Shown: positions 1-44,804 of the stretch, piece by piece
How the letters are laid out: the number at the start of each line of letters is the position of its first letter
How positions within the stretch are numbered: position 1 is the first letter of the stretch
Position numbers and translations under genes: made by a program
DNA from: Escherichia phage JLBYU60
DNA: 44,804 bases
Reading direction: 5' to 3' (one strand)
Sequence record: NC_073052.1
The notes under the pieces: generated by a model
What the model was told of the DNA's origin: nothing
Seen by the model: only the letters and a program-made list of their open reading frames with translations
Databases searched by the model: none

Positions 1-54
1 TATAATCCCCTTAGATGGCAGGGCCGTCTCCTATGTTGCCGATGGTCGGCGCAT

Positions 55-627
55 ATGAACAAAAGGGCTTATATCATGGCAGAAATCAAAGTTAAGGGCC
101 GACGCGCCAAACTGGACGGACGAGTAGCAGTAACCCCGCGCCGTAAACCAGGCGAGCAAACCGAGCACACCAATCTCGGACCTGAAATCGAGTACGGAAA
201 GCGCCGCAAAGGCGGTAAATGCGGACGCCCTACTGACTACCGATCAGTTTACTGCGACCAGCTTCGCCGCTATTTTGCCGATGCTGATGCCTGGCAGGTC
301 AACTACTCCGATAAAGGCGCTGCGCAAGTAATCCCCCGCAACAAAATGCCAACCTTCGGTCGATTTGCCGCGGAAATCGGCGTGGGCGTAGCTTGCCTGT
401 ATCGCTGGGCGCGTGCACATGAGGAGTTCGCCGAGGCGATGGCGGACGCTATGGAGCTTCAGAAAACCTTCCTGATGGAAGCTGGCGGCGTGACCATCGC
501 GGCGGGCTTCGCTACCTTCCTACTTAAAGCTAACCACGGCGTCCGCGACGATGTACCGCTGGATGACGACGAAGATGATAACGGCGACGTCGTTGTCGAA
601 CCTTCCGGCAAAGGCCAGGGTGAATAA
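55..627 (+). CDS. Putative terminase small subunit
   Basis: 190-aa ORF directly upstream of the large terminase, stop overlapping its start (TAATG); HTH-like segment GRFAAEIGVGVACLYRWARAHEEF; acidic C-terminus. Alternative start ATG 76 has a better RBS (AAGGG). Confidence 0.55.
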   Translation: MNKRAYIMAEIKVKGRRAKLDGRVAVTPRRKPGEQTEHTNLGPEIEYGKRRKGGKCGRPTDYRSVYCDQLRRYFADADAWQVNYSDKGAAQVIPRNKMPTFGRFAAEIGVGVACLYRWARAHEEFAEAMADAMELQKTFLMEAGGVTIAAGFATFLLKANHGVRDDVPLDDDEDDNGDVVVEPSGKGQGE

Positions 628-2012
628 TGCGTAACTATGCGGCAGAACACCGCGCACTTGAGCGCGCGATTGCAAAGCGCAACCGACCACCGCGCCCGAC
701 ACGCGTTGCGCAGGCGGTGCGTCTTTACCAGCCTGATTGCCTGCCGCACCAGGTCGAACTACTGCGGGACACGAAGACTAAAATCCTCGGCCTGTGTTCC
801 GGCTTCGGCGGCGGCAAGTCATGGGTCGCTGCGCGTAAGGTCATCCAGCTTTTAACCCTGAACCCAGGTCATGATGGCATCGTTACAGAACCGACTATTC
901 CGCTCCTGGTTAAAATCATGTATCCGGAACTGGAGAAGGCATTCGACGAGGCTGGCTTCCGGTGGAAGTTCAATAAGCAGGACAAGATCTATAACGTGCT
1001 GGTGAAAGGGAAATGGACCCGCGTTATCTGTGAATCAATGGAGAACTATACCCGCCTGATCGGGGTCAACGCCGCATGGATTGTCGCCGATGAATTCGAC
1101 ACTACTAAGCAAGACGTCGCGCTGGCGGCGTATCACAAATTGCTCGGTCGTCTGCGTGCGGGCTTCGTCCGCCAGTTCGTCATCGTGTCAACGCCTGAAG
1201 GCTACCGGGCGATGTATCAAATCTTCGAGGTGGAGAAGGATAGCCAAAAGCGCCTGATCCGGGCGAAGACCACCGACAACCACCATCTACCGGCAGACTT
1301 TATCGACACGCTGCGCAGTCAGTACCCGGCTAACCTGATTGATGCGTACCTGAACGGCCTGTTTGTTAACCTTACGTCGGGCGCGGTGTACAAGATGTTC
1401 AACCGCGAGGAGAACGCCAGCACCGAAGAAGTGCAACCGGACGACACGCTGATTATCGGTATGGACTTTAACGTCACGAAGATGGCGGCGGTCGTGTACG
1501 TCAGACGGCAGCGCATCACCGAAAACAAGGAGTTCCGCGACGAGATTCACGCAGTGGATGAATTCGTAGACCTGTTTGATACCCCGGCTATGATTGAGGC
1601 GATCGAGGAGCGCTACCCCGATCATTGTGCCGCCGGTCGGGTCGTCGTTTACCCGGATAGCAGCGGCAAGTCTCGCAAGACTGTTAACGCATCGTCGTCA
1701 GATATCGCACAACTGGAAGACGCGGGCTTCGAGGTGGAATACGACAGTGTTAACCCACCTGTGAAAGACCGATTGATCGCGATGAATACTATGATGTGCA
1801 ACTCGAAGGGCGTGCGCCAGTATTTTGTCAACCTGGATAAATGCCCTACACTAGCGAAATGTCTGGAACAGCAGGTTTACGACCTGAAGAAAGGCGAGCC
1901 GGATAAAACCGCCGGTGTGGACCACATGAACGATGCAGCGGGCTATCCAATTGCGCACCTGTTCCCAGTGATTCGCCCAATCGCCGTTGTTCCAACTGTA
2001 GACTTCTACTAA
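627..2012 (+). CDS. Terminase large subunit
   Basis: 461 aa; Walker A-like GFGGGKS and Walker B-like WIVADEFD ATPase motifs followed by a nuclease-sized C-terminal half; first large gene of the morphogenesis block. Confidence 0.85.
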   Translation: MRNYAAEHRALERAIAKRNRPPRPTRVAQAVRLYQPDCLPHQVELLRDTKTKILGLCSGFGGGKSWVAARKVIQLLTLNPGHDGIVTEPTIPLLVKIMYPELEKAFDEAGFRWKFNKQDKIYNVLVKGKWTRVICESMENYTRLIGVNAAWIVADEFDTTKQDVALAAYHKLLGRLRAGFVRQFVIVSTPEGYRAMYQIFEVEKDSQKRLIRAKTTDNHHLPADFIDTLRSQYPANLIDAYLNGLFVNLTSGAVYKMFNREENASTEEVQPDDTLIIGMDFNVTKMAAVVYVRRQRITENKEFRDEIHAVDEFVDLFDTPAMIEAIEERYPDHCAAGRVVVYPDSSGKSRKTVNASSSDIAQLEDAGFEVEYDSVNPPVKDRLIAMNTMMCNSKGVRQYFVNLDKCPTLAKCLEQQVYDLKKGEPDKTAGVDHMNDAAGYPIAHLFPVIRPIAVVPTVDFY

Positions 2013-2022
2013 GGAAACGACC

Positions 2023-3543
2023 ATGACCGTTAACGTAGACAACCAGCACCCGCTCTATGCGCGCATCGCGCCAGAGTGGAAAATGATCCGTGACTGCGTA
2101 GCAGGGGAGCGCGCCGTGAAGGCGTGCGGCCCATTATACCTGCCACACCCAGCAAGCGGCGACACCACCGACCCTAAATCGCGTGCGCGTTATAAGGCGT
2201 ATAAGCAGCGCGCCGTCTTCCTGAACGCCACCGCCCGAACCCTTAACGCACTGTTAGGCGTGGCCTTCGCGAAGCCGGTGAGTATTGACCTTTCCGGGGC
2301 AATGGCTGACCTGATTGATGACGTAGACGGCAGCGGGATGCCACTGGCGCAACTCCTGCGCGGCGCTATGTCGGAAGTGCTGCAATCGGGCCGCGCTGGA
2401 TTTATGGTGGACTACGACCGCCAGGCTAACTTTGATGAACTGGGTAACGTAGTGCCGCAGACAGCCGCTGAAATGGCGACACACCGCCCGCTTATCCGCC
2501 TGTATACGGCTGAGCAGATCATTAACTGGCGGCAGACCCACGGGGTCGACACGCTAATCGTGCTGAAGGAGACGGACGAAATCAGCACCGAAGATCCGGA
2601 CGACTTCGCAAACCACGAGGTAACGATCTGGACTGAGCTTCGCATGATTAACGGTGTGGCGCATGGTCGCCGCTGGTATTACAACGCGGACACGTCCGAA
2701 GTGCAAATGGACTTGCCGCGCGGCTTCACCCGCACCGACCTTGTACCACTGGTGGATGCTGCCGGTAACGCGCTTACGCAACTGCCTTTCTGTTGGTGTG
2801 GCGCGGTGGACAACAACGCGACGCCGGACGCCGCACCGCTGGCAGATATTGCATCCATCAACATTAAGCACTACAACGCCGAAGCTGACGTCGCAGAGAT
2901 TGCGCACATCGTAGGTCAACCTACCCTAGTTGCGACGGGGCTAACCCAATCATGGGCTGATAAAAACCTGAAGGGCGGCATCGCGCTCGGGGCAACTAAA
3001 GGCGTCATCCTGGGTCAGAACATGGACGCTAAACTGCTTCAGGCGGAGGAGAGAAACCTGTCAGTTGCTCTGTGTGAGCGACGCGAATTGCAGATGGCTA
3101 AACTGGGCGCGGCCCTGGTCGAGAAGGGGACCGCACCTAAGACGGCAACTGAAGCGGCCTACGATGCGCAGACTGATAACAGTATCCTGTCACTGATTGC
3201 CGGTAACGTTGAGAAGGCTTTCAACCGCGCGCTGCAAATCGTCAAGCTGTTCACTGGCGACACCGCAGATCAACGCGTAACGCTGAATAAGTTCTACACC
3301 GAAATCACGGTTGACGCACAGCTTATGACCGCAATGATGGCGGGTGTGCAGACAGGTACGGTCCGTCTGGCGGACTTTATCAAGTGGATGATGGCCCAGG
3401 GCGTTATTGATGACTCGCAAACCGTCGAGCAGGTGGAAGACGAACTGCGAAATCAGAACCCATTGCCTCAAATGTCCCCGGATGCGGTAGAATCTACCGA
3501 AGAAGACCAGGGCAAGGTAGCGGACGATGGCGAGAACAATTAA
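2023..3543 (+). CDS. Portal protein
   Basis: 506-aa ORF immediately after terminase large subunit with RBS; size and position typical of portal; acidic C-terminal tail. Confidence 0.7.
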   Translation: MTVNVDNQHPLYARIAPEWKMIRDCVAGERAVKACGPLYLPHPASGDTTDPKSRARYKAYKQRAVFLNATARTLNALLGVAFAKPVSIDLSGAMADLIDDVDGSGMPLAQLLRGAMSEVLQSGRAGFMVDYDRQANFDELGNVVPQTAAEMATHRPLIRLYTAEQIINWRQTHGVDTLIVLKETDEISTEDPDDFANHEVTIWTELRMINGVAHGRRWYYNADTSEVQMDLPRGFTRTDLVPLVDAAGNALTQLPFCWCGAVDNNATPDAAPLADIASINIKHYNAEADVAEIAHIVGQPTLVATGLTQSWADKNLKGGIALGATKGVILGQNMDAKLLQAEERNLSVALCERRELQMAKLGAALVEKGTAPKTATEAAYDAQTDNSILSLIAGNVEKAFNRALQIVKLFTGDTADQRVTLNKFYTEITVDAQLMTAMMAGVQTGTVRLADFIKWMMAQGVIDDSQTVEQVEDELRNQNPLPQMSPDAVESTEEDQGKVADDGENN

Positions 3544-4630
3544 TCAATATATGGCGGATCGCATGATTCGCCGTCACATCTTCACCCAGCGCCTGAGCAA
3601 TGATCAGGCGCGAAGGGTGCTGGCTATGTGGGAGAAGTTCCGGCCCGCTTTACTTGGTAAGCTGACCGAGTTACTTGATGGCAAAAAGTCCATGAATAAC
3701 AAAGCACTTACCACACTGTTAACGCAACTCGACAAGACCGTCAAAACGGAACTGCGCACCGAGTTTAAGGCGTTGGCTGAAAGCCTTCAGGAGTTCGCCG
3801 ACACCGAGGCTGATTATCTCGCCGACACATTAACGGCAGCGATCCAGCCGGTAGTCGCCGTACCGGCGGTCGAGGTGGTTGGCGTAGTGACCGGCGCGCA
3901 GATCGCAGCAACGGCAATGAAAAACCCGTTCCAGGGCAATACCATGATGCAATGGCCTGACTCACTTTCTGAGTGGACCAGGACGCAGATCGGTAATCAG
4001 GTGCGGGCGGGATTCATCCAGGGCAAGCCAACGATGGAAATTATCGCGGACGTGAGGCGCGCGCTAGGCGGTCGTAGTGCGCAAGCCATCTCAAGCGTTG
4101 TTAAGTCCGCAGTAAACCACTATGCGGCGACTGCCCGCGAACTAATGGTAAAAGCAAATGACGATATTCTCGAAGGTCGCCAATGGTTATCTACATTGGA
4201 CACACATACTTCTCCCATGTGCCAGCTACGCGATCGCCTGTTTTATCCGGTTGATGTTACTCCCGACACCAAAGGAAAGCGCGGCGGGAAAGTGGTGGCG
4301 GGGTCGCAGTATGGCGCTGGCCCTGGCAAGCTGCATTATTGCTGCCGGTCGACGGAGACGTGGAAAGTCAAAGGCATGGAAGATTGGCCCAGTGGTAAGC
4401 GTCCGGCACTGAAGGCCGACGCGGGTCGATTGCTGAGTGAGCAGGTAGACGCGCAGACTGATTTCTTCTCATGGGTGCAGCGCCAGCCGCGCCATATCCT
4501 GGAAGAATTATATGGAGTGCAACGCGCCGACCAGATTATGCGCGGCGTGAAAGTGCCGAAGATGTTCACCGATTCTGGCGAACTGATGACTATTGCACAG
4601 CTTAAAAACCGGGGGTTATGGCGTGATTAA
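3527..4630 (+). CDS. Head morphogenesis / minor capsid protein (SPP1 gp7 / Mu F-like, putative)
   Basis: 367-aa ORF overlapping the portal stop; position between portal and scaffold is typical for this family; no motif-level confirmation. Confidence 0.5.
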   Translation: MARTINQYMADRMIRRHIFTQRLSNDQARRVLAMWEKFRPALLGKLTELLDGKKSMNNKALTTLLTQLDKTVKTELRTEFKALAESLQEFADTEADYLADTLTAAIQPVVAVPAVEVVGVVTGAQIAATAMKNPFQGNTMMQWPDSLSEWTRTQIGNQVRAGFIQGKPTMEIIADVRRALGGRSAQAISSVVKSAVNHYAATARELMVKANDDILEGRQWLSTLDTHTSPMCQLRDRLFYPVDVTPDTKGKRGGKVVAGSQYGAGPGKLHYCCRSTETWKVKGMEDWPSGKRPALKADAGRLLSEQVDAQTDFFSWVQRQPRHILEELYGVQRADQIMRGVKVPKMFTDSGELMTIAQLKNRGLWRD

Positions 4631-4952
4631 ATATGCAGCGATTGGACTGGTTATCGGTCTGGCGGTAGGATTCTGGCTAGGTGACTCCTATCGCGCTGGC
4701 GTAGTGGCGGAGGCGGCGCAAGAAGCGCAAGCCCAAGCCCAACGGCAGCAAACTAAAGTAATCGAGCGCTCCGTGCAGGCAGAACAAGCCCGCGACGTGG
4801 AATACCGGACTATCACAAAAGAGGTTGTTAAATATGTTACGCGCCCTGACCGCCCTGATTGTAGTTTTGACGCTGAGCGCGTGCGGATCAAGCAGCGTGC
4901 CGTTGATGCCGCTAACGGAGTCGGCACTGCGACCGCCGTGCAAGTTCGATAA
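4623..4952 (+). CDS. Putative i-spanin (Rz-like inner membrane spanin)
   Basis: N-terminal TM helix IGLVIGLAVGFWLG followed by A/Q/E/R-rich coiled-coil segment; probable GTG start at 4623 preceded by GGGGG RBS (six-frame ORF begins at TTG 4593); contains the o-spanin gene in the +1 frame. Confidence 0.6.
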   Translation: MIKYAAIGLVIGLAVGFWLGDSYRAGVVAEAAQEAQAQAQRQQTKVIERSVQAEQARDVEYRTITKEVVKYVTRPDRPDCSFDAERVRIKQRAVDAANGVGTATAVQVR

Positions 4953-5064
4953 CCCGTCTGCGGACCCCGACGAAGATTTGATGATTGACGTGAAAAATAT
5001 GGAATGCGGGGCGAAGCTGAGGGCGCAGGTGTTGGAGTTGCAGCAAATAATTAAGGGGCCGTAA
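4834..5064 (+). CDS. Putative o-spanin (Rz1-like outer membrane lipoprotein)
   Basis: Signal peptide with lipobox LTLSAC-G, proline-rich mature part; ATG 4834 with RBS AAGAGG; starts inside the i-spanin gene in another frame and extends beyond it (overlapped architecture). Confidence 0.7.
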   Translation: MLRALTALIVVLTLSACGSSSVPLMPLTESALRPPCKFDNPSADPDEDLMIDVKNMECGAKLRAQVLELQQIIKGP

Positions 5065-5076
5065 TGGCCCCTTTTC
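5053..5076. terminator. Bidirectional rho-independent terminator between convergent genes
   Basis: AAGGGGCC-gtaat-GGCCCCTT stem-loop followed by TTT; lies between + gene ending 5064 and - gene ending 5079. Confidence 0.6.
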
Positions 5077-5078
5077 AG

Positions 5079-5843
5079 TTAGCGAGGAATGCCGCAAATC
5101 TCGTTGAGTGTTTTCACATCCAGCGCCACCGCCGTGGATTTTGGCTTGTCCGGGTACGGGATGAATTGCTCAACTTCAGGCCATGCCTTGATCAGCTTCT
5201 TATCGGTATTGTGCATATCCAGCACGCCGGTAACAGTTAGTTTGAACGCGTCATACTTAGCCCGCAACTCACGGCGGGCCTTGTCGTTACGGTCCAGGCG
5301 CTTGCAGAAATCGTGGTCCGCAGGGTAGTCTATGCGACCGCGTGGCTTATAGATCGGCAGCGATTTTCCGTCCTTGTCCACTTCACACACCGAAGCCAGC
5401 ATAACTTCCTCGAACCCCGGTACGATATCGCCGAGATCGGGAGATAGCTTATTCATGTATTTATATTCCCAGTATCCGCGATGTACGCGGTATTGGTAAC
5501 CGTCACCGCTCAAGGACAAGGTGCGAACGTTTCCGCCTGCGTTGATTTCGAAAGTGGCGTCGTAAACGCTGCCGATACCTTTCGGGCGGTCGGTGTTATA
5601 ACTATACGTCGCCTTGTTGGTGTATACGCAAACGCCGTACATCTGCGACGGGTCATCGCCGATTGCTTCGATGCGCGCAAGTAGCTCGGCGAACGTGCGA
5701 ATGCCTTCCGGCATACAGTCAAGCGTGATTGCGTACGCCAGATCGCGTGAGTCCATCATGATTTGTTTGGCTTCGGTTGCGATTTCGTGGTCGCGCAGGA
5801 TGTTAGCCAGAATCTGATTTTTAATGTCTTTCGTCAGTCTCAT
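5079..5843 (-). CDS. Hypothetical protein (accessory gene antisense to structural block)
   Basis: 254-aa ORF with ATG and RBS GAGGA; convergent with the spanin genes across a bidirectional terminator; no recognisable motifs. Confidence 0.6.
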   Translation of the reverse strand: MRLTKDIKNQILANILRDHEIATEAKQIMMDSRDLAYAITLDCMPEGIRTFAELLARIEAIGDDPSQMYGVCVYTNKATYSYNTDRPKGIGSVYDATFEINAGGNVRTLSLSGDGYQYRVHRGYWEYKYMNKLSPDLGDIVPGFEEVMLASVCEVDKDGKSLPIYKPRGRIDYPADHDFCKRLDRNDKARRELRAKYDAFKLTVTGVLDMHNTDKKLIKAWPEVEQFIPYPDKPKSTAVALDVKTLNEICGIPR

Positions 5844-5883
5844 TTTTATGTCCTCATTTTAGGGGCTTTCGCCCCCGATTGGT

Positions 5884-6198
5884 TTAGTTGAATTTGATGT
5901 TGCCACCGGTGGAAGTTAAGCGGGCACATACAGCTTCAACGGCATCGACGCACATGAAATCGTTAAAGGCTTCGACCAGGGCGTTTATGAAAGATGCCGG
6001 AACCAGGCCGCAAGCCGGATTATCGAATGTTGCGGAGTTGATCGCCGCTTTTGCCGCTTCGGAAGCATTCATGCTCTGGCACAGATTCAGCGCTTCCGCG
6101 TTACGCATTGCGTGAAAGGTAAAGGTATTCGCTACGGTAGCTTTATTGAAACGGGCCATTGCGGCGTCTACTGGAGTTGCTACGGTCATGTTAGTCAT
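5884..6198 (-). CDS. Hypothetical protein
   Basis: 105 aa from ATG 6198 (MTNMTVATPV) with RBS AAGGA; sigma70-like promoter and TTGGTTGCA motifs immediately upstream. Confidence 0.55.
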   Translation of the reverse strand: MTNMTVATPVDAAMARFNKATVANTFTFHAMRNAEALNLCQSMNASEAAKAAINSATFDNPACGLVPASFINALVEAFNDFMCVDAVEAVCARLTSTGGNIKFN

Positions 6199-6226
6199 TT
6201 TGTTTTCCTTCATATCTCTGTTGGTG

Positions 6227-6263
6227 TGCAACCAATATAATGCAACCAACATACGCAATGCAA
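6227..6263 (-). promoter_or_regulatory. Putative sigma70-like promoter with two TTGGTTGCA elements
   Basis: On minus strand: -35 TTGCAT (6263-6258), 17-bp spacer, -10 TTATAT (6240-6235); TATATTGGTTGCACACCAACA element identical to that upstream of 40414. Confidence 0.45.
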
Positions 6264-6352
6264 GCGAATTTTGCGATTATTTCTATCGCTGATAATATTA
6301 AGGCGTGAAGTCAAGCGGGTGGCCCGCTTTGCCACAATCCCAGGGGGATAGC

Positions 6353-7054
6353 ATGAAACTTACTAAAGCAGAATATGACGCGTTGCCCGAAGGTATGAAG
6401 GCGCTTTTTGTTGCCGATGGCGATGGGTATAAATCAACGTTCATGACCGCAGAAGAAGTACAGGCGGAAATCAAGGGTCTGAAAGACAACAACGCGAAGC
6501 TGGTGAGCGAGAAGAAAGCAGAAGCTGAACGCCGCGCCGAAGCCGAGCGCCTTGCGAAAGAGAAAGAGGAAGCCGCCGCGCGCAAAAATGGTGACCTCGA
6601 AGCGATCGATAAGTCCTGGAAAGATAAGTTTGCAAAACACGAAGCAGACACATCGGGAAAAATCGAAGCCTACCGCAAGCAGATCCACGATCTAACCATC
6701 GGCAGCGCTGCCAAAGACCTGGCGTCGAAGCTGTTCGGTAAGAATGCGGGCATCATGCAACGCCACGTAATGGACCGCCTGACGCTGGAAGACGGCGAAG
6801 ACGGCAGCTTGAAAGTGCGTGTCTTGCAGGATGGCAAACCGTCCGCGCTGACTATGGAAGAGCTTGAAAAAGAGTTCCGTAATAACGCCGATTTTGCATC
6901 TGTTCTGGCTGGCACGCCCGCCGGTGGCGCGCCGAGCAAACCGACGCATGTTGTCGAAGATATGAAGTCGAAAATCACTATGGGACACAGCTTCGGCATC
7001 ACCGACCTGACGAAACAGGCGGGTGAAATCATCGCTAAAATGGGCGACGAGTAA
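6353..7054 (+). CDS. Putative scaffolding protein
   Basis: 233 aa, strongly charged coiled-coil-like region (KKAEAERRAEAERLAKEKEEAAARK), located directly upstream of the major capsid gene; start ATG 6353 with RBS GGGGGA. Confidence 0.6.
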   Translation: MKLTKAEYDALPEGMKALFVADGDGYKSTFMTAEEVQAEIKGLKDNNAKLVSEKKAEAERRAEAERLAKEKEEAAARKNGDLEAIDKSWKDKFAKHEADTSGKIEAYRKQIHDLTIGSAAKDLASKLFGKNAGIMQRHVMDRLTLEDGEDGSLKVRVLQDGKPSALTMEELEKEFRNNADFASVLAGTPAGGAPSKPTHVVEDMKSKITMGHSFGITDLTKQAGEIIAKMGDE

Positions 7055-7151
7055 GCACATTGCCCGCGAAAGCGGGCGATTTTGCGAGCGCGTAAATCTA
7101 AGGTAACATTAACGGTACTGGGCGAATGCTCACAACTCAAAGGATTTCGAT

Positions 7152-8252
7152 ATGTCTTTAACAGTGTTCCAGCGTAAACTCGTTACCGCGGTTACGCAAA
7201 TGATCCCCGACAACCTGAACGTTTTCAACGCCGCCGCCAATGGCGCTGTTGTTCTCGGTACTGGTGAAGTGCTGAAGGATGTTATTGAGAAAATGTCCGT
7301 AGGCTTGATCGCCAACCTCGTTACCGACCGTAACGCCTACGCCCCTGTCGGCACTCCGGCAACCGCGAAAGTGCTGGCGCGTATGCTGACCAACTCGGTT
7401 AACCTTTCCGCAAAAGTGGGTCCGGTAGCAATCACTAAGGCTATGATGGCTAAGATCGAAACCAACGTTAACAGCGTTGCGGCTGAGATTGCGGCACAGG
7501 CTACTCAAGCGATTATGCTGCACTACCTGAAAGCTGGTATCGGCGCAAGTAAAGCGGCGATCGAAAGCAACGAAGCGGCAAAATACACCCAACCGGCGCG
7601 CGTTGACGGCGTTGGCGGTCGTACCTTCCCGACCCTGGCAGACTTCCCGCTGGCGGCTTCTAAGTTCGGCGATCAGGCGTCTTTGATTAAGTCCTGGTTT
7701 ATGGACGGCGTTACCTGGGCAAACTTCATTGCGTACCAGGCACTCCCTTCCGCTGAACAGGTATTCGCAATTGGCGATCTACAGGTAATGGGTGATGGCC
7801 TGGGCCGTCGATTCATTATCTCCGATGCCGCTGCCGATGCTATGGGCGCTGGTAACGTGCTGGGTCTGGTTCCTGGCGCGGTTGCAGTTACCACCAACGG
7901 CCTCGATATGCTGGCGCAGGAGAAAGGCGGTAACGAGAACATCGAACGCTGGTGGCAGGGCGAGTTCGACTTCAACGTGGCCGTTAAAGGCTACCGACTG
8001 AAGGCGTCCGCTCGTACCCCGATCGAAGGTGTGCGCTCGTTCAAACTGGACGATATTACCACTTCCGCTAACTGGGAACTGGACCAGGGCCAGGTAGACA
8101 ACGCACCGGCAACCGTGCAGGACGTTGGCGCTGTGGGTGATGGCGATACTAAAGGCCGTCGTAAGACCCAGGCCGCACAGGCAGTGCCTACCCGTCACAT
8201 CAAGGAAACGGCTGGCGTACTGGTTACGCTGACTGCGACTACCGCGTCTTAA
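7152..8252 (+). CDS. Major capsid protein
   Basis: 366-aa ORF after scaffold with RBS AAAGGA; followed by strong rho-independent terminator, as expected for a highly expressed capsid gene. Confidence 0.7.
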   Translation: MSLTVFQRKLVTAVTQMIPDNLNVFNAAANGAVVLGTGEVLKDVIEKMSVGLIANLVTDRNAYAPVGTPATAKVLARMLTNSVNLSAKVGPVAITKAMMAKIETNVNSVAAEIAAQATQAIMLHYLKAGIGASKAAIESNEAAKYTQPARVDGVGGRTFPTLADFPLAASKFGDQASLIKSWFMDGVTWANFIAYQALPSAEQVFAIGDLQVMGDGLGRRFIISDAAADAMGAGNVLGLVPGAVAVTTNGLDMLAQEKGGNENIERWWQGEFDFNVAVKGYRLKASARTPIEGVRSFKLDDITTSANWELDQGQVDNAPATVQDVGAVGDGDTKGRRKTQAAQAVPTRHIKETAGVLVTLTATTAS

Positions 8253-8269
8253 CGGGCGCAAATCCCAAA

Positions 8270-8297
8270 GGGGCGGGCTTATGCCCGCCTTTTTTAT
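8270..8297 (+). terminator. Rho-independent terminator after major capsid gene
   Basis: GGGCGGGC-ttat-GCCCGCC stem followed by TTTTTT. Confidence 0.8.
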
Positions 8298-8310
8298 AGG
8301 AGTGAATACA

Positions 8311-8811
8311 ATGTATGGCGACCCGCAAACCTTTATTGATTATGCCGCTGCGCGAGGCGTTGAAGTCACGCTGAGCGATGCAACGCGACACCTTACCGTC
8401 GCTAATGACTTCCTTAACGGCATCAACTGGATCGGAGAACCCGCAGACCAGACTGGCATCGACGCATGGCCCCGCATCAATTACCAATCGGACGGTAAGC
8501 CGGTGCGCGACACGCTCACTGAAGTTGTGGCAGTAGTGCCTGCAGGGCAGATCGTAGATTTTGCATCAATCCCCATTGCCGTCGAGCAAGCCGTTTACAG
8601 GTTGGCGATGTTGGTGGCGGACGAGGTCGATATTTCTCCTGTTGGCAGTGGTAAGGAGACTATCCGCGAAACTGTCGGCCCGATCACGATGGAATATGAC
8701 CCTGCGACGATTGGTAGCGGTGTCTCGTTCCCGTGGTGGGATGGCTTGCTGGGCCACTGGATTGGCTCAGACGGCAACGCAGCGGGTAATTTTGATGTAT
8801 TCCGGGGGTAA
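8311..8811 (+). CDS. Hypothetical head-tail connector / head completion protein
   Basis: 166 aa from ATG 8311 with RBS AGGAG; position between capsid and tail genes. Confidence 0.45.
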   Translation: MYGDPQTFIDYAAARGVEVTLSDATRHLTVANDFLNGINWIGEPADQTGIDAWPRINYQSDGKPVRDTLTEVVAVVPAGQIVDFASIPIAVEQAVYRLAMLVADEVDISPVGSGKETIRETVGPITMEYDPATIGSGVSFPWWDGLLGHWIGSDGNAAGNFDVFRG

Positions 8812-8915
8812 TATGAATCCTGCATTACTGGCGGCTATTATCGCCGCAAATACTAAACGCCAACCAGAACCGGAACCAGCGCCAGAACCGGAACCACCGG
8901 TACAGGAGGATGATA

Positions 8916-9269
8916 ATGGCGGGCTTTAATTACGCGGGGTTAAAGCGGAAAGTCAATCCGCTGATTAAAAAGTTCGGCATGACGGCTACGGTGACGCGTC
9001 CGGGGTCGGTTGACCGCGTAGACGGCGACGAAGTGATAATCCCGCCAACGTCGTTCGACGTCATCGGTCTTCGAGAGGAGTACAAGCCGAGCGAGATCGA
9101 CGGGACGCGTATCGTTGCCGGTGATGTGAAGTTTTTGTGTCAGGCCGTCAAGCAGGTAAAGGTCGGGGATTTGGTTAGCCTGAACAATACAGACTACCGG
9201 GTTATCAATTCCAACCCACTGCAACCGGCGGGGACGACCATGCTGTTTCAACTACAGCTAAGGGGCTAA
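8916..9269 (+). CDS. Hypothetical head-tail joining protein
   Basis: 117 aa from ATG 8916 with RBS GGAGGA; position in the connector region. Confidence 0.45.
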   Translation: MAGFNYAGLKRKVNPLIKKFGMTATVTRPGSVDRVDGDEVIIPPTSFDVIGLREEYKPSEIDGTRIVAGDVKFLCQAVKQVKVGDLVSLNNTDYRVINSNPLQPAGTTMLFQLQLRG

Positions 9270-9270
9270 C

Positions 9271-9864
9271 GTGGCTGAAGTCTACTCATTCGCCGCCACT
9301 ATTGCTACGTGGGTGGATAAGACGAAGGAGAACAACGATAAGGCGGTGCGGGCGTACGGGATGCAAATACTCGGACGCCTTATTGAGATCTCCCCGGTGG
9401 GCGACCCTCGCCGGTGGAAAATTAACAGGGCTTACGCGCTGGCCCGCCAGCACGCGAACAAGGTGAACGCCGCGCAGCGTCGCAAGAATGGTGGCAAACT
9501 GAAGCGCGGGCAGAAAAAGCACGCCAGCGTGCTGGTATCATTCAAGACTAAAAACGGCAACGTCACGTTCCGCCAGCGTGGCTGGGCTGCGAAGAATTAC
9601 ACCGGCGGACGCTTCCGGGGAAACTGGCAGGTTACGTTCGACCGCCCGGCTGTTGGCGCTATTGACCGCGTGGACAAGGCCGGAACGGCAACATTAGCCG
9701 CTGGGCGTGAAGTGTTAGCGCACTATGATTCGAGTGAATACGGGTCGATCTGGTTTACTAACAACGTGCCATACGCGCAGCGACTTGAGTATGGCTGGAG
9801 TAAACAAGCGCCAGCGGGGATTGTTCGCGTCGTAGCGGCAGAAATTAATTCGAAGGTGAAATAA
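9271..9864 (+). CDS. Putative neck / tail completion protein (HK97 gp10-like)
   Basis: 197 aa; C-terminal NNVPYAQRLEYG-type segment reminiscent of HK97 gp10 family; position upstream of the major tail protein. Confidence 0.5.
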   Translation: MAEVYSFAATIATWVDKTKENNDKAVRAYGMQILGRLIEISPVGDPRRWKINRAYALARQHANKVNAAQRRKNGGKLKRGQKKHASVLVSFKTKNGNVTFRQRGWAAKNYTGGRFRGNWQVTFDRPAVGAIDRVDKAGTATLAAGREVLAHYDSSEYGSIWFTNNVPYAQRLEYGWSKQAPAGIVRVVAAEINSKVK

Positions 9865-10286
9865 TGAGCAATACCGCAATCCGCAAAGCGCTTAACAGCG
9901 TGGTTGAAGAGTTATCGGCAAGCCTGAGCACAAGCCAGCGTCCGATTAGGGTTAACTGGGAGAACGTGAGCGGCGACCACGCAAACGGCAGCGGTGTCTA
10001 CCTGGAGCCGTACCTGCTACCGGCCCCGACCCAGTTTGTGGGCTTACAGCAGAAGGGTCGGATCTATGCTGGCGTATATCAGGTTGCCGTGGTGTTTCCC
10101 GCAGGAACTGGAACACAGTACGCGAGCGAACTGGCGGACGCCATCGCTACGTCTGATAAGTGGCTGGCGGTGAAGATTTCCGGTGCGTCATTTCAGCTTC
10201 AGGACGCGCCATACACCAGTTCAGTGATTGAAGACGTTGATCGCGCCCGCATCGTGGTTACAGTACCCTACACCTGTTGCGCCTGA
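9864..10286 (+). CDS. Putative tail terminator / tail completion protein
   Basis: 140 aa, start overlapping the upstream stop (ATGA); position immediately before the major tail protein. Confidence 0.5.
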   Translation: MSNTAIRKALNSVVEELSASLSTSQRPIRVNWENVSGDHANGSGVYLEPYLLPAPTQFVGLQQKGRIYAGVYQVAVVFPAGTGTQYASELADAIATSDKWLAVKISGASFQLQDAPYTSSVIEDVDRARIVVTVPYTCCA

Positions 10287-10347
10287 TTTGGCGCTATTCT
10301 GCGCGTGCTGTATCATTAAACCGTATATCTAAACAGGAGCGTTCATT

Positions 10348-11073
10348 ATGGGTTATCAACTTCCTAACGGGTCTAGCGTCCAGATTGGGTCCGTACTGGG
10401 CAACGGCATCGCTGTTACGGCAGCTACCAACGCCGCCGCGTCGATCTCCGACCTTACGCAAGGTTGCGTAATTACCTGCGCGGAGTCTCACGGTCTGGTT
10501 GTTGGCGACGTTGTTATGTTCACTAAAACCCCGTGGGTCCGTGCGCTGAACCGCGCGTTCATCGTTGGTAAAGTATCGGGGAACGACGTTACACTGGCGC
10601 GCTTCGATACTCAAGACGCCACCAAATACCCGACCGGTGCTTTCGGCGTAGGCACACCAGGCGAGGTGGTGAAGGTGTCGAGCTTTATCGACTTCCCGTT
10701 TATCACTAACGTCGCCGTGTCTGGTGGCGACCAGCAGACTACTACCTTCCAGCCGTTGCAGGTGAATACCGCGATTAGTCTGAATACCACGAAAAACCCG
10801 TTGGTCCAGACTTACACCTTCACCCATGACGAAGAAGACCCGATCCGCCCGATTCTGGAAGACCTGGACGACACACAGAAAACCACTGTGATTAAGTTCA
10901 CTAACCCGGCAGCGGCAAGCGGCAAAGGTGAGATCCGCATTTACCCGGCTAAGGTGTCTTTCCGGAAGATTCCATCGGCTGAAGTAAACAACGTGGAGAC
11001 GGTGGAGTCCACTCTGACCATGCAATCCGATATGGTTATTTACCGTAAGGACCTGGTTGAAGCGCTGTCGTAA
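10348..11073 (+). CDS. Major tail (tube) protein
   Basis: 241 aa with RBS AGGAG; located directly upstream of the tail assembly chaperone and tape measure genes; followed by strong terminator. Confidence 0.65.
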   Translation: MGYQLPNGSSVQIGSVLGNGIAVTAATNAAASISDLTQGCVITCAESHGLVVGDVVMFTKTPWVRALNRAFIVGKVSGNDVTLARFDTQDATKYPTGAFGVGTPGEVVKVSSFIDFPFITNVAVSGGDQQTTTFQPLQVNTAISLNTTKNPLVQTYTFTHDEEDPIRPILEDLDDTQKTTVIKFTNPAAASGKGEIRIYPAKVSFRKIPSAEVNNVETVESTLTMQSDMVIYRKDLVEALS

Positions 11074-11103
11074 TTTGGTCGCTTAAATAGCGGGTGTTAA
11101 TAT

Positions 11104-11127
11104 GGGGCCAGTACGGCCCCTTTTTTA
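11104..11127 (+). terminator. Rho-independent terminator after major tail protein gene
   Basis: GGGGCC-agtac-GGCCCC followed by TTTTTT. Confidence 0.8.
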
Positions 11128-11142
11128 TTGGAGAATACTACA

Positions 11143-11505
11143 ATGGCAAAAGCACCACTCTTCACACTTGACCCTAAGCCGACCTTTAAGCTGCCGATTG
11201 AGATCCCGCGCCCCGGTGAAAACGAACCGGGAAAAATGACGTTTACCGTGCGCCACCGCCCGATCGACGAATTTTCGCAGACCATGCAGGATACTGAGCG
11301 CAAGTTGTCGGAATATGACGACAATGATCCTGACGGCTTTAACGTTATGGTCGAGGCCATCATGCACGTCGCAGAAGGCTGGAATCTGCCGGACGAATTT
11401 AACGCGGAGAACGTCCGCCGCCTGGTGGTCAACTATCCGCGCGCGTTCGGCGTGTTCCACACGTCGTACTATCTCGAACTGATGGGGTTGCGTGAAAAAA
11501 ACTAA
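11143..11505 (+). CDS. Tail assembly chaperone (gpG-like)
   Basis: 120 aa, acidic; ends at slippery heptamer AAAAAAC (11496-11502) followed 7 nt later by a GC-rich stem; canonical position upstream of tape measure. Confidence 0.7.
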   Translation: MAKAPLFTLDPKPTFKLPIEIPRPGENEPGKMTFTVRHRPIDEFSQTMQDTERKLSEYDDNDPDGFNVMVEAIMHVAEGWNLPDEFNAENVRRLVVNYPRAFGVFHTSYYLELMGLREKN

Positions 11506-11819
11506 TTGAGGCGGCGCTACGCTTTTATGGCCCGCCGCCACCCTCCGAAGATTTAGCCGCGAGTTTATGGGGTGCGGCCCCCGAAGATGTTTGTCCGCCT
11601 GTTGCGCTATGGCCCGACAACGCGAAGGTAGTCGCAGTCTTCACAGATTGCTCCACGCAATGGCGCACCGGTTTTGGTGGCGCATACGGCATCGACTACG
11701 GCGTGCTGGAGTGGTTATTTAAGATGCACGGTATCGAAAACGAGCAGCGCGCGTTTAAAGATATCAAGCTAATGGAGCGAATCGCGCTTGATGAGATGGC
11801 GCAGCAGAACCCCGCATAA
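11143..11819 (+). CDS. Tail assembly chaperone frameshift product (gpGT-like, -1 PRF)
   Basis: -1 frame after the slippery site is open to 11819 without an internal start, encoding ...ALWPDNAKVVAVFTDCSTQWRTGFGG..., typical of gpT-like extensions. Confidence 0.6.
11496..11539 (+). promoter_or_regulatory. Programmed -1 ribosomal frameshift signal
   Basis: Slippery heptamer A_AAA_AAC (11496-11502), 7-nt spacer, then stem GGCGGCG (11510-11516) / CGCCGCC (11533-11539). Confidence 0.6.
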
Positions 11820-11954
11820 TGAAGCGGGACAGGCGGGACGTCCCGTTTTGTCCCGCCTCTGTAAAACTGCATATCTACTCACTTCCACTGCATAAACTCA
11901 AAACGGGACAAGCGGGACGTCCCGTTTTGTCACGCCCTGTAAATATGCATACCT
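11819..11954. repeat. Tandem ~45-bp sub-repeats each containing the 12-bp palindrome CGGGACGTCCCG
   Basis: Two similar units (about 11824-11875 and 11896-11947); palindromes at 11834-11845 and 11913-11924; each unit also forms GGCGGGAC...GTCCCGCC inverted repeats. Confidence 0.7.
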
Positions 11955-12140
11955 ATGCAGATTTCGTGCATAAACCAAACGGGACAGAAAGCGGGACAAA
12001 CACGAGGCGGGACAAAACGGGACAGCACCCCGTCCCCGCCAGTGCTGCCGCGGTTTTCAGCCGATCGGGACAGCGGGACAGCACCCCAGTCTTTCAGACT
12101 AGACGGGGGTCAATGGCCCCCCTCGTCTGAGACTGAATAA
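11955..12140. repeat. Dispersed direct repeat, copy A (CGGGACA iterons plus long imperfect hairpin)
   Basis: About 186 bp, near-identical at both ends to 40016-40201 (shared ...tgcataaaccaaacgggacagaaagcgggacaaaca... and ...gggacagcgggacagcaccccagtctttcagactagacggggg...cccccctcgtctgagactgaataa); lies between chaperone and tape measure genes. Confidence 0.8.
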
Positions 12141-12203
12141 GGTTTGTTTTGAAATCGCTGATACAATATCCATCGGCAACTGCATAAAAAAGGGGACTGC
12201 ATA

Positions 12204-14846
12204 ATGGCAGATCAGGCAGCAGGCATCACGCTAAAGGCTGATGTTGCACAAATCAGAACGGCAAATACTGTGCTGGACTCCTTCGCACAGAAATCCGAGA
12301 ACACAGAAAACAAGGTTAAGAAATTAAACGACACCCTCGGCAAATCCAAAAAGGTGACGAGTGACGCCGCGGGCGGAATGGAAAAGCTGGCAAACGAATC
12401 GCAGCGCGCCGCCGATGGCATGACGAAACAGGAGCGACTCGCCAACAGGTTAGGCATGTCGACTAAAAACCTGGGCTTTGCCTCGCGTAACGCCGCATTC
12501 CAGTTACAGGATATCGCAGTTACGCTTGAGATGGGTATGCCGGTACACCGCGTTATGCTTCAGCAGTTACCGCAGCTAACCGGCGCATTTGGCGGACTAG
12601 GTAACACTCTGCGTTATGTTGCTGGCTTCCTCGGTCCAGTTGGGATCGGCCTTGCTGCGGTAACGGCAACGTTAGGCGTGGGCGTAGCAATTACGTCCCG
12701 AGCAGAGAACCAGGTAGCGGCGCTTAATAAGACGCTGGCACTTTCCGGTAACATTTCCGGCCTGACGGCAAACCAGATCCTGGTGCTATCCGAGAACGCC
12801 GAGCGCATGGGCGGGTCATTCCGCAAGACGCGTGACACAATCCAGGCGCTGGCGGCGGCGGGTGTGAAAGCTGGTGGTGACTTCGGCGCATTGGCTAAGG
12901 TAGTTAATGACTTTGCGAAGGTGTCCAGCCAGCCGATCGAGGATGTGGTAGCGGCGGTGGCGAAGCTGTCAACCGACCCCGTTGGCGGACTGCGTGCGCT
13001 GGCGGATAAGTATCACGTCGTAAACGAAGCGCAGATCCAGCAGGTACAGTCGCTCGTTGATGCGGGTCGTGAGACAGACGCAGTTGCGCTGGCTAACAAA
13101 ACAGCCGCTGCGTCGTTCACCAGCATGACCAATGAGATCAAGGAGAACATGGGTACGCTTGAGCGATCTATGAACGTCGTCACATCGGCAGCCAAATCAA
13201 TGTGGGATGCCATCCTGGATGTGGGCCGCGCGCAGTCCTCCAATGAATCCGAGATGAAAGCGCGCGAATCACTGCAGCGGCTGACCACGGCTTACTATGC
13301 CGAGATGAAAGCGGTAAACGCTGCCGGTGGGGTAATGACTGAAGCGCAGAAAGCACGTATTAACATGCTTTACAGCGAACTGGTCGCCCAGGAAAAAGTG
13401 GTGGCGTCGCTCACCCTGCGTAACCGTGCTGAGCGAGACAACGCCCGCGCCGCAGACGAATCCGCAAAGGCGAACGAGGAGGCCAACCGCACTGCCCGTG
13501 ACCGCGCCGCGTTCGAGAAGGAATACGCCACCAACGCTAAGAAGCGCGCCGACGAGATCGCCCGCCTCAATTTGCTGAATAAGCGCGGCGTTATTGATGA
13601 GAAAGAACTAGCCGAGGCGGTGAAGCAGGTAAACGAGCGGTACAAAGACCCAGCCCCGAAAAAGGCCGCGGCTGTTCGCGTGGATGCCGGTATGAAAATG
13701 CTGGAAGTCGCACGGAGCGAACTGGCCCAGCTTCGAGAATCCGGCAAGCAGATCGAAGCCAACGCGTCTACGCAGACCCGCACGCAACGCGCTCAAGCGG
13801 CCTTAAACAAGCTGATCGCCGACAATGAGCAGTTAATCGCTGCGAGCAAAGAAAGAGCGCTAACGGCAGCAGAAAAGCAGCAATTAGTCGAGTTCGGGCG
13901 CGTGAAGGAAGTCCGCGAGCAGATCGTCGAAGAAGCCAAATTGCTGGATGCGAAAGAGCAGCAGGTTAAGGCGCACGCGCAGATCGATGCCTTCGTTAAG
14001 AACCAGAACGCCGAACTAAAAGCCACCGCGGCGGGCTATGCGCTTTCCACTCGCGAAGCGGCTAACCTGCGCGAAGAATTACAGCTGATTGACCGCCTTA
14101 AGCGCGTTGGTGCTAACGATACCGATATTGACCTGGCGGTGTCTAAGCTGCGCGAAGTGCAGGAAGCACAGACCGGTGCTAACGCCTCGCTATGGGATGG
14201 CTTCAGCCGCGGGCTTAAGGATAGCGTGGATGAAATGGGTAACGGCTATACGCAGATGGCGTCACTCACAAAATTCACGTTCGGCGCTATGCAGGACACG
14301 ATGAACGAGTTTTTCGAGACTGGCAAGCTGAACGCAAAGGATATGGTTAAGTCCATCCTGAGCGAATTAATCAAGCTGGCTACCTCGCAGGCGTTCAAGT
14401 CCATCGTTAGCGCTTTCGGTGGTGACGGCGGCAAAAACGGATTGTTCGGCGCTATCTTTTCCGGCCTCACTAAGAATGCGGACGGCGGAGCGTACGCAGG
14501 GGGCAATCTCGCGGCCTATTCGGGGAAGGTGGTAAGCCAGCCAACCTTTTTCAGTTATGGCGTCCAGGCGTTCGCTAAGGGCGCAGGATTGATGGGCGAG
14601 GCTGGTCCAGAGGCCATCATGCCGCTGAAGCGCGGGCCGGACGGGAAACTGGGCGTTGCCGCGTCTGGCGCAGGCGGTGGTATGGTCGTGACGACTAACG
14701 TTTACACGGGGACCGGTAAAACGGATACCAGTGTCAGCGGGCCGGATCCCCGTACCGCGCAGGCGTTCGGCAAGCAAATCACCGAGGCGGTGAAGGCCGA
14801 GATCGTGAAGGCGACGAAACCGGGTGGTGTACTTTACAAACGATGA
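12204..14846 (+). CDS. Tail tape measure protein
   Basis: 880 aa, long A/Q/E/K-rich coiled-coil central region, glycine-rich C-terminal part; RBS AAGGGGA; lies between chaperone and minor tail genes. Confidence 0.85.
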   Translation: MADQAAGITLKADVAQIRTANTVLDSFAQKSENTENKVKKLNDTLGKSKKVTSDAAGGMEKLANESQRAADGMTKQERLANRLGMSTKNLGFASRNAAFQLQDIAVTLEMGMPVHRVMLQQLPQLTGAFGGLGNTLRYVAGFLGPVGIGLAAVTATLGVGVAITSRAENQVAALNKTLALSGNISGLTANQILVLSENAERMGGSFRKTRDTIQALAAAGVKAGGDFGALAKVVNDFAKVSSQPIEDVVAAVAKLSTDPVGGLRALADKYHVVNEAQIQQVQSLVDAGRETDAVALANKTAAASFTSMTNEIKENMGTLERSMNVVTSAAKSMWDAILDVGRAQSSNESEMKARESLQRLTTAYYAEMKAVNAAGGVMTEAQKARINMLYSELVAQEKVVASLTLRNRAERDNARAADESAKANEEANRTARDRAAFEKEYATNAKKRADEIARLNLLNKRGVIDEKELAEAVKQVNERYKDPAPKKAAAVRVDAGMKMLEVARSELAQLRESGKQIEANASTQTRTQRAQAALNKLIADNEQLIAASKERALTAAEKQQLVEFGRVKEVREQIVEEAKLLDAKEQQVKAHAQIDAFVKNQNAELKATAAGYALSTREAANLREELQLIDRLKRVGANDTDIDLAVSKLREVQEAQTGANASLWDGFSRGLKDSVDEMGNGYTQMASLTKFTFGAMQDTMNEFFETGKLNAKDMVKSILSELIKLATSQAFKSIVSAFGGDGGKNGLFGAIFSGLTKNADGGAYAGGNLAAYSGKVVSQPTFFSYGVQAFAKGAGLMGEAGPEAIMPLKRGPDGKLGVAASGAGGGMVVTTNVYTGTGKTDTSVSGPDPRTAQAFGKQITEAVKAEIVKATKPGGVLYKR

Positions 14847-14880
14847 TAAAATGGCCCTCACTACAACGTGGGGGCTTTTT

Positions 14881-15480
14881 ATGTCACAAGGTACAATCAC
14901 ACTAACGAAAGGAAGTAAGACCGTCACGGGCGCGGGAACGGCGTTCCTTAGCGAGATCGGGAAGGTACTCGTATTCGCCCGCATCGACGGCAACGACTAC
15001 ACCGGCAAAATTGCGGCATTCAACTCGAACACGGTCATTACTCTGAAAGATAACTGGGCTGGGCCAACGAAATCCGGTGCGACATATGAGCTAATCGAAG
15101 CACACGACCCGCGATCAAACGAATGGCCCTATTACTGGCACATGCAATTGCAGGGCGGTGGCGACGTGCAGTTAGCTTTCCGGTCGGAGGAATTGCAATT
15201 CGGTAATGGCTACGGACAGAACATCGCGGACGGCCCGAACGCCGAAACGAAACAGTTCCCCGTGCAATTCGTCGGGCTGACTACGGACAAGTGGTGCAAC
15301 CCTAAACTGGTTTACAACTTCCTTCGCGGGCACTTCGTCAAGCCGTTTGTCGTCACCGCGCCGGATGGCGAAACAGGTTTATTCGTGGTCGAGCGTTCGA
15401 GCTTGTCGTACACGGACAACGGACACCTCACGGCAACCGTATCCGCCACCCTTAAGACTGCTATTGGATTCGTAAGATGA
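14881..15480 (+). CDS. Minor tail protein (lambda gpM-like C-terminal domain)
   Basis: 199 aa; C-terminal FGNGYGQ...FVKPFVVTAPDGETG resembles lambda M (FGDGYSQ...); N-terminal ~25 aa resemble the N-terminus of the tail fibre at 22364. Confidence 0.65.
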   Translation: MSQGTITLTKGSKTVTGAGTAFLSEIGKVLVFARIDGNDYTGKIAAFNSNTVITLKDNWAGPTKSGATYELIEAHDPRSNEWPYYWHMQLQGGGDVQLAFRSEELQFGNGYGQNIADGPNAETKQFPVQFVGLTTDKWCNPKLVYNFLRGHFVKPFVVTAPDGETGLFVVERSSLSYTDNGHLTATVSATLKTAIGFVR

Positions 15481-16265
15481 ATAAACTTTATCGCGAGGCG
15501 ACGCGCTTTGACCCATCGGGTCGCGTTCGCCTGATTCACATTGACGCGCAGGACGTGGAGCCAGGCGACGGTGCGATCGGCGCGGGCCATCACTATTTCC
15601 ACTACTGCTTTATTCCGCACACTGCCGAGGATATTGCTGCCGCCGGTGGTGACGAGGACAAGCTAAAACCTAAATCCATCTTCTTCGGCGGGCAGGAGTT
15701 CGAATTTTGGCCCTTCGATTTGTCCGGCCTCAACTTCTCCACATCAACGGCAGCAGAACCGCAGCTGACTATCGTTGATATTGGCGGCATAATCACCCGG
15801 CTATCATTGAATCACGACCAGCTACTGGGCGCGAAGGTTGAAATAATCGACACGTTCGCGAAGTTCCTGGACAACGGGCCGGATCCAGACCCAACGCAAA
15901 AACGTGTCCAGGAGTTTTACATCGACTCGCAGGTCGGGCGCAATCCGGGCAAGCAAATTACCTTCGCACTATCCTCGCCTGCGGATATGGAAGGGCAGGT
16001 CGTTCCCCGTCGCCAAATCATGAATATGTGCGAATGGGCGCTCAACGGGAAGTACGCCAGCGGGGACGGGTGCACCTGGAACCTTGCGAGGCCCGGTATC
16101 AAGTATTACGACGAGCGAGGTAATGAAGTCATTGCGATGAATATGGACCGATGCGGCGGCTGTTTGTCTGACTGTTATCTTCGATTTGGGCAAGGGCTTG
16201 CGGACCCTAAAGCGGCGGTGCTGGACTTCGGCGGCTTTCCGGGGTCCAGATTAATTAAGGGGTAG
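15477..16265 (+). CDS. Minor tail protein (lambda gpL-like)
   Basis: 262 aa; C-terminal cysteine cluster CEWAL...DGCTWN...DRCGGCLSDC matching the Fe-S-binding cysteines of lambda gpL; gene order M-L-K-I-J. Confidence 0.8.
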   Translation: MNKLYREATRFDPSGRVRLIHIDAQDVEPGDGAIGAGHHYFHYCFIPHTAEDIAAAGGDEDKLKPKSIFFGGQEFEFWPFDLSGLNFSTSTAAEPQLTIVDIGGIITRLSLNHDQLLGAKVEIIDTFAKFLDNGPDPDPTQKRVQEFYIDSQVGRNPGKQITFALSSPADMEGQVVPRRQIMNMCEWALNGKYASGDGCTWNLARPGIKYYDERGNEVIAMNMDRCGGCLSDCYLRFGQGLADPKAAVLDFGGFPGSRLIKG

Positions 16266-16267
16266 TT

Positions 16268-17008
16268 ATGTTAACGAAAAAGGTTAAAAGCGATATCGCC
16301 GCACACGTTGCGGCGTGTCTGCCGGAAGAAGCCTGTGGCCTGGTTGTCATGGTGGGTCGTAAGCAAGTGTTCGTCCCATGTCTGAACGTATTCGAAGACC
16401 CGACCGGCGTGCGCTCCCGCAAAGACGCTTTTACGATTAGTGATATGGCCTGGATGGATGCCGAGGATATGGGCGACGTCGTGCGCGTAGTCCACTCACA
16501 CCCAGGTCAGCGCGAGTTAACCCCCTCACTGGGCGACGTTAACGGATGCAACGGCAGCGGCGTAGTGTGGACCATCACTAACGAATATGGCGACTTTATT
16601 GAGATTGACCCGGAAGACCCGCCGCTGGTTGGTCGCCGATTTGTTCTCGGAATTACGGATTGTTATGGCCTCGTTATGGACTGGCACAAAAAGCAGGGAG
16701 TAAATTTGCCAGACTTCCGCGTGCCGTACAACTGGTGGGAGACCGGGGAGAACCTGTACATGGATAACTGGTACGGTGCAGGCTTCAGGGAATGCGAGGA
16801 GAATACGCCTGGGGCGATGGTCATCATGCAGATTAGCGCGCCAGTGCCTAACCATGCCGGAATCTACCTTCCGGGCAACCAACTACTACACCACATCTAC
16901 GGCAGCCTGTCGAGCGTGGTCCCCTTCCGGGCGGGATTTTTCCGCGACAATGTGGTTAAATGGGTCCGTCATAAAGACCTACCGGGGAATATCACAGAAT
17001 GGCAATGA
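16268..17008 (+). CDS. Tail assembly protein (lambda gpK-like, JAB/MPN + NlpC/P60)
   Basis: JAMM motif VVHSHPGQRELTPSLGD and downstream catalytic-Cys region DCYGLV typical of gpK. Confidence 0.8.
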   Translation: MLTKKVKSDIAAHVAACLPEEACGLVVMVGRKQVFVPCLNVFEDPTGVRSRKDAFTISDMAWMDAEDMGDVVRVVHSHPGQRELTPSLGDVNGCNGSGVVWTITNEYGDFIEIDPEDPPLVGRRFVLGITDCYGLVMDWHKKQGVNLPDFRVPYNWWETGENLYMDNWYGAGFRECEENTPGAMVIMQISAPVPNHAGIYLPGNQLLHHIYGSLSSVVPFRAGFFRDNVVKWVRHKDLPGNITEWQ

Positions 17009-17616
17009 CAACGTTTAAATTGTACGGCGTCTTAGGGCGTCGATTCGGTAAAGTGCATAAGCTGGATTGCTTCACTCCGGGCGAAGGAATCACCGGCTTG
17101 TGTGTGAAGTTGCCTGGGTTACAAGACTTTTTAATGTCGGCCCACCTGGACAACATGATGTTCAAGGTGCGCAAAGGCGACCACACAATGACCGGCTATG
17201 ATGAGCTAGGAGAGTTCCACGGCAACCGCGTCGTTACCATCGCGCCGGTTATGACTGGCGCAAAAAGGGGGCTGGGCCAATTGCTGGCAGGTGTCGCGAT
17301 CGTAGTGGCGTCGTTCTATACGGGCGGACTTGCTACTGCCGCTTTCGGGGCTTCGGCTGCAACCGCTGCCGCTATCGGTACGGCGACGTTTTCGTTCGGT
17401 ATGTCGATGGCGCTGGGTGGCGTTATGCAATTGCTGTCGCCACAACCGAAAGGATTGCAGACAAGGCAGGACGTGGATAACAAGGCGTCGTATGCGTTCG
17501 GCGGCCCAGTAAACACGACCGCGCAAGGCACAGCACTTGGTGTATTATGGGGCGAGCGCGAGATCGGCGGCGCTATTATTTCAGCCGGAATCGTAACCGA
17601 GGACTTGAACGAATGA
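16999..17616 (+). CDS. Tail assembly protein (lambda gpI-like)
   Basis: 205 aa; glycine/alanine-rich hydrophobic C-terminal region; position between gpK-like and gpJ-like genes. Confidence 0.7.
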   Translation: MAMTTFKLYGVLGRRFGKVHKLDCFTPGEGITGLCVKLPGLQDFLMSAHLDNMMFKVRKGDHTMTGYDELGEFHGNRVVTIAPVMTGAKRGLGQLLAGVAIVVASFYTGGLATAAFGASAATAAAIGTATFSFGMSMALGGVMQLLSPQPKGLQTRQDVDNKASYAFGGPVNTTAQGTALGVLWGEREIGGAIISAGIVTEDLNE

Positions 17617-20600
17617 CGATTATCTACGACGTCACAGGGCATAAAGGCGGCGGCGGCAAACAGCACACCCCACAGGAGACGCCCGATAGCCTGCATTCGC
17701 TGGCTAAAATCCGCATCTTGCTTGCACTGGGCGAGGGTGAATTCGAAAGTATTACCAGCGCCAGCGAATTGCGGCAGCGAGTATATCTGGATGGAACGCC
17801 GATCCAGAACGCGGACTTGTCCGAAAACTTCCCCGGCGCGCGAGTGGAGTTCCGCCCAGGCACACAGCACCAGGACGTGATCCACGGATTTTCAGCGGTG
17901 GAAAGTGAGCAATCCGTCGGTGTAAAACTGGAAAACGGCACGCCGTGGGTGCGCCAGATTAATGACACCAGTTTGGACGCCGTGCGCATTCGCATCGGCA
18001 TTCCGGCCTTGTACACTAACGAAGATAATGGCGACCTGGTGGGCGGGCGCATCGACTATAAGATAGTTGTGTATACGGATAACGCCGACCCGCGTGAGTT
18101 CAGATTCGCCGCCGTTGGTAAAACAATGTCGCTGTATGAGCGCGACCACCGCATCGAATTACCGTCGAACGTGAATACCGGCTGGCGCGTGGAGGTGCAC
18201 CGCATAACGGCAGACTCCACATCGGCGAAAGTGGTTAATGATATCCGGGTGCAGTCCATCACTGAGATTATTGACGCCCGCCTGCGTTACCCGCTAACCG
18301 CGCTGTTGTTTGTGGAGTTCGACGCCAAAGCGTTCCAGAACATCCCGCGCGTGTCCATTAAGTGCAAAGGCCGTAAAGTTCTAATACCGAACAACTACGA
18401 CCCGATTAATCATACCTATTCCGGGGACTGGGACGGCACGTTTAAACGCGCATGGACGGATAACCCTGCGTGGCACTGGTACGATATTTGTATTACTGAA
18501 CGCTTCGGCCTCGGCCGGCGTATCAAACCGCAAATGTTAAACCGGTACGCGCTCTACCAGATTGCGCAGCGCTGCGATCAGTTGGTCAGCGACGGCAACG
18601 GTGGTCGAGAAATCCGCTTTAAGAATGATATGTACATCCAGTCGCAGACAGACGCCTGGACCGTGCTTAAGGATTTGGCTGCCATCTTCGCCGGAATGAC
18701 CTGGTGGGGTAACCAGATGTTGAATATTGTCAGTGACCAACCGGTCGCAGCAGTGTCGCACACTATCACCAACGCCTCGGTAATTGATGGGCGATTCGAC
18801 TACGCATCTGGTAGCCAGAAAACGCGCTATTCCACATTCGCGGTAGCATACGGCAATCCGAAAAACCACTATGAAGATGCTATCGCAACGGGGCAACGTG
18901 TCGAACTGGTACGCCGCCATAAGATTAACCGTCTTGATATTACGGCGATCGGCTGTACGCGTGAATCTGAAGCGCAACGCCGCGGGCACTGGGCGCTAAT
19001 TTCCAACCAGCTTGACCAGCAAGTTAGCTTTAAGGTTGGCATGGAGGGACTTTTCTTTATTCCGGGTAGCGTAGTCGCGATCGCCGATACAAACATTTCT
19101 GGCGGCTTCGAGACACGCGGCGGTCGCCTGTTGACAGATCCCGGCACGCGTACCGTGCTGAACACAGACAGCGAAATCACGTTCCGCCCAGGTGATAAAT
19201 TCCTGGTACGCACCGATAGCGGTAATGTGGAGACTCGCGAGATCGCCAGCGTCAACGGCAACAAGGTTACGCTAAAAACCGCACTGGACGCCGACCCTAT
19301 TCCGGACCAGCCGTTTTGCGTTGATGGCGACGATATCCAGTTGCAGAAGTTCCGCATCACCGATCTGGAATATGACGACTCTACGAGCACTTTCTCGGTG
19401 CGCGGGATTGAATACAACGATAGCAAATATGATGCCGTTGATAATGGCGCGCGCCTAGACCCGGGCATCTTTACGCAAGTGCCTGACGGCGTAATGAAGG
19501 GGCCGGAATCCGTGACCATCACCCCGTCGCAGATTTCATCGCAAGGACAGCTAATCACCAACGTGGATATTGTTTTCCCGCCGGTGAAGGACGCCGTGGT
19601 GTATGAAATCCAGTGGCGACGCACCAGCTTGCAGAATATGGAAATCCAGTGGGGTAACGACTGGGTGAATATCCCGCGCACGGCATCGAACGGTGCGCAC
19701 ATCCCTAACGTGTTCTCAGGTAACTACCAGGCACGCGTCCGCGCAATTGGCATGGGCGAAATCTCGTCACCGTGGGTGTCTTCCGCAATCACGCCAGTTG
19801 AAGGTCGCCTCGGCGGTCTTAACGCGCCTATCATCACCAACGCGATTTCGGGCCTCCACCAGATCTTGTGGAAGTGGAACCACAACAACGCCGCTACGGA
19901 TATTTCGTACACCGAGCTTGAAGTGCGCAAGACCGGTGAGACTGAATGGAAATTCCTTACCAACGTCCCATATCCGGGGGCGGAGTATGCGCAAACATCG
20001 CTGGAGTTCGGAATTTACCAGCAGTTGCGCGCCCGTGTAGCGGATAAAATCGGCAACCTGTCGGACTGGTCGGCCCCGTTTGAAGGGCAGGTGAGTGACA
20101 AAGTTGACGAGTACATGAAGGGGCTTGATGACGAGTTCTTGACTTCCGAGGATGGTAAACGCTTCCAGGAAGCAATCAACACGATCCCGCAGGGTATTTA
20201 CGAGGCGATGCTCACCGATGCGCAGCAATTGTTCAACGCCCGCGCCGAGTACAAGGGTATTTATGCGGAAATCTCGGTCGCGTATAACGTGGCGGCGGAC
20301 GCCCACAAGGCGGTCGCTCAACTGGAGACGTTGATCGGCACGCGACTTGATGACGCGGAAGCTGCGATCCACACGTTGCAGACCGCGCAGAGCACACAGG
20401 AACAAGCGTTCGCCCAGTATCAGCAAACTGTTGCCGCTAAGTTCGGGGAACAGGAAGCCGCCATCCAGCAGGTACAAACGGCAACCGCAGACGTGGCGGG
20501 AGCGCTGGCGGAATATAAGACCCAGGTCGCGACACAGTTTGGTCAGCAGTCCGCCGCTATCGAGCAGAAGATGACGTCCTCGTTTAACCATGCTGGTGGC

Positions 20601-21032
20601 AGCGCCACGTACAGTCTTAAGGCTGGCGTGACGTATAACGGGACTTACTATGACGCCGGTATGCAGCTTTCAGTTGTTACGTCAGGCAACGCAGTTAAAT
20701 CTCGTATCGCGTTCAAAGCCGACCAGTTCTATATCATGCACCCGTCAAATGGGTCGCTTTCGTCCGCGTTTATCGTTGACGGCGGGCAGGTGTATATTGA
20801 CACGGCACGCATCAAGGACGCGTCAATCAACTTTGCACAGATCACGGACACGCTGCAATCGAATAACTACGACGGCAGTACGCGTGGTTGGCGCTTAGGG
20901 AAAGACGGAACGTTTATCAACCTGGGGACTGGAAGCGGCGGCGGGATGAAACAGACGAACACAAGAATCAGCGTGAAGGACGGAAACGGCGTTCTCCGCG
21001 TGCAGATTGGTGAGCTTACTGGTAGCTGGTAG
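17613..21032 (+). CDS. Central tail fibre / host specificity protein (lambda gpJ-like)
   Basis: 1140 aa from ATG 17613 (overlaps gpI-like stop, ATGA); long stretch YSGDWDGTFKRAWTDNPAWHWYDICITERFGLGRRI...YQIAQRCDQLVSDGNGG closely parallels lambda J (YSGIWDGTFK...MAWCLWDML...GQYCDQSVPDGFGG), as recalled from memory. Confidence 0.9.
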   Translation: MTIIYDVTGHKGGGGKQHTPQETPDSLHSLAKIRILLALGEGEFESITSASELRQRVYLDGTPIQNADLSENFPGARVEFRPGTQHQDVIHGFSAVESEQSVGVKLENGTPWVRQINDTSLDAVRIRIGIPALYTNEDNGDLVGGRIDYKIVVYTDNADPREFRFAAVGKTMSLYERDHRIELPSNVNTGWRVEVHRITADSTSAKVVNDIRVQSITEIIDARLRYPLTALLFVEFDAKAFQNIPRVSIKCKGRKVLIPNNYDPINHTYSGDWDGTFKRAWTDNPAWHWYDICITERFGLGRRIKPQMLNRYALYQIAQRCDQLVSDGNGGREIRFKNDMYIQSQTDAWTVLKDLAAIFAGMTWWGNQMLNIVSDQPVAAVSHTITNASVIDGRFDYASGSQKTRYSTFAVAYGNPKNHYEDAIATGQRVELVRRHKINRLDITAIGCTRESEAQRRGHWALISNQLDQQVSFKVGMEGLFFIPGSVVAIADTNISGGFETRGGRLLTDPGTRTVLNTDSEITFRPGDKFLVRTDSGNVETREIASVNGNKVTLKTALDADPIPDQPFCVDGDDIQLQKFRITDLEYDDSTSTFSVRGIEYNDSKYDAVDNGARLDPGIFTQVPDGVMKGPESVTITPSQISSQGQLITNVDIVFPPVKDAVVYEIQWRRTSLQNMEIQWGNDWVNIPRTASNGAHIPNVFSGNYQARVRAIGMGEISSPWVSSAITPVEGRLGGLNAPIITNAISGLHQILWKWNHNNAATDISYTELEVRKTGETEWKFLTNVPYPGAEYAQTSLEFGIYQQLRARVADKIGNLSDWSAPFEGQVSDKVDEYMKGLDDEFLTSEDGKRFQEAINTIPQGIYEAMLTDAQQLFNARAEYKGIYAEISVAYNVAADAHKAVAQLETLIGTRLDDAEAAIHTLQTAQSTQEQAFAQYQQTVAAKFGEQEAAIQQVQTATADVAGALAEYKTQVATQFGQQSAAIEQKMTSSFNHAGGSATYSLKAGVTYNGTYYDAGMQLSVVTSGNAVKSRIAFKADQFYIMHPSNGSLSSAFIVDGGQVYIDTARIKDASINFAQITDTLQSNNYDGSTRGWRLGKDGTFINLGTGSGGGMKQTNTRISVKDGNGVLRVQIGELTGSW

Positions 21033-21035
21033 TAT

Positions 21036-21056
21036 GGGGGCTTCGGCCCCTTTTTA
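21036..21056 (+). terminator. Rho-independent terminator after gpJ-like gene
   Basis: GGGGC-ttcg-GCCCC followed by TTTTT. Confidence 0.75.
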
Positions 21057-21068
21057 ACGAGGTTATTT

Positions 21069-21371
21069 ATGGCATTCGGTATCGCAACGTGGGACGCGCA
21101 AGGACGCCCAAACAACTACGGCATTAAACCGGTAAGCGTGATCGGAAGGATTCATCTTGCGGAAGGACAAAAATCAGGCGCATGGTCATTCCCTGTACCG
21201 GCGGGGATGAAGGTCGGATACGTGGTCGCACTGGATAAAGGCGCGGTCGGGCCAGGACGCAGAATCACCGCCAGCGGGAACACTATCACGGTTTCCGCAG
21301 CAAGTGAGGTTGGTGGCGGGGTTTACTCCGCATCTGAATGTGACGTTATTGTTTTTGTGGAGCGAGCATAA
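21069..21371 (+). CDS. Hypothetical tail-associated protein
   Basis: 100-aa ORF after the gpJ terminator with plausible RBS; no recognisable motif. Confidence 0.45.
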   Translation: MAFGIATWDAQGRPNNYGIKPVSVIGRIHLAEGQKSGAWSFPVPAGMKVGYVVALDKGAVGPGRRITASGNTITVSAASEVGGGVYSASECDVIVFVERA

Positions 21372-22045
21372 TGGCTAATTACGGCGCGTTGATTGACTTA
21401 CCAAACGGCAACCCGTTTATCACGCCAGAATCGACGCCGTTTTGTCTATTCCGCCGTGTGGTTGTTGGGTCTTCGGCTAACGGCACTGCGCAGTCGGCGG
21501 CTGCCGATATTAATTTGGGTGGTGACTACCCTGCAATAGCGTTTGTGAAAACTACGCACACCGCCCAGCCGACCGTAGTAGGGTCTTCTCGCGTTGGTAA
21601 TGTGGTGAAGGTGAGCGCCAGCAATCCATTCGGGCAGGGCTTCACGATGACGGCTTACATCTTTGCTATATTCCCACAGACCCTTCCGCGGTGGGGCTTC
21701 GCTATTTGGGATAAGACGGGGAAGCTAGTGCTTACTAATGAGAGTCGCGTACTAAGTGATTTAGTTACCGTCGGATCGCCAGGCGCTAACGGGGGGATTA
21801 ACATTGACCAGACGCTAAACGGCAGCTACGCCGTCGCTCCGGGCATATTGGGGTCTACGCTGATCCGGTTTTTTGTGCAGGGCCAGCCGCAAGTAATATC
21901 GGTAACGGCGTACACGGGGGCCAGATTTGATGGGTCGCGAACGCGTATATCGGCAGCGTCGTCGGGGAACGCCACGGGGGATGTGGTGGGGTATACTAAC
22001 AACGGCAACGCGATTATGGCGATTAACACCGCCAATTATGATTGA
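21371..22045 (+). CDS. Hypothetical tail-associated protein
   Basis: 224 aa, start overlaps upstream stop (TAATG); between gpJ and the side tail fibre. Confidence 0.45.
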   Translation: MANYGALIDLPNGNPFITPESTPFCLFRRVVVGSSANGTAQSAAADINLGGDYPAIAFVKTTHTAQPTVVGSSRVGNVVKVSASNPFGQGFTMTAYIFAIFPQTLPRWGFAIWDKTGKLVLTNESRVLSDLVTVGSPGANGGINIDQTLNGSYAVAPGILGSTLIRFFVQGQPQVISVTAYTGARFDGSRTRISAASSGNATGDVVGYTNNGNAIMAINTANYD

Positions 22046-22046
22046 A

Positions 22047-22069
22047 GAAAGCCCCGAAAGGGGCTTATT
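22047..22069. terminator. Bidirectional terminator between convergent genes
   Basis: AAAGCCCC-gaaa-GGGGCTT with A-run upstream and T-rich tract downstream; between + gene ending 22045 and - lipoprotein gene ending 22065. Confidence 0.65.
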
Positions 22070-22283
22070 TGCAGGTTGTGCTTTTGAAGTGGTCTACAGA
22101 CACGTACTGGAAGCCGAACGGATAGCCCGCCCTTAGCATTTTATGCCCGGAGAAGTCTGCAACACCATACACAGGGACCGCATAATCCATACCGCCAGTG
22201 TGGTATGTCGCGTCGCAGATTTTTGACGGCATACCGGCACAACCTGACAGAAGAACCGCACAAATCATAATTAAAGTTTTCAT
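22065..22283 (-). CDS. Small lipoprotein, candidate superinfection-exclusion protein (Cor/Llp-like)
   Basis: 72 aa from ATG 22283 with RBS AGGAGATGA; signal peptide MKTLIMICAVLLSGC with lipobox LSG-C; antisense gene embedded among tail fibre genes with its own sigma70-like promoter. Confidence 0.6.
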   Translation of the reverse strand: MKTLIMICAVLLSGCAGMPSKICDATYHTGGMDYAVPVYGVADFSGHKMLRAGYPFGFQYVSVDHFKSTTCK

Positions 22284-22314
22284 GGTATCATCTCCTATAT
22301 TTGGTTGAGTTTTA

Positions 22315-22346
22315 GTATTACACCGCCCAACCAGGATTGCAACCAA
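22315..22346 (-). promoter_or_regulatory. Putative promoter for the antisense lipoprotein gene
   Basis: On minus strand: ATTGGTTGCAA containing -35 TTGCAA (22342-22337), 16-bp spacer, -10 TAATAC (22320-22315). Confidence 0.4.
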
Positions 22347-22363
22347 TTTAAGAGGATTTAGCT

Positions 22364-24049
22364 ATGGCAGCGGGTACACTATCCGTAACGAATAACAGCA
22401 AGGCGGTTGTCGGGGTAGGCACGACGTTTACCGCGTTTAAAGCTGGCGACTTCTTAACGCTGGTGGTAGGACAAGTCCCCTACACCGTGGCAATCGCGTC
22501 CATTGAAAGCGCAACCGCGCTTACGCTGGTGCTGCCGTTCGACGGCCCAACGGCAACCGGCCTCGCGTGGGATGGCGTTAAGCGCGATACCATGTCGCTG
22601 GCAACGATGGGCGTTACCGTACAGGCTCAAAAAGCATTGCGCTTGATGATTGCAGATGAAAACAACTGGCGTGCAATCTTCGGCGACGCTGAAGAAATCA
22701 CGGTCACGCTGCCGAACGGGCAGGTGATGCAGGGTATGTCATGGGGCTACCTGTCGCAGTTGATGAAACAGATCGACCCAGTGGAAATGCGCGACCTGCA
22801 ACAACAAGCCGCCGCATCGGAAGCAGCCGCGCAAGGATTTCGCAATGAGGCAGAAGGCTTCAAAAACGACACCAACACCATCAAGACGCAGACCAACCAG
22901 ATTAAGACGGACACACAGGCTATCCACGACGCCACCAATACCATCAAGACGCAGACCAACCAGATTAAGACGGATACGCAGGCCATCAAGGACCAGACCA
23001 ACCAAATTAAGACGGATACCGGAGTTATTCGCGACCAGGCCAACACCGCGAAGACGGACGCGCAAGCCGCCCGCGATGCCGCGCAGGTATACAGGGACGA
23101 GGCCGAACAATTCAAAAATGAGGTTGACCCGTCTCAATACGCTAAGGTAAGTAACAACCTCACCGACCTCACCGACAAAACCGCGGCACGGCAGACTCTC
23201 AACGCAATCGGCGTCGGGGATTATGGCATCGGAGGCGGCGCACCTGGCGGAAGTTGGGACACAGCAGATGATAGCACCCTGATCGCTACAAACACAGGGT
23301 CCCCACTAGGTGACGTCTCCGTAGCGGGTGTGCATGTTAAGTTTGCGCAAAACTATGCTGTACAGTTCGCGGCGCGTCAAAGCCGATTTTTCTGGCGAAC
23401 TAAAGAGAATGGGGCGCTACAGAATTGGTGCGAAGCGGTGAAGCCGGGGGACTACGGACTAGGGATTGAAAACTCAGTCCCCCCGCCGAATACGCAGGCT
23501 TGCTTTTTCTCGCAGTCGATCGGAACACCGACTTGGGCACCTGCAAACGGCGCAGGATTTCAATCGGCCTACTCGCCCTCTCGTGTCGCACAGCTTATGG
23601 TCGGCGCGTTGCCAGCGCTCTACTATCGTTGGAACACCTCCGGCAACGCGCAAGTCTCCGCTTCGACGGCGCCGTGGTCACGGGTGCAAGATGCCGGTAC
23701 GTCTGACGCCCGTGTGAAGGATATTAAGGGAAATTTAAATGTGGAGGCGGCGCTGGATAACATCAACCGCCTTGAGTTTAAGTTATTCCGGTATACGTTT
23801 GACGAACCGGAGCGATCTACGCGACGCGGAATCATTGCACAGCAAGCGGCAACGGTTGACCGGGAATATGTGCACGACCACGAAGTTCCGGGGATGATGA
23901 CGTTAGACTTAAACCCGCTTGTCGCGGATTGCCTGGCGGCTATTAAAGCGTTAAGAGCGCGTGACGAGGCGAACAAGGCCGAGATTGCAGAACTGAAAGC
24001 TGCCGTAGCGGATTTGAAAGCCGCGGTCGCGGCGCTGACTAAAGCATAA
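22364..24049 (+). CDS. Side tail fibre with C-terminal intramolecular chaperone (peptidase S74-like) domain
   Basis: 561 aa; tandem 21-aa repeats (NTIKTQTNQIKTDTQAI...); C-terminal region DARVKDIKG...LEFKLFRYTFD...GIIAQQAATVD typical of auto-cleaving chaperone domains of phage fibres/endosialidases; terminator downstream. Confidence 0.75.
   Translation: MAAGTLSVTNNSKAVVGVGTTFTAFKAGDFLTLVVGQVPYTVAIASIESATALTLVLPFDGPTATGLAWDGVKRDTMSLATMGVTVQAQKALRLMIADENNWRAIFGDAEEITVTLPNGQVMQGMSWGYLSQLMKQIDPVEMRDLQQQAAASEAAAQGFRNEAEGFKNDTNTIKTQTNQIKTDTQAIHDATNTIKTQTNQIKTDTQAIKDQTNQIKTDTGVIRDQANTAKTDAQAARDAAQVYRDEAEQFKNEVDPSQYAKVSNNLTDLTDKTAARQTLNAIGVGDYGIGGGAPGGSWDTADDSTLIATNTGSPLGDVSVAGVHVKFAQNYAVQFAARQSRFFWRTKENGALQNWCEAVKPGDYGLGIENSVPPPNTQACFFSQSIGTPTWAPANGAGFQSAYSPSRVAQLMVGALPALYYRWNTSGNAQVSASTAPWSRVQDAGTSDARVKDIKGNLNVEAALDNINRLEFKLFRYTFDEPERSTRRGIIAQQAATVDREYVHDHEVPGMMTLDLNPLVADCLAAIKALRARDEANKAEIAELKAAVADLKAAVAALTKA
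22877..23020 (+). repeat. In-frame tandem 63-bp repeats within tail fibre gene
   Basis: About 2.3 copies of accatcaagacgcagaccaaccagattaagacgga... (21-aa unit TIKTQTNQIKTDTQAI). Confidence 0.8.
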
Positions 24050-24055
24050 CGAGAA

Positions 24056-24078
24056 GGGGCCGCACGGCCCCTTTTTTA
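24056..24078 (+). terminator. Rho-independent terminator after tail fibre gene
   Basis: GGGGCC-gcac-GGCCCC followed by TTTTTT. Confidence 0.8.
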
Positions 24079-24651
24079 GTTTGAGTTTTCCCAGTCCATT
24101 TTGCGCCGCACCAGCGGGCTTTCGTAATATTCCTTGCCTTCCACTTCCACTAAGGGCCAGTCGTTCACTATAACGTATGGCTCCGCGATATCCTCGATCA
24201 CGCCGTGCGCACTATGTTGCCCGAAATCTACGCCCACCAGAATAACACCGGCAACTCGACGAGTGAGATACTCGCGAGCGCAACGCGCCTCTACCAGTCC
24301 GCGACGGATGCCGCTGGTGGCTTTGACCTCATATGTCCATACGGCATCAATCATGTGTTCTTTGTAGTCGGGGCCGGACTTAACCTTGCGCTTGCCGACC
24401 ATGATAATATCGCCGCGGTCGATAGTGTTAGCGCTAAACAGGCCAGTACGCATTAGCAAACCTTGTGGAATACAGCTACGCCCTCCCGCCTGCCCTTCGA
24501 GGTACATGCCTGCAAACATCTCGCCCAGTACACCGACAAGACGGCTTTGCTTGCACGCGTCAGACTTGTATCGCCACTGGTCAAACTCGATGCTTGCTAT
24601 CATTGCCGCCAGGTGGAATTGTTTACCCGATATTTCATATTCGCCGTACAT
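24076..24651 (-). CDS. Hypothetical protein, possible PD-(D/E)xK-type nuclease
   Basis: 191 aa; weak D...EVK signature (GDIIMVG...WTYEVKATSG); first gene of the minus-strand DNA metabolism block. Confidence 0.4.
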   Translation of the reverse strand: MYGEYEISGKQFHLAAMIASIEFDQWRYKSDACKQSRLVGVLGEMFAGMYLEGQAGGRSCIPQGLLMRTGLFSANTIDRGDIIMVGKRKVKSGPDYKEHMIDAVWTYEVKATSGIRRGLVEARCAREYLTRRVAGVILVGVDFGQHSAHGVIEDIAEPYVIVNDWPLVEVEGKEYYESPLVRRKMDWENSN

Positions 24652-24693
24652 TGTGTTGCCCTCATTGATGCGGGCCGAAGCCCGCGATTAGAA

Positions 24694-25215
24694 TTATTTA
24701 AGTGCGCCAGTCACCAGTGTTTTTTCCATGTTACGGAAGTCTTCCGGCGTCATGAGGATTTTAGATCCGTCTTCGCCGGTGAGTACGACCATAGGCTGTA
24801 CGTCCTGATCTGCGATGCCAAAATTAGCGGCTTTAACCATCTTGCCCGCCGATGCAGAAGGACGCCACGTTCCGCCGGTGGAGATGGGACAGCCTTTGAG
24901 GCTGTCGAATTGTGCTGCCGTTGTATCGATCTGAATCTCGTCGTGCACGGTCATGTAAGACTCACCCAGCAGTGCGGCATATGCTACCAGGTCCACGATG
25001 TTATCTTCCTGGTGCTTACGGTGCTGGCGCACCAGCTTCAGGCAGATCAGGAAGGTCCAGGCTTCTTGCTCGGTAAGGTCGCGCCCGGTAAGCGCGTTAA
25101 ACACGGCGGCGACCTGTTTAGCGCTGCGTTCTTCTTTCGCGTTGTCATAGCCGTTTTCTTTTCCGCGCTGCTCCATAGTGGTGGCGGCGTTTTTGCAGTA
25201 TTCGTATGCTTTCAT
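24694..25215 (-). CDS. Hypothetical protein
   Basis: 173 aa from ATG 25215 with RBS AGGAG (six-frame ORF extends to 25290 without RBS); no motif identified. Confidence 0.5.
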   Translation of the reverse strand: MKAYEYCKNAATTMEQRGKENGYDNAKEERSAKQVAAVFNALTGRDLTEQEAWTFLICLKLVRQHRKHQEDNIVDLVAYAALLGESYMTVHDEIQIDTTAAQFDSLKGCPISTGGTWRPSASAGKMVKAANFGIADQDVQPMVVLTGEDGSKILMTPEDFRNMEKTLVTGALK

Positions 25216-25277
25216 GGTTTGTCTCCTTTTAGGGGAGGCAGTATTGCCTCCCGATGTGGTTAATATAGTTGGTTGCA

Positions 25278-25748
25278 TTATTGGTTGCAAGTGAATTTTG
25301 CAAGATTCACAGAATAAATATGCGGGACCAGTTCTTCACACGCCCGTTTGATGGCGGCGATGTTCTTCGCGCAGTCGTCAATGATGACCAGTTCGTTAAC
25401 TTCTGCATAGCACACCAGGCCAAATACGGAACGGGCCTTGTACTCTGGCGGCGGCGTGTCATCAAGCATATGGCGTAAGAACAGACGACCTTTCGGGAAT
25501 CTATCCAATTGCTCTTTCGTTGACTCCCAGCAATCTGACTGGCGGTTTGACAGGTACGCAATGTCGAAGCCCTGTTTAGCGTACATGCGCAATAACGGCA
25601 GCATGTCATAATTAATGTCTTCGCGGACGTGGGCCTTATGCCACTTCGCCCAAAACGTTGATTTAGTCTTGATCCCCGGAACTAGGTCGTCGCGCACACT
25701 GCTTGACCCGTTGATAACGCCATCTAAATCGCAAATCAGTAGTTTCAT
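25278..25748 (-). CDS. HAD-superfamily phosphatase (nucleotidase / polynucleotide phosphatase-like)
   Basis: 156 aa; HAD motif I LICDLDGV and motif IV VIIDD. Confidence 0.65.
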   Translation of the reverse strand: MKLLICDLDGVINGSSSVRDDLVPGIKTKSTFWAKWHKAHVREDINYDMLPLLRMYAKQGFDIAYLSNRQSDCWESTKEQLDRFPKGRLFLRHMLDDTPPPEYKARSVFGLVCYAEVNELVIIDDCAKNIAAIKRACEELVPHIYSVNLAKFTCNQ

Positions 25749-25922
25749 TTTAATTCCGCCATTAAATTTTCACGTACAATACGGGCCGAGAATGCGTCGC
25801 ACACAAGATGGCAACGCGCCGTCATGACAAGCCAGCCAGTTAGGTCAAGGCCCAGCAATTGATGAGGTTGGCTTGCGCGCCTTACTTTATTTCCAGGGAA
25901 AACCTGGTAGCGTTTAATTATT

Positions 25923-26432
25923 TCATCCACGACGCGAGGACTTCGGTCGACGACTAAGATATTCATTTAATTCACCTTCGCTCATTATTTCGATTTGTGC
26001 GCTGCCGTTTGGCGGCACTTCTTCAAAGATTATCAATTGCTGGCACTTGTTGTTACTCGGCCCGACCTTACCGGTGACGGCGTGTATAAACCGGATCCGC
26101 CAGTCCAGCAAAATAATCAGGTTTGCAGTCTTCCTGGCCAGCTTCGCCCACTTCGTCGACGTGTCCTGATTCAGTAGCATGACCGTCCGGCGTCCGTGCG
26201 CTGCGCACTCTACCCACGGCAGCGGATCGGAATACGGCGGATTGCACCACTTCCACCCTTTCAACTCGGACCAGTCCACATCAAGCGCGCTGTGTTCCGC
26301 CGTGAAGTAACGCGGTAGCAGATGATTGGCGTCGCTTGCCGCCATATCGTAACGGAATAGGTATTTCCGACGAAGCGGTTTAAATAAAGCTGGCGGCGTG
26401 CGCCAGCTATCTTTTTGCTCATTCTCCGTCAT
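25923..26432 (-). CDS. DNA N6-adenine methyltransferase (phage Dam family)
   Basis: 169 aa; N-terminal WRTPPALF and catalytic WCNPPYS (NPPY motif IV), characteristic of small phage Dam methyltransferases. Confidence 0.8.
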   Translation of the reverse strand: MTENEQKDSWRTPPALFKPLRRKYLFRYDMAASDANHLLPRYFTAEHSALDVDWSELKGWKWCNPPYSDPLPWVECAAHGRRTVMLLNQDTSTKWAKLARKTANLIILLDWRIRFIHAVTGKVGPSNNKCQQLIIFEEVPPNGSAQIEIMSEGELNEYLSRRPKSSRRG

Positions 26433-26877
26433 AGTCGGGATCTATCGCATACAGGGCGGTTTTCTTGCCACTGGATAGCACGCGTTGGACTCGGGATAGC
26501 TCCGCCCTACTGAGCGGTCGGCTATCGGAATAGTAGCTGCCGTTTGCACGCCACGCTATACGCACCAGTCCTTTCCGCGGGATCGAAGACTGGCTGCCCT
26601 TCGGACGGACGTACTCCTCGGCCAGTTTGCAATGCTCGCGCAGACCTTCGGCAGTGATGCGGTTTAGCGCGACGGTGGTTGTGTACCCGGTGCGCTGCAT
26701 AATACCCATCAACTCATACAGCAGTTCGAAGCGCTCCTCTAACTCCTTGCGCATCTTTTCCTCGCCTTCATAGCTCGCCATGTAGGTATCCGCCAGCGCG
26801 TTCGCCCGTTCGACCTGTTCGCGGGCTTCGAGGCATTGCGCGGCCCAGTAATTTTTCTCTTCTTGTAAAATTTTCAT
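26419..26877 (-). CDS. Hypothetical protein
   Basis: 152-aa ORF; two TTGGTTGCA motifs and a sigma70-like promoter upstream; overlaps Dam start by 14 nt. Confidence 0.5.
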   Translation of the reverse strand: MKILQEEKNYWAAQCLEAREQVERANALADTYMASYEGEEKMRKELEERFELLYELMGIMQRTGYTTTVALNRITAEGLREHCKLAEEYVRPKGSQSSIPRKGLVRIAWRANGSYYSDSRPLSRAELSRVQRVLSSGKKTALYAIDPDYDGE

Positions 26878-26958
26878 CGTGTTGTCTCCAGGTATTAAAA
26901 AAGGCGTCCAAACCGGACACCCTTAAGATAATGCAACCAATATGATTATGCAACCAAT

Positions 26959-27282
26959 TTACGCATAAAAGTTCGGGTCGCGTGCGACGTCTACCAGGTA
27001 AAGGTTGCTTATGCGGTTGCCGTAGTGCCCTGGAGTGCGCTGGCGGCACACAACGGCGAAGCCTGGAGGGATTGTATTGCCCGTCTCAATAATCCACGCC
27101 ACGCGTGCGCCAGACAGCGTCTTTCCGTTGCATTCGATACGTGTTCCGCCGTCGGCAGTATTGATGTTGCCAATCTTGCAGCCGGTGGACTTCAGACGGA
27201 TGACTCCGGTTTTGCTGTCGTAGGTGAATAGCTGGTTAGTCATTGCGACCGAAAAATCGATGGTTTCGTATGTAGCGTTCAT
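26959..27282 (-). CDS. HNH_3 (AP2-like) family protein, possible small homing endonuclease
   Basis: 107 aa with RBS GAGGAA; architecture NGKT...ARVAWII...IPPGF...GHYGNRISNLYLV parallels HNH_3 endonucleases though the His-Asn core is shortened. Confidence 0.5.
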   Translation of the reverse strand: MNATYETIDFSVAMTNQLFTYDSKTGVIRLKSTGCKIGNINTADGGTRIECNGKTLSGARVAWIIETGNTIPPGFAVVCRQRTPGHYGNRISNLYLVDVARDPNFYA

Positions 27283-27989
27283 TTTAAATTTTCCTCGTTA
27301 ACCGCTATCGCGAAGCCGCGCGGAGTGAGTGAGCGGATTAATTTTGTACGAGCGGATTTACCACCGAGGCGACTATACTGTTTCGAGTACCCTTTTTCAA
27401 CGAAAACAGGTTTCTTCTCTGGCATACGGAAGCCGTTGCCGGTCCATAAGCAAGTCAGCTTCGGATATGAATCGCGGGCGTTGATGTATTCCGGGAAGAG
27501 CGGGTGTACGTCATCCTCCGGCAGATACCCCCCATACTCCCACGGGTCGAACGAGTGATCCGGCTTGCGCCACTGGGTGGAAAGCACACTGCGCGGATTC
27601 TCAATCATATATGGCACTTCGAAGAAGTCACCCAGGTAAGCGGCGATCTTCGCGGTGCGCACCGCCTTAAGCTGAAAGGCTGGGTCTTTTGCACGCTTGC
27701 GCGGGAAAGCTGGCGCACCGCTCACCGCCAGATCCGTGCACGGCGGGAACGCATATATGATATCCGGAGTACCGAAATCGCCATTCATCGCACGGTCTAC
27801 AAAGTCCAGATCGATAAACTCATTGCGATACCGGATTCCGCGACCATAAATCCGGTAGTCAAGGTAAGACCCGTGATCGGCTTCGGAGTAGTTGAAGCAA
27901 TAACACTTATGCCCCATCTCGGCCGCACGCTCAATCATCAAGCCGCTGCCGTCAAACAGTGACCAGATTGTCATTTTAGCAATAGTCAT
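27279..27989 (-). CDS. Compact C5-methyltransferase-like protein (putative DNA cytosine-5 modification enzyme)
   Basis: 236 aa; motif I-like SLFDGSG, motif IV-like DIIYAFPPCTDLAVSGA (catalytic Pro-Cys), motif VI-like YMIENPRS, motif IX-like SLTPRG; no room for a normal target-recognition domain; start ATGA-overlaps the SNF2 helicase stop. Confidence 0.6.
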   Translation of the reverse strand: MTIAKMTIWSLFDGSGLMIERAAEMGHKCYCFNYSEADHGSYLDYRIYGRGIRYRNEFIDLDFVDRAMNGDFGTPDIIYAFPPCTDLAVSGAPAFPRKRAKDPAFQLKAVRTAKIAAYLGDFFEVPYMIENPRSVLSTQWRKPDHSFDPWEYGGYLPEDDVHPLFPEYINARDSYPKLTCLWTGNGFRMPEKKPVFVEKGYSKQYSRLGGKSARTKLIRSLTPRGFAIAVNEENLK

Positions 27990-29446
27990 TTGCGCGCCTT
28001 TTTAGCTTTCATGTATTCCATCAAGTCGTCCTGGATATCTCGCTTACTGTCGCGACGCTCGGCGACCAATTCGTCCAGTGTCCCGCGCGCCTGGATAATG
28101 TAGACGAATACCGGTCGAGGGTGTCCGGCCTGCATCTGGCGAACCGGCCCGATACGTTCAACGATCTGCGAAAAGTGCTCAAAGTTCCAGGTGTCGGAGA
28201 AGATTGCCAGGTGATGACCGCCGTCCTGCAAGTTAAGGCCGTGGCCCGCCGATGCCGGGTGTGCAAACATGATGGGGATCTCGCCCCTGTTCCACGCTTC
28301 CATATCCTTATTGCCCTGCTTACCTTTACCCAACGCAACGCCGTGCGGAAATTTCTTCTTAAGACGTGCCAGGTCATGCTTATACTGATACGCAACGAGC
28401 AACGGCGCGCCGTTCAACTCCTCCACGATACTTTCCAGTGCGTCCAGCTTCGCGTCGTGAATCTTCACCCATTCGTCGGTGCGCTCGCCGTCTTCGTCGA
28501 CCTTATACACGGCCCCGGAAGCAAGCTGAAGGCACTTAATAGTCTTCGAAGCAGCGTTCGCCGCCTCCACCGTTCCGCTTTCCAGTTCGGCAAATAGCTC
28601 CGCTTCGAATTGGTCATAAATCTTGCGGGCTTTTTTCGGCAGGTCCACAACAACCGGCGTATAGATTGGCTTGTCACACCCGAAGTATTCAGCCGCATCA
28701 ACGGTTAGCGACACGTCGGACAGTCGTTGTTGTATTTCTTTCTCGGAGTTCTTAAGCGGGGCGTGCTGCATCGTGAAGCTGCCAGGCTTAACCGGCTTGC
28801 TAATAAACCAGCGGTCTGTGAATGCCTTATAACTACTGCCGAGGCGTTCGCCACCGTCGACAAACCACGTCTGACCCCACAGGTCTTTCAGTCCGTTTGG
28901 TGCGGGTGTGCCAGTCAGGTTAATCCAGCGCTTGACGTGCTTATGTGCGATCGCTGCCAGCGCACGGGCGCGCTTACTTCCCTGCTTGCTTCTATAGCCT
29001 TTCAGCTTAGTGGATTCATCGGCAACCACGACCGTAAAGGGCCACTCGTCGCCGCAATACTCAACAAGCCACTCAACTACATCATAGTTAATACAAACCA
29101 CGTTAGCGTCGCTCTCAAGCGCAGCGATGCGGTCCTTCTCTGGCCCAGTGCCGTCTACTACCAGCAAGGCTGGGAAGCGCCATTTCTCCTGTTCCGGGGG
29201 CCATGTACCGGACGCAACGCGCAGCGGGGCCAGCACCAGTACGCGGTCATCCTGGTTGGACAGGATGCCAGTCTGGAACATTTTATTCAGCGCCCACATG
29301 GTCGCGCCGGTTTTACCCGACCCCATTGTCGCCCAAATATTGCAGCGCTTATGCTCGAGGATGAACGCGGTTATCAACTTCTGATATTCGCGGCGTCGGA
29401 ATCGTGCCATTTCTTTATTCCGCCTTTTTCCAGACTTCGGTTTCAC
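27986..29446 (-). CDS. SNF2-family ATP-dependent helicase
   Basis: Walker A MGSGKTG, DExx box VVADESTKL, SNF2 signature LTGTPAPNG, C-terminal helicase motifs (FAHPASAGHGLNLQDG...); start either GTG 29446 (RBS AAGGAA) or ATG 29410. Confidence 0.8.
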   Translation of the reverse strand: MKPKSGKRRNKEMARFRRREYQKLITAFILEHKRCNIWATMGSGKTGATMWALNKMFQTGILSNQDDRVLVLAPLRVASGTWPPEQEKWRFPALLVVDGTGPEKDRIAALESDANVVCINYDVVEWLVEYCGDEWPFTVVVADESTKLKGYRSKQGSKRARALAAIAHKHVKRWINLTGTPAPNGLKDLWGQTWFVDGGERLGSSYKAFTDRWFISKPVKPGSFTMQHAPLKNSEKEIQQRLSDVSLTVDAAEYFGCDKPIYTPVVVDLPKKARKIYDQFEAELFAELESGTVEAANAASKTIKCLQLASGAVYKVDEDGERTDEWVKIHDAKLDALESIVEELNGAPLLVAYQYKHDLARLKKKFPHGVALGKGKQGNKDMEAWNRGEIPIMFAHPASAGHGLNLQDGGHHLAIFSDTWNFEHFSQIVERIGPVRQMQAGHPRPVFVYIIQARGTLDELVAERRDSKRDIQDDLMEYMKAKKARK

Positions 29447-29633
29447 TGTTCCAGTTCCTTTTTGTAGCGTCGTAGTTGGTGGCGTGTCCGATGTGCACCC
29501 CGGTAGCCCGGAAGCTCTTAAATTTTTGCCAGCACACCGTCAACGGCAGCGGATCATTCATGCCCGCGATAAACCATACGCGATCGCCCGGTTTACATTC
29601 GCCCAGCTTGGTGAGTCGGTAATGTTCTTTCAT
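29415..29633 (-). CDS. Hypothetical protein
   Basis: 72 aa from ATG 29633 with RBS GGGAGA preceded by a terminator-like hairpin; no motifs. Confidence 0.45.
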   Translation of the reverse strand: MKEHYRLTKLGECKPGDRVWFIAGMNDPLPLTVCWQKFKSFRATGVHIGHATNYDATKRNWNSETEVWKKAE

Positions 29634-29645
29634 CGTCATGTCTCC

Positions 29646-29670
29646 CAAAAATGGCGGGACAAGCCCGCCG
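29646..29670 (-). terminator. Terminator-like hairpin on minus strand
   Basis: Minus strand reads GGCGGGC-ttgt-CCCGCC then ATTTTT, immediately followed by RBS GGGAGA and ATG of the 29415-29633 gene. Confidence 0.5.
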
Positions 29671-29676
29671 TATTAA

Positions 29677-29850
29677 TTATTTTTGTTCTGCACGGTAGCG
29701 GCGCTGCCGTTCGCGCTCTTTCTTATTGCGGCACGATTTGCACTCGGCCCTATACCCGTCTGGACTGCGCGCAGTCTTACCGGTGTATTTGTGGAACTGG
29801 GATAGCGGCTTTACACAGCCGCAATTACTGCAGCGTTTCTCTTCAATCAT
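29677..29850 (-). CDS. Small zinc-ribbon protein
   Basis: 57 aa from ATG 29850 with RBS GAGGA; CSNCGCVKPL...ECKSCRNKK matches the repeated N-terminal zinc-ribbon modules of the HNH endonuclease at 30166-30768. Confidence 0.45.
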   Translation of the reverse strand: MIEEKRCSNCGCVKPLSQFHKYTGKTARSPDGYRAECKSCRNKKERERQRRYRAEQK

Positions 29851-29890
29851 TTCTAAAATCCTCGTTAGTGCTAACCTGCTCACTATACTG

Positions 29891-30169
29891 TTAAGCGACC
29901 AAATCAGCAACCAATAAATCGCAGTCGACTATGTTGTCAATAACGCGAACGTTAGCACCGCGGCGGGCCATCCGCTCATGTTCGCGTACCTGGTGCGGCT
30001 TCGGTTTTCCACCGGGGCGCTTCACTTCGACGAACACTATTTTGCCGTTGATGATGATAATCAGGTCGGGCGCACCTGCGCGCCCCTCCCATGCCAGTTT
30101 TCGGCAGAATCCGCCTACCTCTTTCACCCGTCGCATCAGGTGACTTTGTATCTTGCCTTCTGGTGTCAT
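29891..30169 (-). CDS. VRR-NUC domain nuclease
   Basis: 92 aa from ATG 30169 with RBS AAGGA; core GAPDLIIIINGKIVFVEVKRPGGKPKPHQ typical of VRR-NUC (PD-(D/E)xK) proteins; start ATGA-overlaps HNH gene stop. Confidence 0.65.
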   Translation of the reverse strand: MTPEGKIQSHLMRRVKEVGGFCRKLAWEGRAGAPDLIIIINGKIVFVEVKRPGGKPKPHQVREHERMARRGANVRVIDNIVDCDLLVADLVA

Positions 30170-30768
30170 TGTCGGCTTTTCCTTACGGCAGCGATGGCAG
30201 GTCCGATAAACTTCTTCATTTCGTCCGGGGTAAACCGATCCCCGCGGGCTATGTTGCACTCTACGCAGCACGGCACGCAGTTATCTTTCGTATGGCCTAC
30301 TGCGTTGTCGAGTCGGTCCGCGCCATTGTCGCCGGTGAATCCGCAGTATGCGCACGGCTGAGAAGTAAGGCGCAGCACGTCCTCTGTAGTAAGGTCGGTG
30401 TTTAGCCCCTTCCTTTCGTCTGCCTTACGGTACTGAAAGAGTTTATAGTAAGCGCGGATCTCTGGTGTCCGGTGGTTGTACTCGCGGCGTGACTTATTAG
30501 CGCACGATCGGCATTCTTTACGAATATGTGACCCGTTTGCTTGGCTTCCTGGCCGGAAGTTTTCCGGCGTGAGCGGCTTGCGCTCACCGCACGTACGACA
30601 TGTTACGATCTCCCCGGTGTACTCTCGCCATACTTCTCTCGGCGGCGCGCCTCTTTCCTTATCCCGTCTCTCTTTCTTATATGCCGCCATGCATTTGGCG
30701 CACCACGACTGGCCCTTGTTGAAAGCGGACTCATCTTTACCCGTATTACAACGCCCACAATGTTTCAT
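30166..30768 (-). CDS. HNH endonuclease with N-terminal zinc-ribbon repeats
   Basis: 200 aa from ATG 30768 with RBS GAGGTG; C-terminal HNH core CAYCGFTGDNGADRLDNAVGHTKDNCVPCCVECN; two CxxC...CxxC modules at the N-terminus. Confidence 0.7.
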   Translation of the reverse strand: MKHCGRCNTGKDESAFNKGQSWCAKCMAAYKKERRDKERGAPPREVWREYTGEIVTCRTCGERKPLTPENFRPGSQANGSHIRKECRSCANKSRREYNHRTPEIRAYYKLFQYRKADERKGLNTDLTTEDVLRLTSQPCAYCGFTGDNGADRLDNAVGHTKDNCVPCCVECNIARGDRFTPDEMKKFIGPAIAAVRKSRQ

Positions 30769-30816
30769 ATACACCTCGAAAAAGAAAACGCCAGACAATA
30801 ATGCCCAACGTTTCCG

Positions 30817-33108
30817 CTACTTGCGGTAGCGATACATGCAATCGCCCTCTGCGGCGAGTGGGAAGCCTTTCGCCCAAATAGGTAGGTCGCACATCAGCGC
30901 GCAAAGCTCCTCGGTCGTGTAGTCGTCAGTGTCCGGCACTTCTGTGATCAATTCGTCGTGTACGGACAGGACGATCTCATACCCCGCGGCTTCAACGCCA
31001 GGCATGGACCATGCGAGAATATCGCGGCACAACGCCTGTACGATGTTCTCCGTCAGTTTGCCGCCGTAGGTGTACTGGAAACCCCACTGGCGCGTAGTCT
31101 GATTCTCGCCCTGGTATTTGATGCGGGTGCTGGTGCGCTTCTTGCCGGTGTCTTCGTCGATCTCGGTCGTGACAGATAGCGCGATGCCGGGATAGCTCAT
31201 GATGCGCCCTGAAGGCAACTCAATTTTAAGCCACCACCCCGCGGCGTTCGGGTCGTCGCGCTCCTCGTCAAAGGTTGGGTCGTGCTTCGCCTTCGTACGG
31301 ACAATCTTGAGCGCTTTTCTACCGTCCGGGCGAACGTTCGCACCCGCCCAGTATGCTTTGCCCGGATTGCGGATTGCACACAACACCGCGTCCTCAAGCT
31401 CGGCCCAAAAGGCTACCGTCATCGGGTGAGACTCACGCCACATACGTTTGATCGCGTCACACGTCAACCACACGTTTTTTGGCAGTATGTAAGTTGGGCG
31501 CTCGTCTTTCTTGCCAGGCTTCGGCGGGCGCTTGGCTTCGTTAATGCGGGCATACTCATAACCACGTTTCGCCGCGGCCCAAATATGATCGGGGAATGTG
31601 CCCTTCATGACGTCCGCCATCGCATACAGGTCGAGGCCCAGGTTTTTAGCAAACTGCAGGAACGCTGCAACACCGCCACCATAGCCCAACCCCAATTCGC
31701 ACGCCTTACCAATCTGGCGCAAGTCTTTGCGGTTGGCTTTGATGTATTCCGGGTCGAGGCCAAACATCTTACCGGCAGTCTCACAATAGATATCACGATC
31801 GGCCTTAAACACCATTAGCGCGGTTTTCTCGCCAGCGATCCAGGCAAGCCCGCGACCTTCCACGTTAGAAAAGTCAGCTACAACAAACTTCTTGCCCTTA
31901 GCCGGAATAATGCACCCGCGAACGGTCGAGGCCGTTAACTTCGATATGTCATACGCCCAGTGTGCAGTCCCGCGTAACAGGGAGTTGATGCCGTTGGTGA
32001 GCATGTGCGACCGCACCCAATAAGAAACGTCGCTCTCGCCATCACGGCGTTTAATCTTCCCTTCATGGTCGTCGCTGTACTCGCCACGCGCCAGGTTTTG
32101 AGGTTGAAAGCCTTTACCGGCCCAGCGTAGCGTGCGCTTTGCCCCACCATACTGAAGACAACCACGGCGGCGACCATCTGCGGATAAGCCGTTAACTAGC
32201 GGATTGTACTTAGTCGATGCCGTTGATGACGCACCGAGGCGCATTTCGATAAGCGCTTTGCCTTCGTCGGGGAAGTCCGGGTCTTCAAGCAGGTCATTCA
32301 GCGTGGATTTCTGCGCGTTGTGGATTGTGAACGCTGGCGCAATATCACGCAGGATTGGCAGGAAGTCATTGCCGGTCAGCTTACCGCCAAATCGCTCCCA
32401 GGCTTCCTCCTTCAATTCTTCCTTATGCGCCTGCACCGCTTTGATCGCGGCGTTCGCCAGGTCAACGTCCACATAGAAGCCGCGGTCGTTGATCAACTGG
32501 TCAATAAGCAGTATCTCGTCTTCCTTCGGAGTATTACCCCAGTCCGGTATGCGCCAGTAGACCTCACGCATCGCGATAATATCCAGCGCGGCATATCGCA
32601 GAAATTTGGCCCATTCTTCAGGGTGAGTCTCGCGCGTGTAGCGGCGTATTTTGTAGGTCTTAGGGGTAGGCTTACAGAATCGTTTGATCAGCGCCTTGCC
32701 TGCCTTATCCTTCGCGTGCTCTGCGTCAACGCCCAACACCTGACACTGCATATCGAGGCTACCCGGCAGCGCGTGGCGAAAGGCCATAATCATTGTGTCT
32801 TCGATCTGGCTTACCGGCAGGTCAATACCCCACTTCTCGCGGATAACCAGGCGGTCAAACAGGAGGCCGTTAGCCATCACTATTTTTGCTTTCTTGCGGG
32901 AAACATGGCGGAGCGCCTTGCGCAGTTCACGCGGCATTGTGGGGGATTCAGTGCAATCCCATGTCTGCACGCGGCCCTCGTCGATGGCGTATGTGCAAAT
33001 CATAATCTCGGTGGTTGGGTGCTCTGCGTAGGCGTACGCCCCAACCTTCTTTAGGTCCACCCCGCTAAATGTCTCGGTGTCGAGAAACAGACGTTCGAAG
33101 TCTTTCAT
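30817..33108 (-). CDS. DNA polymerase, family A, with 3'-5' proofreading exonuclease domain
   Basis: 763 aa; Exo I-like LFLDTETFSG; Pol A motif A DFSNVEGRGLAWIAGE, motif B RQIGKACELGLGYGGG, motif C VLSVHDELI. Confidence 0.9.
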   Translation of the reverse strand: MKDFERLFLDTETFSGVDLKKVGAYAYAEHPTTEIMICTYAIDEGRVQTWDCTESPTMPRELRKALRHVSRKKAKIVMANGLLFDRLVIREKWGIDLPVSQIEDTMIMAFRHALPGSLDMQCQVLGVDAEHAKDKAGKALIKRFCKPTPKTYKIRRYTRETHPEEWAKFLRYAALDIIAMREVYWRIPDWGNTPKEDEILLIDQLINDRGFYVDVDLANAAIKAVQAHKEELKEEAWERFGGKLTGNDFLPILRDIAPAFTIHNAQKSTLNDLLEDPDFPDEGKALIEMRLGASSTASTKYNPLVNGLSADGRRRGCLQYGGAKRTLRWAGKGFQPQNLARGEYSDDHEGKIKRRDGESDVSYWVRSHMLTNGINSLLRGTAHWAYDISKLTASTVRGCIIPAKGKKFVVADFSNVEGRGLAWIAGEKTALMVFKADRDIYCETAGKMFGLDPEYIKANRKDLRQIGKACELGLGYGGGVAAFLQFAKNLGLDLYAMADVMKGTFPDHIWAAAKRGYEYARINEAKRPPKPGKKDERPTYILPKNVWLTCDAIKRMWRESHPMTVAFWAELEDAVLCAIRNPGKAYWAGANVRPDGRKALKIVRTKAKHDPTFDEERDDPNAAGWWLKIELPSGRIMSYPGIALSVTTEIDEDTGKKRTSTRIKYQGENQTTRQWGFQYTYGGKLTENIVQALCRDILAWSMPGVEAAGYEIVLSVHDELITEVPDTDDYTTEELCALMCDLPIWAKGFPLAAEGDCMYRYRK

Positions 33109-33275
33109 TGCTTTATCCTCACTACGGCGTCAGCGCTGCCGATCATGGAGAAGATGCCGTCTGACAGGGCAATCTCTTCGCCGTTGTTGCGAATCTCGGC
33201 AACTGTGAAATATTCCCCCAGTAGCTTAGACCATACCCGCATTCCGACTTTTACTTCGCTGGCTTTAATACGCAT
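33105..33275 (-). CDS. Small hypothetical protein translationally coupled to DNA polymerase
   Basis: 56-aa ORF (MRIKASEVKVGMRVWSKLLGEYFTV...) not in the six-frame track; its TGA overlaps the polymerase ATG (ATGA). Confidence 0.4.
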   Translation of the reverse strand: MRIKASEVKVGMRVWSKLLGEYFTVAEIRNNGEEIALSDGIFSMIGSADAVVRIKQ

Positions 33276-33333
33276 TTTTCATTGTCCTATTAAAAAGCCC
33301 GCATTAAGCGGGCTTGAATAGTGGGCTTTGCCC

Positions 33334-34113
33334 TTAACGGCGGCGACGTTTACGTGGCGCTTCGTCTTCGTCGTCGTCCTCATCTTCGTCATCGCGTGGC
33401 TTACGCCGTTTGCGAGGTTTTTCATCTTCCTCATCGTCGTCGTCATCGCGGCGCTTGGATTTCTTGGACTTGCGCGGCTTGTCATCTTCATCATCGTCAT
33501 CACGACGTTTTGACTTTTTGGACTTGCGCGGTGCTTCGTCTTCGTCGTTGTCCAGGTCTTCATCGGAGCAAGACGACCCGCCACCTCCGAAGGCTTCGCC
33601 GTCTTCACGGAATCGCAGACCCAGCAAGCCAGCCCCGAGACCCTTGCCGTTGGTATTGTTCCACGCCCAAATATCCAGGGACACATTGCAATAACAACCG
33701 GAGTAGATCTCCTGGCCTTCGATCTCGTCGCCTTCTACGGTCAGACCTTGTTCCGTCTGCTTCTCGCCAAGTGACGTTTGAATGATCGGCTGTTTGAACG
33801 ATTTGGCGTTGATGTACAACATGCCTTCGAATTCTTCGGTTACTTCGTCGCGCTCGTCACCGTCGCGAACTGCGCATTCCTTAGAATCCTGGGCGTAGTG
33901 GCGGTCCATCCACTTATCGGCATTCTTCTCGGATTTCAGCTTATCGGTGAGCACTGCGCGCGCTGCCGCTTCCACTTTGTCCACCTGCGGATCTTCTTTA
34001 TCCAGAAGAATAACGGCACGGTATGCCGGTTTTTGACCATCCTGTTTAGGGGTATCACGTTCCCAAATTTTAAGGAAGCATACGCGCACATTTTTCAGGT
34101 TGACTTTAGCCAT
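33334..34113 (-). CDS. Putative ssDNA-binding protein (DUF2815/gp2.5-like) with charged C-terminal repeats
   Basis: 259 aa from ATG 34113 (MAKVNLKNVRV) with RBS GAGGAA; adjacent to a DUF2800-like exonuclease; C-terminus has tandem K/R-rich and D/E-rich blocks (DEAPRKSKKSKRRDDDDEDDKPRKSKKSKRRDDDDDEED...). Confidence 0.45.
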   Translation of the reverse strand: MAKVNLKNVRVCFLKIWERDTPKQDGQKPAYRAVILLDKEDPQVDKVEAAARAVLTDKLKSEKNADKWMDRHYAQDSKECAVRDGDERDEVTEEFEGMLYINAKSFKQPIIQTSLGEKQTEQGLTVEGDEIEGQEIYSGCYCNVSLDIWAWNNTNGKGLGAGLLGLRFREDGEAFGGGGSSCSDEDLDNDEDEAPRKSKKSKRRDDDDEDDKPRKSKKSKRRDDDDDEEDEKPRKRRKPRDDEDEDDDEDEAPRKRRRR

Positions 34114-34203
34114 TTTCCAATTCCTCATTTTCACATGTATCGGGGTTATTGGAGGCCACCCCGTTCGGCTTGGTTGCCAATTTACTTGGTTGCGCTTAAG
34201 CGG

Positions 34204-34446
34204 TCAAGCATTTTCATTAAAAAGATTTCTGGTCACGTAGTTGGTAGCGTTCTCGATCCAGCTTAACGGCGGGCGGTCGATGTTCTTCTCCACCCAATCG
34301 ACGGCAACTTCGCTATAGCCGTCATCCAGCCAGCGGGTCGGATGGCGAATCATCCACGCCACCATTAACACGCCTTGCACGCAATGCAGGATAAAGCCCA
34401 GCGCTCCGAGCAAAAACATCAATAAGATTGCGAATACTTTATTCAT
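34204..34446 (-). CDS. Small membrane protein
   Basis: 80 aa with two predicted TM helices (FAILLMFLLGALGFILHCV; VLMVAWMI); stop overlaps region of TTGGTTGC motifs. Confidence 0.5.
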   Translation of the reverse strand: MNKVFAILLMFLLGALGFILHCVQGVLMVAWMIRHPTRWLDDGYSEVAVDWVEKNIDRPPLSWIENATNYVTRNLFNENA

Positions 34447-35869
34447 TGCTTAAGTCCTCGTCAGTAGCTTCCGACCACGCAGGGCGCGGGTCGTCGATTG
34501 GTGCTAACACCGGTTTGGCTGGTGCGCGCGTGATTTTATCACACAGCTTCGCCCACACTTTCGGTTTTTCGTCCTTCAGTACCTTCTCGGCATCCGTAGG
34601 GCTGAGCAATGTTTCTTTGTACATCACATCGCGCTTGATCCGGGCCTTCGTGAAGATTTCAATAACTTCGCTCTCGTCCGCCCACTTACGGATCCCTTCC
34701 TTACCGGCAACCATCTTGAGGCCCAGCGATTCGCCATCGCCCGCCATTACCGCTTTGAATACCGCGGACTCGATAGCTTTGATGTGCTGGCGCATTGCGT
34801 CCAGGCCTTCATAAGCCTTGCGCAGTTCCGCAGCGCTCATAGCGCCTGGGGCCGCTTCTTTCTTGCCACGCTTCGCACGTCGTGCCGCTTTGCGGGCTTC
34901 GCGGGCCATATTGCGGTCGTGATTGGCGCATTCTTCCTCTGTCGCAATACTTACGTCGTCGCCCAGGTCTTCGTCTGTTGCCGTTGGTGGGGTCATCGTG
35001 TCGATTGCAGCCTTAGCGCGGGCGCTACACTGATCCGCAAATCTGCACCACTGACACGCATCAACGCTCGGTCGGAAGTCGGCACGGGTGAGTCCCTTTT
35101 TGCCGCGGGCGTACGCTTCCAGGGCGGCGATAGCACGCTTTGACGCAAACTTAGCGAATATCTCCAGGGCTTCTACCGAAATATCCCACTCCGACGCCCC
35201 GCCGCAATACGGCTGGAAGATAACCAGGCGCACGGTCGTGATGTCGTACATGGATTGCAGCTTGCGCAGCAGGCCGAGCGCGTACAACATAAGCTGTTTG
35301 TTTTCTTTCGCCTCGACCTTATGCCGCCCGGTCTTCAGGTCGCCAACAATCAGCATGTACGTGCCGTCGGTCTTCTTCATGACCATGACCATATCCGCAG
35401 TGCCGAACGTCTTAACCCGGTTGCCGTCGATCTCGAAGCCAGAGTGTAGGACGCGGGTGAGATCGGCGCGCATCTCAAGCTGAACAAACTCCGCCACTTC
35501 GAGGAGCGGTCGCCAGTGGTCGATGTACGCGTCGCACTGTTTCACCATGTCGTCGTTGACCAGTACGCCGCCTTTCGGTGCTTTCGGGTGGGCCTTTACC
35601 GGCCCCTTACCTTCGTTCTCGACGTAACACCCTTTGTACGTCTTAGCGGTTATCAGCTTCTCACCGGCGATAATACGGTTGAGCACGACTTCAGATACGG
35701 TGTGCATACTCGTACCGTTAATCGCCGCTTGCCCGGATTCGTTCGGGATACCCTGTTCTACCACCAGGGCGGCGGGGCAACCCATCCATTTTTTAGCACC
35801 GGATGGCCCGAGTAATGAATGTTCCGTATTACTACCGGATTGTGTTTTGCGCTTCGGTTTAATCGCCAT
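34439..35869 (-). CDS. Cas4/RecB-like PD-(D/E)xK exonuclease (DUF2800-like) with C-terminal extension
   Basis: 476 aa with RBS AAGGGTGG; N-terminal LLGPSGAKKWMGCPAAL, nuclease core IVGDLKTG, Cys cluster CQWCRFADQC; extra ~150-aa charged C-terminal region. Confidence 0.6.
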   Translation of the reverse strand: MAIKPKRKTQSGSNTEHSLLGPSGAKKWMGCPAALVVEQGIPNESGQAAINGTSMHTVSEVVLNRIIAGEKLITAKTYKGCYVENEGKGPVKAHPKAPKGGVLVNDDMVKQCDAYIDHWRPLLEVAEFVQLEMRADLTRVLHSGFEIDGNRVKTFGTADMVMVMKKTDGTYMLIVGDLKTGRHKVEAKENKQLMLYALGLLRKLQSMYDITTVRLVIFQPYCGGASEWDISVEALEIFAKFASKRAIAALEAYARGKKGLTRADFRPSVDACQWCRFADQCSARAKAAIDTMTPPTATDEDLGDDVSIATEEECANHDRNMAREARKAARRAKRGKKEAAPGAMSAAELRKAYEGLDAMRQHIKAIESAVFKAVMAGDGESLGLKMVAGKEGIRKWADESEVIEIFTKARIKRDVMYKETLLSPTDAEKVLKDEKPKVWAKLCDKITRAPAKPVLAPIDDPRPAWSEATDEDLSNE

Positions 35870-36057
35870 TATTCCACCCTTGAAAATTGAGCAATGTAAT
35901 AATCGTGTTCAACATTGGCCCGCTTCGCGGCATTGTTCATGGTAGCCGCCAGTCCTCGAGCTTGCATCCAGCAGCAATTCCAGTTTTGATTCATAACGAT
36001 TTCTGGTTGCTCGTCGCCGGTAATACGGCAACGAAATAAAACAAAGAATATAGCCAT
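35869..36057 (-). CDS. Small hypothetical protein
   Basis: 62-aa ORF with ATG 36057 abutting the upstream gene stop; end overlaps exonuclease start by 1 nt; no motifs. Confidence 0.35.
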   Translation of the reverse strand: MAIFFVLFRCRITGDEQPEIVMNQNWNCCWMQARGLAATMNNAAKRANVEHDYYIAQFSRVE

Positions 36058-36309
36058 TTATTTTGTCTCCCAGCGGTCAATTGTTTTTGCTTCGGATGCA
36101 ACTGCGAAGCGAACATATTCCAGATTGGAATCAGCCCAAATATAAAAGTCTGGATTAATAAAGGTGGTGCGCTTAATTTGCGCGGGAGTATTGCGGCGTT
36201 TATCTATTACGGCAACGCGTGACTGAAAGTTGCCGATGCGTTCGAATAGCCAATAATAAGGGCGTTGGTCGCGTGAATCCACCGCCTCGATTAGCGTGAA
36301 GCGTGCCAT
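36058..36309 (-). CDS. Hypothetical protein
   Basis: 83 aa with RBS GAGGA; preceded by a terminator-like hairpin. Confidence 0.5.
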   Translation of the reverse strand: MARFTLIEAVDSRDQRPYYWLFERIGNFQSRVAVIDKRRNTPAQIKRTTFINPDFYIWADSNLEYVRFAVASEAKTIDRWETK

Positions 36310-36321
36310 TGTCTCGTCCTC

Positions 36322-36350
36322 TAAAAAGAGGCCCGCAGATTAGCAGGCCG
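36322..36350 (-). terminator. Terminator-like hairpin on minus strand
   Basis: Minus strand reads GGCCTGC-taatct-GCGGGCC (one mismatch) then TCTTTTT; downstream of stop at 36358. Confidence 0.45.
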
Positions 36351-36357
36351 GAATACA

Positions 36358-36873
36358 TTAATCTTCCAGTTCGAAATAGGTTTCGACGATTTCTTTTAGC
36401 TCTGTGTGGAAGTCTTCGACGTCGTCATCTTCCAGCTTGGCGATTGATTTGATCTCGAACGATTCCAGCAGGTCGTCGAATTCGTCGTTCGCATCGTCGT
36501 CGTCACCACCGGCAATAATCGCGGCATACTGTTTGATCTCGTCGCGCATCTCTGCCAGCGGATCGGCATCTTTCTTGCCTTTGCCTTTTGCCGGTGCTTT
36601 TTTAGACTTAGCCGGTTTTTCATCTTCGGCATCGTCGTCGTCATCTTCTACGACTTCTTTTTTGGCCTTACCCTTCGCCGGTGCTTTTTTAGCTTTAGCC
36701 GGTTTTTCGTCTTCGGCGTCATCGTCGCCATCTTCGACAACTTCTTTTTTGGCCTTAGACGGCTTCTTGTCTTCCTGCTTACCAACGGCAGCGCCAACGG
36801 TTTCATAATGCTTTGCAATGGTCTCCAGTGCTACTACGCCGCGAGTGATCAGGTTTACGATTTGCTCAAACAT
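36358..36873 (-). CDS. Hypothetical protein with tandem lysine-rich/acidic repeats
   Basis: 171 aa from ATG 36873 (MFEQIVNL) with RBS GGAGATA; central duplicated ~31-aa unit (KPAKAKKAPAKGKAKKEVVEDDDDDAEDE) and acidic C-terminus; the six-frame ORF extension to 37053 lacks a credible start. Confidence 0.55.
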   Translation of the reverse strand: MFEQIVNLITRGVVALETIAKHYETVGAAVGKQEDKKPSKAKKEVVEDGDDDAEDEKPAKAKKAPAKGKAKKEVVEDDDDDAEDEKPAKSKKAPAKGKGKKDADPLAEMRDEIKQYAAIIAGGDDDDANDEFDDLLESFEIKSIAKLEDDDVEDFHTELKEIVETYFELED

Positions 36874-37110
36874 GGTATATCTCCGATTGGTTAAGTTTAG
36901 GTGTCGGCAGTTAACTTCGTCGGTGGCCTTAACATATTGCCAGGTTACGCGTTCTCCCGTTCGGGTAGTGGACCTGGTTATATAATCACGGTTGGGAATC
37001 CTGACACTTCGATCCGGCCCCTGCGGTGCCCCTCTCCAGTTTGCGTCCTGCATCCTGTCGACGGAGTGAATGATAGATTGGTTGCAGGATGGGTGTCAAC
37101 AACTAATTTC

Positions 37111-37143
37111 AAAAAAAAGCGCCGAAGCAAAATGCGACGGCGC
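37111..37143 (-). terminator. Terminator-like hairpin on minus strand in large intergenic region
   Basis: Minus strand GCGCCG...CGGCGC stem (large loop) followed by TTTTTTTT. Confidence 0.4.
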
Positions 37144-37214
37144 TAACCAATAAGAGACAATGAGACGGAAAGTATTATTACACGCGTGCGCGCCCGTTTC
37201 AATATCCAAAGGAT

Positions 37215-37243
37215 TTGACACCCTGCGGTTTTAGGTGTAGTTT
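37215..37243 (+). promoter_or_regulatory. Putative sigma70-like promoter for HTH regulator gene
   Basis: -35 TTGACA (37215-37220), 17-bp spacer, -10 TAGTTT (37238-37243); followed by inverted repeat TTGGTcattaaCCAAC overlapping the RBS region. Confidence 0.4.
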
Positions 37244-37274
37244 CATTGGTCATTAACCAACAGGAGACTGAATT

Positions 37275-37604
37275 ATGAATATCAAAGAAGCAATTGAAGT
37301 GTTATCTAATGCTATCCGCGGCGAGGCGGGTAAATCCTGGTATTACACAAATGCGGTGGATACTCTGTTATTTGAAGTGTCCAGGTTATCGCGTGCTGAG
37401 AAGGAGCTTACCGCCAAACTGGAATTACTGAATGGAACGGCAGCAAGCAAGCTGCAAAAACACAATGAAGAAATGGAAGAATACAAAAAGCAGGTTATCC
37501 GTTTGCGCGCCGAGGGCAAATCTTGGGCGATGATTGCCGAGTTGACCGGAATTAATCAGAGCACAGTGCGCTCCTGGGTACGCAATAATAAAACTTCTAA
37601 GTAA
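37275..37604 (+). CDS. HTH DNA-binding protein (putative early transcriptional regulator)
   Basis: 109 aa with RBS AGGAGA; C-terminal HTH-like segment SWAMIAELTGINQSTVRSWVRNN; first + strand gene after a 400-bp divergent intergenic region with sigma70-like promoter. Confidence 0.6.
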   Translation: MNIKEAIEVLSNAIRGEAGKSWYYTNAVDTLLFEVSRLSRAEKELTAKLELLNGTAASKLQKHNEEMEEYKKQVIRLRAEGKSWAMIAELTGINQSTVRSWVRNNKTSK

Positions 37605-37614
37605 GGCCACGGCA

Positions 37615-39879
37615 ATGAGCTTGATTAAATTCGCTGTAACAAAACCCGCTAAAAAAGGCGAAAAAGCCAGGGCGGAAAACTTCCAGATGACGACCGATGA
37701 GTTTTTCGAATTTATCAAAGATGCGAAAGAAATCTCCTCGGTGCATATCAACAAGACGGAAGATAAAGCCGAGTATGCGCGCCGCAAGCGTAAGGCCGAT
37801 GGCATCGTGGCGTATACCAGTGACGGATTGCGTCGTAAGACCAGTGCGGTGGACCGTTCGATCCTGTTCTTTGATATTGACCGCACCGACACCCGCACCC
37901 TGCGCCGCTGCCGCAAGGCGTTCATCGACGCGGGTCTGGAACACGTATTTCACACCACAACCGGCGACCGCCACCCGCTGAAAGGAGGCACGCGTTGCGC
38001 TCGTTTCCTGGTGCTCACCGATAAGCCTGTACCTGCTGAAGACCTGGGCCGCGTCCAGTATGCACTATTACACCAACTGGGCCTGTCAGATGTGGACTTC
38101 GATGATTGCACGAAAGACACAAACCGCCTTATGTACCTGCCTCACCAGCAATCGGTTGTTAAGTGTCACTACGGCAAACGTGCCCGCGTCCGTCGTCTGC
38201 TGCGCCTGGCGGATAAGCTGGGAGTGGAAAAAGAGGAAGTACGCCGCGAACTAACCCAGGGCGATGACGGCGTGGCGGACGGCATTCTGGATTGGTGCTT
38301 CCAGGCCGGATTCGAACCGCTGTCGTCCGGTCGTGGTTATGAAGTGCCATGCCCGAACGAACATCTGCATAGTGGCGAAGGGTCCACCGCTATCATGGTT
38401 AAGGATGGCGAGATCCGTTTCAAGTGTATGCACACCGGCAACGAGTGCTGTTCCGAACTGAACAGACACCAGCACCTGGCGCTACGTCTTATCGGGATCC
38501 CGGACCACCTGAACGTCGAACCGCACAACATGTCACGTAAGCAAATCGCCGCCATCCTTCCGGGACTGGACGACGAGGAGGTCGAATCGTGCTATGAACA
38601 TATCGTTGATGCGGTCGGTGACGGCGACGAGTACGGCGGATGTACGGACGCAGACCTGGACAACGAGCCGGTTGCACTGTTCAGTAAGCACGACCCGATC
38701 ATAGAAGGTCTGATTAACTTCAAATCGACCTGGTATATGGCTGGCGAGTCGAACATCGGTAAATCGTTCTACGTGCTGGGCCAAATGGGTGCGGTTGCCG
38801 CGGGGATTCCGTTCGGCGGCGCGAAGGTCGTCCAGTCCCATTGCTTCTATTTCGACGCGGAAGGTGGCGAAGCCTCTAACCAGCGCAAAGAAGCATTGCA
38901 GATTAAATATGAGCACGACCTGGACAAGCTGCACATTATCGATCTGCAATCACGCGGCTGGGATATCACCAGCAAATCCGGCTTGCGTGAAGTTATCAGC
39001 TTCATCAACCGCACCGCTAACGGCGAACCGGTTGGCCTGGTGGCGTTCGACTCACTCAACCAGACTGTTGCGTTGCGGTCCGCGGATGCTAAACCGTTCG
39101 ACGAGAACAACGCCAGCGATATGGGTGAAGTGGTCAAAGCGCTGAAGGCCATCGCGGAAAATACAGGTGGCAGTGCGGGCGTCATCCACCACCCGGCGAA
39201 GGGTGCAAACGGCAGCAGAACCCCCCGCGGGTCCGGCGCGCTGCATGGCGCTGTCGATTCTGCGTTCTTCCTGGAACAGCCGGACGACAACCAGCCAGGC
39301 CAATTGAACCTGTATCACGAAAAGGCACGTAACGGCATCAAGCAAGCGCCGCGTGGCTTCGTCCTGCTCAAGTGCAAGGTGAAGGTGGATCTCCGCAAGT
39401 CAGAAGCGTTCGAAGCCCACCAGTCCACCAGCACCGGGCCGGACTTCGGCGATGTGGTCGCCGGTTGGGACGTCAAGCCGATCGCATCAACGCCACGCGA
39501 CGAGACTCTTTACCTCGTACCGGTCGCCCTGGCACCGTTCGCCATTGAGCAGGCAAAGGCCGCTGGCAAGGCCGCAGTTAAGGAAGAGAACGCCGCAGGA
39601 CCGCGCAACGAAAAAGAGAAAGTGCTTTATGCAGCGCTGGAAAAACTGATGGAAGATAACCCGGACCATACCGGATTCAGCAAATCGGCAATTGTCCGCC
39701 AGGCTGGGCTTGCGAAAGGTGGCACATCGACGAAGGCAATCGACGATATGGTCGAGCGCGGCGTACTCGGTTTTTACACAGATCCGCACACCGGGGCCAT
39801 CTATGGGTCGTCGAATATCGTCATCAAAACGAATATACCCATCACGCTTTCGGCGACCGATGATGATTTAAAAGATTAA
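37615..39879 (+). CDS. Primase-helicase (replication initiation protein with RecA-like AAA_25-type ATPase domain)
   Basis: 754 aa; N-terminal region with LFFDIDRTD acidic motif and Cys/His zinc-binding segment CPNEHLHSGEG...FKCMHTGNEC; central Walker A GESNIGKS and Walker B-like LVAFDSLNQ. Confidence 0.7.
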   Translation: MSLIKFAVTKPAKKGEKARAENFQMTTDEFFEFIKDAKEISSVHINKTEDKAEYARRKRKADGIVAYTSDGLRRKTSAVDRSILFFDIDRTDTRTLRRCRKAFIDAGLEHVFHTTTGDRHPLKGGTRCARFLVLTDKPVPAEDLGRVQYALLHQLGLSDVDFDDCTKDTNRLMYLPHQQSVVKCHYGKRARVRRLLRLADKLGVEKEEVRRELTQGDDGVADGILDWCFQAGFEPLSSGRGYEVPCPNEHLHSGEGSTAIMVKDGEIRFKCMHTGNECCSELNRHQHLALRLIGIPDHLNVEPHNMSRKQIAAILPGLDDEEVESCYEHIVDAVGDGDEYGGCTDADLDNEPVALFSKHDPIIEGLINFKSTWYMAGESNIGKSFYVLGQMGAVAAGIPFGGAKVVQSHCFYFDAEGGEASNQRKEALQIKYEHDLDKLHIIDLQSRGWDITSKSGLREVISFINRTANGEPVGLVAFDSLNQTVALRSADAKPFDENNASDMGEVVKALKAIAENTGGSAGVIHHPAKGANGSRTPRGSGALHGAVDSAFFLEQPDDNQPGQLNLYHEKARNGIKQAPRGFVLLKCKVKVDLRKSEAFEAHQSTSTGPDFGDVVAGWDVKPIASTPRDETLYLVPVALAPFAIEQAKAAGKAAVKEENAAGPRNEKEKVLYAALEKLMEDNPDHTGFSKSAIVRQAGLAKGGTSTKAIDDMVERGVLGFYTDPHTGAIYGSSNIVIKTNIPITLSATDDDLKD

Positions 39880-39954
39880 ATTTTGCGCGCATTGGTTGCC
39901 GATATGGGAATTCCCATATCGCTAAAAGGTTAAATTTTGCGCGCATTGGTTGCC
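39876..39954. repeat. 25-bp perfect direct repeats flanking a 20-bp perfect palindrome
   Basis: TTAAATTTTGCGCGCATTGGTTGCC at 39876-39900 and 39930-39954; palindrome GATATGGGAATTCCCATATC at 39901-39920; first repeat overlaps the primase-helicase stop codon. Confidence 0.85.
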
Positions 39955-40015
39955 ATTTTGAGTGTTTTTATCAGGTCGTATTGGTTGCCGTGTAGTGTGA
40001 ATATAGTGAATAGTT

Positions 40016-40201
40016 ATGCAGTTTTACTGCATAAACCAAACGGGACAGAAAGCGGGACAAACAAGGGGCGGGACAAAGCGGGACAGCACCCCCGTCCCGC
40101 CCCGGATGGCGCGGCCTGGAGAGGAGCGGGACAGCGGGACAGCACCCCAGTCTTTCAGACTAGACGGGGGTCAGCGGCCCCCCTCGTCTGAGACTGAATA
40201 A
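40016..40201. repeat. Dispersed direct repeat, copy B (CGGGACA iterons plus long imperfect hairpin)
   Basis: Same orientation and length as copy A, 28,061 bp downstream; central ~45 bp diverged; located in the non-coding hub after the primase-helicase gene. Confidence 0.8.
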
Positions 40202-40350
40202 AATCCGAGGATTGCAAAATACACGGCAGCATGATGCGAAGGGCGGTCGTCGATGAACCAGGCAACCAATGCGGGTTGCATTATGCTGAGTGAAAAATGC
40301 AGTTTGCAGTCACAGCAGATAGCGATCAACTTTTTCATGCGCGTGATTAA

Positions 40351-40393
40351 TATTGGTTGCACCCTGCCTGGCGCCCTGCTATATTGGTTGCAC
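40351..40393 (+). promoter_or_regulatory. Putative sigma70-like promoter with duplicated TATTGGTTGCAC elements
   Basis: -35 TTGCAC (40357-40362), 17-bp spacer, -10 TATATT (40380-40385) preceded by TG-like extension; second TTGGTTGCACACCAA copy spans the predicted start site; gene starts at 40414. Confidence 0.5.
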
Positions 40394-40413
40394 ACCAACA
40401 AGAGGACTGAACG

Positions 40414-40719
40414 ATGAAAGTATTAATCTGGAATTACACAATGGCAGTGGCGAAGCTGTACGAAGCGAAACACACAAACGGCAACGCAGACGACGCGCGC
40501 CAGGTTGTCATCCTGGCCCAGCAGGGAATCATGAACGCGTTCGACGATATGTTTGCCAGCCTGGACGAACTGGAACCGCTGCGCGTGGCGATCTGCGAAT
40601 ATGCGATGGCATTTGCCCGTGAACGCCTGGCGTATCGCTTCGGGATCGGCGAGACGGCAGTGACAAACGTCGCCCGGATTAAAGCCCAGCGTGAGCTATT
40701 CGCCCAGCTTGCGAAATAA
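40414..40719 (+). CDS. Hypothetical protein
   Basis: 101-aa ORF with RBS AAGAGGA, directly downstream of a sigma70-like promoter (TTGCAC-17-TATATT). Confidence 0.5.
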   Translation: MKVLIWNYTMAVAKLYEAKHTNGNADDARQVVILAQQGIMNAFDDMFASLDELEPLRVAICEYAMAFARERLAYRFGIGETAVTNVARIKAQRELFAQLAK

Positions 40720-40728
40720 GAGGCCAAA

Positions 40729-41160
40729 ATGACCCGTAGACGCGCAAAACAGCTTTCGTGGCATATTCCCCTGCATTGCATACGAATATGGGCTAAGAAT
40801 GCGAATGTGGGGGATTCTGTATTCTGGTGTTATCGCGACGACGTAAAGCCACTGACGCAGACTCGCTACTTGCACCTGTTCGCAGCAAAGCACGGATTCC
40901 AGGTGCGGACTTCCTTGCAACCAATGGGGATCCGTATTACATTACGCCGAAAGCCCGCCATTGAGCGGGTAGGCAAACACTGGAGACTGAGCAAAATGAA
41001 CAAGCAACCTGAACGCTGGCGGAGTAAGGCCACGCGACTGACTTACTTCGTGACAGAAGAAGCAAACGGCAACGTGACTATTTCACACCCTAAGTGTGGT
41101 ACTCGCCGCACTATCTCGCGCCTCACATTAGTTCGTAACTACAGGAGATTGACAGAATGA
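40729..41160 (+). CDS. Hypothetical basic protein
   Basis: 143-aa ORF, arginine-rich; RBS-like GAGG upstream; no motifs. Confidence 0.5.
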   Translation: MTRRRAKQLSWHIPLHCIRIWAKNANVGDSVFWCYRDDVKPLTQTRYLHLFAAKHGFQVRTSLQPMGIRITLRRKPAIERVGKHWRLSKMNKQPERWRSKATRLTYFVTEEANGNVTISHPKCGTRRTISRLTLVRNYRRLTE

Positions 41161-41558
41161 AAATGATATTCCGCAATAAGCATAATGGGCGATTCCTTAC
41201 CCCGATCGAAGTGCTGCCGAACTATGTGCGCATGTACCATGAAGCCAGCGACCGCGTATTCTGGTACAAGAAAGCCACCCTGCATGAGCATTTGCAGGTA
41301 GTGCACCACGACGTACGAGTAGGTGATGTGCTGCGTTGTGATGGCAATGACTACACTTGGGTCGTGAAGTCAGTCGGGACGGAATGGATTACTATCGACA
41401 GCACTCTGGTGGCAGGCGCGACTATTAACCCCGCCACCCTGGTGAATTACACCCGCGTAGGCCGGAACTACACACCTAAGCGCCCTGGCGTCGTGGCGAA
41501 AGCGATCACCCGTACGGAGCACCCATATACCAAATACGACGAGAGCAAGGTGCGCTAG
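41157..41558 (+). CDS. Hypothetical protein
   Basis: 133-aa ORF, start ATGA-overlaps the upstream stop; ends at TAG followed in-frame by ~50 further sense codons. Confidence 0.5.
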   Translation: MKMIFRNKHNGRFLTPIEVLPNYVRMYHEASDRVFWYKKATLHEHLQVVHHDVRVGDVLRCDGNDYTWVVKSVGTEWITIDSTLVAGATINPATLVNYTRVGRNYTPKRPGVVAKAITRTEHPYTKYDESKVR

Positions 41559-41983
41559 CATATCGACAACGCCCGGAAGGCCATTACCCAGCAATGCGAT
41601 GCAATGCGCATGGCTAATCTGGACGCAAAACGCCACGGAATCGGCGTGCTCCTGGTCTACCCCGACGGTAGCATGAAGTCCGTAAGCCCGTTGCGTGTGG
41701 TGCTGAAATGAATAAATTCGATTTAGTGCGGGATAAATTAACCCGCGATTTATACTTGGTGGTCGCCGTAACCCATTACCAGGTTAAACTACGTAATGTG
41801 GCTACTAAGCAAGCGCACTGGGCGCCACGCCATAACCCACATCTGGAGGTCGTATCCCGTGTCGGCTGTGATTCGTGATATGCTGATGCATAACCGCTTT
41901 GAGATAGGCGGTCGGGTATTTCGCAATTACTTCGTGGCGCGTGCATGGGCGCGCCATATTGGCAAACCGGAAGGGGCAATTCG

Positions 41984-42271
41984 ATGCTACACGATTTGAT
42001 TTATTGGTTTGGTTTTGGGTGCGCGACACTCTTTGCTACGGTGCTGGCGCTGTTGGTATGGGTATTCCTGATTTGGCCCGCGGTGGAAGCTGCCAGTATT
42101 ACCCGCATGACGTTCGAGGTCTACAAGCGCCGTGGAATAACGGAGCACCCGACCAGGCTTCGGATGTGGTGGCTGTGGTATCGGGATATGATAGGCGGTC
42201 GAACATTCGAAGCCGTCCGCTCATCCGGGTGGGAGTGGAAAGGCGTCGGCAAGTGGTCCGTTTTCGATTAA
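41984..42271 (+). CDS. Small membrane protein
   Basis: 95 aa from ATG 41984 (MLHDLIYWFGFGCATLFATVLALLVWVFLIW), one strong TM helix; followed by a strong terminator. Confidence 0.45.
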   Translation: MLHDLIYWFGFGCATLFATVLALLVWVFLIWPAVEAASITRMTFEVYKRRGITEHPTRLRMWWLWYRDMIGGRTFEAVRSSGWEWKGVGKWSVFD

Positions 42272-42288
42272 TTATGCAAGCGTGATAT

Positions 42289-42323
42289 AGTCCCAGTGAG
42301 CTAAAACTTACTGGGACTTTTTT
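42289..42323 (+). terminator. Rho-independent terminator immediately upstream of holin start
   Basis: Perfect 9-bp stem AGTCCCAGT / ACTGGGACT with 12-nt loop followed by TTTTT; holin ATG at 42324. Confidence 0.75.
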
Positions 42324-42614
42324 ATGGATAAGCTAAACGAGTGGTTATTCGCCCTTGCGTGTCTTGCTGGTGGCTTCGTCGGCGCACGCATTCACGGCGA
42401 GGCTACGAAAGGGCCGCTAAACTTCGTGTTATATATCGTAGTTGGCTTCCTGTGTGCCATCTTTGGTGCGCCAGCTATCGCCGAGTGGGCTGGCTTATCT
42501 GGCGAGCGCACTGTCGCCGGTTTGGGCTTCGTAACTGCAATCTTCTGGATGCCAATAGCCGCCCGGATCAGGGAGACTATTGAGTCGTTCCGACTTCCGG
42601 GGGGCGCAAAATGA
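42324..42614 (+). CDS. Putative holin
   Basis: 96 aa with three predicted TM segments; immediately upstream of a second small membrane protein and the endolysin. Confidence 0.55.
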   Translation: MDKLNEWLFALACLAGGFVGARIHGEATKGPLNFVLYIVVGFLCAIFGAPAIAEWAGLSGERTVAGLGFVTAIFWMPIAARIRETIESFRLPGGAK

Positions 42615-42856
42615 TTATCTCCGTCCTGTTGTTTGTTATCATAGGGGCTTCGTCCCTGTTTAACGTGTATGCGCCGTCCGTTCAGGATGGCTTCTTCGGT
42701 CGGGTGTTATATCTGCTTACGGCGATGGTCTGCATTATCGGACTGTTGCAAACCGGAGACGTATCTGACGCCACCTGGACCGCGTTAATCTGGTTGTTTG
42801 CATTGCGCACGCTGCGTAATGCTGTTCTAAATGGGGTAAAACATGCGATTCAGTGA
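42611..42856 (+). CDS. Putative second holin / antiholin
   Basis: 81 aa with 2-3 TM segments; start overlaps upstream stop (ATGA); precedes endolysin. Confidence 0.5.
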   Translation: MIISVLLFVIIGASSLFNVYAPSVQDGFFGRVLYLLTAMVCIIGLLQTGDVSDATWTALIWLFALRTLRNAVLNGVKHAIQ

Positions 42857-43334
42857 CAACGGTCTAAGATTTACGGCAGCATGGGAGCAATTCAGCCCAG
42901 TGCCGTATTTTGCGACTAAGAAAGAGCAGGCCCGCGGCCTGTATACCTGGGGCTATGGTCACACCGGCACTAATCCGCCGCGGAGCATTACCCGTGCGGA
43001 AGCACTGGAGCTACTCAAGCGCGACGTGGCGTATGCCGAGAACTGGGTAAACAAGTACGCACACCCGAGCATCAACCAGGCGCAATTCGACGCGCTGGTG
43101 GACCTGGTTATCAATGCCGGTCCTGGTCCGATCATGCCGGACGACGTCGCCGGAGACTTCGACGATGCGATCCGCCTGGGTGACTGGGCAAAGGTCCGTG
43201 CTACGCTGCCACAATTCCGCAAGCAAGGCGGGGCAGTGCTCAAGGGGCTTGTCCGTCGTGCAATCGGCAGGCAGGCACTATTTGATGGTAAGCAGTGGGA
43301 CGTTGCCGAGAAAATCGGGCGAAACGCCGCATAA
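42843..43334 (+). CDS. Endolysin (phage lysozyme, GH24-like)
   Basis: 163 aa; N-terminal catalytic region TAAWEQFSPVPYFATKKEQARGLYTWGYGHTG matching the Glu...Asp...Thr pattern of T4-type lysozymes. Confidence 0.8.
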   Translation: MRFSDNGLRFTAAWEQFSPVPYFATKKEQARGLYTWGYGHTGTNPPRSITRAEALELLKRDVAYAENWVNKYAHPSINQAQFDALVDLVINAGPGPIMPDDVAGDFDDAIRLGDWAKVRATLPQFRKQGGAVLKGLVRRAIGRQALFDGKQWDVAEKIGRNAA

Positions 43335-43350
43335 TACGAGGAGACACAGT

Positions 43351-43512
43351 ATGTTAAAAAGCATTCTTGATCATAACGCCGACGCGCTCGCCGCGCTGGC
43401 TAAAACCGAAGACCCAGGCGCTCGCGCCATTATCGCGGACACTATCAGTCATGCTGGCGTATTTGACGCGAAGCTGCCGAGTCCGCCACCGCCCGCAGAG
43501 ACTGAAGAGTAA
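43351..43512 (+). CDS. Small hypothetical protein
   Basis: 53 aa from ATG 43351 with RBS GAGGAG; followed by rho-independent terminator. Confidence 0.4.
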   Translation: MLKSILDHNADALAALAKTEDPGARAIIADTISHAGVFDAKLPSPPPPAETEE

Positions 43513-43519
43513 ACCACCA

Positions 43520-43546
43520 AGCCCGGAATTATCCGGGCTTTTTTAT
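43520..43546 (+). terminator. Rho-independent terminator
   Basis: AGCCCGGA-atta-TCCGGGCT followed by TTTTTT. Confidence 0.8.
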
Positions 43547-43607
43547 TTATTGCCCCAGTACCGTGGTATATTGCATCCAGGTCATCTCAATCTGGAAGTA
43601 AATTAAT

Positions 43608-44750
43608 ATGCACCCGCAAACTAAAATCACCGACGAGCAATTGATCGCCGAGTTGCAATCCGGCACTACCTCGAAAGATATTGCGAAGAAATACGGGATT
43701 GCCCTACGCAATGTTTATATGCGCAAAGCCCGCCTGTCGAAAAAAGGCATTGGACACGGCAACGATGCCGTAATACGCAAGCGCGTTGCCGATGGGTTTG
43801 GGGTTAAGCGCGTATCGGCCCTGGTGCGTGGCAATGGCGAAGAGGTCATGTCGTGGGTCATCACTGAGCAGGACAAAGAGCGCCAACTCGAAGCCATGCG
43901 CGCTGTTGTCGAGGGTATGAACAGCGAAATCACACCGGCAGCGCCAGTAAAAGCCCCGCCAGTACCGATCCAGGCGCTCGACTTGCTCAACCTGTACACC
44001 GTGTCAGACTTCCACCTGGGCATGTTGGCATGGGGCGAGGAGACTGGCGAAGACTGGGATATGGCGATCGCCGAAGACCTGTTCTACCGCTGGTTTGTCG
44101 AAGCCTTCGCACGCGCCCCGGACGCAGGCACTGCCGTAATTAATATCCTCGGTGATATGGTCCACTTTGATAGCCTTGATGCCGTCACACCGGCCAGCGG
44201 TCACGTACTGGACGCGGATACCCGCTACCAGAAGCTGGTCCGCTACATGATTCGCATGGTGCGCAACGTCGTCGAACTGGCGCTGCAAAAACACCACAAA
44301 GTCAAACTGCTAATCGTCCAGGGAAATCATGACGAGTCGGGTATGATTTGGCTGGCTGAGATGTTCAATACTCTGTACGAGAACGAGCCGCGCGTCGATG
44401 TGGATACGTCCCCGGACGTCTACAAAATGGTGCAGCACGGTAAGACCACGCTATTCTTCCACCACGGGCACAAAGCGCGATTCGATGCTATCGAGCAGGT
44501 TATGATTTCTAAATTCAGACAGGCTTTCGGATCCAGTGAGTACAGCTACGCGCACGTAGGCCACTTGCACCACCAGAAGATTGTAGAATCCCGCAACATG
44601 ATTGTTGAACAGCACCGGACGCTCGCAGCGAAAGACGCCTACGCCAGTCGTGGCGGTTGGATGTCCGGTCGCAGCGCAAACGTCATCACCTATAGCGCCA
44701 ACTACGGCGAAGTAGCGCGCTTAACCATTAGCCCGGAAATGTTGAAGTAA
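43608..44750 (+). CDS. HTH-domain fused metallophosphoesterase (calcineurin-like phosphatase/nuclease fold)
   Basis: 380 aa; N-terminal HTH-like TSKDIAKKYGIALRNVYMRKARL; metallophosphatase motifs GDMVHFD, GNHDE, HHGH, GHLHH. Confidence 0.75.
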   Translation: MHPQTKITDEQLIAELQSGTTSKDIAKKYGIALRNVYMRKARLSKKGIGHGNDAVIRKRVADGFGVKRVSALVRGNGEEVMSWVITEQDKERQLEAMRAVVEGMNSEITPAAPVKAPPVPIQALDLLNLYTVSDFHLGMLAWGEETGEDWDMAIAEDLFYRWFVEAFARAPDAGTAVINILGDMVHFDSLDAVTPASGHVLDADTRYQKLVRYMIRMVRNVVELALQKHHKVKLLIVQGNHDESGMIWLAEMFNTLYENEPRVDVDTSPDVYKMVQHGKTTLFFHHGHKARFDAIEQVMISKFRQAFGSSEYSYAHVGHLHHQKIVESRNMIVEQHRTLAAKDAYASRGGWMSGRSANVITYSANYGEVARLTISPEMLK

Positions 44751-44804
44751 CGGCAACCCATAAGCCTCCCAGCCTGCCGATTTGGTGGGCTTTTTTGTGC
44801 CTGT

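What the first reader, a model, noticed from the sequence alone, without database searches (positions are those of the whole stretch)
36874..37274. 400-bp divergent intergenic region with minus-strand terminator hairpin and promoters: possible small RNA or long regulated leader
Between the divergent genes starting at 36873 (minus) and 37275 (plus) lies 400 bp without a credible ORF. It contains a minus-strand GC stem plus T8 terminator (37111-37143), a TTGACA-containing promoter-like sequence just downstream of it on the minus strand, a TTGGTTGCA element, and a plus-strand TTGACA-17-TAGTTT promoter. A terminator with no upstream gene on its strand suggests a short antisense or regulatory RNA, or an attenuator separating early and middle transcription.
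Basis: inference. Interest (0 to 1): 0.45.

Follow-up and report, generated by a model that had tools for sequence, protein, structure and literature searches.

The report
Conserved folded RNA leader in coliphages
The 400-bp gap is the early control region of an HK578-like E. coli phage.

Summary
The window is a Dhillonvirus.

The gap 36874-37274 holds three sigma-70-type promoters. Their hexamers are invariant or nearly so in 19 related genomes, while the sequence between them drifts.

On the minus strand there are two tandem units:
- **Ps unit.** Ps (37202-37174) is followed by a ~55-nt, 99%-conserved transcript and an intrinsic terminator (37144-37111) whose stem covaries. This is a candidate small RNA, or else a terminated leader.
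- **PL unit.** PL (37099-37070) drives the leftward operon. The first ~160 nt of its mRNA (37062-36903) form an eight-helix RNA with invariant junctions.

- It recurs in Dhillonvirus, Tempevirinae, Jilinvirus, Sortsnevirus and related phages.
- It always follows a -10 box by 7-10 nt and usually ends 27-32 nt before the start codon of unrelated genes.
- On a hand-built alignment, 94.6% of cells pair and 23 of 40 pairs change on both sides.
- A covariance model finds held-out members at 133-135 bits.
- It matches no Rfam family and is absent from E. coli genomes and plasmids.
- About a third of Dhillonviruses lack it cleanly.

Its function is unknown. A cis-acting leader that binds a host factor or ligand is the most likely reading.

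The parts
37215..37243 (+). P+ promoter, TTGACA(37215-20)-17-TAGTTT(37238-43). It serves the HTH gene (37275) and the primase-helicase gene (37615).
   Evidence: Read directly from the sequence. The -35 is invariant and the -10 is 83% invariant in 19 genomes, against 24% for its spacer. HK578's GenBank record annotates a promoter here. The -10 is weak (3 of 6), so the scan did not pick it up.
37246..37260 (.). Palindrome TTGGT-CATTA-ACCAA over the predicted P+ start site. It looks like an operator.
   Evidence: inverted repeat I1 and direct repeat D3. The same TTGGT-N5-ACCAA arrangement occurs at about 6215-6236 and 40380-40395. That a protein binds it is an inference.
37174..37202 (-). Ps promoter, TTGAAA-17-(TG)t-AATAAT, with an extended -10.
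   Evidence: scores it 10 of 12 with a TG. Both hexamers are 100% invariant in 19 genomes. HK578's record annotates a promoter here.
37111..37167 (-). Candidate ~55-57-nt small RNA, or a terminated leader. It has a single-stranded 5' part, CGUCUCAUUGUCUCUUAUUGGUUA, followed by the terminator.
   Evidence: The start site is inferred as 7 nt after the -10. The body 37165-37145 is 90% invariant with pairwise identity 0.99. No reading frame is conserved. The 15-nt stretch GUCUCUUAUUGGUUA is complementary to the ribosome-binding regions of both flanking genes.
37111..37144 (-). Intrinsic terminator: stem 37143-37138 / 37124-37119, inner GCA/UGC pairs, and U8 at 37118-37111.
   Evidence: One search gives -16.2 kcal/mol and z = -2.6. 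The stem shows compensatory changes in L006, and L018 carries a different hairpin plus T12.
37070..37099 (-). PL promoter, TTGACA-18-TATCAT, for the leftward early operon. The GCAACCAAT motif (37077-37086 on the plus strand) sits in its spacer.
   Evidence: scores it 11 of 12, the best match in 17 kb. It is conserved in Dhillonviruses with and without the RNA element. HK578's record annotates a promoter here.
36903..37062 (-). Structured leader RNA, a new family. Helix coordinates: P1 37062-37055 / 36910-36903. P2 hairpin 37052-37042 with a GGA loop. P5 37032-37028 / 36927-36922. P4 37021-36994. P3a 36984-80 / 36937-33. P3b 36977-73 / 36944-40. P3c 36965-56. The invariant core is 37037-36986.
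   Evidence: The core is 85-92% identical in unrelated phages. On alignment A2, 94.6% of cells pair, 23 of 40 pairs change on both sides, and slid controls give 28-41% pairing and 2-7 such pairs. RNAalifold recovers P1, P2, P4, P5, P3b and P3c. The covariance model scores 164 bits at window 36899-37067(-) and 133-135 bits on held-out L286 and L289.
36871..36902 (-). A/C-rich linker, the TTAACCAAT motif (36894-36886), SD GGAG (36884-36881) and ATG (36873-36871) of the first leftward gene, a 171-aa acidic repeat protein.
   Evidence: The distance from the end of P1 to the start codon is 27-32 nt in 12 of 16 lineages.

Best explanation
The gap is the early control region of a Dhillonvirus, transcribed by host RNA polymerase from three promoters.

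**Rightward.** P+ serves a 109-aa HTH protein and the primase-helicase. A TTGGT-N5-ACCAA palindrome lies over its start site.

**Leftward, unit 1.** Ps starts a ~55-nt RNA that ends at a strong intrinsic terminator. This is most simply a free-standing small RNA. Its single-stranded 5' part can pair with the ribosome-binding regions of both flanking first genes.

**Leftward, unit 2.** PL starts the mRNA of the leftward early operon. Its first ~160 nt fold, from about +2, into a closed multi-helix RNA.
- P1 closes the fold.
- P2 is a hairpin with an invariant A-R-GGA-U loop.
- P5 encloses a three-way junction with P4 and the long arm P3.
- The junction strands are invariant.

This RNA travels with its own -10 box as a portable promoter-plus-leader cassette. 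It usually sits 27-32 nt before the start codon of whichever gene follows.

I infer that it acts in cis on the transcript that carries it, setting the stability or translation of the first ORF. It would do this by binding a host factor or a small ligand through the invariant junctions and the GGA loop. The basal 5' hairpin (P1) protects the 5' end.

**Shown:** the promoter and terminator anatomy and its conservation, the fold, the distribution, and the cassette geometry.

**Inferred:** that the transcripts exist, that the RNA acts in cis, and what it binds.
For: **Identity and layout.**

**Promoters.** The two minus-strand promoters are the best two sigma-70 matches in 17 kb. Their hexamers are invariant while the P+ spacer and the linker stretches vary.

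**Terminator.** It is stable and covaries.

**Structured RNA.**
- The core is 85-92% identical in Tempevirinae, Jilinvirus, Sortsnevirus, KA2-1, Lumpael and MQ-4 phages. There it lies in ~230-bp gaps, in the same sense as the flanking genes.
- 94.6% of cells pair, against 28-41% when partners are slid. 23 of 40 pairs change on both sides, against 2-7. The covariation score is 0.48, against 0.06 or less.
- RNAalifold recovers the same helices independently.
- Lineages not used to derive the model add new compensatory changes in P1, P2, P3b and P4. They score 133-135 bits.
- Many G.U pairs form on this strand only. That fits the sense transcript.

**Cassette geometry.** The -10 box ends 7-10 nt before P1 in about 14 of 16 lineages. 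P1 ends 27-32 nt before the start codon in 12 of 16. The downstream ORFs are unrelated.

**Element-minus phages.** Dhillonviruses that lack the element keep a small 5' hairpin at the same place. L006, for example, has GUCG-AAA-CGAC.

**Not coding.**
Against: - No transcript, 5'-end or 3'-end data were available for any of these phages.
- The single-sequence folding energy of the element is no better than shuffles: z = +0.64 and z = +1.12 with flanks.
- The structural alignment was fitted by hand. The sequences fall into only about six lineages, so the covariation events are few, though consistent.
- No expression platform was found: no alternative terminator, and no consistent pairing with the SD.
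- About a third of Dhillonviruses do without the element. Whatever it does is therefore dispensable.
- The small RNA's duplexes with the two ribosome-binding regions are -18.9 and -18.8 kcal/mol. They beat shuffles only at p of about 0.01-0.03 and are not exceptional genome-wide. Pairing with the plus gene's SD is lost in roughly half of the genomes.
Confidence: 0.6

Rival explanations
1. The 160-nt RNA is not a cis regulator. It is a stable, trans-acting accessory RNA: a promoter-plus-RNA 'moron' that is cut from, or simply rides on, the 5' end of the mRNA. It would sequester or mimic a host component, such as CsrA, another RNA-binding protein, a nuclease or a defence sensor.
For: It is dispensable, patchily distributed and exchanged between unrelated virulent phages. 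It sits among small accessory early genes in T1-like, Jilinvirus and Sortsnevirus phages. It has no phage-encoded neighbour in common, so any partner must be host-encoded. The P2 loop A-R-GGA-U on a covarying stem matches the CsrA-type GGA hairpin, as I recall that consensus.
Against: No terminator or recognisable processing site follows it. The tight 27-32-nt spacing to the next start codon would not be needed by a free RNA. The second CAGGAU is structural, because it becomes CAGAAU with a compensating change in L286.
Confidence: 0.25
2. The 160-nt RNA is a put-like element, as in phage HK022. The nascent RNA would bind the polymerase that made it and make it resistant to downstream terminators.
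For: It is strictly promoter-proximal in every lineage. The leftward operon has a terminator straight after its first gene, at 36349-36330, and further ones downstream.
Against: Dhillonviruses that lack the element keep the same terminator after the first gene. The architecture, about eight helices and 160 nt, is unlike the two-hairpin ~70-nt put RNAs as I recall them; this resemblance was not tested.
Confidence: 0.08
3. Ps plus its terminator is not a small-RNA gene. It is an antitermination-controlled leader, like lambda pR'-tR' with its 6S RNA, or a nut/boxA-type site. The short RNA would be the default product, and a phage factor, perhaps the 109-aa HTH protein, would let polymerase read on into the leftward operon as an early-to-middle switch.
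For: A constitutive-looking promoter followed by a short terminated transcript lies directly upstream of an operon that contains internal terminators. The transcribed GUCUCUUA resembles boxA (CGCUCUUA, from memory). A TAACCAAT site lies at +17 to +24, and the GCAACCAAT motif recurs at other control regions.
Against: A strong independent promoter, PL, follows the terminator, so read-through is not needed to express the operon. No Q-like or N-like protein was identified; Pfam finds only a generic HTH. The 21-nt body is more conserved than such a signal would seem to require.
Confidence: 0.2
4. The hairpin plus T8 is only an insulator that stops stray leftward transcription from entering the PL unit. 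Ps is a fortuitous or weak promoter, so there is no functional small RNA.
For: The count of promoter-like matches is not above chance. The small RNA's target complementarity is modest.
Against: The Ps hexamers, the TG and the 17-nt spacing are invariant in 19 genomes, while the 8 nt after the -10 and the 13 nt before the -35 vary. The 21-nt body has 0.99 pairwise identity.
Confidence: 0.15
5. The conserved 160-bp block works as DNA, either as a replication origin or single-strand initiation signal, or it encodes a protein.
For: It lies near primase or helicase genes in Dhillonvirus, Jilinvirus, KA2-1 and PHB17. Some GenBank records annotate ORFs across it.
Against: - Many G.U pairs would be A.C mismatches on the other strand.
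- The element always has the sense orientation behind a promoter.
- The iteron-rich region that looks like an origin is elsewhere, at 39880-40413.
- Substitutions are compensatory in stems rather than at codon third positions. Type-B copies have an in-frame stop after 10 codons. Element-minus phages start the protein at the 36873 ATG.
Confidence: 0.04

Closest known systems
Riboswitch-type and other structured cis-regulatory 5' leaders, including those carried by phages (preQ1, c-di-GMP and similar)
   Same: It has a closing P1 helix, multi-way junctions with invariant unpaired nucleotides, covarying stems, and a position in the 5' UTR just before a ribosome-binding site.
   Different: It matches no Rfam 15 family. 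No expression platform was found. The downstream genes are unrelated, so no ligand can be guessed. It is tied to the promoter at a fixed distance, which riboswitches do not require.
HK022 put RNA (cis-acting antitermination RNA)
   Same: It is a phage-encoded, promoter-proximal nascent RNA at the start of an early operon that contains terminators.
   Different: It is much larger and differently built. The downstream terminator is kept in phages that lack the element. The resemblance is by position only and rests on memory of the put literature.
CsrA-bound 5' leaders (for example flhDC, where CsrA at the 5' end blocks RNase E) and CsrB-type GGA hairpins
   Same: The P2 hairpin presents A-R-GGA-U in its loop 12-20 nt from the 5' end in every lineage, although the stem sequence changes completely.
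   Different: Only one GGA hairpin is conserved, and the second CAGGAU is a base-paired strand. The rest of the fold has no counterpart in CsrA targets. Binding was not tested.
Lambda oop RNA and lambda 6S (pR'-tR') RNA
   Same: The Ps unit is a short RNA of about 55 nt with its own promoter and an intrinsic terminator, in the control region next to the replication genes.
   Different: It overlaps no gene in antisense, unlike oop. A separate strong promoter follows the terminator, unlike pR'-tR'. No Q-like protein was identified.
Candidate structured RNAs of viruses catalogued by Fremin, Bhatt and Kyrpides 2023 (PMC10690425)
   Same: That screen predicted 10,006 unnamed phage RNA motifs, many upstream of genes. 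This element may be among them.
   Different: I could not check this, because no supplementary files are held. The paper's text discusses the GP20 and GP32 leaders, not this motif.

Membership tests
Any Rfam 15 family | A covariance-model match at or near the family's gathering score | tested here: not met
   For window 36000-38000 at E<=10, the only hits were two chance-level ones: DUF2693-FD at 20.3 bits against a threshold of 44.5, on the wrong strand, and ncS54 at 17.9 against 43, which is just the terminator. The whole window at gathering thresholds gave 0 hits. Four loci from other lineages at E<=1 gave 0 hits.
tRNA / tmRNA | An ARAGORN-detectable cloverleaf | tested here: not met
   No genes were found in the window.
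Intrinsic (Rho-independent) terminator | A G+C-rich stem-loop directly followed by a U tract on the transcribed strand | tested here: met
   A 6-7-bp GC stem with an inner 3-bp stem, followed by U8; -16.2 kcal/mol, z = -2.6.
Intrinsic (Rho-independent) terminator | The hairpin is kept in relatives despite sequence change | tested here: met
   L006 has UCCCCG/CGGGGA. L018 has an unrelated hairpin plus T12 at the same place.
Trans-acting small RNA (Hfq-type architecture) | Its own promoter, a single-stranded conserved seed, and a terminator hairpin with a U tail | tested here: met
   The features are predicted and conserved, not observed as RNA.
Trans-acting small RNA (Hfq-type architecture) | Target complementarity beyond chance that is conserved | tested here: inconclusive
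   Duplexes of -18.9 and -18.8 kcal/mol with both flanking ribosome-binding regions give shuffle p of 0.025 and 0.008, which is ordinary genome-wide. Pairing with the minus gene is kept in all genomes. Pairing with the plus gene's SD is lost in roughly half.
Trans-acting small RNA (Hfq-type architecture) | A discrete transcript is detected | not testable with these tools
   No transcriptome of a Dhillonvirus was found.
Riboswitch | A conserved aptamer with covarying helices and invariant junctions in a 5' UTR | tested here: met
Riboswitch | An expression platform: an alternative terminator or SD sequestration | tested here: not met
   No terminator follows the element. The linker to the SD is A/C-rich and unpaired. 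No consistent anti-SD pairing was seen by inspection. The inner part of P1 can alternatively extend P2 in most lineages, which may or may not be a switch.
Riboswitch | A consistent association with genes of one pathway, and ligand binding | tested here: not met
   The downstream ORFs are unrelated small proteins. Ligand binding cannot be tested here.
HK022 put-type antitermination RNA | Promoter-proximal, with its presence linked to read-through of downstream terminators | tested here: inconclusive
   It is promoter-proximal. The terminator after the first gene is identical in phages with and without the element.
Protein-coding gene / N-terminal extension of the 36873 gene | A reading frame conserved across relatives | tested here: not met
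   frame-breaking indels, stop codons in other lineages, and element-minus phages that begin at MFEQIV.

The most novel reading that the evidence does not exclude
The 160-nt RNA is a new class of ligand- or signal-sensing aptamer, either a riboswitch in the broad sense or a new self-cleaving ribozyme. Virulent coliphages would carry it as a plug-in promoter-leader cassette that tunes the first early gene to the state of the infected cell, such as a metabolite, an alarmone or a defence-derived nucleotide signal.
Probability: 0.2. Interest if true: 0.85.

Novelty: new member of a known kind. Interest (0 to 1): 0.62.

Why it matters
Complex RNA folds with invariant junctions almost always do something specific, such as binding a ligand, binding a protein or catalysing a reaction. 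Few are known from virulent coliphages. This one occurs in phages that grow on E. coli K-12, including BASEL-collection Dhillonviruses such as Bas84, along with jat, welsh, swan01 and sortkaff. Nature has already made clean element-minus alleles, so function can be tested directly by swapping alleles, by reporter fusions and by structure probing. The cassette logic (promoter, fold, fixed linker, any gene) is also of interest as a natural 5'-UTR insulator or regulator part. The ~55-nt Ps RNA and the GCAACCAAT motif add testable pieces to the early regulation of a phage genus whose transcription has not been studied.

Tried and rejected
- **Rfam.** Searches of the region, the whole window and four other lineages found nothing.
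- **tRNA scan.** Nothing found.
- **Thermodynamic signal.** There is none for the leader: z = +1.12 and +0.64.
- **Coding potential of the small ORFs and the 231-aa extension.** Rejected.
- **Host or plasmid origin.** No match in 5,426 E. coli genomes or in PLSDB.
- **Genome and metagenome scans with a 16-base pattern.** These returned mostly chance hits. Only 8 were real, all of known types, and one was a mis-binned MAG contig.
- **Looser structural patterns in IMG/VR.** These added only L286 and Lumpael.
- **Link between the element and the downstream terminator.** None found.
- **Second GGA as a CsrA site.** Rejected, because it covaries as a base pair.
- **Transposon-like target duplication.** The GTCGAC repeat is simply the palindromic P1 of one lineage and is absent in the others.
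- **Replication origin in this gap.** Unlikely, because the iteron-rich region is at 39880-40413.
- **Literature.** No transcript map or description of this RNA was found.
Full report
**What the window is.** Megablast of 36300-37700 finds 174 phage records, nearly all Dhillonvirus: HK578-, SSL-2009a- and slur05-like virulent E. coli siphophages at 87-97% identity. The finding's gap lies between two divergent units.
- Leftward is an operon starting at ATG 36873. It encodes an acidic repeat protein, then small ORFs, a PD-(D/E)XK exonuclease and a Gp2.5-like annealing protein.
- Rightward is a 109-aa gene at 37275, followed by the primase-helicase.
- Pfam sees only HTH_23, Sigma70_r4_2 and HTH_28 in the 109-aa protein. 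The GenBank names 'gamma', 'transposase' and 'resolvase' are therefore unsupported.

**Checking the observation.**
- The hairpin plus U8 (37144-37111, minus strand) folds at -16.2 kcal/mol with z = -2.6.
- The number of promoter-like matches is not above chance: 3 against 2.4 expected.
- However, the two minus-strand sites are the two best matches in 17 kb.
- In an alignment of 19 Dhillonvirus gaps, the Ps -35 and -10 and the P+ -35 are invariant. The P+ -10 is 83% invariant. The PL hexamers are 83% and 67% invariant. The P+ spacer, the stretch between the two -35 boxes and the 8 nt after the Ps -10 are only 24-38% invariant; the Ps spacer is itself 82% invariant.
- HK578's depositors annotated promoters at the same three places.
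- The terminator stem shows compensatory changes. In the divergent L018 it is replaced by an unrelated hairpin plus T12.
- The small ORFs in the gap are broken by 1-nt indels and by changes in T-run length between genomes.

**Unit 1: Ps to the terminator.**
- A start about 7 nt after the -10 box gives a 55-57-nt RNA, 37167-37111. It has 23 unpaired nucleotides followed by the terminator.
- Its body is 90% invariant, with pairwise identity 0.99.
- GUCUCUUAUUGGUUA is complementary to UAACCAAYNRGAGA in the ribosome-binding regions of both flanking first genes, with 14 of 15 positions paired in each.
- The duplex energies are -18.9 and -18.8 kcal/mol. They beat shuffled seeds only at p of about 0.025 and 0.008, and they are not exceptional among all 50-nt windows of the genome.
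- Pairing with the plus gene's SD is lost in roughly half of the genomes.
- A small RNA is the simplest reading. A lambda 6S-like or boxA-like terminated leader, or a mere insulator, remain open.

**Unit 2: the structured leader, the main result.** A distant blastn of the gap found that the sub-segment 36986-37037, extending in some hits to 36915-37051, is 85-92% identical in phages of other groups.
- These are Tempevirinae (swan01, tunus, slyngel, PHB17, Motto), Jilinvirus (Arya, PT1), Sortsnevirus (sortkaff, IME279), KA2-1, Lumpael, Alux-21 and Serratia MQ-4. In nearly every record the stretch is unannotated.
- In every case it lies in a ~230-bp gap, in the same sense as the flanking genes.
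- Aligning the copies shows a 52-nt invariant core flanked by segments whose sequences differ but stay complementary.

*The fold.* I built a structural alignment by hand and padded it with N so that MAFFT would keep the register (A2: 31 distinct sequences, 177 columns). I scored eight helices on it:
- P1, the closing helix
- P2, a hairpin with a GGA loop
- P5, GGRGC paired with GCY-A-CC
- P4, in lower and upper parts
- P3a, P3b and P3c

| Measure | Proposed structure | Partners slid 1-3 columns |
|---|---|---|
| Cells paired | 94.6% | 28-41% |
| Pairs changed on both sides | 23 of 40 | 2-7 |
| Covariation score | 0.48 | 0.06 or less |

None of 500 shuffles reached the observed values.

*Further support.*
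- RNAalifold on the same alignment recovers P1, P2, P5, P4, P3b and P3c. It also adds two short invariant helices.
- Two lineages found afterwards add fresh compensatory changes. L286 has P1 GGCAG/CUGCC, P2 AGCUAUA-AGGA-UAUAGCU, and C-G changed to U-A in P4. Lumpael has G.A changed to G.U in P4 and P3b CAUAAC/GUUAUG.
- A covariance model built from A2 scores these two at 133 and 135 bits, and the window copy at 164 bits (36899-37067, minus strand). It finds one copy per genome and none in element-minus Dhillonviruses.
- The many G.U pairs form only on this strand. That fits the sense transcript and argues against a DNA cruciform or the antisense strand.

*Caveats.* The alignment is fitted to the model. 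The lineages number only about six. Single-sequence folding energy is unremarkable, with z = +0.64.

**Cassette geometry.**
- In about 14 of 16 lineages a -10-like hexamer ends 7-10 nt before P1, so the fold begins within a few nucleotides of the 5' end.
- In 12 of 16 lineages P1 ends 27-32 nt before the start codon of the next ORF. The linker is A/C-rich and contains the SD.
- The ORFs themselves are unrelated. They include an acidic protein, a lipoprotein-like peptide, a zinc-ribbon peptide and others.
- A terminator from the preceding unit often sits just upstream.

The unit that moves is therefore promoter plus fold plus linker.

**Presence and absence within Dhillonvirus.** The element is a clean presence/absence polymorphism.
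- 128 of 191 records cover the whole gap. Others align only from 37054 onward.
- Element-minus genomes keep PL, and at the same place they keep a small 5' hairpin. L006 has GUCG-AAA-CGAC. L012 and L017 have a short GGGC...GCCC hairpin inside GUC...GAC.

The large fold therefore looks like an elaboration of a basal 5'-terminal stem-loop.

**What the structured RNA is not.**
- It is in no Rfam family and is not a tRNA.
- It is absent from 5,426 complete E. coli genomes and from PLSDB plasmids.
- It is not coding.
- The terminator after the first leftward gene (36349-36330) is the same in phages with and without the element. This gives no support to a put-like antitermination role.
- Of the two CAGGAU motifs, the one in the P2 loop is invariant on a stem that changes completely. 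The other is a paired strand that covaries. At most one CsrA-type site exists.
- The gap is unlikely to be the origin. The repeat-rich region at 39880-40413, just after the primase-helicase gene, has GCGGGACA iterons, a 32-nt direct repeat, a 22-bp perfect palindrome and six GCAACCAAT copies.

**The TTGGTTGCA element.**
- AACCAAT occurs 18 times in the window against 5.1 expected, and 0 of 100 shuffles reach that number.
- In 13 copies it is preceded by GC.
- The copies sit in intergenic spots. Many lie directly 5' of a -10-like hexamer, as in AACCAATATAAT at 6230. Others lie about 5 nt 5' of an SD, at 22341, 36892 and 37254.
- Some form TTGGT-N5-ACCAA palindromes, one of which lies over the P+ start site.
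- All three TAACCAAY 8-mers in the genome lie within this gap.

This looks like the binding site of a phage regulator, possibly the adjacent HTH protein. I did not pursue it further.

**Most likely mechanism.** The shown facts fit best with a cis-acting 5' leader: a fixed distance to the promoter, a fixed distance to the next start codon, no terminator after the fold, and no shared protein neighbour. The leader would modulate the stability or translation of the first ORF by binding a host-encoded factor or a small ligand.
- A trans-acting accessory RNA is the main rival, at about 0.25.
- A true small-molecule riboswitch or a ribozyme is the most novel reading not excluded, at about 0.2.
- For Ps and its terminator I favour a small RNA at about 0.45. 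Against it stand an antitermination-controlled leader at about 0.2 and a plain insulator at about 0.15.

None of this can be settled without transcript mapping and probing. No such data were found in the literature. The 2023 catalogue of 10,006 candidate phage RNAs (PMC10690425) may contain the motif, but I could not check it.

**Verdict.** The real content is richer than proposed: a well-conserved three-promoter control region, a candidate ~55-nt RNA, and a new, strongly supported structured-RNA family in experimentally tractable coliphages.

Noticed in passing
window 39880-40413: The 534-bp gap after the primase-helicase gene is packed with repeats. It has a 32-nt direct repeat twice (39869, 39923) and CGyATTGGTTGCC three times plus an inverted copy at 40261-73. 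It also has ATATTGGTTGCAC twice, GCGGGACA(G) about six times between 40035 and 40141, and a perfect 22-bp palindrome at 39900-39921. It is probably the replication origin or a second control region.
   Followed up: partly
window 6230, 22341, 25286, 26935, 26952, 29909, 37083, 39897, 39951, 39986, 40264, 40358, 40389, 40919: The motif (T/G)GCAACCAAT is strongly over-represented. AACCAAT occurs 18 times against 5.1 expected, and 0 of 100 shuffles reach that. It is usually intergenic, often directly 5' of a -10-like hexamer or of an SD, and sometimes forms a TTGGT-N5-ACCAA palindrome. It is a candidate site for a phage regulator, perhaps the 109-aa HTH protein.
   Followed up: partly
window 36330-36349 (minus strand): The terminator hairpin after the first leftward gene keeps its stem. 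Its loop occurs in two mirror orientations among Dhillonviruses, GCTAATCTGC and GCAGATTAGC.
   Followed up: no
window 37275-37604: The 109-aa gene is variously named 'DNA recombination nuclease inhibitor gamma', 'transposase' or 'resolvase' in GenBank. Pfam supports only a C-terminal HTH (HTH_23, Sigma70_r4_2, HTH_28), and the PDB search gives nothing significant. HK578 carries a different gene at this position.
   Followed up: partly
window 36358-37053 (minus strand): The first leftward gene encodes a very acidic protein with KKEVVEDDDDDAEDEKPAK...KKAPAKGK repeats, and the repeat number varies between phages. It has no Pfam match. Some records extend it to the ATG at 37053 through the RNA element, giving the 231-aa ORF (for example Bas84_0050). 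Element-minus phages show this extension to be an annotation artefact.
   Followed up: partly
L100 (genome contigs QFQS01000013.1, 42.8 kb, labelled as a Cereibacter sphaeroides MAG): This contig carries a sortkaff-type copy of the RNA element and has the size of a phage genome. It is probably a Sortsnevirus-like phage contig that was mis-binned into a MAG.
   Followed up: no
window 37055-37057 with 36908-36910, or with 37037-37039: In most lineages the inner 2-3 nt of P1's 5' strand can pair either with P1's 3' strand or with the 3' side of P2, extending P2 to 6-7 bp. Both pairings change compensatorily between lineages: CAG/CUG, GUG/CAC or GUG/UAC, and GC/GC. This could be a conformational switch or simply junction breathing.
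   Followed up: partly

What the first reader, a model, noticed from the sequence alone, without database searches (positions are those of the whole stretch)
39876..40413. About 540-bp non-coding hub after primase-helicase: direct repeats, palindrome, iteron element and promoters (candidate origin / regulatory centre)
In order: a 25-bp perfect direct repeat (39876-39900, 39930-39954) flanking a 20-bp perfect palindrome GATATGGGAATTCCCATATC; a further ATTGGTTGCC copy; repeat copy B with CGGGACA iterons and hairpin; then GCAACCAA/TTGGTTGCAC elements and a sigma70-like promoter in front of the 40414 gene. Dense repeats plus iterons beside the primase-helicase gene is the classic signature of a phage replication origin, but a pure transcriptional control region or packaging site cannot be excluded.
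Basis: partly seen in the sequence, partly recalled or inferred. Interest (0 to 1): 0.7.

Follow-up and report, generated by a model that had tools for sequence, protein, structure and literature searches.

The report
Origin-like iteron hub with operators
The non-coding stretch after the helicase-primase gene of this Dhillonvirus coliphage is a real, conserved control hub: a repeat-and-hairpin module that is most likely the replication origin, flanked by binding sites of a genome-wide phage regulator and an ordinary promoter; the function is inferred from comparison, not shown.

Summary
The window is a Dhillonvirus (HK578-like E. coli siphophage). It is a composite of four different things. 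(1) The 32-nt direct repeat plus 22-bp palindrome is an indel found in only 11 of 27 relatives, so it is dispensable. (2) TTGGTTGC is not an origin iteron. It occurs 19 times genome-wide and is promoter-associated, and it tracks an invariant HTH in the gp45-like protein encoded upstream of the helicase-primase. (3) The core is a module made of an AT-rich stretch, CGGGACA iterons and a roughly 50-nt hairpin. It is duplicated upstream of the tape-measure gene. The same architecture sits directly behind the helicase-primase gene in relatives down to 45% protein identity, but the iteron sequence is replaced lineage by lineage (GTGTGGCA, GTGTGCCA, GGTGCCA, CGGACAA, GGGGAGA). (4) A conserved extended -10 sigma-70 promoter drives the downstream genes. 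The best reading is an iteron-type replication origin embedded in transcription control (about 0.45). A purely transcriptional or RNA role for the module is the main rival (about 0.3). GC skew does not single out the hub, and no protein could be matched to the iterons. In kind, this is a new member of a known class.

The parts
37275..37604 (+). gp45-like 109-aa protein with a C-terminal HTH; first gene of the operon with the helicase-primase and candidate binder of TTGGTTGC
   Evidence: Pfam HTH_23 / Sigma70_r4_2. The HTH half is nearly invariant in every lineage that keeps TTGGTTGC, although the iterons differ between those lineages. The HK578 gp45-gp46 operon is described in bioRxiv 10.64898/2026.07.10.737580.
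37615..39879 (+). helicase-primase: AEP-type primase N-domain, Cys/His cluster, RepA-like RecA-fold helicase, C-terminal winged helix, acidic tail DDDLKD
   Evidence: AAA_25; phrog_3228 replicative helicase-primase; RSF1010 RepA 1g8y TM 0.67; PF08800 BT4734-like_N in 4 of 11 relatives; winged-helix fold of residues 655-754; conserved acidic tail.
39869..39954 (+). 32-nt direct repeat (39869-39900, 39923-39954) flanking the 22-bp palindrome 39900-39921; an indel polymorphism
   Evidence: Absent from ZCEC10, 011D5, YD-2008.s, jat and EP23. The palindrome is present in 11 of 27 genomes.
39892..39988 (+). three TTGGTTGC sites (39892-39899, 39946-39953, 39981-39988) between the stop codon and the AT-rich stretch; only the third is invariant
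   Evidence: Relatives L016, L018, L019, L020 and L021 keep 2-3 sites here in either orientation.
39955..40040 (.). AT-rich stretch (28-45% GC against 54.5% for the genome) holding the box GTGAATAGTTATGC (40006-40019) and the inverted repeat TTATGCAGT/ACTGCATAA (40014-40034)
   Evidence: The box recurs in Pantoea phage AH01 and Salmonella phage vB_STM-ZS.
40041..40141 (+). iteron array: CGGGACA at 40041, 40053, 40069, 40079, 40127 and 40135, plus an inverted copy GTCCCGCCCC at 40094-40103 that forms hairpin 40065-40103
   Evidence: The cores are invariant in 11 + 15 genomes while the spacers vary. Other lineages carry other 7-8-mers at the same positions.
40148..40196 (+). long imperfect hairpin (about 19 bp with two bulges; loop variable, stems invariant)
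   Evidence: z = -3.5; equivalents in L016, L018, L019 and AH01 give z = -2.7 to -3.8. Stems invariant and loop variable. No T-run follows, so it is not an intrinsic terminator.
40222..40231 (+). CACGGCAGCA box, one copy of the genome-wide ACGGCARC 8-mer, 27 nt 3' of the hairpin
   Evidence: Invariant in alignment A1. The 7-nt core CGGCARC follows the hairpin in the same orientation in L016, L018, L019, AH01 and ZS, and lies in the Otaku hub, where no hairpin was folded.
40261..40273 (-). inverted TTGGTTGC site (GGCAACCAATGCG), a perfect reverse complement of the CGCATTGGTTGCC copies at 39888 and 39942
   Evidence: I3, I4; invariant.
40350..40413 (+). extended -10 sigma-70-type promoter: -35 TTGCAC 40357-40362, TG 40377-40378, -10 TATATT 40380-40385. 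Two ATATTGGTTGCAC operators overlap the -35 and the -10/+1. The leader carries TTGGT-N5-ACCAAC and AGAGGA; the ATG is at 40414.
   Evidence: (D6); invariant in 11 relatives. The same 21-nt TATATTGGTTGCACACCAACA occurs at 6219-6239 on the minus strand (I11).
11822..12167 (+). paralogous copy A between the tail chaperone genes and the tape-measure gene: two 79-bp units with CGGGAC hairpins (11822-11979), the 195-nt homologue of hub B (11946-12140), then an invariant extended -10 TGATACAAT (12159-12167)

Best explanation
The region is a conserved, composite intergenic hub. Its core runs from about 39955 to 40235. It consists of an AT-rich stretch, six CGGGACA iterons plus one inverted copy, a roughly 50-nt hairpin and a CACGGCAGCA box. 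This core is most likely the cis-acting origin where the adjacent helicase-primase is loaded and the first primer is made. The enzyme combines an AEP-type primase, a RepA-like hexameric helicase, a winged helix and an acidic tail. Inferred mechanism: a lineage-specific DNA-binding surface recognises the iterons. The helicase-primase's own variable winged helix is the prime suspect, but this is unproven. The neighbouring AT-rich DNA melts, the hairpin extrudes, and the helicase is loaded onto single-stranded DNA. Copy A upstream of the tape-measure gene would then be a second or auxiliary site, like P4 crr or SPP1 oriR. A transcription-control layer surrounds the core. TTGGTTGC operators, probably bound by the gp45-like HTH protein, sit on both sides of it. 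They also overlap the extended -10 promoter of the downstream operon, as they do at most other promoters of the genome. The 54-bp repeat and palindrome are an accessory indel. Shown here: the anatomy, the conservation pattern, the lineage-specific iteron replacement and the domain make-up. Inferred: every binding event and origin activity itself.
For: 1. The module stays directly 3' of the helicase-primase gene wherever that gene is at least 44% identical, even though the downstream genes differ completely. This holds in the Dhillonviruses, in five metagenomic lineages at 67-70% identity, and in vB_STM-ZS, Otaku and AH01.
2. The iteron sequence switches between lineages at fixed positions while the flanks stay the same: CGGGACA; GTGTGGCA (L017, L018); GTGTGCCA (L019); GGTGCCA (L020, L021); CGGACAA (AH01); GGGGAGA (ZS); TGTGCGGAA (Otaku). 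This is the pattern expected of initiator-iteron specificity groups.
3. The iteron cores and hairpin stems are invariant in 26 Dhillonvirus copies, while spacers and the loop vary.
4. An AT-rich flank (27.5% GC minimum) lies next to a GC-rich iteron island.
5. The enzyme has the domain set of self-loading initiator helicase-primases.
6. The experimentally mapped pRN1 replicon has the same gene order: small DNA-binding protein, primase-helicase with winged helix, then an essential stem-loop downstream (PMC4234260).
7. HK578 mutants escaping the replication-sensing OLD system map to gp46 and to the gp45 promoter.
8. No coding potential and no Rfam family.
Against: The cumulative GC-skew minimum is at about 37.0 kb, in the divergent promoter region, not at 39.9-40.4 kb; skew here follows transcription polarity, so this is weak evidence. 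No protein segment co-varies with iteron type: the winged helix of L016 (CGGGACA) resembles that of L020 (GGTGCCA), and a test for specificity-determining positions gave no excess. Both copies lie in the direction of transcription and just upstream of promoters, which fits a transcriptional module equally well. The spacer between the two iteron sets is GC-rich in Dhillonviruses. There are no DnaA boxes in the hub. Jerseyvirus and Kagunavirus relatives have no such gap. Hairpin covariation is too weak to prove a selected structure. No experimental origin data exist for this genus.
Confidence: 0.45

Rival explanations
1. The iteron and hairpin module is purely a transcription or RNA-level boundary element. 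The iterons would be an array of sites for a lineage-specific transcription factor (activator, antiterminator or roadblock). The hairpin would act in the mRNA as an RNase III-type processing or stabilising element, or as a weak terminator. Together they would set expression of the operon that starts just downstream, in both copies.
For: Both copies have the orientation of transcription and are followed by a conserved extended -10 promoter with a weak or absent -35, which is typical of factor-dependent promoters. Copy A sits between the tail chaperone and tape-measure genes, where an expression step-down or internal promoter makes sense. The hairpin, a 19-bp stem with asymmetric bulges, resembles phage RNase III sites (the resemblance is from my own knowledge). 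One public annotation calls the 40065-40103 hairpin a terminator. The rest of the hub is clearly transcriptional.
Against: No T-run follows either hairpin. In AH01 and ZS the downstream promoters are near-consensus and should not need an activator, yet the module is present. The module keeps a fixed position relative to the helicase-primase stop codon, while its distance to the downstream promoter varies from about 25 to 200 nt and the downstream genes are unrelated. No matching variable regulator was found. The consensus structure carries little covariation: the covariation term is unfavourable at +0.84 kcal/mol, and only 3 of 19 pairs have a compensatory change.
Confidence: 0.3
2. The 195-nt module encodes or acts as a structured cis-RNA, for example a put-like antitermination element with two copies, or a small RNA.
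For: Two same-strand copies lie inside long rightward transcription units. The hairpins are stable and conserved.
Against: No Rfam match. No promoter-like site lies upstream of the module. Conservation is concentrated in repeated 7-mers present in both orientations, which is what protein-binding DNA looks like, rather than in paired columns. The repeated word is exchanged wholesale between lineages.
Confidence: 0.1
3. The hub is the packaging (pac) recognition region bound by the small terminase.
For: Repeat arrays are typical of TerS binding sites. Two public records (Zar3M, SP1) end inside the hub.
Against: Dhillonvirus BF9 packages by a headful mechanism with a permuted genome (PMC10059673), so record ends are arbitrary. 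The hub is about 4.4 kb from terS (55-627), whereas pac sites usually lie in or beside terS (my own knowledge). Linkage across genera is to the helicase-primase gene, not to terS.
Confidence: 0.05
4. The repeats are selfish or slippage-generated junk (a MITE-like element that duplicated) with no function.
For: There is a 195-nt dispersed duplicate. The 54-bp repeat and palindrome behave as a presence/absence polymorphism.
Against: The iteron cores and stems are invariant in both copies across genomes that are only about 82% identical overall. The position is fixed across genera. Nothing similar exists in plasmids or in 5,426 E. coli genomes. This reading is plausible only for the 54-bp indel.
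Confidence: 0.05

Closest known systems
pRN1 replicon of Sulfolobus (orf56-orf904 operon plus downstream stem-loop origin; PMC4234260)
   Same: A small DNA-binding protein gene, then a multidomain AEP-primase/helicase/winged-helix protein, then an essential stem-loop in the non-coding DNA just 3' of that gene. The authors note the same layout in some phages.
   Different: The pRN1 helicase is SF3, whereas this one is RecA-fold and RepA-like. pRN1 has no iterons. Here the hairpin is about 50 nt and is preceded by 6-7 iterons.
RSF1010 / IncQ oriV (RepC iterons, RepA helicase, RepB' AEP-like primase acting on the ssiA/ssiB hairpins)
   Same: The closest solved structure to the helicase core is RSF1010 RepA. 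The origin is built from iterons plus hairpins that serve as priming signals (described).
   Different: IncQ uses three separate proteins with a dedicated iteron binder. Its iterons are about 20 bp (my own knowledge), not 7-8 bp. It has two ssi hairpins on opposite strands.
Satellite phage P4 alpha protein with ori and crr
   Same: One protein combines primase, helicase and a C-terminal winged-helix origin binder. Octamer iterons lie in two separated clusters, ori and crr (my own knowledge; alpha is summarised). This parallels copies B and A.
   Different: The P4 primase is Toprim-type and its helicase is SF3. The P4 origin-binding domain was not among the fold matches of the C-terminal domain.
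SaPI pri-rep-ori modules of Staphylococcus aureus (my own knowledge, not checked here)
   Same: The origin lies immediately 3' of the helicase gene. It has two iteron sets around a spacer, and the iteron sequence differs between islands to match the Rep specificity.
   Different: The SaPI spacer is AT-rich, whereas here it is GC-rich in Dhillonviruses (AT-rich in L018-L021). Matching protein variation could not be demonstrated here.
Bacillus phage SPP1 oriL/oriR (my own knowledge)
   Same: Two copies of an origin-like repeat module lie far apart in a pac-type siphophage genome, one of them among late genes.
   Different: SPP1 has a dedicated origin-binding protein (G38P) and a helicase loader. 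oriL lies inside gene 38.
Operator-controlled sigma-70 early promoters of lytic and temperate phages
   Same: TTGGTTGC sites overlap the -35, spacer or +1 of promoter-like sites in either orientation, as repressor operators do.
   Different: Sites also occur without any recognisable promoter (39892-39988, 40262). Binding by gp45 is untested.

Membership tests
Iteron-type replication origin next to its initiator gene | Cluster of at least 3 short direct repeats, far above chance | tested here: met
   Six CGGGACA copies plus one inverted within 100 bp. GCGGGACA occurs 13 times against 1.97 expected, clustered in the two module copies.
Iteron-type replication origin next to its initiator gene | Adjacent AT-rich, easily melted segment | tested here: met
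   39860-40040 is 28-45% GC against 54.5% for the genome.
Iteron-type replication origin next to its initiator gene | Iteron sequence is lineage-specific and co-varies with the DNA-binding part of the initiator | tested here: inconclusive
   At least seven iteron types occur at fixed positions. No residue set in the helicase-primase or gp45 tracks them.
Iteron-type replication origin next to its initiator gene | Nucleotide-skew inflection at the site | tested here: not met
   The cumulative GC-skew minimum is at about 37.0 kb, 2.8 kb away, and coincides with the switch of transcription polarity.
Iteron-type replication origin next to its initiator gene | Supports initiator-dependent replication; initiation maps there | not testable with these tools
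   No experimental data for the genus were found.
pRN1-type origin | Operon of a small DNA-binding protein plus a primase-helicase-winged-helix protein, with a long stem-loop within a few hundred bp downstream | tested here: met
   gp45-like HTH followed by the 754-aa protein. Hairpin at 40148-40196, 270 nt after the stop codon.
pRN1-type origin | SF3 helicase domain | tested here: not met
   AAA_25 / RecA fold; the best compact match is RSF1010 RepA.
pRN1-type origin | AEP (prim-pol) primase domain | tested here: inconclusive
   PF08800 BT4734-like_N matches 4 of 11 aligned relatives (best E 9e-7). The window protein itself has no hit and is linked only through the alignment, with conserved D87xD89 and H120.
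Intrinsic (rho-independent) terminator | GC-rich hairpin immediately followed by a T-run | tested here: not met
   No plus-strand terminator-like site in 39500-40800. The hairpins are followed by GGATGG and AATAAAATCC.
Sigma-70 promoter (extended -10 class) | TGn + TATAAT-like -10, with a -35-like hexamer at 17 bp | tested here: met
   TTGCAC-17-TGcTATATT, invariant in 11 relatives. Activity not testable here.
Known RNA families (Rfam 15) | Covariance-model match at the gathering score | tested here: not met
   0 matches in the whole window.
DnaA-dependent origin | DnaA boxes TTWTNCACA in the origin | tested here: not met
   There is one match in the window, at 39772 inside the gene, against 2.7 expected.
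P4 alpha-type origin-binding domain | C-terminal winged helix homologous to the P4 origin-binding domain | tested here: inconclusive
   The C-terminal model (pLDDT 77) is a winged helix. The best PDB matches are H1, MarR, Rio2 and ORC2 at E >= 0.09; P4 alpha is not listed.

The most novel reading that the evidence does not exclude
The module is a two-site (B plus A) origin system whose iteron specificity switches rapidly between co-circulating lytic coliphages. In addition, the genome-wide 8-mer ACGGCARC, one copy of which follows the origin hairpin in most lineages (a 7-nt CGGCARC core in L016 and in copy A), would be the sequence-specific start signal of the AEP-type helicase-primase. The 8-mer occurs 54 times, about one per 830 bp, is roughly 10-fold over-represented and is conserved at the DNA level. 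Under this reading it marks both the first primer at the origin and the Okazaki priming sites.
Probability: 0.12. Interest if true: 0.75.

Novelty: new member of a known kind. Interest (0 to 1): 0.5.

Why it matters
Dhillonviruses are among the commonest E. coli phages in therapy and defence-system collections (BASEL, HK578), yet neither their origin nor their transcription programme has been described. This work yields three directly testable items: a defined candidate origin, a candidate operator-regulator pair (TTGGTTGC and gp45), and a natural series of iteron specificity variants. These bear on several questions: how replication-sensing defences such as OLD are triggered, how such phages could be engineered, and how replicon specificity evolves in lytic phages.

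Tried and rejected
- Rfam scan of the whole window: no match.
- Built-in promoter and terminator scans of both module copies: no terminator with a T-run, and no promoter inside the module.
- GC skew: the minimum is at 37.0 kb and follows gene polarity, so it is uninformative for the hub.
- DnaA boxes: none in the hub.
- Coding potential of the ORFs crossing the hub (84, 61, 76 and 54 aa): rejected because close relatives carry 1-nt indels inside them.
- Matching a protein to the iterons: sliding identity of the helicase-primase and gp45, tblastn of 22 neighbouring genes, and a test for specificity-determining positions all gave no signal.
- Fold search of the full-length model: dominated by RecA-fold proteins.
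- Fold search of the C-terminal domain: a generic winged helix with no P4 alpha match.
- Profile searches of PDB with the N-terminal domain: nothing.
- Hairpin covariation: too few informative sequences.
- Concerted evolution of copies A and B: only 81.0% within genomes against 79.1% between genomes, so they are old paralogues.
- BLAST of the hub against plasmids and E. coli genomes: no match.
- Record ends inside the hub as possible physical termini: rejected because the genus packages by a headful mechanism.
- Sigma-54 reading of TTGGTTGC pairs: rejected by eye, because the GC of the -12 element is missing at the required spacing.
Full report
**Identity and context.** The window is a complete or nearly complete Dhillonvirus genome (HK578-like E. 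coli siphophage). The hub and its flanks match 157 phage records. The best are Gluttony, Lust and Pride at 94%. The gene order is collinear with phage Ioannina:
- terminase, head and tail genes on the plus strand up to about 25.3 kb;
- a minus-strand replication and recombination block from 25.3 to 37.05 kb;
- a divergent promoter region;
- then, on the plus strand, a 109-aa HTH protein (37275-37604), the 754-aa helicase-primase (37615-39879), the hub, small genes, the lysis genes and an exonuclease.

In HK578 the two genes before the hub form the gp45-gp46 operon. Mutants that escape the replication-sensing OLD defence map to gp46 and to the gp45 promoter (bioRxiv 10.64898/2026.07.10.737580). 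I found no paper describing an origin or a transcription map for this genus.

**The observation.**
- The direct repeat is 32 nt with one mismatch, and its first copy includes the stop codon.
- The palindrome is 22 bp.
- TTGGTTGC occurs six times in the hub.
- GCGGGACA occurs five times; counting the 7-mer CGGGACA gives six, plus one inverted copy.
- Both motifs are far above chance: 19 against 1.9 expected and 13 against 2.0 expected.
- The stretch 40007-40201 is 87% identical to 11946-12140.

The region is non-coding, because close relatives differ by 1-nt indels inside all the longer ORFs that cross it.

**Dissecting the hub by comparison.** An alignment of 11 Dhillonviruses and 15 further genomes from IMG/VR separates four components.

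(i) The first repeat copy and the palindrome form a 54-bp indel. The palindrome is present in 11 of 27 genomes. EP23 lacks even the single TTTGCGCGCATTGGTTGC copy. This component cannot be essential.

(ii) TTGGTTGC is a genome-wide motif. Seventeen of its 19 copies are intergenic, and they often come in pairs 12-31 bp apart. Nine of the 19 overlap a promoter-like site, where 7.4% would be expected by chance. The motif overlaps the -35, the spacer or the +1, in either orientation. Examples are the near-consensus leftward promoter TTGACA-18-TATCAT at 37099-37070 and the promoter of the hub itself. That is how an operator behaves.

The C-terminal HTH of the gp45-like protein is almost invariant in every lineage that keeps TTGGTTGC, including lineages whose iterons differ. 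Salmonella phage vB_STM-ZS has a different small DNA-binding protein at this position, and there the corresponding motif is ATGTTGGCTGC. I therefore infer, without proof, that gp45 binds TTGGTTGC.

(iii) The core module consists of an AT-rich stretch, the iterons, a long hairpin and a CACGGCAGCA box. The iteron cores and hairpin stems are invariant in all 26 Dhillonvirus copies examined, while the spacers and the loop vary.

(iv) The promoter is TTGCAC-17-TGcTATATT, with two ATATTGGTTGCAC operators and a conserved leader (TTGGT-N5-ACCAAC-AGAGGA). The same leader recurs at the promoters at 37216 and about 6260.

**The key comparative result.** Homologues of the helicase-primase allowed me to fetch the equivalent region from lineages at 67-70% protein identity (L016-L021). 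I also fetched it from three phages at about 45% identity: vB_STM-ZS, Otaku and AH01. All keep the gene order small DNA-binding protein, helicase-primase, then a 280-585 bp non-coding gap. Except in Otaku, whose gap differs more, the gap has the same layout as the hub where enough sequence is held (the contigs of L017, L020 and L021 stop inside the array): regulator sites, a GAATAGnTATGC-like AT-rich box, an iteron array with one or two inverted copies, a long hairpin and an ACGGCARC box. In the complete gaps a promoter follows.

The repeated word itself is replaced between lineages:

| Lineage | Iteron |
|---|---|
| window, Ioannina, L016 | CGGGACA |
| L017, L018 | GTGTGGCA |
| L019 | GTGTGCCA |
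| L020, L021 | GGTGCCA |
| AH01 | CGGACAA |
| ZS | GGGGAGA |
| Otaku | TGTGCGGAA |

Within the 67-70% group, TTGGTTGC and most of the hairpin stay unchanged while the iterons differ. Wholesale replacement of an iteron at fixed positions next to a replication gene is the signature of initiator-iteron specificity groups. The module is tied to the 3' end of the helicase-primase gene and not to the downstream genes, which are unrelated between lineages. More distant relatives (Jerseyvirus SETP13, Kagunavirus Bas70) lack the gap.

**The enzyme.**
- Pfam sees only AAA_25.
- The AlphaFold model (pLDDT 74) has a RecA-fold core whose best compact match is the RSF1010 RepA helicase (TM 0.67).
- The N-terminal domain matches PF08800 (BT4734-like, an AEP primase clade) in 4 of 11 aligned relatives. 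It carries an invariant DxD and a nearly invariant His.
- Residues 655-754 model as a winged helix (pLDDT 77) with only generic matches: H1, MarR, Rio2 and ORC2.
- The protein ends in a conserved acidic tail, D(D/E)DLx(D/N).

This domain set resembles self-loading initiators such as P4 alpha and pRN1 ORF904. For pRN1, an essential stem-loop just downstream of the gene has been shown to act as the putative origin, and the authors pointed out the same layout in phages (PMC4234260).

**What argues against an origin.**
- GC skew turns at 37.0 kb and about 24.5 kb, exactly where gene polarity changes, and shows nothing at the hub.
- No segment of the helicase-primase or of gp45 co-varies with iteron type, and no neighbouring protein does either. 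The binder therefore remains unknown.
- Copy A lies between the tail chaperone and tape-measure genes and is followed by an invariant extended -10 promoter, TGATACAAT. Both copies thus precede promoters and face the direction of transcription, which a transcriptional or RNA module would also explain.
- Copies A and B are old paralogues with little concerted evolution, and both are under purifying selection.
- Neither hairpin has a T-run, there is no Rfam match, and hairpin covariation is weak.

**Verdict.** I rate the iteron-hairpin core as the replication origin, or a helicase-primase loading and priming site, at about 0.45. A purely transcriptional or RNA boundary module comes at about 0.3, with small shares for a cis-RNA, a pac site or junk. 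The TTGGTTGC elements and the promoter are transcription control, and the repeat-plus-palindrome is a dispensable indel. In kind, this is a new member of the iteron-origin class, adjacent to a multifunctional helicase-primase. Its closest analogues are pRN1, RSF1010, P4, the SaPIs and SPP1. It is not a new category.

**Side finding.** ACGGCARC is the most over-represented 8-mer of the genome: 54 copies against 5.0 expected.
- It occurs in several reading frames and in intergenic DNA.
- Its density is about one per 830 bp in every block.
- It is also the top 8-mer in the distant phage AH01.
- Sixty-six per cent of sites are fully conserved against Ioannina, compared with 26% for background 8-mers.
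- One copy (the 7-nt core CGGCARC in L016 and copy A) lies roughly 20-40 nt 3' of the long hairpin wherever a hairpin was identified.

Its function is unexplained. A primase start signal is one speculative possibility.

Noticed in passing
whole window, e.g. 1505, 9554, 21405, 40223; also L003 (Ioannina) and L015 (AH01): ACGGCARC occurs 54 times against 5.0 expected (largest shuffle 10). It is found in several reading frames and in intergenic DNA, at about one per 830 bp in all genome blocks. In this window 41 of the 54 copies are on the plus strand; the bias is weaker in relatives. 66% of sites are identical in Ioannina against 26% for background 8-mers, and it is also the top 8-mer of the distant Pantoea phage AH01. 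A copy (a 7-nt CGGCARC core in some lineages) follows the hub hairpin wherever one was found. Function unknown; possibilities include a primase signal, a modification target or a Chi-like site.
   Followed up: partly
window 39577-39879 (helicase-primase residues 655-754): A profile of the C-terminal winged-helix domain matches every repeat of the TALE-like protein BurrH (PDB 4cj9) through the motif (R/E)GFSxAEIVKIAGxGG. The summed E-value is 7e-35, but each repeat scores only 5-12 bits. This could be convergence or a distant link between this domain and TALE-like repeats.
   Followed up: partly
window 11822-12167: About 385 bp of non-coding DNA lies between the tail chaperone genes and the tape-measure gene. 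It holds two 79-bp tandem units, each with a nested CGGGAC/GTCCCG hairpin and CTGCATA(A) motifs, followed by the homologue of hub B. Next come an invariant extended -10 (TGATACAAT, 12159-12167) and two ACTGCATAA copies, the second of which overlaps the tape-measure start codon. In the Ioannina lineage a perfect TTGGTTGC sits just upstream of this -10.
   Followed up: partly
window 37246-37260, 40384-40398, 6221-6235: Three promoters share a leader with the palindrome TTGGT-N5-ACCAA followed by CA(A)GAGGA and the start codon. This could be a 5' RNA hairpin or a palindromic operator.
   Followed up: no
window 25262-25290: A pair of TTGGTTGC sites lies at the convergent junction of the plus-strand tail-fibre genes and the minus-strand block. 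It coincides with a leftward promoter-like site (TTGCAA-17-TATATT) that would give RNA antisense to the end of the gene at 24463-25263.
   Followed up: no
window 26900-26957: A TTGGTTGC pair and a weak promoter-like site (TTGCAT-17-TATCTT) sit between a stop codon and a canonical minus-strand intrinsic terminator (GGGTGTCCGGTTTGGACGCC followed by a T-run), so transcripts started there would meet the terminator within about 30 nt.
   Followed up: no
window 33350-33564 and 36464-36737: Runs of TCGTCGTC-type repeats (54-nt and 87-nt tandem units) lie inside two minus-strand genes (the ssDNA-binding-like gene 33334-34134 and the 231-aa gene 36358-37053). They encode acidic and lysine-rich low-complexity tracts.
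   Followed up: no
window 39900-39921: The dispensable 22-bp palindrome carries an EcoRI site. With its 32-nt flanking duplication it looks like an insertion with a long target duplication, or a slippage product. It is present in 11 of 27 genomes.
   Followed up: partly

What the first reader, a model, noticed from the sequence alone, without database searches (positions are those of the whole stretch)
40351..40393. Family of TTGGTTGC / GCAACCAA elements concentrated in intergenic DNA
By eye I find at least 14 copies of the 8-mer (either orientation) at 6227-6249, 22339-22346, 25269-25289, 26932-26957, 29907-29914, 34170-34193, 37078-37086, 39891-39988, 40262-40269 and 40353-40392; chance expectation for an 8-mer in 44.8 kb on both strands is about 1-2. 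They are often paired 10-30 bp apart. In several cases TTGCA(C/T/A) within the element sits 16-17 bp upstream of a TATAAT-like hexamer, so the element may be an extended -35 of phage promoters. In two places the identical 21-mer TATATTGGTTGCACACCAACA lies about 20 nt upstream of a start codon (6198 minus, 40414 plus) and contains the inverted repeat TTGGT-N5-ACCAA. Mixed orientations relative to genes suggest operator-like sites for a phage regulator rather than a simple promoter.
Basis: seen in the sequence. Interest (0 to 1): 0.65.

Follow-up and report, generated by a model that had tools for sequence, protein, structure and literature searches.

The report
Origin iteron reused as promoter operator
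An exact 8-base word, TTGGTTGC, marks this E. coli phage's likely replication origin and also sits inside the core of almost every early promoter, so one phage DNA-binding protein probably controls both DNA replication and early gene shut-off.

Summary
The window is a complete Dhillonvirus (HK578-like coliphage). TTGGTTGC occurs 19 times against 1.9 expected. One-mismatch variants are not enriched. Fifteen copies lie in the 5.6% of non-coding DNA (P=5e-16).

The copies form two groups:
- Four flank the putative origin just downstream of the primase-helicase gene (three forward, one reverse).
- Thirteen are built into eight sigma-70-type promoters of the non-structural genes. They supply the -35, sit in the spacer 1-2 bp before the -10, or cover the start site, in either orientation. 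This layout fits promoter occlusion, not a fixed promoter element.

The octamer columns are more conserved than neighbouring non-coding DNA across six Dhillonviruses (95% vs 82%).

Related phages carry TTGG-NN-GC iterons at the same place, around the primase-helicase stop codon. The central dinucleotide is lineage-specific (TT, CT, CA, CC). The orthologous SSB and Lar promoter sites change with it (L006 vs L135).

The primase-helicase, with a predicted C-terminal winged helix, is therefore the best candidate binder. That step is inferred, not shown.

I rate it a new variant of a known kind, of moderate interest.

The parts
39892..39899 (+). Origin-region iteron 1 (subclass GCATTGGTTGCC), 13 bp after the primase-helicase stop codon
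   Evidence: It belongs to a 54-bp direct repeat. Orthologous iteron arrays occur in relatives.
39946..39953 (+). Origin-region iteron 2
39981..39988 (+). Origin-region iteron 3, upstream of the conserved origin core GTGAATAGTTATGCAG (40006-40021)
   Evidence: The core is shared with Salmonella FSL SP-031, Enterobacter phiEap-2 and Pantoea AH01, where the iteron TGTTGGCTG abuts it.
40262..40269 (-). Origin-region iteron in inverted orientation, on the far side of the GCGGGACA-repeat/hairpin centre
   Evidence: Inverted arrays of this kind also occur in L135 (3+3) and L136 (3+2).
40353..40391 (+). Promoter P8 for hyp53 and downstream genes. Copy 1 (40353-40360) supplies the -35 TTGCAC (40357-40362). 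After a 17-bp spacer comes the -10 TATATT (40380-40385), which overlaps copy 2 (40384-40391). Copy 2 is the left arm of the palindrome TTGGTTGCACACCAA.
37070..37099 (-). Promoter P7, early leftward and the best sigma-70 match in the window (11/12): TTGACA-8 nt-GCAACCAA-tc-TATCAT. The octamer is at 37078-37085, in reverse orientation, in the spacer.
   Evidence: HK578's GenBank record annotates a promoter at the orthologous place.
34170..34207 (-). Promoter P6 for the SSB gene: TTGACC-8 nt-GCAACCAA-g-TAAATT-g-GCAACCAA. Copies are at 34186-34193 (spacer) and 34170-34177 (start site), both in reverse orientation.
   Evidence: The same architecture occurs in L133. The orthologous promoters in L006 and L135 carry GCAACCAA and GCGGCCAA respectively at the same position.
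29882..29914 (-). Promoter P5 for the Lar-like gene. The octamer (29907-29914) supplies the -35 TTGCTG, followed by a 17-bp spacer and the -10 TATAGT. A degenerate second copy, TTGGTCGC, is at 29895-29902.
26925..26957 (-). Promoter P4 for hyp33, Dam and following genes. Copy 1 (26950-26957) supplies the -35 TTGCAT. Copy 2 (26933-26940) sits in the spacer, followed by 'at' and the -10 TATCTT. The promoter runs straight into the terminator hairpin at 26922-26896.
25262..25290 (-). Promoter P3 for hyp29: TT-GCAACCAA-taat-GCAACCAA-c-TATATT. Copies are at 25281-25288 and 25269-25276. The spacer copy is inverted to TTGGTTGC at the same position in L001, L002, L004 and L005.
22315..22346 (-). Promoter P2 for the small superinfection-exclusion-like gene. 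The octamer (22339-22346) supplies the -35 TTGCAA, followed by a 16-bp spacer and the -10 TAATAC.
6219..6263 (-). Promoter P1 for orfX (5884-6198) and Nmad5: TTGCAT-8 nt-TTGGTTGC(6242-6249)-at-TATATT. The -10 overlaps the second copy (6228-6235), which forms the palindrome with ACCAA.
37246..37260 (+). Palindrome TTGGTCATTAACCAA made of two partial copies. It covers the predicted start site of P_R (TTGACA 37215-37220, TAGTTT 37238-37243), the promoter of the hyp50-primase-helicase operon.
   Evidence: It is conserved in 5 of 6 Dhillonviruses. L133 has a full octamer in the same leader.
37615..39879 (+). Primase-helicase gene. The protein has a putative primase-like (AEP-type DxD) N-terminal region identified by eye, a Cys/His cluster that could be a zinc ribbon, an AAA_25 helicase core and a C-terminal winged helix (about aa 660-740, DNA 39592-39834). 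It is the best candidate for the iteron-binding protein.
37275..37604 (+). hyp50, a 109-aa protein with a C-terminal HTH (Sigma70_r4_2/HTH_23). It is the alternative candidate binder.
16875..16882 (-). Intragenic copy inside the minor tail gene. It is conserved with the coding sequence and is probably not functional.
40917..40924 (-). Intragenic copy inside hyp54. It is conserved in all Dhillonviruses examined. Its function is unknown.

Best explanation
TTGGTTGC is the recognition site (an iteron that also serves as an operator) of one phage-encoded, sequence-specific DNA-binding protein.

Shown:
- The octamer is exact, strongly enriched and intergenic.
- It is under stronger purifying selection than neighbouring non-coding DNA.
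- Copies flank the putative origin next to the primase-helicase gene, three forward and one reverse.
- The remaining non-coding copies are embedded in the core of eight sigma-70-type promoters that head the non-structural transcription units.
- Related phages carry TTGG-NN-GC iterons at the same origin position, with a lineage-specific central dinucleotide.
- Orthologous promoter sites change together with the origin iterons.

Inferred:
- The bound protein marks the origin for replication initiation.
- Because the sites overlap the -35, the spacer next to the -10, or the start site, in either orientation, the protein also blocks host RNA polymerase at the early and middle promoters. This would include weak palindromic sites at the promoter of its own operon. 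The result would be feedback, or an early-to-late switch that couples transcription to replication.
- The most likely binder is the primase-helicase, through its predicted C-terminal winged helix.
For: Enrichment and exactness:
- 19 copies against 1.86 expected.
- No excess of one-mismatch variants.
- 15 of 19 copies lie in the 5.6% of non-coding DNA, P=5e-16.

Conservation:
- Five other Dhillonviruses carry 19-22 copies each.
- Octamer columns, defined on the window alone, are 95% identical in relatives. Other non-coding columns are 82% identical (Fisher P=3e-16).
- The sister-clade contig L133 (primase-helicase 68% identical) has 13 copies in 22 kb against 1.0 expected, with the same promoter architectures.

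Promoter embedding:
- Five copies supply the -35.
- Five copies lie in the spacer 1-2 bp from the -10. Three are reversed, and one is flipped between genomes.
- Three copies cover the start site.

Origin link:
- Iterons cluster around the primase-helicase stop codon in all lineages examined. They lie next to the conserved core GTGAATAGTTATGCAG.
- The arrays are inverted in L135 and L136.

Co-variation:
- The central dinucleotide is TT in Dhillonvirus, L133, L006 and L129. It is CT in L007, L130, L131 and L137, CA in L134 and L136, and CC in L135.
- The SSB promoter reads TTGACA-3 nt-GCAACCAA in L006 and TTGACA-3 nt-GCGGCCAA in L135.
- The Lar promoter reads -10-g-TTGGTTGC in L006 and -10-g-TTGGCCGC in L135.
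- The copy inside the primase-helicase C-terminal tail codes LVA in L006 and LAA in L135.

Candidate binder:
- The primase-helicase is present in all 15 lineages compared. Conserved proteins were tabulated for only nine of these, and no other conserved protein there has a recognised DNA-binding domain. Only part of the proteome was scanned for domains.
- Its C-terminus is predicted as a winged helix (pLDDT 78-89).
Against: - No binding or transcription data exist. Promoters and the origin are predicted from sequence only.
- The winged-helix recognition helix is not conserved among the TT-type lineages. Only 3 TT-specific columns were found in the whole protein, none of them in the winged helix. 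The primase-helicase therefore shows no visible specificity code.
- A second repeat family, GCGGGACA, is confined to the origin-like regions. It could be the true initiator site, leaving TTGGTTGC to another protein.
- In Serratia phage Tsm2, 11 of 12 copies are intragenic. Dispersal into promoters is therefore not universal.
- One motif pair upstream of a small gene in other Dhillonviruses has no recognisable -10.
- Repression rather than activation is inferred from position only.
Confidence: 0.5

Rival explanations
1. One reading: the sites are operators of the small HTH protein hyp50 (37275-37604), the first gene of the rightward early operon. It would act as a global early regulator and regulate itself through the palindrome at its own promoter.
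For: - hyp50 is the only protein in the window with a recognised HTH among about 35 of the 63 ORFs scanned, namely those lacking a clear function.
- Its HTH segment stays conserved even where the N-terminus diverges, as in HK578.
- Every phage that has it (Dhillonviruses and L133) shows the TTGGTTGC enrichment.
- TTGGT-N5-ACCAA covers the start site of its own promoter. L133 has a full octamer there.
Against: - Homologs occur only in Dhillonviruses and L133.
- Klebsiella phage VLCpiS11a has 13 copies of the same octamer, 10 of them intergenic and promoter- or origin-associated. It has no hyp50 homolog and no other HTH_23/sigma-4-like protein.
- L135, which carries a Cro-like HTH instead, has the same site layout with TTGGCCGC.
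- Swapping in an unrelated regulator while about 15 sites stay unchanged is unlikely.
- The Cro-like proteins do not track iteron type. The recognition helix begins SQSALS in L006 (TT type) and TQSAIS in L007 (CT type).
Confidence: 0.2
2. The octamer is simply part of the phage's own sigma-70 promoter consensus, an extended -35 read by host RNA polymerase. No phage protein would be involved.
For: - TTGC(N)(N) within five copies lies 16-17 bp upstream of a good -10.
- The -35-like hexamers TTGCAA, TTGCAT and TTGCAC match TTGACA at 4 of 6 positions.
- The phage encodes no RNA polymerase, so it depends on the host enzyme.
Against: - Twelve of the 17 non-coding copies are not at -35. They lie in the spacer, at the start site or in the origin arrays.
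- Both orientations occur at the same spacer position. One site is flipped between genomes.
- All eight bases are invariant, including the four bases upstream of the -35-like hexamer. I know of no base-specific sigma-70 contact there.
- The central dinucleotide differs between lineages that infect closely related enterobacteria, and it co-varies between origin and promoters.
Confidence: 0.1
3. The sites act only in DNA transactions: primase start sites, helicase-loading sites (secondary origins) or recombination linkers between gene cassettes. Their overlap with promoters would be incidental, because promoters occupy most of the scarce non-coding DNA.
For: - Inverted arrays at the origin.
- The protein next door has a putative primase-like N-terminal region with a Cys/His cluster, identified by eye.
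- Motif-bearing promoter-plus-gene cassettes come and go between genomes, for example the cassette between hyp64 and hyp65 that is missing from the window.
Against: - Placement relative to the -10 is too regular. Motif-NN-TATATT recurs at P1, P3 and P4 and in L003.
- Sites are absent from the non-coding DNA of the 22-kb structural block, except for one divergent region.
- Known primase recognition sites are about 3 nt long (my own knowledge).
Confidence: 0.1
4. The octamer is the target of the phage's small Dam-family methyltransferase (PF05869).
For: Among 9 genomes compared, this is the only protein present in all TTGGTTGC-enriched phages and absent from all five non-enriched ones.
Against: - To my knowledge, characterised members of this family methylate GATC.
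- Over-representation of a methylation site in promoters has no obvious rationale.
- The non-enriched phages still carry variant iterons without this enzyme. The correlation rests on three independent lineages.
Confidence: 0.03

Closest known systems
Phage P4 alpha protein and its type I iterons (TGTTCACC) in ori and crr
   Same: - An octamer iteron is repeated in direct and inverted orientation at an origin.
- The initiator is a single primase-helicase polypeptide with a C-terminal winged-helix origin-binding domain. The P4 side rests on my own knowledge. The winged helix here is predicted.
   Different: - P4 iterons are confined to two replication regions. Here most copies are inside promoters across half the genome.
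- The helicase core here is RepA/AAA_25-like.
- No sequence or top-ranked structural match to P4 alpha was obtained.
SV40 large T antigen binding GAGGC pentamers; plasmid Rep and DnaA autoregulation
   Same: An initiator (a helicase in the SV40 case) recognises short repeats arranged as inverted arrays at the origin. The same sites overlap early or own promoters, so initiator accumulation represses early transcription. This is established knowledge, used here as an analogy.
   Different: Those systems regulate one or two promoters next to the origin. Here eight promoters up to 34 kb from the origin carry the site. There is no homology, and binding is untested.
Phage P1 C1 repressor operators
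   Same: Many asymmetric sites (17 or more in P1) are dispersed round the genome. They overlap promoters and sometimes pair into incomplete palindromes (my own knowledge).
   Different: P1 is temperate and C1 is its immunity repressor. Dhillonviruses are described as virulent, and I saw no integrase or immunity repressor. The sites here double as origin iterons.
Mycobacteriophage L5 gp71 'stoperators'
   Same: An asymmetric short site occurs in about 20-30 copies in short intergenic gaps.
   Different: Stoperators share one orientation relative to transcription and block elongation. Here the split is 11 co-oriented to 6 opposite, and the sites lie in promoter cores.
Lambda CII sites (TTGC-N6-TTGC) and T4 MotA boxes
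   Same: A phage factor reads a TTGC-containing element at or near the -35 of promoters that have an imperfect -35.
   Different: Those elements have fixed spacing and position: a 10-bp repeat straddling the -35 for CII, and a box centred at -30 for MotA. Here start-to-start distances are 12-54 bp and positions range from -39 to about +10.

Membership tests
Sigma-70 -35 / extended -35 promoter element | Fixed position 16-18 bp upstream of a -10 hexamer, on the transcribed orientation | tested here: not met
   Only 5 of 17 non-coding copies fit. The others lie in the spacer, at the start site or in the origin arrays, and 6 are in the opposite orientation.
Sigma-54 promoter (GG-N10-GC) | The GG and GC dinucleotides lie 12 bp apart | tested here: not met
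   Within one octamer the offset is 4. For pairs the offset is the start-to-start distance plus 4, giving 16-58. No pair is 8 bp apart.
Replication-origin iterons | Several copies cluster next to, or inside, the gene of the replication initiator | tested here: met
   Six copies lie within 700 bp of the primase-helicase stop codon in the window. There are 3-6 copies at the same place in 11 related lineages.
Replication-origin iterons | Sequence co-evolves with the lineage (specificity variants at the orthologous locus) | tested here: met
   TTGGTTGC, TTGGCTGC/T, TTGGCAGC and TTGGCCGC occur at the orthologous position. Each is enriched over shuffles where tested.
Replication-origin iterons | Bound by the initiator protein, and the region functions as the origin | not testable with these tools
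   Only circumstantial evidence: a predicted winged helix in the primase-helicase, and the SO-1 GenBank note 'possible origin'.
Dispersed repressor operators (P1 C1 type) | Asymmetric sites, many copies, overlapping promoter cores | tested here: met
   Thirteen copies lie in 8 predicted promoters at the -35, spacer or start site.
Dispersed repressor operators (P1 C1 type) | A cognate repressor gene is identified | tested here: inconclusive
   hyp50 is an HTH protein but is absent from L006 and L135, which use the same site system. The primase-helicase is conserved but shows no specificity code.
Stoperators (L5 gp71 type) | A single orientation relative to the direction of transcription | tested here: not met
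   Eleven copies are co-oriented and six opposite.
Lambda CII-type activator sites | A direct repeat with 10-bp period straddling the -35 | tested here: not met
   Start-to-start distances are 12, 14, 16, 17 and 31 bp. There is no Phage_CII Pfam hit.
P4 alpha-like primase-helicase-OBD initiators | One polypeptide with a primase, a helicase and a C-terminal winged-helix origin-binding domain | tested here: inconclusive
   The helicase core (AAA_25) and the C-terminal winged helix are supported. The primase domain is inferred by eye from DxD and Cys/His motifs. There is no detectable homology to P4 alpha.

The most novel reading that the evidence does not exclude
A bacteriophage primase-helicase doubles as a genome-wide transcriptional repressor. 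Its origin iteron (code TTGG-NN-GC, with the middle dinucleotide re-assigned in different lineages) has been copied into the core of essentially every early and middle promoter. Accumulation of the replication initiator would then both fire the origin and shut off early transcription, an SV40 T-antigen-like early-to-late switch operating across a whole phage genome.
Probability: 0.3. Interest if true: 0.75.

Novelty: new variant of a known kind. Interest (0 to 1): 0.55.

Why it matters
How small virulent siphophages of enterobacteria (Dhillonvirus, Guernseyvirinae) time their gene expression is largely unknown. They encode no RNA polymerase, and I found no sigma factor or classical repressor.

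This result gives a concrete, testable regulatory map:
- eight predicted promoters;
- one putative origin;
- one exact 8-bp site that links them;
- a natural set of specificity variants (TT, CT, CA, CC) in relatives, usable for swap experiments.

If the binder is the primase-helicase, replication initiation and early shut-off would be coupled by a single protein.

The map is also practical. Dhillonviruses belong to the BASEL collection and are being engineered for therapy (search result for PMC11846954). Knowing the promoter and operator cassettes and the origin helps in designing insertions and avoiding the disruption of control elements.

Tried and rejected
- Sigma-54, CII-type and MotA-type readings were rejected on spacing and position.
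- A scan of viral contigs for paired octamers returned mostly chance hits and coding tandem repeats, plus a few Dhillonvirus fragments. It was not informative.
- Phylogenetic profiling for a co-occurring DNA-binding protein returned only the PF05869 Dam methyltransferase, judged coincidental. Dcm fails the profile: it is absent from Tsm2 and present in Pantoea AH01.
- I looked for a hyp50-like protein in the Klebsiella phage with an HMM and with Pfam scans of its small ORFs. None was found.
- hyp48, the first gene behind P7, was considered as a regulator. It is an acidic low-complexity protein and an unlikely sequence-specific binder.
- A search for specificity-determining positions in the primase-helicase found no signal in the winged helix.
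- Searching homologs with the C-terminal fragment alone found almost nothing. The full-length query worked.
- Literature searches on the octamer, Dhillonvirus promoters, HK578 and SO-1 found no description of the motif.
- Rfam found nothing significant around 36.9-40.5 kb.
- Host factors I recalled (CytR GTTGCATT, CspA ATTGG, FNR, DnaA, IHF) do not match the invariant 8-mer. They also cannot explain the lineage-specific variants. These comparisons rest on my own knowledge and were not tested.
Full report
**What the window is.** Megablast places the window in the genus Dhillonvirus (HK578-like virulent E. coli siphophages). 144 phage records cover at least 80% of a 4-kb query at 80-95% identity. 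The window is colinear with phage Oekolampad/Bas18, and I transferred that gene map by tblastn.
- Structural genes lie on the + strand from 55 to about 24,000.
- DNA-metabolism genes lie on the - strand from 24,076 to 37,053.
- A rightward block starts at 37,275 (hyp50, primase-helicase, small genes, lysis genes) and continues into the terminase genes.

**Checking the observation.** TTGGTTGC occurs 19 times on both strands, against 1.86 expected (0 of 100 shuffles reach 19).
The two it missed (16875, 40917) are the only copies deep inside genes.
- Allowing one mismatch adds 44 sites, against about 43 expected. The element is therefore an exact 8-mer, not a loose consensus.
- Fifteen copies lie wholly in the 5.6% of the window that is non-coding (P=5e-16). 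Two more sit in the last codons of genes.
- The flanks carry little information: A is preferred at -1 (13 of 17) and A or C at +1.
- The 21-mer and its palindrome are confirmed. TTGGT-N5-ACCAA has a third exact copy at 37246.

**Where the copies sit.** I combined the consensus scan with inspection of each site. Thirteen copies fall in eight sigma-70-like promoters, each at the head of a non-structural transcription unit.
- **Octamer supplies the -35:** TTGC plus two bases, followed by 16-17 bp and then TAnnnT. This holds at P2, P4, P5 and P8. At P3 the palindromic -35 TTGCAA overlaps a reversed copy.
- **Octamer in the spacer, 1-2 bp before the -10:**
  - P1: TTGGTTGC-at-TATATT
  - P4: TTGGTTGC-at-TATCTT
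  - P3: GCAACCAA-c-TATATT
  - P6: GCAACCAA-g-TAAATT
  - P7: GCAACCAA-tc-TATCAT
- **Octamer over the -10/start-site region:** P1, P6 and P8.

P7 is the best sigma-70 match in the window (TTGACA-18-TATCAT, 11/12). It corresponds to a promoter annotated in the HK578 record. At P3 the spacer copy is reversed in this phage and forward in four relatives, at the same position.

The remaining four non-coding copies (39892, 39946, 39981 forward; 40262 reverse) share the longer form GCATTGGTTGCC. They flank a region of hairpins and GCGGGACA repeats immediately after the primase-helicase gene. The SO-1 GenBank record labels this 'region B ... possible' origin.

**Selection on the sites.**
- Five other Dhillonviruses have 19-22 copies each at orthologous places.
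- I aligned five non-coding regions without reference to the motif in the other genomes. Columns under the window's octamers are 95% identical in relatives, against 82% for the remaining non-coding columns (Fisher P=3e-16).
- The bases just outside the octamers vary freely. At P1, for example, the seven bases upstream and the two between motif and -10 differ in nearly every genome.
- A metagenomic sister clade (L133, primase-helicase 68% identical) has 13 copies in 22 kb against 1.0 expected. It shows the same P4, P5, P6, P7 and P8 architectures and an origin array.

**The wider family.**
- Klebsiella phage VLCpiS11a (L006, primase-helicase 48% identical) has 13 copies against 1.6 expected. 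Ten are intergenic: at the origin, in the early divergent region and at the SSB, Lar and accessory-gene promoters.
- Serratia phage Tsm2 has 12 copies. Four cluster in the 3' end of the primase-helicase gene, but most are intragenic.
- Salmonella FSL SP-031 and SETP3, Hafnia TS33, Enterobacter phiEap-2 and Pantoea AH01 are not enriched for TTGGTTGC.
- FSL SP-031, TS33 and phiEap-2 nevertheless carry the related word (A)TGTTGGCTG(C/T) 3-5 times around the primase-helicase stop codon. It abuts the core GTGAATAGTTATGCAG, which Dhillonviruses also have in regions A and B.
- Four of the six further metagenomic lineages fetched through the primase-helicase add variants (the other two, L138 and L139, show other repeats near the origin):
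  - TTGGCAGC: L134, and L136 with 6 copies against 0.9 expected.
  - TTGGCTGC: L137.
  - TTGGCCGC: L135, with 11 copies against 1.5 expected.
  - These are arranged as inverted arrays of 3+3 or 3+2 around a centre of about 250-290 bp.
- The family can be written TTGG-NN-GC, with a lineage-specific middle.

**Co-variation.** L006 and L135 are each other's closest relatives by primase-helicase identity (62%), yet they use TT and CC. Three orthologous sites differ in just that way:
- **SSB promoter:** TTGACA-tct-GCAACCAA (L006) against TTGACA-ggt-GCGGCCAA (L135).
- **Lar promoter:** -10, g, TTGGTTGC, SD (L006) against -10, g, TTGGCCGC, SD (L135).
- **Primase-helicase C-terminal tail:** the copy codes ELVASDEDL (L006) against ELAASDEDL (L135).

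This is the strongest argument that a single protein reads both the origin and the promoter sites, and that its specificity has drifted between lineages. It also argues against a host factor, because these phages infect closely related enterobacteria.

**Who binds?**
- **hyp50.** It has a C-terminal HTH (Sigma70_r4_2/HTH_23) that is conserved even in HK578. Its own promoter carries the TTGGT-N5-ACCAA palindrome.
  - In the phage collection its homologs are confined to Dhillonviruses, plus L133.
  - L006, L129, L134, L135 and L136 have a Cro-like HTH_3 protein in that position.
  - The recognition helices of those Cro-like proteins do not track iteron type.
- **Primase-helicase.** It is present in all 15 lineages compared. 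In the nine-genome comparison of conserved proteins, no other conserved protein has a recognised DNA-binding domain.
  - With a 42-sequence alignment, AlphaFold2 predicts its last 90 or so residues as H-(β)-H-H-β-wing-β at pLDDT 78-89.
  - Foldseek returns MarR-type and linker-histone winged helices, with weak E-values.
  - An ATPase followed by a C-terminal winged helix is the layout of those initiators and, to my knowledge, of P4 alpha.
- **Caveats on the primase-helicase.** The recognition helix is not conserved among TT-type lineages, and no specificity-determining column maps to the winged helix. The GCGGGACA repeats are an alternative initiator site. I therefore give the primase-helicase about 0.4 as the binder, hyp50 about 0.2-0.25, and the rest to something unidentified.

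**Mechanism.** A site that appears at the -35, in the spacer, over the start site and (in L006) at about +13, in either orientation, fits steric exclusion of RNA polymerase or a roadblock. It does not fit an activator, which needs fixed geometry.
- The site-bearing promoters cover the DNA-metabolism operons, the small-gene block after the origin and two accessory cassettes. The 22-kb structural block has none apart from the divergent P1 region.
- The likely logic is as follows. Host RNA polymerase fires these promoters on entry. The protein, encoded in the P_R operon, accumulates, occupies the origin, and then turns down early and middle transcription. Eventually it also turns down its own operon through the weaker palindromic half-sites.
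- All of this is inference from positions.

**Comparison with known systems.** The closest functional analogies are:
- P4 alpha with its octamer iterons;
- SV40 T antigen, plasmid Rep and DnaA autoregulation (an initiator that also acts as a repressor);
- the dispersed asymmetric operators of P1 C1.

The system is not stoperator-like (orientation 11:6), not CII-like or MotA-like (variable spacing and position) and not sigma-54-like. I found no paper describing the motif. The only prior hint is the SO-1 record's 'region A/B' note.

**Verdict.**
- It is a new variant of a known kind, an origin iteron dispersed into promoter cores as an operator.
- It comes with a clear experimental path and a natural series of specificity variants.

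Noticed in passing
window, genome-wide (e.g. 1505, 2327, 3142 ... 44750): ACGGCA[AG]C occurs 54 times, 41 of them on the + strand (26 of 29 within 1-24000). Copies are spaced roughly every 800 bp and fall in several reading frames. The same words top the over-represented 8-mers in the Klebsiella, Hafnia, Enterobacter and Pantoea relatives. It looks like a polar, Chi/KOPS-like or priming-site-like word.
   Followed up: partly
window 37100-37202 (-): A sigma-70-like promoter (TTGAAA-17-AATAAT with an upstream TG, 37202-37174) is followed about 60 nt later by an intrinsic terminator (GCGCCG...CGGCGC-T8). The unit lies just upstream of P7 and is almost invariant in six Dhillonviruses. It is a candidate small RNA of about 60 nt, and it contains ATTGGTTAGC (the motif with a 1-nt insertion). 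There is no Rfam match. The annotated 33-aa 'hyp49' ORF overlaps P_R and is probably not a gene.
   Followed up: partly
window 11824-12080 and 40052-40141: GCGGGACA repeats: 10 of the 13 copies lie in two regions (A and B). In relatives both regions contain GTGAATAGTTATGCAG plus a hairpin, which suggests two origin-like regions about 28 kb apart. Relatives carry analogous repeats (CGGACAA, AAGGGATAA). The ORFs 11819-12130 and 40006-40191 lie on these repeats and are doubtful genes.
   Followed up: partly
window 26890-26957 (-): Promoter P4 runs directly into an intrinsic terminator. The predicted start lies inside the 5' arm of the hairpin. Read-through from the upstream operon would therefore terminate, while P4 transcripts could not form the hairpin.
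   Followed up: no
window 36358-37053 (-): hyp48, the first gene behind the strongest early promoter, probably starts at Met61 (36873). It is a highly acidic, K/E/D-rich low-complexity protein, conserved from Dhillonvirus to Jerseyvirus. It may be a host-takeover or DNA-mimic protein.
   Followed up: partly
window 43512-43608, compared with L001, L002, L004 and L005: Other Dhillonviruses carry a small membrane-protein gene here, preceded by a pair of octamers. The window lacks both the gene and the sites. Motif-plus-gene cassettes are therefore gained and lost as units.
   Followed up: partly
window 5079-5843 (-); L006 19078-19326 and 28912-29166: Genes behind motif-bearing promoters include an Nmad5 nucleotide-modification domain protein in the window. 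In the Klebsiella phage they include a Tad2-like (anti-Thoeris) protein and a YebO-like protein.
   Followed up: no
window 39901-39920: A perfect 20-bp palindrome, GATATGGGAATTCCCATATC, lies between origin iterons 1 and 2. It is present in some Dhillonviruses and absent from HK578 and SO-1, which have two iterons rather than three.
   Followed up: no

What the first reader, a model, noticed from the sequence alone, without database searches (positions are those of the whole stretch)
41157..41711. In-frame TAG separates two coding-like segments (possible amber site, readthrough or split gene)
The ORF 41157-41558 ends at TAG (41556-41558), yet the same frame continues for about 50 sense codons with protein-like composition (HIDNARKAITQQCDAMRMANLDAKRHGIGVLLVYPDGSMKSVSPLRVVLK) to TGA at 41709-41711, with no convincing RBS for an independent start (first ATG at about 41604). 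This could be an amber mutation in a laboratory phage, a natural stop-codon readthrough, or two short genes.
Basis: seen in the sequence. Interest (0 to 1): 0.4.

Follow-up and report, generated by a model that had tools for sequence, protein, structure and literature searches.

The report
Private nonsense mutation truncating phage gene
One base change (GAG to TAG) in coliphage JLBYU60 cuts short a 184-residue protein of unknown function that is one continuous protein in its relatives, so this is an ordinary recent nonsense mutation in an apparently dispensable gene, not readthrough, recoding or two genes.

Summary
ORF 41157-41558 ends at TAG (41556-41558), and the same frame stays open for 50 codons to TGA at 41709-41711.

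The window is Escherichia phage JLBYU60 (genus Dhillonvirus). It is a wild sewage isolate grown on MG1655 derivatives and sequenced by Illumina at about 176x mean depth.

- **One gene in relatives.** The 555-nt stretch is a single 174-186-aa gene (PHROG 10243; HK578 gp52 family). All 41 aligned homologues have a sense residue at codon 134, and 38 of them continue at least 41 residues further.
- **A recent, private change.** The closest relative, Opt212, differs in this gene at two bases: a synonymous change and G->T at 41556 (GAG->TAG). Nothing differs downstream. The TAG allele was not found in any other collection searched.
- **The downstream segment is coding in relatives.** Codons 135-184 are under purifying selection (dN/dS 0.15-0.32).
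- **No recoding machinery.** The genome has no tRNA genes, and TAG is the normal stop of its polymerase and tail genes. The downstream in-frame ATGs have no ribosome-binding site.

Best reading: a recent, isolated nonsense mutation. It leaves a 133-aa product with the folded N-terminal domain but without the conserved C-terminal module. It probably also uncouples translation of the next gene, whose ATGA overlap is conserved. Interest is low.

The parts
41143..41147 (+). Shine-Dalgarno (AGGAG) of the gene, 9 nt upstream of the ATG at 41157
   Evidence: Sequence. SD:anti-SD duplex dG is -7.4 kcal/mol against a background mean of -2.7.
41157..41558 (+). Truncated CDS (133 aa), deposited as JLBYU60_54 (UGO55310.1 / YP_010740340.1). 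It encodes the N-terminal beta-rich domain, the linker and the first 5 residues of the C-terminal helix of a PHROG 10243 protein.
   Evidence: ORF list. Exact-sequence look-up. PHROG 10243 match over 1-184 of 184 positions, E 1e-90, for the reconstituted protein. AF2 model of homologue P0004 (92% identical): residues 1-105 have pLDDT about 90, residues 106-128 are disordered, and a helix spans 129-160.
41556..41558 (+). Premature amber codon (codon 134). T at 41556 replaces G (GAG, Glu) of the nearest relatives.
   Evidence: DNA alignment: Opt212 and JLBYU37 have GAG, Gluttony has CAG. This is one of only 2 differences from Opt212 in 555 nt. Column 134 in 41 homologues is E16/Q9/A9/D3/S3/G1 and never a stop. 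The allele is absent from IMG/VR, metagenome and genome contigs.
41554..41559 (.). GCTAGC (NheI recognition sequence) created by the mutation. It is the only such site in the window and contains the strongly avoided tetranucleotide CTAG.
   Evidence: GCTAGC occurs only at 41554; CTAG is seen 17 times against about 172 expected from base composition.
41559..41711 (+). Remnant of codons 135-184 plus the original TGA stop. It encodes the conserved C-terminal helix-hairpin module and is no longer reached by ribosomes that start at 41157.
   Evidence: No differences from Opt212. dN/dS is 0.15-0.32 among intact relatives. Invariant or near-invariant columns are A139, A149, A153, A157, G161, G163, V167, D170, G171, M173, P178 and R179. 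tblastn finds the module in 135 phage records. The ATGs at 41604 and 41610 have no SD.
41708..41878 (+). Next ORF (56 aa). Its ATG overlaps the original TGA of the gene (ATGA), so it is probably translationally coupled.
   Evidence: The ATGA overlap is present in all 10 genomes examined. The product is identical in Opt212. It has only a modest SD of its own (GGTG, dG -5.1).
42289..42318 (+). Terminator-like hairpin followed by a T-run. It ends the cluster of small genes that contains this gene, just upstream of the holin genes.
   Evidence: 12-bp stem, TTTTTAT tail. A sub-threshold Rfam hit sits on the same hairpin.

Best explanation
A recent single-base substitution (G->T at 41556, GAG Glu134 -> TAG) interrupts the JLBYU60 orthologue of Opt212 gp13 / HK578 gp52 (PHROG 10243). 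This is a Dhillonvirus protein of unknown function with two parts: a folded beta-rich N-terminal domain (about residues 1-105) and, after a disordered linker, a conserved C-terminal helix-hairpin module (about residues 129-184).

Shown here: the substitution, its uniqueness to this phage, the continuity and conservation of the gene in relatives, and the absence of a suppressor tRNA, of a restart signal and of genome-wide TAG recoding.

Inferred: on a non-suppressing host such as MG1655, RF1 terminates translation at the UAG. That would release a 133-aa product that keeps the N-domain and linker but lacks the C-module. The 153 nt downstream would then be untranslated relic coding sequence that has not yet had time to decay. 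Ribosomes would no longer arrive at the conserved ATGA stop/start junction, so translation of the next small ORF (41708) would depend on its own weak SD. The phage forms plaques on MG1655, so the full-length protein is dispensable under laboratory conditions. This fits the other independent disruptions of this gene seen in other lineages.
For: - **Identity of the window.** The 133-aa product is exactly JLBYU60_54, on a 44,804-bp contig.
- **Provenance.** The phage is a wild sewage isolate, plated on MG1655 knock-outs and sequenced on Illumina iSeq at 14-369x depth, mean 175.7x (PMC10373560).
- **Relatives have one CDS.** It is 555 nt in Opt212, JLBYU37 and Gluttony, 558 nt in welsh, 561 nt in mckay, 540 nt in phiEco273, 525 nt in HK578 and 543 nt in EP23.
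- **The family is continuous.** Of 55 protein clusters, nearly all cover 100% of the 184-aa query. Column 134 is always a sense residue, and 38 of 41 homologues extend at least 41 aa beyond it.
- **The change is recent.** There are 2 differences from Opt212 in 555 nt (one synonymous, at 41357, and the nonsense change) and none downstream. Only 3 substitutions occur across 40994-42090.
- **The C-terminal segment is coding in relatives.** dN/dS is 0.15-0.32 with dS up to 0.72.
- **No recoding.** There are no tRNA genes. TAG terminates the polymerase, tail-fibre and minor-tail genes exactly where the Opt212 proteins end.
- **An isolated event.** This is the only genuine premature stop, and no shared gene is frameshifted, relative to 66 Opt212 CDSs.
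- **A private allele.** The TAG allele is absent from IMG/VR, metagenome and genome contigs, while sense alleles are present in 4 IMG/VR contigs. The 90% cluster of the 133-aa product contains no other truncated member.
- **Independent disruptions elsewhere.** These are a frameshift near residue 140 in an ENA contig, a split gene in Maverick, a deletion-fusion in P0031 and an in-frame internal deletion in P0067.
- **Coupling to the next gene.** The ATGA overlap is conserved in 10 of 10 genomes.
Against: No read-level data were available, so a consensus error or a mixed population at 41556 cannot be excluded. Local coverage at this site is unknown, and the genome-wide minimum was 14x. Nothing here shows that the 133-aa product is made or stable. 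The gene has no known function or phenotype, so 'dispensable' rests only on the phage being viable on MG1655. The C-module is present in nearly all Dhillonvirus records (135 records), which suggests it matters in nature; loss might therefore carry a fitness cost not seen in the laboratory. The polar effect on the 41708 ORF is inferred from the conserved overlap and was not measured.
Confidence: 0.8

Rival explanations
1. Sequencing, consensus or stock artefact. The phage really carries GAG at codon 134, or the stock is a mixture, and the T at 41556 is a base-calling or assembly error or a variant fixed during laboratory propagation of the sequenced lysate.
For: The allele is unique to this one deposited genome. 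It is one of only three substitutions in a 1.1-kb block otherwise identical to Opt212. The minimum genome coverage was as low as 14x. A variant fixed during plaque purification would look identical in the record.
Against: Illumina data at a mean of 176x rarely give consensus substitution errors. The rest of the assembly is clean: no other genuine premature stop and no frameshift in shared genes against 66 Opt212 CDSs. A mutation fixed in the laboratory stock would still be a real nonsense mutation of the sequenced phage, which is the main explanation.
Confidence: 0.1
2. The UAG is functionally decoded. Full-length protein would be made by suppression in natural hosts that carry amber suppressors, or by context-dependent readthrough, so the gene would still be effectively intact.
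For: The downstream frame is perfectly intact. Gln, which a supE-type suppressor would insert (my own knowledge), is a natural residue at this column in 9 of 41 homologues. The base after the stop is C, which from memory (Poole et al. 1995) is one of the weaker termination contexts in E. coli.
Against: No homologue has a stop here, so this is not a conserved recoding site. The phage has no tRNA, and TAG is the genuine stop of essential genes in the same genome. The isolation host MG1655 has no suppressor (and my own knowledge). The intact downstream frame is equally explained by the mutation being recent. Basal UAG readthrough in E. coli is typically below about 1% (my own knowledge).
Confidence: 0.04
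3. Two separately translated products. After termination at the UAG, ribosomes would reinitiate at the in-frame ATG 41604 or 41610 and make a 33-35-aa peptide carrying the conserved GIGVLLVYPDGSMKS hairpin. The gene would then work as a split gene.
For: Four ATGs cluster 36-54 nt downstream of the stop, two of them in frame. The protein has two modules separated by a disordered linker. The C-module also occurs joined to an unrelated N-terminus in BF9. A short PHROG (27442, 64 positions) and a 69-aa BFVD entry from phage PNS1 match only the C-module.
Against: The in-frame ATGs have no SD pairing (dG +0.3, worse than background). A 35-aa product would lack most of the 129-160 helix. Sequence relatives of this segment in 1.84 billion representatives were only P0049 (185 aa, full length) and P0067 (58 aa), the latter an in-frame internal deletion derivative that keeps the normal N-terminal start. 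The other six hits are long repeat-rich proteins: P0064, the only one inspected, is a tandem repeat, and I take the rest (3-10 matched stretches each) to be compositional as well. No relative examined annotates the segment as a separate gene.
Confidence: 0.03
4. Adaptive truncation. Loss of the C-module, or of the whole function, would be selected, for example to escape a host defence that senses this genus-wide protein. A precedent in the same genus is Ksap1 and KpAvs2.
For: At least three lineages independently lost or uncoupled the C-terminal part while keeping the N-domain: the JLBYU60 nonsense change, the ERZ27269271 frameshift near residue 140, and the P0031 deletion. Escape from defence by mutation of a small conserved Dhillonvirus protein is documented for Ksap1 (PMC11564622).
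Against: Ascertainment is biased, because a protein search finds N-terminally intact truncations more easily than early disruptions. Maverick is split early in the gene, and P0067 keeps the C-terminal end but loses the middle. No defence system is known to target this protein. Ksap1 (74 aa, located elsewhere) and anti-Tmn (ORF35) are different genes. A handful of events among 135 or more genomes is what a dispensable gene would show under neutrality.
Confidence: 0.05

Closest known systems
Opt212 gp13 (UHS64794.1, hypothetical protein, 184 aa) and the HK578 gp52 / SO-1 gp52 family (PHROG 10243)
   Same: The gene, its position and its flanks match. The sequence is 99.6% identical to Opt212 at the DNA level, and the protein is identical except at codon 134. 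The ATGA overlap with the next ORF is the same.
   Different: The window has TAG where the family has a sense codon. The annotated product is therefore 133 aa and lacks the conserved C-terminal module.
Classical conditional-lethal amber mutants of laboratory phages (T4, lambda)
   Same: A sense codon is changed to UAG by a single base change. The full-length product would be restored on a suppressor host.
   Different: This phage is a wild isolate propagated on a non-suppressing host. The gene is evidently not essential for plaque formation, and no selection on a suppressor strain was involved.
Natural nonsense or frameshift polymorphisms (incipient pseudogenes) in phage accessory genes
   Same: An isolated, lineage-private disruption of a non-essential gene, with the downstream reading frame still intact. 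Other lineages carry other disruptions of the same gene.
   Different: Nothing material. This is the category the feature belongs to.
Stop-codon reassignment or programmed readthrough in phages (for example TAG-recoded crAss-like or Lak phages; readthrough coat extension in Qbeta)
   Same: An in-frame TAG is followed by protein-coding sequence.
   Different: There is a single occurrence in the genome, no suppressor tRNA, and TAG is used as a true stop in core genes. The stop is not conserved in any homologue.

Membership tests
PHROG 10243 / HK578 gp52-like Dhillonvirus protein | Full-length sequence match to the family profile | tested here: met
   The reconstituted 184-aa translation matches positions 1-184 of 184, E 9.7e-91. 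It is 92-100% identical to cluster members.
PHROG 10243 / HK578 gp52-like Dhillonvirus protein | Conserved genomic position: small-gene cluster between the primase/helicase gene and the holin/lysin cassette, with an ATGA overlap to the next ORF | tested here: met
PHROG 10243 / HK578 gp52-like Dhillonvirus protein | One uninterrupted ORF of about 162-198 aa that includes the C-terminal module | tested here: not met
   TAG at codon 134, whereas 38 of 41 homologues continue at least 41 aa past this column. The locus is a disrupted allele of the family gene.
Laboratory amber (suppressor-sensitive) phage mutant | Sense codon replaced by TAG through a single base change | tested here: met
   GAG -> TAG at 41556.
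Laboratory amber (suppressor-sensitive) phage mutant | Derived or maintained on an amber-suppressor host; growth depends on suppression | tested here: not met
   The phage was isolated from sewage and plated on MG1655 derivatives (PMC10373560). MG1655 is sup0 (my own knowledge).
Programmed stop-codon readthrough | The stop codon is conserved at the same position in homologues | tested here: not met
   None of 41 homologues has a stop at column 134.
Programmed stop-codon readthrough | A readthrough-promoting context or downstream RNA structure that raises readthrough above background | not tested
   The only observation is that the base after the stop is C. The flanks are identical in relatives that have a sense codon, so no dedicated signal is expected.
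Genome-wide TAG reassignment (recoded phage) | Many in-frame TAGs in conserved genes, with TAG not used as a terminator | tested here: not met
   Only one genuine in-frame stop against 66 Opt212 CDSs. TAG ends the DNA polymerase, tail-fibre and minor-tail ORFs.
Genome-wide TAG reassignment (recoded phage) | Phage-encoded suppressor tRNA | tested here: not met
   ARAGORN finds no tRNA genes in the window.
Two independent adjacent genes | The downstream segment has its own start codon with a ribosome-binding site | tested here: not met
   The only in-frame starts are ATG 41604 and 41610, and their SD duplex dG is +0.3.
Two independent adjacent genes | Homologues annotate or encode the two parts as separate genes | tested here: not met
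   There is one CDS in Opt212, JLBYU37, Gluttony, welsh, mckay, phiEco273, HK578 and EP23. The exceptions are evident frameshift or deletion derivatives.

The most novel reading that the evidence does not exclude
The truncation may not be a neutral accident. It could be one of several independent, selected losses or uncouplings of the genus-wide C-terminal module: the JLBYU60 nonsense change, a metagenomic frameshift near residue 140, and a deletion-fusion. One possible reason is that a host defence senses this conserved Dhillonvirus protein, as KpAvs2 senses Ksap1 in the same genus. Another is that the N-domain alone has a distinct activity.
Probability: 0.06. Interest if true: 0.45.

Novelty: already known. 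Interest (0 to 1): 0.08.

Why it matters
It matters little beyond annotation.

- **Annotation.** The GenBank and RefSeq records list JLBYU60_54 as an ordinary 133-aa hypothetical protein. It would be better flagged as a truncated allele of the 184-aa family gene.
- **A natural knock-down.** The phage is a natural loss of the C-terminal module of a protein found in nearly all Dhillonviruses. Comparing it with the near-isogenic Opt212 allele could give a first handle on what that protein does.
- **A cheap diagnostic.** The mutation creates the only NheI recognition sequence in the genome.

Tried and rejected
**Function of the protein**
- Anti-Tmn of phage SM_S22: rejected. That protein is ORF35 and is described with a different predicted fold; the SM_S22 homologue of this gene is CDS0061.
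- Ksap1, the KpAvs2 trigger in Dhillonviruses: rejected. It is a 74-aa protein located between the methyltransferase and phosphatase genes.
- Pfam gave only a sub-threshold DNA_ligase_OB hit (15 bits against a cut-off of 32.9). NCBIfam gave nothing. A PDB profile search gave nothing.
- Foldseek against PDB gave only weak tandem KOW/Tudor-like beta-barrel similarities (TM 0.2-0.5). These are too generic to assign a function.

**Stand-alone C-module**
- The word-indexed protein search with the 50-aa segment found no candidates.
- The exhaustive HMMER search returned six long repeat-rich proteins, which I take to be compositional matches (only P0064 was inspected, and it is a tandem repeat). It also returned a full-length family member and a 58-aa in-frame deletion derivative. 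None is a genuine stand-alone gene.

**Other checks**
- The JLBYU60 record itself is not in the annotated phage collection.
- Two other apparent in-frame stops against Opt212 (OPT26, OPT30) fall in over-extended 5' ends of doubtful Opt212 gene calls that overlap the preceding gene. They are not disruptions.
- An apparent TAG followed by 268 open codons after 24205-24456 comes from the crude ORF list, on the opposite strand to the aligned relative genes there. I did not pursue it.
- Rfam gave only a sub-threshold NsiR1 hit, which lies on the terminator hairpin.

Full report
**Observation.** The sequence is as described. An ORF with a good Shine-Dalgarno (AGGAG at 41143-41147) starts at ATG 41157 and ends at TAG 41556-41558. 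The same frame then runs for 50 sense codons (HIDNARK...RVVLK) to TGA at 41709-41711. The open stretch alone is not statistically remarkable. At this base composition, 50 stop-free codons has P about 0.13, and longer open stretches follow other stops in the window. The only in-frame ATGs after the TAG (41604 and 41610) have no anti-SD complementarity: dG is +0.3 kcal/mol, against -7.4 at the true start and a background mean of -2.7.

**Identity of the window.** The 133-aa product is an exact match to 'hypothetical protein JLBYU60_54' (UGO55310.1 / YP_010740340.1), on a contig of 44,804 bp, which is the length of the window. Escherichia phage JLBYU60 (OK272474) is a Dhillonvirus (SO-1/HK578-like siphovirus). 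It was isolated from raw sewage in Utah and plated on E. coli MG1655 knock-out strains. It was sequenced on an Illumina iSeq at 14-369x depth, mean 175.7x (PMC10373560). It is therefore a wild isolate grown on a host that, to my knowledge, carries no amber suppressor. It is not a laboratory amber mutant.

**Relatives have one continuous gene.**
- The equivalent stretch is annotated as a single CDS of 555 nt in Opt212, JLBYU37 and Gluttony, 558 nt in welsh, 561 nt in mckay, 540 nt in phiEco273, 525 nt in HK578 (gp52, 'similar to SO-1 gp52') and 543 nt in EP23.
- With codon 134 read as Glu, the window's translation matches PHROG 10243 over all 184 positions (E 1e-90).
- In a search of 5.8 billion proteins, 55 clusters were found. 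Nearly all are 162-198 aa and cover 100% of the query, and the 133-aa JLBYU60 product is an outlier.
- In a 42-sequence alignment, the column of codon 134 holds E (16), Q (9), A (9), D (3), S (3) and G (1), and never a stop. Of 41 homologues, 38 continue at least 41 residues beyond it.
- The C-terminal segment holds many invariant or near-invariant columns: A139, A149, A153, A157, G161, G163, V167, D170, G171, M173, P178 and R179.
- By tblastn, the segment is present in 135 phage records, nearly all from Escherichia or Shigella phages; every record whose taxonomy I inspected is a Dhillonvirus.
- Among intact relatives, codons 135-184 have dN/dS of 0.15-0.32 with dS up to 0.72, so the segment is translated and constrained there.

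**The change is single, recent and private.**
- Against Opt212, the 555 nt differ at two positions: a synonymous T/C at 41357, and T/G at 41556, which turns GAG into TAG. Nothing differs downstream of the stop.
- The gene lies in a block (40994-42090) with only three substitutions against Opt212, while the flanks diverge by several percent.
- The TAG-bearing sequence is absent from IMG/VR, the metagenome contigs and the GTDB genome contigs. The GAG/CAG versions occur in four IMG/VR contigs.
- The 90%-identity cluster of the 133-aa product contains no other truncated member.

**Recoding is excluded.** The window has no tRNA genes. TAG terminates the DNA polymerase, tail-fibre and minor-tail ORFs exactly where the Opt212 proteins end. 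A tblastn of all 66 Opt212 proteins against the window finds only this one genuine in-frame stop and no frameshifts in shared genes. Two other apparent stops lie in over-extended, overlapping 5' ends of doubtful Opt212 gene calls. This also shows that the assembly is clean, which argues against a generally error-prone consensus. A single erroneous base cannot be excluded without the reads.

**What is lost.**
- An AlphaFold2 model of the 92%-identical intact homologue P0004 (mean pLDDT 77) has a confident all-beta N-terminal region (residues 1-105, pLDDT about 90). A disordered linker follows (106-128), then a long helix (129-160) and a small hairpin (165-175).
- Codon 134 lies at the start of that helix. 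The truncated product would therefore keep the N-domain and linker and lose the C-module.
- The two parts also behave as evolutionary modules. BF9 joins the C-module to an unrelated N-terminal sequence. The C-module alone matches a short PHROG (27442) and a 69-aa BFVD entry.
- Function remains unknown. Pfam, NCBIfam and PDB sequence searches gave nothing significant. Fold hits were weak tandem KOW/Tudor-like barrels.
- The protein is neither the Dhillonvirus anti-Tmn protein nor Ksap1.

**Likely consequences (inferred).** In MG1655, RF1 should terminate at the UAG and release the 133-aa product. The original TGA of the gene overlaps the ATG of the next ORF (ATGA) in all ten genomes examined, which is a strong sign of translational coupling. 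With termination 150 nt upstream, that coupling is lost, and the 41708 ORF must rely on its own weak GGTG SD (dG -5.1). The phage plaques normally enough to have been isolated and studied. The full-length protein therefore appears dispensable in the laboratory.

**The gene is disrupted in other lineages too.**
- An ENA contig has a frameshift near residue 140, with the C-module continuing in another frame.
- Maverick has the gene split into 81-aa and 92-aa ORFs.
- P0031 is a deletion that fuses the N-domain to the downstream small gene.
- P0067 is a 58-aa in-frame internal deletion.

These could hint at selection for loss. However, the sample is small, and detection favours truncations that keep the N-terminus. 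I give an adaptive reading only a low probability.

**Verdict.** The feature is an ordinary, recent, lineage-private nonsense mutation (E134amber) in a non-essential accessory gene of a wild coliphage. It is of low general interest. Its use is mainly as an annotation correction and as a natural C-terminal truncation allele of a genus-wide protein of unknown function. The mutation also creates the only GCTAGC (NheI) sequence in a genome that is about 10-fold depleted in CTAG, which offers a simple diagnostic.

Noticed in passing
window 40729-41160 (junction at about 40990-40996): This is one 143-aa ORF where relatives have two genes: gene A (about 89-91 aa, phrog_12533) and gene B (54 aa in Opt212), joined by an ATGA overlap. 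The window reads CTGAGCAAAATGAAC, against CTG-GCGAAATGAAC in Opt212. The one extra base puts A and B in the same frame (..WRLSK-MNKQPERW..). The junction lies exactly where the near-identity block with Opt212 begins, so it looks like a mosaic recombination joint that created an in-frame fusion.
   Followed up: partly
window 39876-40201 and 11946-12140: The apparently non-coding stretch after the primase/helicase gene is full of iterated motifs: TTAAATTTTGCGCGCATTGGTTGCC twice, a 22-nt palindrome at 39900-39921, and GGGACA at least six times. A 195-bp part of it (40007-40201) is repeated at 86.7% identity at 11946-12140, upstream of the tape-measure gene. These could be iterons, an origin or regulatory sites. 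No Rfam match was found.
   Followed up: partly
whole window; 41554-41559: CTAG is about 10-fold under-represented (17 observed against about 172 expected from base composition). The nonsense mutation creates the only GCTAGC (NheI) sequence in the genome.
   Followed up: partly
L010 (phage BF9, MW822006.1), about 545-860: An un-annotated ORF carries the conserved C-terminal module (…SKIRHATREIVNRFDAV…GVGFIRVEPDGSMNAIDPRSVILK) fused to an unrelated N-terminal sequence (MTPALFAGCSQEFIDLVSCYDDYTHYGIATV…). This is a module swap in the same gene slot.
   Followed up: partly
L005 (Maverick) 566-1065; L015 (ERZ27269271 contig) 1201-1750; P0031; L017 826-1002 (P0067): Four other independent lesions of the same gene were seen: a split into 81-aa and 92-aa ORFs, a frameshift near residue 140, a deletion fusing the N-domain to the downstream small gene, and a 58-aa in-frame internal deletion.
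   Followed up: partly
window 41796-41999 (likely true start GTG 41859): The conserved 46-48-aa small protein (MSAxIRDMLxHNRFEIGGRVFRNYFVARAWARHIGKPEG..) directly follows the studied gene in most Dhillonviruses. In the window it probably starts at GTG 41859, behind a GGAGG at 41845-41849, rather than at ATG 41796. In the window, Opt212 and JLBYU37, an extra 56-aa ORF (41708-41878) lies between the studied gene and this small protein.
   Followed up: no
L016 (Opt212) 13606-14004 and 16669-16977; window about 33281 and 29931: Two Opt212 CDS calls (OPT212_26 and OPT212_30) have long 5' extensions that overlap the preceding genes. The window has stops inside those extensions, which suggests the Opt212 starts are annotated too far upstream.
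   Followed up: partly
window 42273-42325: A sub-threshold Rfam hit (NsiR1, 29.3 bits against a gathering score of 39) coincides with the terminator hairpin at 42289-42318 upstream of the holin genes. It is almost certainly a chance match to a hairpin.
   Followed up: no

What the first reader, a model, noticed from the sequence alone, without database searches (positions are those of the whole stretch)
42289..42326. Holin start codon abuts a strong terminator hairpin that contains its only plausible RBS
A perfect 9-bp stem with T5 ends 1 nt before the holin ATG (42324); the only purine-rich RBS candidate (GGGA) lies inside the 3' arm of the stem. Holin translation may therefore depend on readthrough transcripts in which the hairpin is unfolded or processed, or on a promoter within the hairpin, giving a built-in brake on lysis timing.
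Basis: inference. Interest (0 to 1): 0.5.

Follow-up and report, generated by a model that had tools for sequence, protein, structure and literature searches.

The report
Promoter-in-terminator switch before phage holin
In this E. coli phage (a Dhillonvirus) the stop signal that ends the early genes also hides the ribosome landing site of the cell-bursting holin gene, and a conserved promoter-like sequence built into the same hairpin probably launches the only messages from which holin can be made, a compact variant of a trick first described for the phage T4 lysozyme gene.

Summary
A 12-bp hairpin (9 perfect pairs, about -19 kcal/mol, the most stable terminator-like hairpin in the genome) plus a T6 run ends directly at the holin ATG (42324). 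The only Shine-Dalgarno candidate (GGGA, 42313-42316) lies in the 3' arm. The window is a complete Dhillonvirus genome.

It predicts a start near 42298, so these transcripts would lack the 5' arm. The computed cost of opening the ribosome site falls from 17.5 kcal/mol in read-through RNA to 2.0.

The element was unchanged in every Dhillonvirus sequence examined. Kagunavirus, whose holin is about 47% identical, has the same layout with different sequence: TGnTATCCT overlaps an anti-SD arm, the 3' arm is GGAGGA, and there is no T-run. Three other terminators in this genome also carry TGnTAnnnT abutting the stem.

Best reading (about 0.55): an early-operon terminator fused to a promoter, giving transcript-specific holin translation as in T4 gene e. 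No transcript data exist, so the promoter is inferred. It is a new variant of a known kind, of moderate interest.

The parts
41945..42271 (+). Last gene of the upstream (early, left-end) operon. It encodes a 108-aa membrane protein of unknown function. Its stop codon lies 17 nt before the hairpin.
   Evidence: phrog_2531, E = 1e-36. Annotated as a hypothetical protein in relatives.
42283..42291 (+). Extended -10 promoter element TGATATAGT (TG at -15/-14, hexamer TATAGT). There is no good -35. The last three bases (AGT) are also the first three bases of the hairpin's 5' arm.
   Evidence: It is the only TGnTATAVT in the genome. It is unchanged in all Dhillonvirus holin-upstream sequences examined, and Kagunavirus has TG[G/C]TATCCT at the same place. 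The same motif class is conserved at 7 intergenic sites even in the most divergent Dhillonvirus. Promoter function is inferred, not shown.
42289..42300 (+). 5' arm of the hairpin (AGTCCCAGTGAG). It doubles as the promoter's discriminator and initially melted region.
42297..42299 (+). Predicted transcription start, 6-8 nt after the -10 hexamer, at G42298 or A42299. RNA starting here lacks the 5' arm.
   Evidence: Inferred from standard sigma-70 geometry. The folding consequences were computed.
42301..42306 (+). Hairpin loop (CTAAAA). This is the only part of the element that varies freely among relatives.
42307..42318 (+). 3' arm of the hairpin (CTTACTGGGACT). It contains the holin Shine-Dalgarno GGGA at 42313-42316.
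   Evidence: The Kagunavirus 3' arm at the same distance from the homologous start codon is CTGGAGGAT, a canonical SD.
42318..42323 (+). T6 tract. It serves as the U-tract of the intrinsic terminator and also as the SD-to-AUG spacer.
   Evidence: Relatives have T5 to T7.
42324..42614 (+). Holin gene (96 aa, 3 predicted transmembrane segments). It is the first gene of the lysis unit.
   Evidence: phrog_2359 holin, E = 1e-31. Annotated as holin in relatives.
42611..43334 (+). Second holin-like gene (42611-42856) and endolysin (42843-43334). They overlap the preceding genes, so they are co-transcribed and coupled with the holin.
   Evidence: phrog_2508 holin; phrog_7 and Pfam Phage_lysozyme.
43519..43540 (+). 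Terminator that closes the lysis unit. The next extended -10 (TGGTATATT, 43564-43572) follows 23 nt later.
40357..40385 (+). Likely early promoter feeding the operon that the hairpin terminates: TTGCAC, 17-nt spacer containing TG, then TATATT. It lies 44-72 nt inside the left genome end as deposited for phage WF5505.
   Evidence: Conserved in Ioannina. Its function is inferred.
14844..14883 (+). Sister module: TGATAAAAT abuts hairpin 14853-14876, followed by T4 and then the ATG (14881) of the minor tail gene. The SD-like G-run lies in the 3' arm.
   Evidence: Caveat: the TGA and TAA are stop codons of the tape-measure gene, and a terminating ribosome could reach this hairpin.
11095..11126 (+). 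Sister module: TGTTAATAT abuts terminator 11104-11120 plus T6. Here the SD lies downstream of the T-run.
   Evidence: Conserved in Oekolampad and Ioannina.
21027..21055 (+). Sister module: TGGTAGTAT abuts terminator 21036-21051 plus T4. Here the SD lies downstream of the T-run.
   Evidence: Caveat: the TAG is the stop codon of the tail-tip gene.

Best explanation
The element is one compact composite of three signals.

(1) It is a Rho-independent terminator that ends the early operon running rightwards from the left genome end (about 40357 to 42271).

(2) It is a translational lock. Any RNA that reads through carries both arms, so the holin Shine-Dalgarno and the bases up to 1 nt before the AUG are buried in a hairpin of about -19 kcal/mol.

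(3) It holds a sigma-70 extended -10 promoter without a -35. The hexamer overlaps the foot of the 5' arm, so RNA polymerase should start at about 42298. That is the far end of the 5' arm.

These promoter-proximal transcripts cannot form the hairpin. They are therefore neither terminated nor translationally blocked, and they would be the mRNAs for the holin, the second holin and the endolysin.

This is the logic of T4 gene e (lysozyme). It is implemented here with a host-type promoter, and the inhibitory hairpin is also a terminator.

Shown: the structure, its position, its conservation and the thermodynamic contrast between the two transcript forms. Inferred: that the -10 fires, where it starts, and that the hairpin terminates in vivo.
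For: Anatomy.

The extended -10 TGATATAGT overlaps the 5' arm.

Conservation: I collected 122 holin-upstream sequences, 35 of them distinct. Every Dhillonvirus one has TGATATAGT. Every Kagunavirus one has TG[G/C]TATCCT overlapping a 5' arm ATCCTCCAG (an anti-SD sequence). The Kagunavirus 3' arm CTGGAGGAT is a perfect SD placed 5 nt before the homologous start codon, and there is no T-run. The positions shared by the two genera are TG, T-12, A-11, T-10 and T-7. Positions -9 and -8 differ and pair with the 3' arm in each genus.

Opening energy: the computed cost of opening the initiation region (-13 to +6) is 17.5 kcal/mol in read-through RNA against 2.0 from the predicted start. The sister module at 14881 gives 20.6 against 5.2, Ioannina 22.6 against about 6, and K1G 13.4 against 8.8.

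Motif behaviour: this motif class behaves like the phage's promoters. In Oekolampad, 6 of 12 extended -10 matches fall in the 6.6% of the genome that is intergenic. All 6 point at a gene start (binomial 5e-5). The seven intergenic sites are kept in Ioannina even where the flanks have diverged completely.

Link to terminators: 4 of 8 plus-strand terminator hairpins have TGnTAnnnT ending at -1 to +2 of the stem start, and 2 more have one 10-23 nt downstream. The one at the end of the plus-strand block has none. None of 8 minus-strand hairpins has it, and none of 14 in K1G (Fisher P = 0.003).

The SD lies inside the 3' arm at only two of these four terminators.

The invariant G:U pair argues for an RNA structure rather than a DNA palindrome.

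Precedent: T4 e, soc, 49 and I-TevI (PMC3014915).
Against: No transcript 5' or 3' ends are available for any Dhillonvirus or Kagunavirus in the searched literature.

The promoter has no recognisable -35, and the tool's sigma-70 scan did not call it.

The hexamer has G at -8. The Kagunavirus hexamer TATCCT matches the consensus at only 4 of 6 positions, and part of it is forced by the anti-SD arm.

Within-genus variation is too small to give statistical covariation. No pair changes on both sides, and shuffles do as well.

At two of the sister modules, part of the motif is supplied by stop codons.

In K1G the short transcript still folds around the SD (8.8 kcal/mol), so the contrast there is modest.

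If the promoter were constitutive, holin would be made from the start of infection. The timing logic is therefore incomplete.
Confidence: 0.55

Rival explanations
1. Terminator only. The hairpin is simply the early-operon terminator, and TGATATAGT is not a working promoter. Holin is made at a low level from the minority of read-through transcripts when the hairpin breathes. This weak, delayed translation sets the lysis time. It is the first reader's main reading.
For: The terminator features are canonical and one GenBank record annotates it as a terminator. There is no -35 and the sigma-70 scan made no call. In lambda, an SD-occluding stem-loop is known to tune holin and antiholin initiation.
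Against: It would need both read-through of the strongest terminator in the genome and about 17.5 kcal/mol to open the initiation region. That leaves no evident source of mRNA for holin, the second holin and the endolysin. It does not explain conservation of TG, T-12, A-11 and T-7 across two genera. It also does not explain the recurrence of TGnTAnnnT at the foot of other terminators.
Confidence: 0.2
2. Translational switch opened by processing or by ribosomes. The hairpin mainly sequesters the SD. It is opened by an endonuclease cut in the loop or 5' arm, or by ribosomes finishing the upstream gene (translational coupling). The T-run is secondary.
For: Kagunavirus keeps the SD-sequestering hairpin without any T-run. 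At the sister site, one lineage (L135) has a broken T-run but keeps the hairpin. There the tape-measure stop codon lies only 6 nt from the hairpin, so a terminating ribosome could melt it.
Against: At the holin site the upstream stop codon is 17 nt from the stem in Dhillonvirus and more than 35 nt away in Kagunavirus. That is beyond a terminating ribosome's reach. A 12-bp stem is short for RNase III. No cleavage motif could be tested. The conserved extended -10 remains unexplained.
Confidence: 0.1
3. Lambda-like late antitermination. A weak promoter just upstream (AATTAT, 42270-42275) makes a short RNA of about 40 nt. TGATATAGT acts as a sigma-dependent pause element in the initially transcribed region. 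The hairpin is a tR'-like terminator that is read through only after a phage antiterminator loads.
For: The order '-10-like element, second -10-like element, terminator, holin' resembles lambda pR'-pause-tR'-S (own knowledge of lambda). An A/T-rich block ([T/A]TAATT) 14-15 nt upstream of the extended -10 is conserved across the two genera.
Against: No Q-family domain was found in 20 early and neighbouring proteins scanned against Pfam, and PHROGs, run on the first 10, gave no antiterminator. The upstream hexamer has neither TG nor a -35. An antiterminated transcript would still carry the SD-sequestering hairpin. Kagunavirus has no terminator to antiterminate.
Confidence: 0.05
4. DNA-level operator. 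The inverted repeat overlapping the -10 is the binding site of a dimeric phage repressor that controls the holin promoter. The RNA hairpin is incidental.
For: An inverted repeat overlaps a promoter-like -10. A small HTH protein is encoded at 37275-37604.
Against: The invariant G:U pair is a mismatch at the DNA level. Arm spacing ranges from 6-7 nt in Dhillonvirus to 25 nt in Kagunavirus, and the arm sequences differ between genera while pairing is kept. The T-run and the SD/anti-SD content are explained only at the RNA level.
Confidence: 0.04

Closest known systems
Phage T4 gene e (lysozyme), and likewise soc, 49 and I-TevI: transcript-specific translational control (McPheeters et al. 1986, as reviewed in PMC3014915)
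   Same: A lysis gene's ribosome-binding site is sequestered in a hairpin in transcripts coming from upstream early promoters. [quoted passage not shown] Its transcripts therefore lack that strand and are translated.
   Different: T4 uses gp55-dependent late promoters (TATAAATA). Here the element is a host sigma-70 extended -10. Here the hairpin also has a U-tract and should terminate the upstream transcripts, giving a double lock. The gene is a holin, not an endolysin. There is no sequence homology. The T4 case is experimentally shown and this one is predicted.
Lambda S gene upstream stem-loop (sdi), which controls ribosome access to the SD
   Same: A stem-loop immediately upstream of a holin start occludes a G-rich SD, so translation efficiency influences lysis timing.
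   Different: In lambda the structure partitions initiation between two start codons (antiholin S107 and holin S105) on one late transcript. Here there is a single start, a much stronger stem, a terminator U-tract and an embedded promoter.
Lambda pR'-tR' with Q antitermination upstream of the lysis cassette (own knowledge)
   Same: A terminator sits just upstream of the holin at the head of the late/lysis genes, next to -10-like elements.
   Different: No Q-like protein was detected. The predicted start lies inside the terminator, not upstream of it, so bypass needs no factor.
Coupled or overlapping promoters and terminators in bacteria (bioRxiv 10.64898/2026.08.19.745784; only the title and the start of the abstract were visible)
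   Same: Initiation and termination signals of adjacent transcription units are physically coupled.
   Different: I could not read the paper, so I cannot say whether it describes the specific geometry seen here: a -10 abutting the stem, a start inside the hairpin, and the SD in the 3' arm.
Ordinary compact terminators of this same genome (for example 29669-, 33315-, 36349-)
   Same: A GC-rich hairpin plus T-run lies within a few nucleotides of the next gene.
   Different: In those, the SD lies after the T-run and is free. Only at 42289 and 14853 is the SD inside the 3' arm, with the ATG right after the T-run.

Membership tests
Rho-independent (intrinsic) terminator | GC-rich stem-loop immediately followed by a U-tract, on the sense strand downstream of a stop codon | tested here: met
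   12-bp stem with 6 GC pairs, 6-nt loop and T6, 17 nt after the stop of gene 41945-42271. dG = -19.3 kcal/mol.
Rho-independent (intrinsic) terminator | Transcripts actually end in the U-tract | not testable with these tools
   No Term-seq or RNA-seq data are available. One GenBank record annotates it as a putative terminator by prediction only.
Sigma-70 extended -10 promoter | TG at -15/-14, one base, then a -10 hexamer with T-12, A-11 and T-7 | tested here: met
   TGATATAGT at 42283-42291, 5 of 6 matches to TATAAT.
Sigma-70 extended -10 promoter | Conservation of the key positions in relatives, beyond what the overlapping structure requires | tested here: met
   TG, T-12, A-11, T-10 and T-7 are invariant in 122 sequences from two genera. 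The N position and -9/-8 vary. The same motif class is conserved at 7 intergenic sites in Ioannina.
Sigma-70 extended -10 promoter | Recognisable -35 hexamer | tested here: not met
   The best candidate, TTCGAT, matches TTGACA at 2 of 6 positions at 17-nt spacing (read), and the tool's scan made no call. A -35 is not required for this promoter class (own knowledge).
Sigma-70 extended -10 promoter | A primary transcript 5' end 6-8 nt downstream | not testable with these tools
   No 5'-end data were found.
T4 gene e-type transcript-specific translational control | The SD and/or AUG are paired in long (upstream-initiated) transcripts | tested here: met
   The SD is in the 3' arm. Opening cost is 17.5 kcal/mol in read-through RNA.
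T4 gene e-type transcript-specific translational control | A promoter located so that its transcripts lack the 5' strand of the inhibitory helix | tested here: inconclusive
   The geometry fits: the start is predicted at 42297-42299, the distal end of the 5' arm, and opening cost falls to 2.0 kcal/mol. Promoter activity is only predicted.
T4 gene e-type transcript-specific translational control | T4-type late promoter (TATAAATA, gp55/gp33 dependent) | tested here: not met
   There is no TATAAATA at the site. The element is sigma-70-like. It therefore works like the T4 case but is not a member of that T4-specific system.
Lambda-type Q antitermination unit (pR'-qut-tR') | A Q-family antiterminator gene is encoded upstream | tested here: not met
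   No Q/antiterminator domain was found in 20 proteins scanned against Pfam, nor in the 10 of them also scanned against PHROGs. A novel antiterminator cannot be excluded.
Lambda-type Q antitermination unit (pR'-qut-tR') | A promoter upstream of the terminator, so the nascent RNA contains the terminator | tested here: not met
   The only good promoter element places the start inside the hairpin. The upstream hexamer AATTAT has neither TG nor a -35.
Holin (phrog_2359) | Profile match, small membrane protein, position in a lysis cassette | tested here: met
   E = 1e-31 to phrog_2359 'holin'. It is followed by phrog_2508 holin and a Phage_lysozyme endolysin. Hole-forming function has not been tested.

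The most novel reading that the evidence does not exclude
Dhillonviruses may build their late region from 'self-bypassing terminators'. In this design, extended -10 promoters without a -35 are welded to the foot of intrinsic terminator hairpins at four sites: 11095, 14844, 21027 and 42283. Each hairpin stops incoming polymerases. The promoter relaunches transcripts that begin inside the hairpin and so are immune to it.

At the holin gene, and at the gene after the tape measure, the same hairpin also hides the SD. Translation would then depend on which promoter made the RNA.

This could combine with two further effects. Early transcription ending on top of the promoter could occlude it. A small protein resembling sigma region 4 (37275-37604) could silence the -35-dependent early promoters, which carry ATTGGTTGCA boxes. 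Together these would give a factor-light early-to-late switch and lysis timer.
Probability: 0.3. Interest if true: 0.65.

Novelty: new variant of a known kind. Interest (0 to 1): 0.45.

Why it matters
Holin expression decides when a phage kills its host. Dhillonviruses and Kagunaviruses are common E. coli phages used in therapy collections, yet their gene regulation is unmapped.

If the model holds, about 40 nt encode a terminator, a promoter and a translational lock at once. That would explain how early transcripts are kept from triggering lysis without any dedicated regulator. It would extend the T4 gene e principle to host-type promoters and to holins. It would also give synthetic biology a very compact insulator part: it stops upstream transcription, restarts at a set level, and allows translation only from the restart.

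It also warns annotators that 'terminator directly before a start codon with no RBS' can hide a promoter.

Tried and rejected
- **Mini-ORF ATG-CAA-GCG-TGA (42274-42285) as a hairpin-opening leader peptide.** Rejected. It has no SD, one relative (L082) has ACG instead of ATG, and Kagunavirus has TGG or TGC instead of the TGA stop.
- **The overlapping 114-aa ORF 41941-42285, which ends at that TGA.** Judged spurious. The 108-aa frame is the one with a PHROG family.
- **Alternative downstream holin start.** None lies in frame before residue 34, and the N-terminus is conserved across genera.
- **Rfam.** Only a sub-threshold NsiR1 hit (29.3 bits against a gathering score of 39), which is a terminator look-alike.
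- **Formal covariation counts within Dhillonvirus.** The helices are kept (97.5-99% of cells paired, against 27-67% when slid). There are no double-sided changes, and shuffles do equally well, so this is not statistically informative.
- **Metagenome and IMG/VR searches for intermediate holin lineages.** They returned only the same two genera plus one MED16-like contig.
- **More distant holin relatives (Scapp, MED16).** Both have a terminator upstream, a -10-like hexamer at the foot of a weaker hairpin, and smaller opening-energy contrasts (8.8 against 5.1; 5.8 against 2.2). This points the same way but is weak.
- **-10/terminator adjacency in Kagunavirus K1G genome-wide.** Absent (0 of 14), so that design is specific to Dhillonvirus.
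- **Q-like antiterminator search.** Negative.
- **The promoter-terminator coupling preprint.** It could not be opened.
- **Literature search for Dhillonvirus or Kagunavirus transcript maps.** Nothing found.

Full report
**What the window is.** The 44,804-bp window is a complete genome, written as a circular permutation, of a Dhillonvirus. These are HK578-like lytic siphoviruses of E. coli. It is 97% identical to vB_EcoD_Opt212 over the region tested, and 155 related GenBank records exist.

Gene order follows Oekolampad and Ioannina:
- terminase and structural genes on the + strand (55 to about 24050);
- replication genes on the - strand (about 24076-37053);
- a + strand block with an HTH protein, a helicase and small early genes (37275-42271);
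- then holin, second holin, endolysin, a small ORF and a phosphoesterase-like gene, which runs back into the terminase genes.

**Checking the observation.** The sequence at 42289-42318 is AGTCCCAGTGAG-CTAAAA-CTTACTGGGACT. It forms nine perfect pairs, or twelve with one G:U. T6 follows at 42318-42323, and the holin ATG is at 42324.
- The hairpin alone folds at -19.3 kcal/mol. That is the most stable terminator-like hairpin I found in the genome.
- The 101-nt context has z = -4.2 against shuffles.
- GGGA (42313-42316) is the only purine run between the in-frame stop (42297-42299) and the ATG. It lies in the 3' arm.
- ATG 42324 is the only possible start. The N-terminus MDKL aligns with MDKF of Kagunavirus holins, which start at a TTG in the homologous position.
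- The protein matches phrog_2359 'holin'. It is followed by a second holin family and a Phage_lysozyme endolysin.

**What else is in the element.** Directly overlapping the foot of the 5' arm is TGATATAGT (42283-42291). This is an extended -10 promoter element: TG, one base, then TATAGT. It is the only TGnTATAVT in the genome.

With standard sigma-70 geometry the start would be at about 42298, the distal end of the 5' arm. Such an RNA cannot form the hairpin. I computed the free energy needed to make the initiation region (-13 to +6) single-stranded:

| Site | Read-through RNA (kcal/mol) | RNA from the predicted start (kcal/mol) |
|---|---|---|
| Window holin (42324) | 17.5 | 2.0 |
| Ioannina holin | 22.6 | about 6 |
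| Sister site (14881) | 20.6 | about 5 |
| K1G holin | 13.4 | 8.8 |

**Comparative evidence.** I collected 122 holin-upstream sequences (35 distinct) from GenBank, IMG/VR and metagenomes.
- Every Dhillonvirus sequence has TGATATAGT and the stem. Variation is confined to the loop, the length of the T-run (5-7), and a few spacer bases.
- The divergent Ioannina clade (holin about 70% identical) has an extra C in the 5' arm. It is matched by an A-to-G change in the 3' arm, so pairing and a G-rich SD are kept.
- Kagunaviruses (holin about 46-51% identical) have CGTG[G/C]TATCCTCCAG, a 25-nt loop, CTGGAGGAT, TCATC, then TTG.
- So in Kagunavirus an extended -10-like element overlaps a 5' arm that is an anti-SD sequence. 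The 3' arm is a canonical SD at the same distance from the start, and there is no T-run.
- The two genera share TG, T-12, A-11, T-10 and T-7. The 'n' position and -9/-8 differ, and -9/-8 pair with the 3' arm in each genus.

The conserved core is therefore a -10 overlapping the 5' arm of an SD-sequestering hairpin. The terminator U-tract is a Dhillonvirus addition. Within each genus the helices are too invariant for statistical covariation. The invariant G:U pair does argue for an RNA structure rather than a DNA palindrome.

**Genome-wide context.** Extended -10 motifs (TGnTAnnnT with at least 5 of 6 matches) behave like this phage's promoters.
- In Oekolampad, 6 of 12 lie in the 6.6% of the genome that is intergenic. 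All 6 point at a gene start within 130 nt (binomial 5e-5).
- The seven intergenic sites in the window are 12159, 14844, 22283, 40377, 42283, 43564 and 44802. The last spans the window ends.
- All seven are retained in Ioannina, even where the flanks are unrecognisable.

The motif is also tied to terminators.
- Of eight + strand terminator hairpins, four have TGnTAnnnT ending at -1 to +2 of the stem start (11095, 14844, 21027, 42283).
- Two more have one 10-23 nt downstream (43564, 44802).
- The one at the end of the + block (24051) has none.
- None of eight - strand hairpins has it, and none of 14 hairpins in Kagunavirus K1G (Fisher P = 0.003).
- Caveat: at 14844 and 21027 part of the motif is made of stop codons.

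Most terminators here are followed by a free SD and then a start within 10-15 nt. Only at 42289 and 14853 is the SD inside the 3' arm with the ATG directly after the T-run. Both of those have the abutting -10. At the 14853 site, one lineage has lost the T-run but keeps the hairpin and the -10, and three pairs show one-sided G:U/G:C changes.

**What feeds the terminator.** The record of phage WF5505 carries a perfect 2,026-bp direct terminal repeat. Its left end maps to window 40313 and its right end to about 42056. A canonical promoter (TTGCAC, 17 nt, TATATT with TG; 40357-40385) sits just inside that end. No other terminator-like hairpin was flagged on the + strand between 38000 and 42289. 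My scan lists one weak one at 41727 (-8.6 kcal/mol).

The hairpin therefore most likely ends the first-entering early operon, immediately before the lysis genes. That is where a double lock against premature holin synthesis makes sense. This step is inference.

**Mechanism proposed (confidence about 0.55).** Early transcripts terminate in the T-tract. Those that escape carry a buried SD and make no holin. Polymerases that bind the embedded extended -10 start inside the hairpin, escape both blocks, and produce the lysis mRNA.

This is the logic shown experimentally for T4 gene e, soc, 49 and I-TevI (PMC3014915). There are three differences here: a host-type promoter, a holin, and a hairpin that is also a terminator. 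It also recalls the SD-occluding stem-loop upstream of lambda S.

How the promoter is timed is open. One possibility is occlusion by early transcription that ends on top of it. Another is a shift away from -35-dependent promoters. A small protein with a sigma-70 region-4-like HTH (37275-37604) and the over-represented ATTGGTTGCA boxes are leads, not findings.

**Rivals.**
- *Terminator only, with leaky read-through translation (0.2).* It leaves the lysis genes without an evident mRNA source and leaves the conserved -10 unexplained.
- *Opening of the hairpin by processing or by upstream ribosomes (0.1).* It fits the Kagunavirus layout without a T-run and the 14853 site. At the holin, however, the upstream stop is 17 nt or more from the stem.
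- *Lambda-like Q antitermination (0.05).* It has no Q-like protein and no good upstream promoter.
- *DNA operator (0.04).* It conflicts with the G:U pair, with the variable arm spacing, and with the SD/anti-SD content.

**Novelty and limits.** I found no transcript mapping for these genera in the held literature. One GenBank record annotates the hairpin merely as a predicted terminator. A 2026 preprint on widespread promoter-terminator coupling exists, but I could not read it.

The finding is best filed as a new variant of a known kind: T4 e-type transcript-specific translation fused to an intrinsic terminator. The promoter activity, the start site and termination in vivo are all predictions. 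5'/3'-end mapping, and point mutations in the -10 bases outside the stem, would settle them.

Noticed in passing
window 11095-11126, 14844-14883, 21027-21055: Three more terminator hairpins have a TGnTAnnnT element ending exactly at the base before the stem (TGTTAATAT, TGATAAAAT, TGGTAGTAT). The one at 14853 also has its SD-like G-run in the 3' arm and the ATG right after the T-run. At 14844 and 21027, stop codons supply part of the motif.
   Followed up: partly
window 44802-44804 joined to 1-6: A perfect extended -10, TGTTATAAT, spans the window ends, 10 nt after terminator 44771-44791 and upstream of the small terminase gene. It is contiguous in Oekolampad. The window is therefore a whole genome cut inside a promoter.
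   Followed up: yes
window 40313 to about 42056 (from L016/L129, NC_073060.1): Phage WF5505 is deposited with a perfect 2,026-bp direct terminal repeat. It maps to this stretch of small early genes. Its right boundary falls inside the gene just upstream of the holin hairpin.
   Followed up: partly
window 39891, 39945, 39980, 40261(-), 40352, 40383, 37077, 26932/26949(-), 25268/25280, 6227/6241(-), 22338(-), 29906(-), 40916(-): The box ATTGGTTGC[A/C] occurs 16 times with at most one mismatch, against 3.1 expected. It clusters in intergenic regions, often in pairs. At 40352 it contains the -35 hexamer TTGCAC of a canonical promoter. It is probably an early-promoter box or a regulator binding site.
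   Followed up: no
window 37275-37604 (+): The first gene of the rightward early block encodes a 109-aa protein whose C-terminal HTH matches Sigma70_r4_2 (29.2 bits, above the cut-off) and HTH_23. It is a candidate regulator of the -35-like boxes.
   Followed up: no
window 40040-40150 and 11825-12036: There are six close repeats of GCGGGACA between the helicase gene and the putative left genome end. GGGAC/GTCCC palindromes also lie upstream of the tape-measure gene. They could be iterons, an origin or a packaging signal.
   Followed up: no
window about 4593-5060 (+): The spanin genes sit after the minor capsid gene, about 7 kb downstream of the holin-endolysin cassette across the genome junction (by comparison with the Oekolampad annotation). 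The lysis genes are therefore split between two transcription units.
   Followed up: no
L135 (IMG/VR 2706795331), positions homologous to window 14877-14880: In this lineage the T-run after the 14853-type hairpin is broken (ATCTTCT). The hairpin, the G-rich 3' arm and TGATAAAAT are kept. This suggests that termination is the dispensable function at that site.
   Followed up: partly
L075 and L096 (Kagunavirus holin hairpin): Two independent single changes hit the same base pair of the Kagunavirus stem. One is A-to-G in the 5' arm, giving G:U. The other is U-to-C in the 3' arm, giving A:C. They are the two halves of a possible compensatory change to G:C.
   Followed up: no
window 42273-42325 (+): A sub-threshold Rfam hit to the cyanobacterial sRNA NsiR1 (29.3 bits, gathering score 39). 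It most likely only reflects a terminator-like shape.
   Followed up: yes
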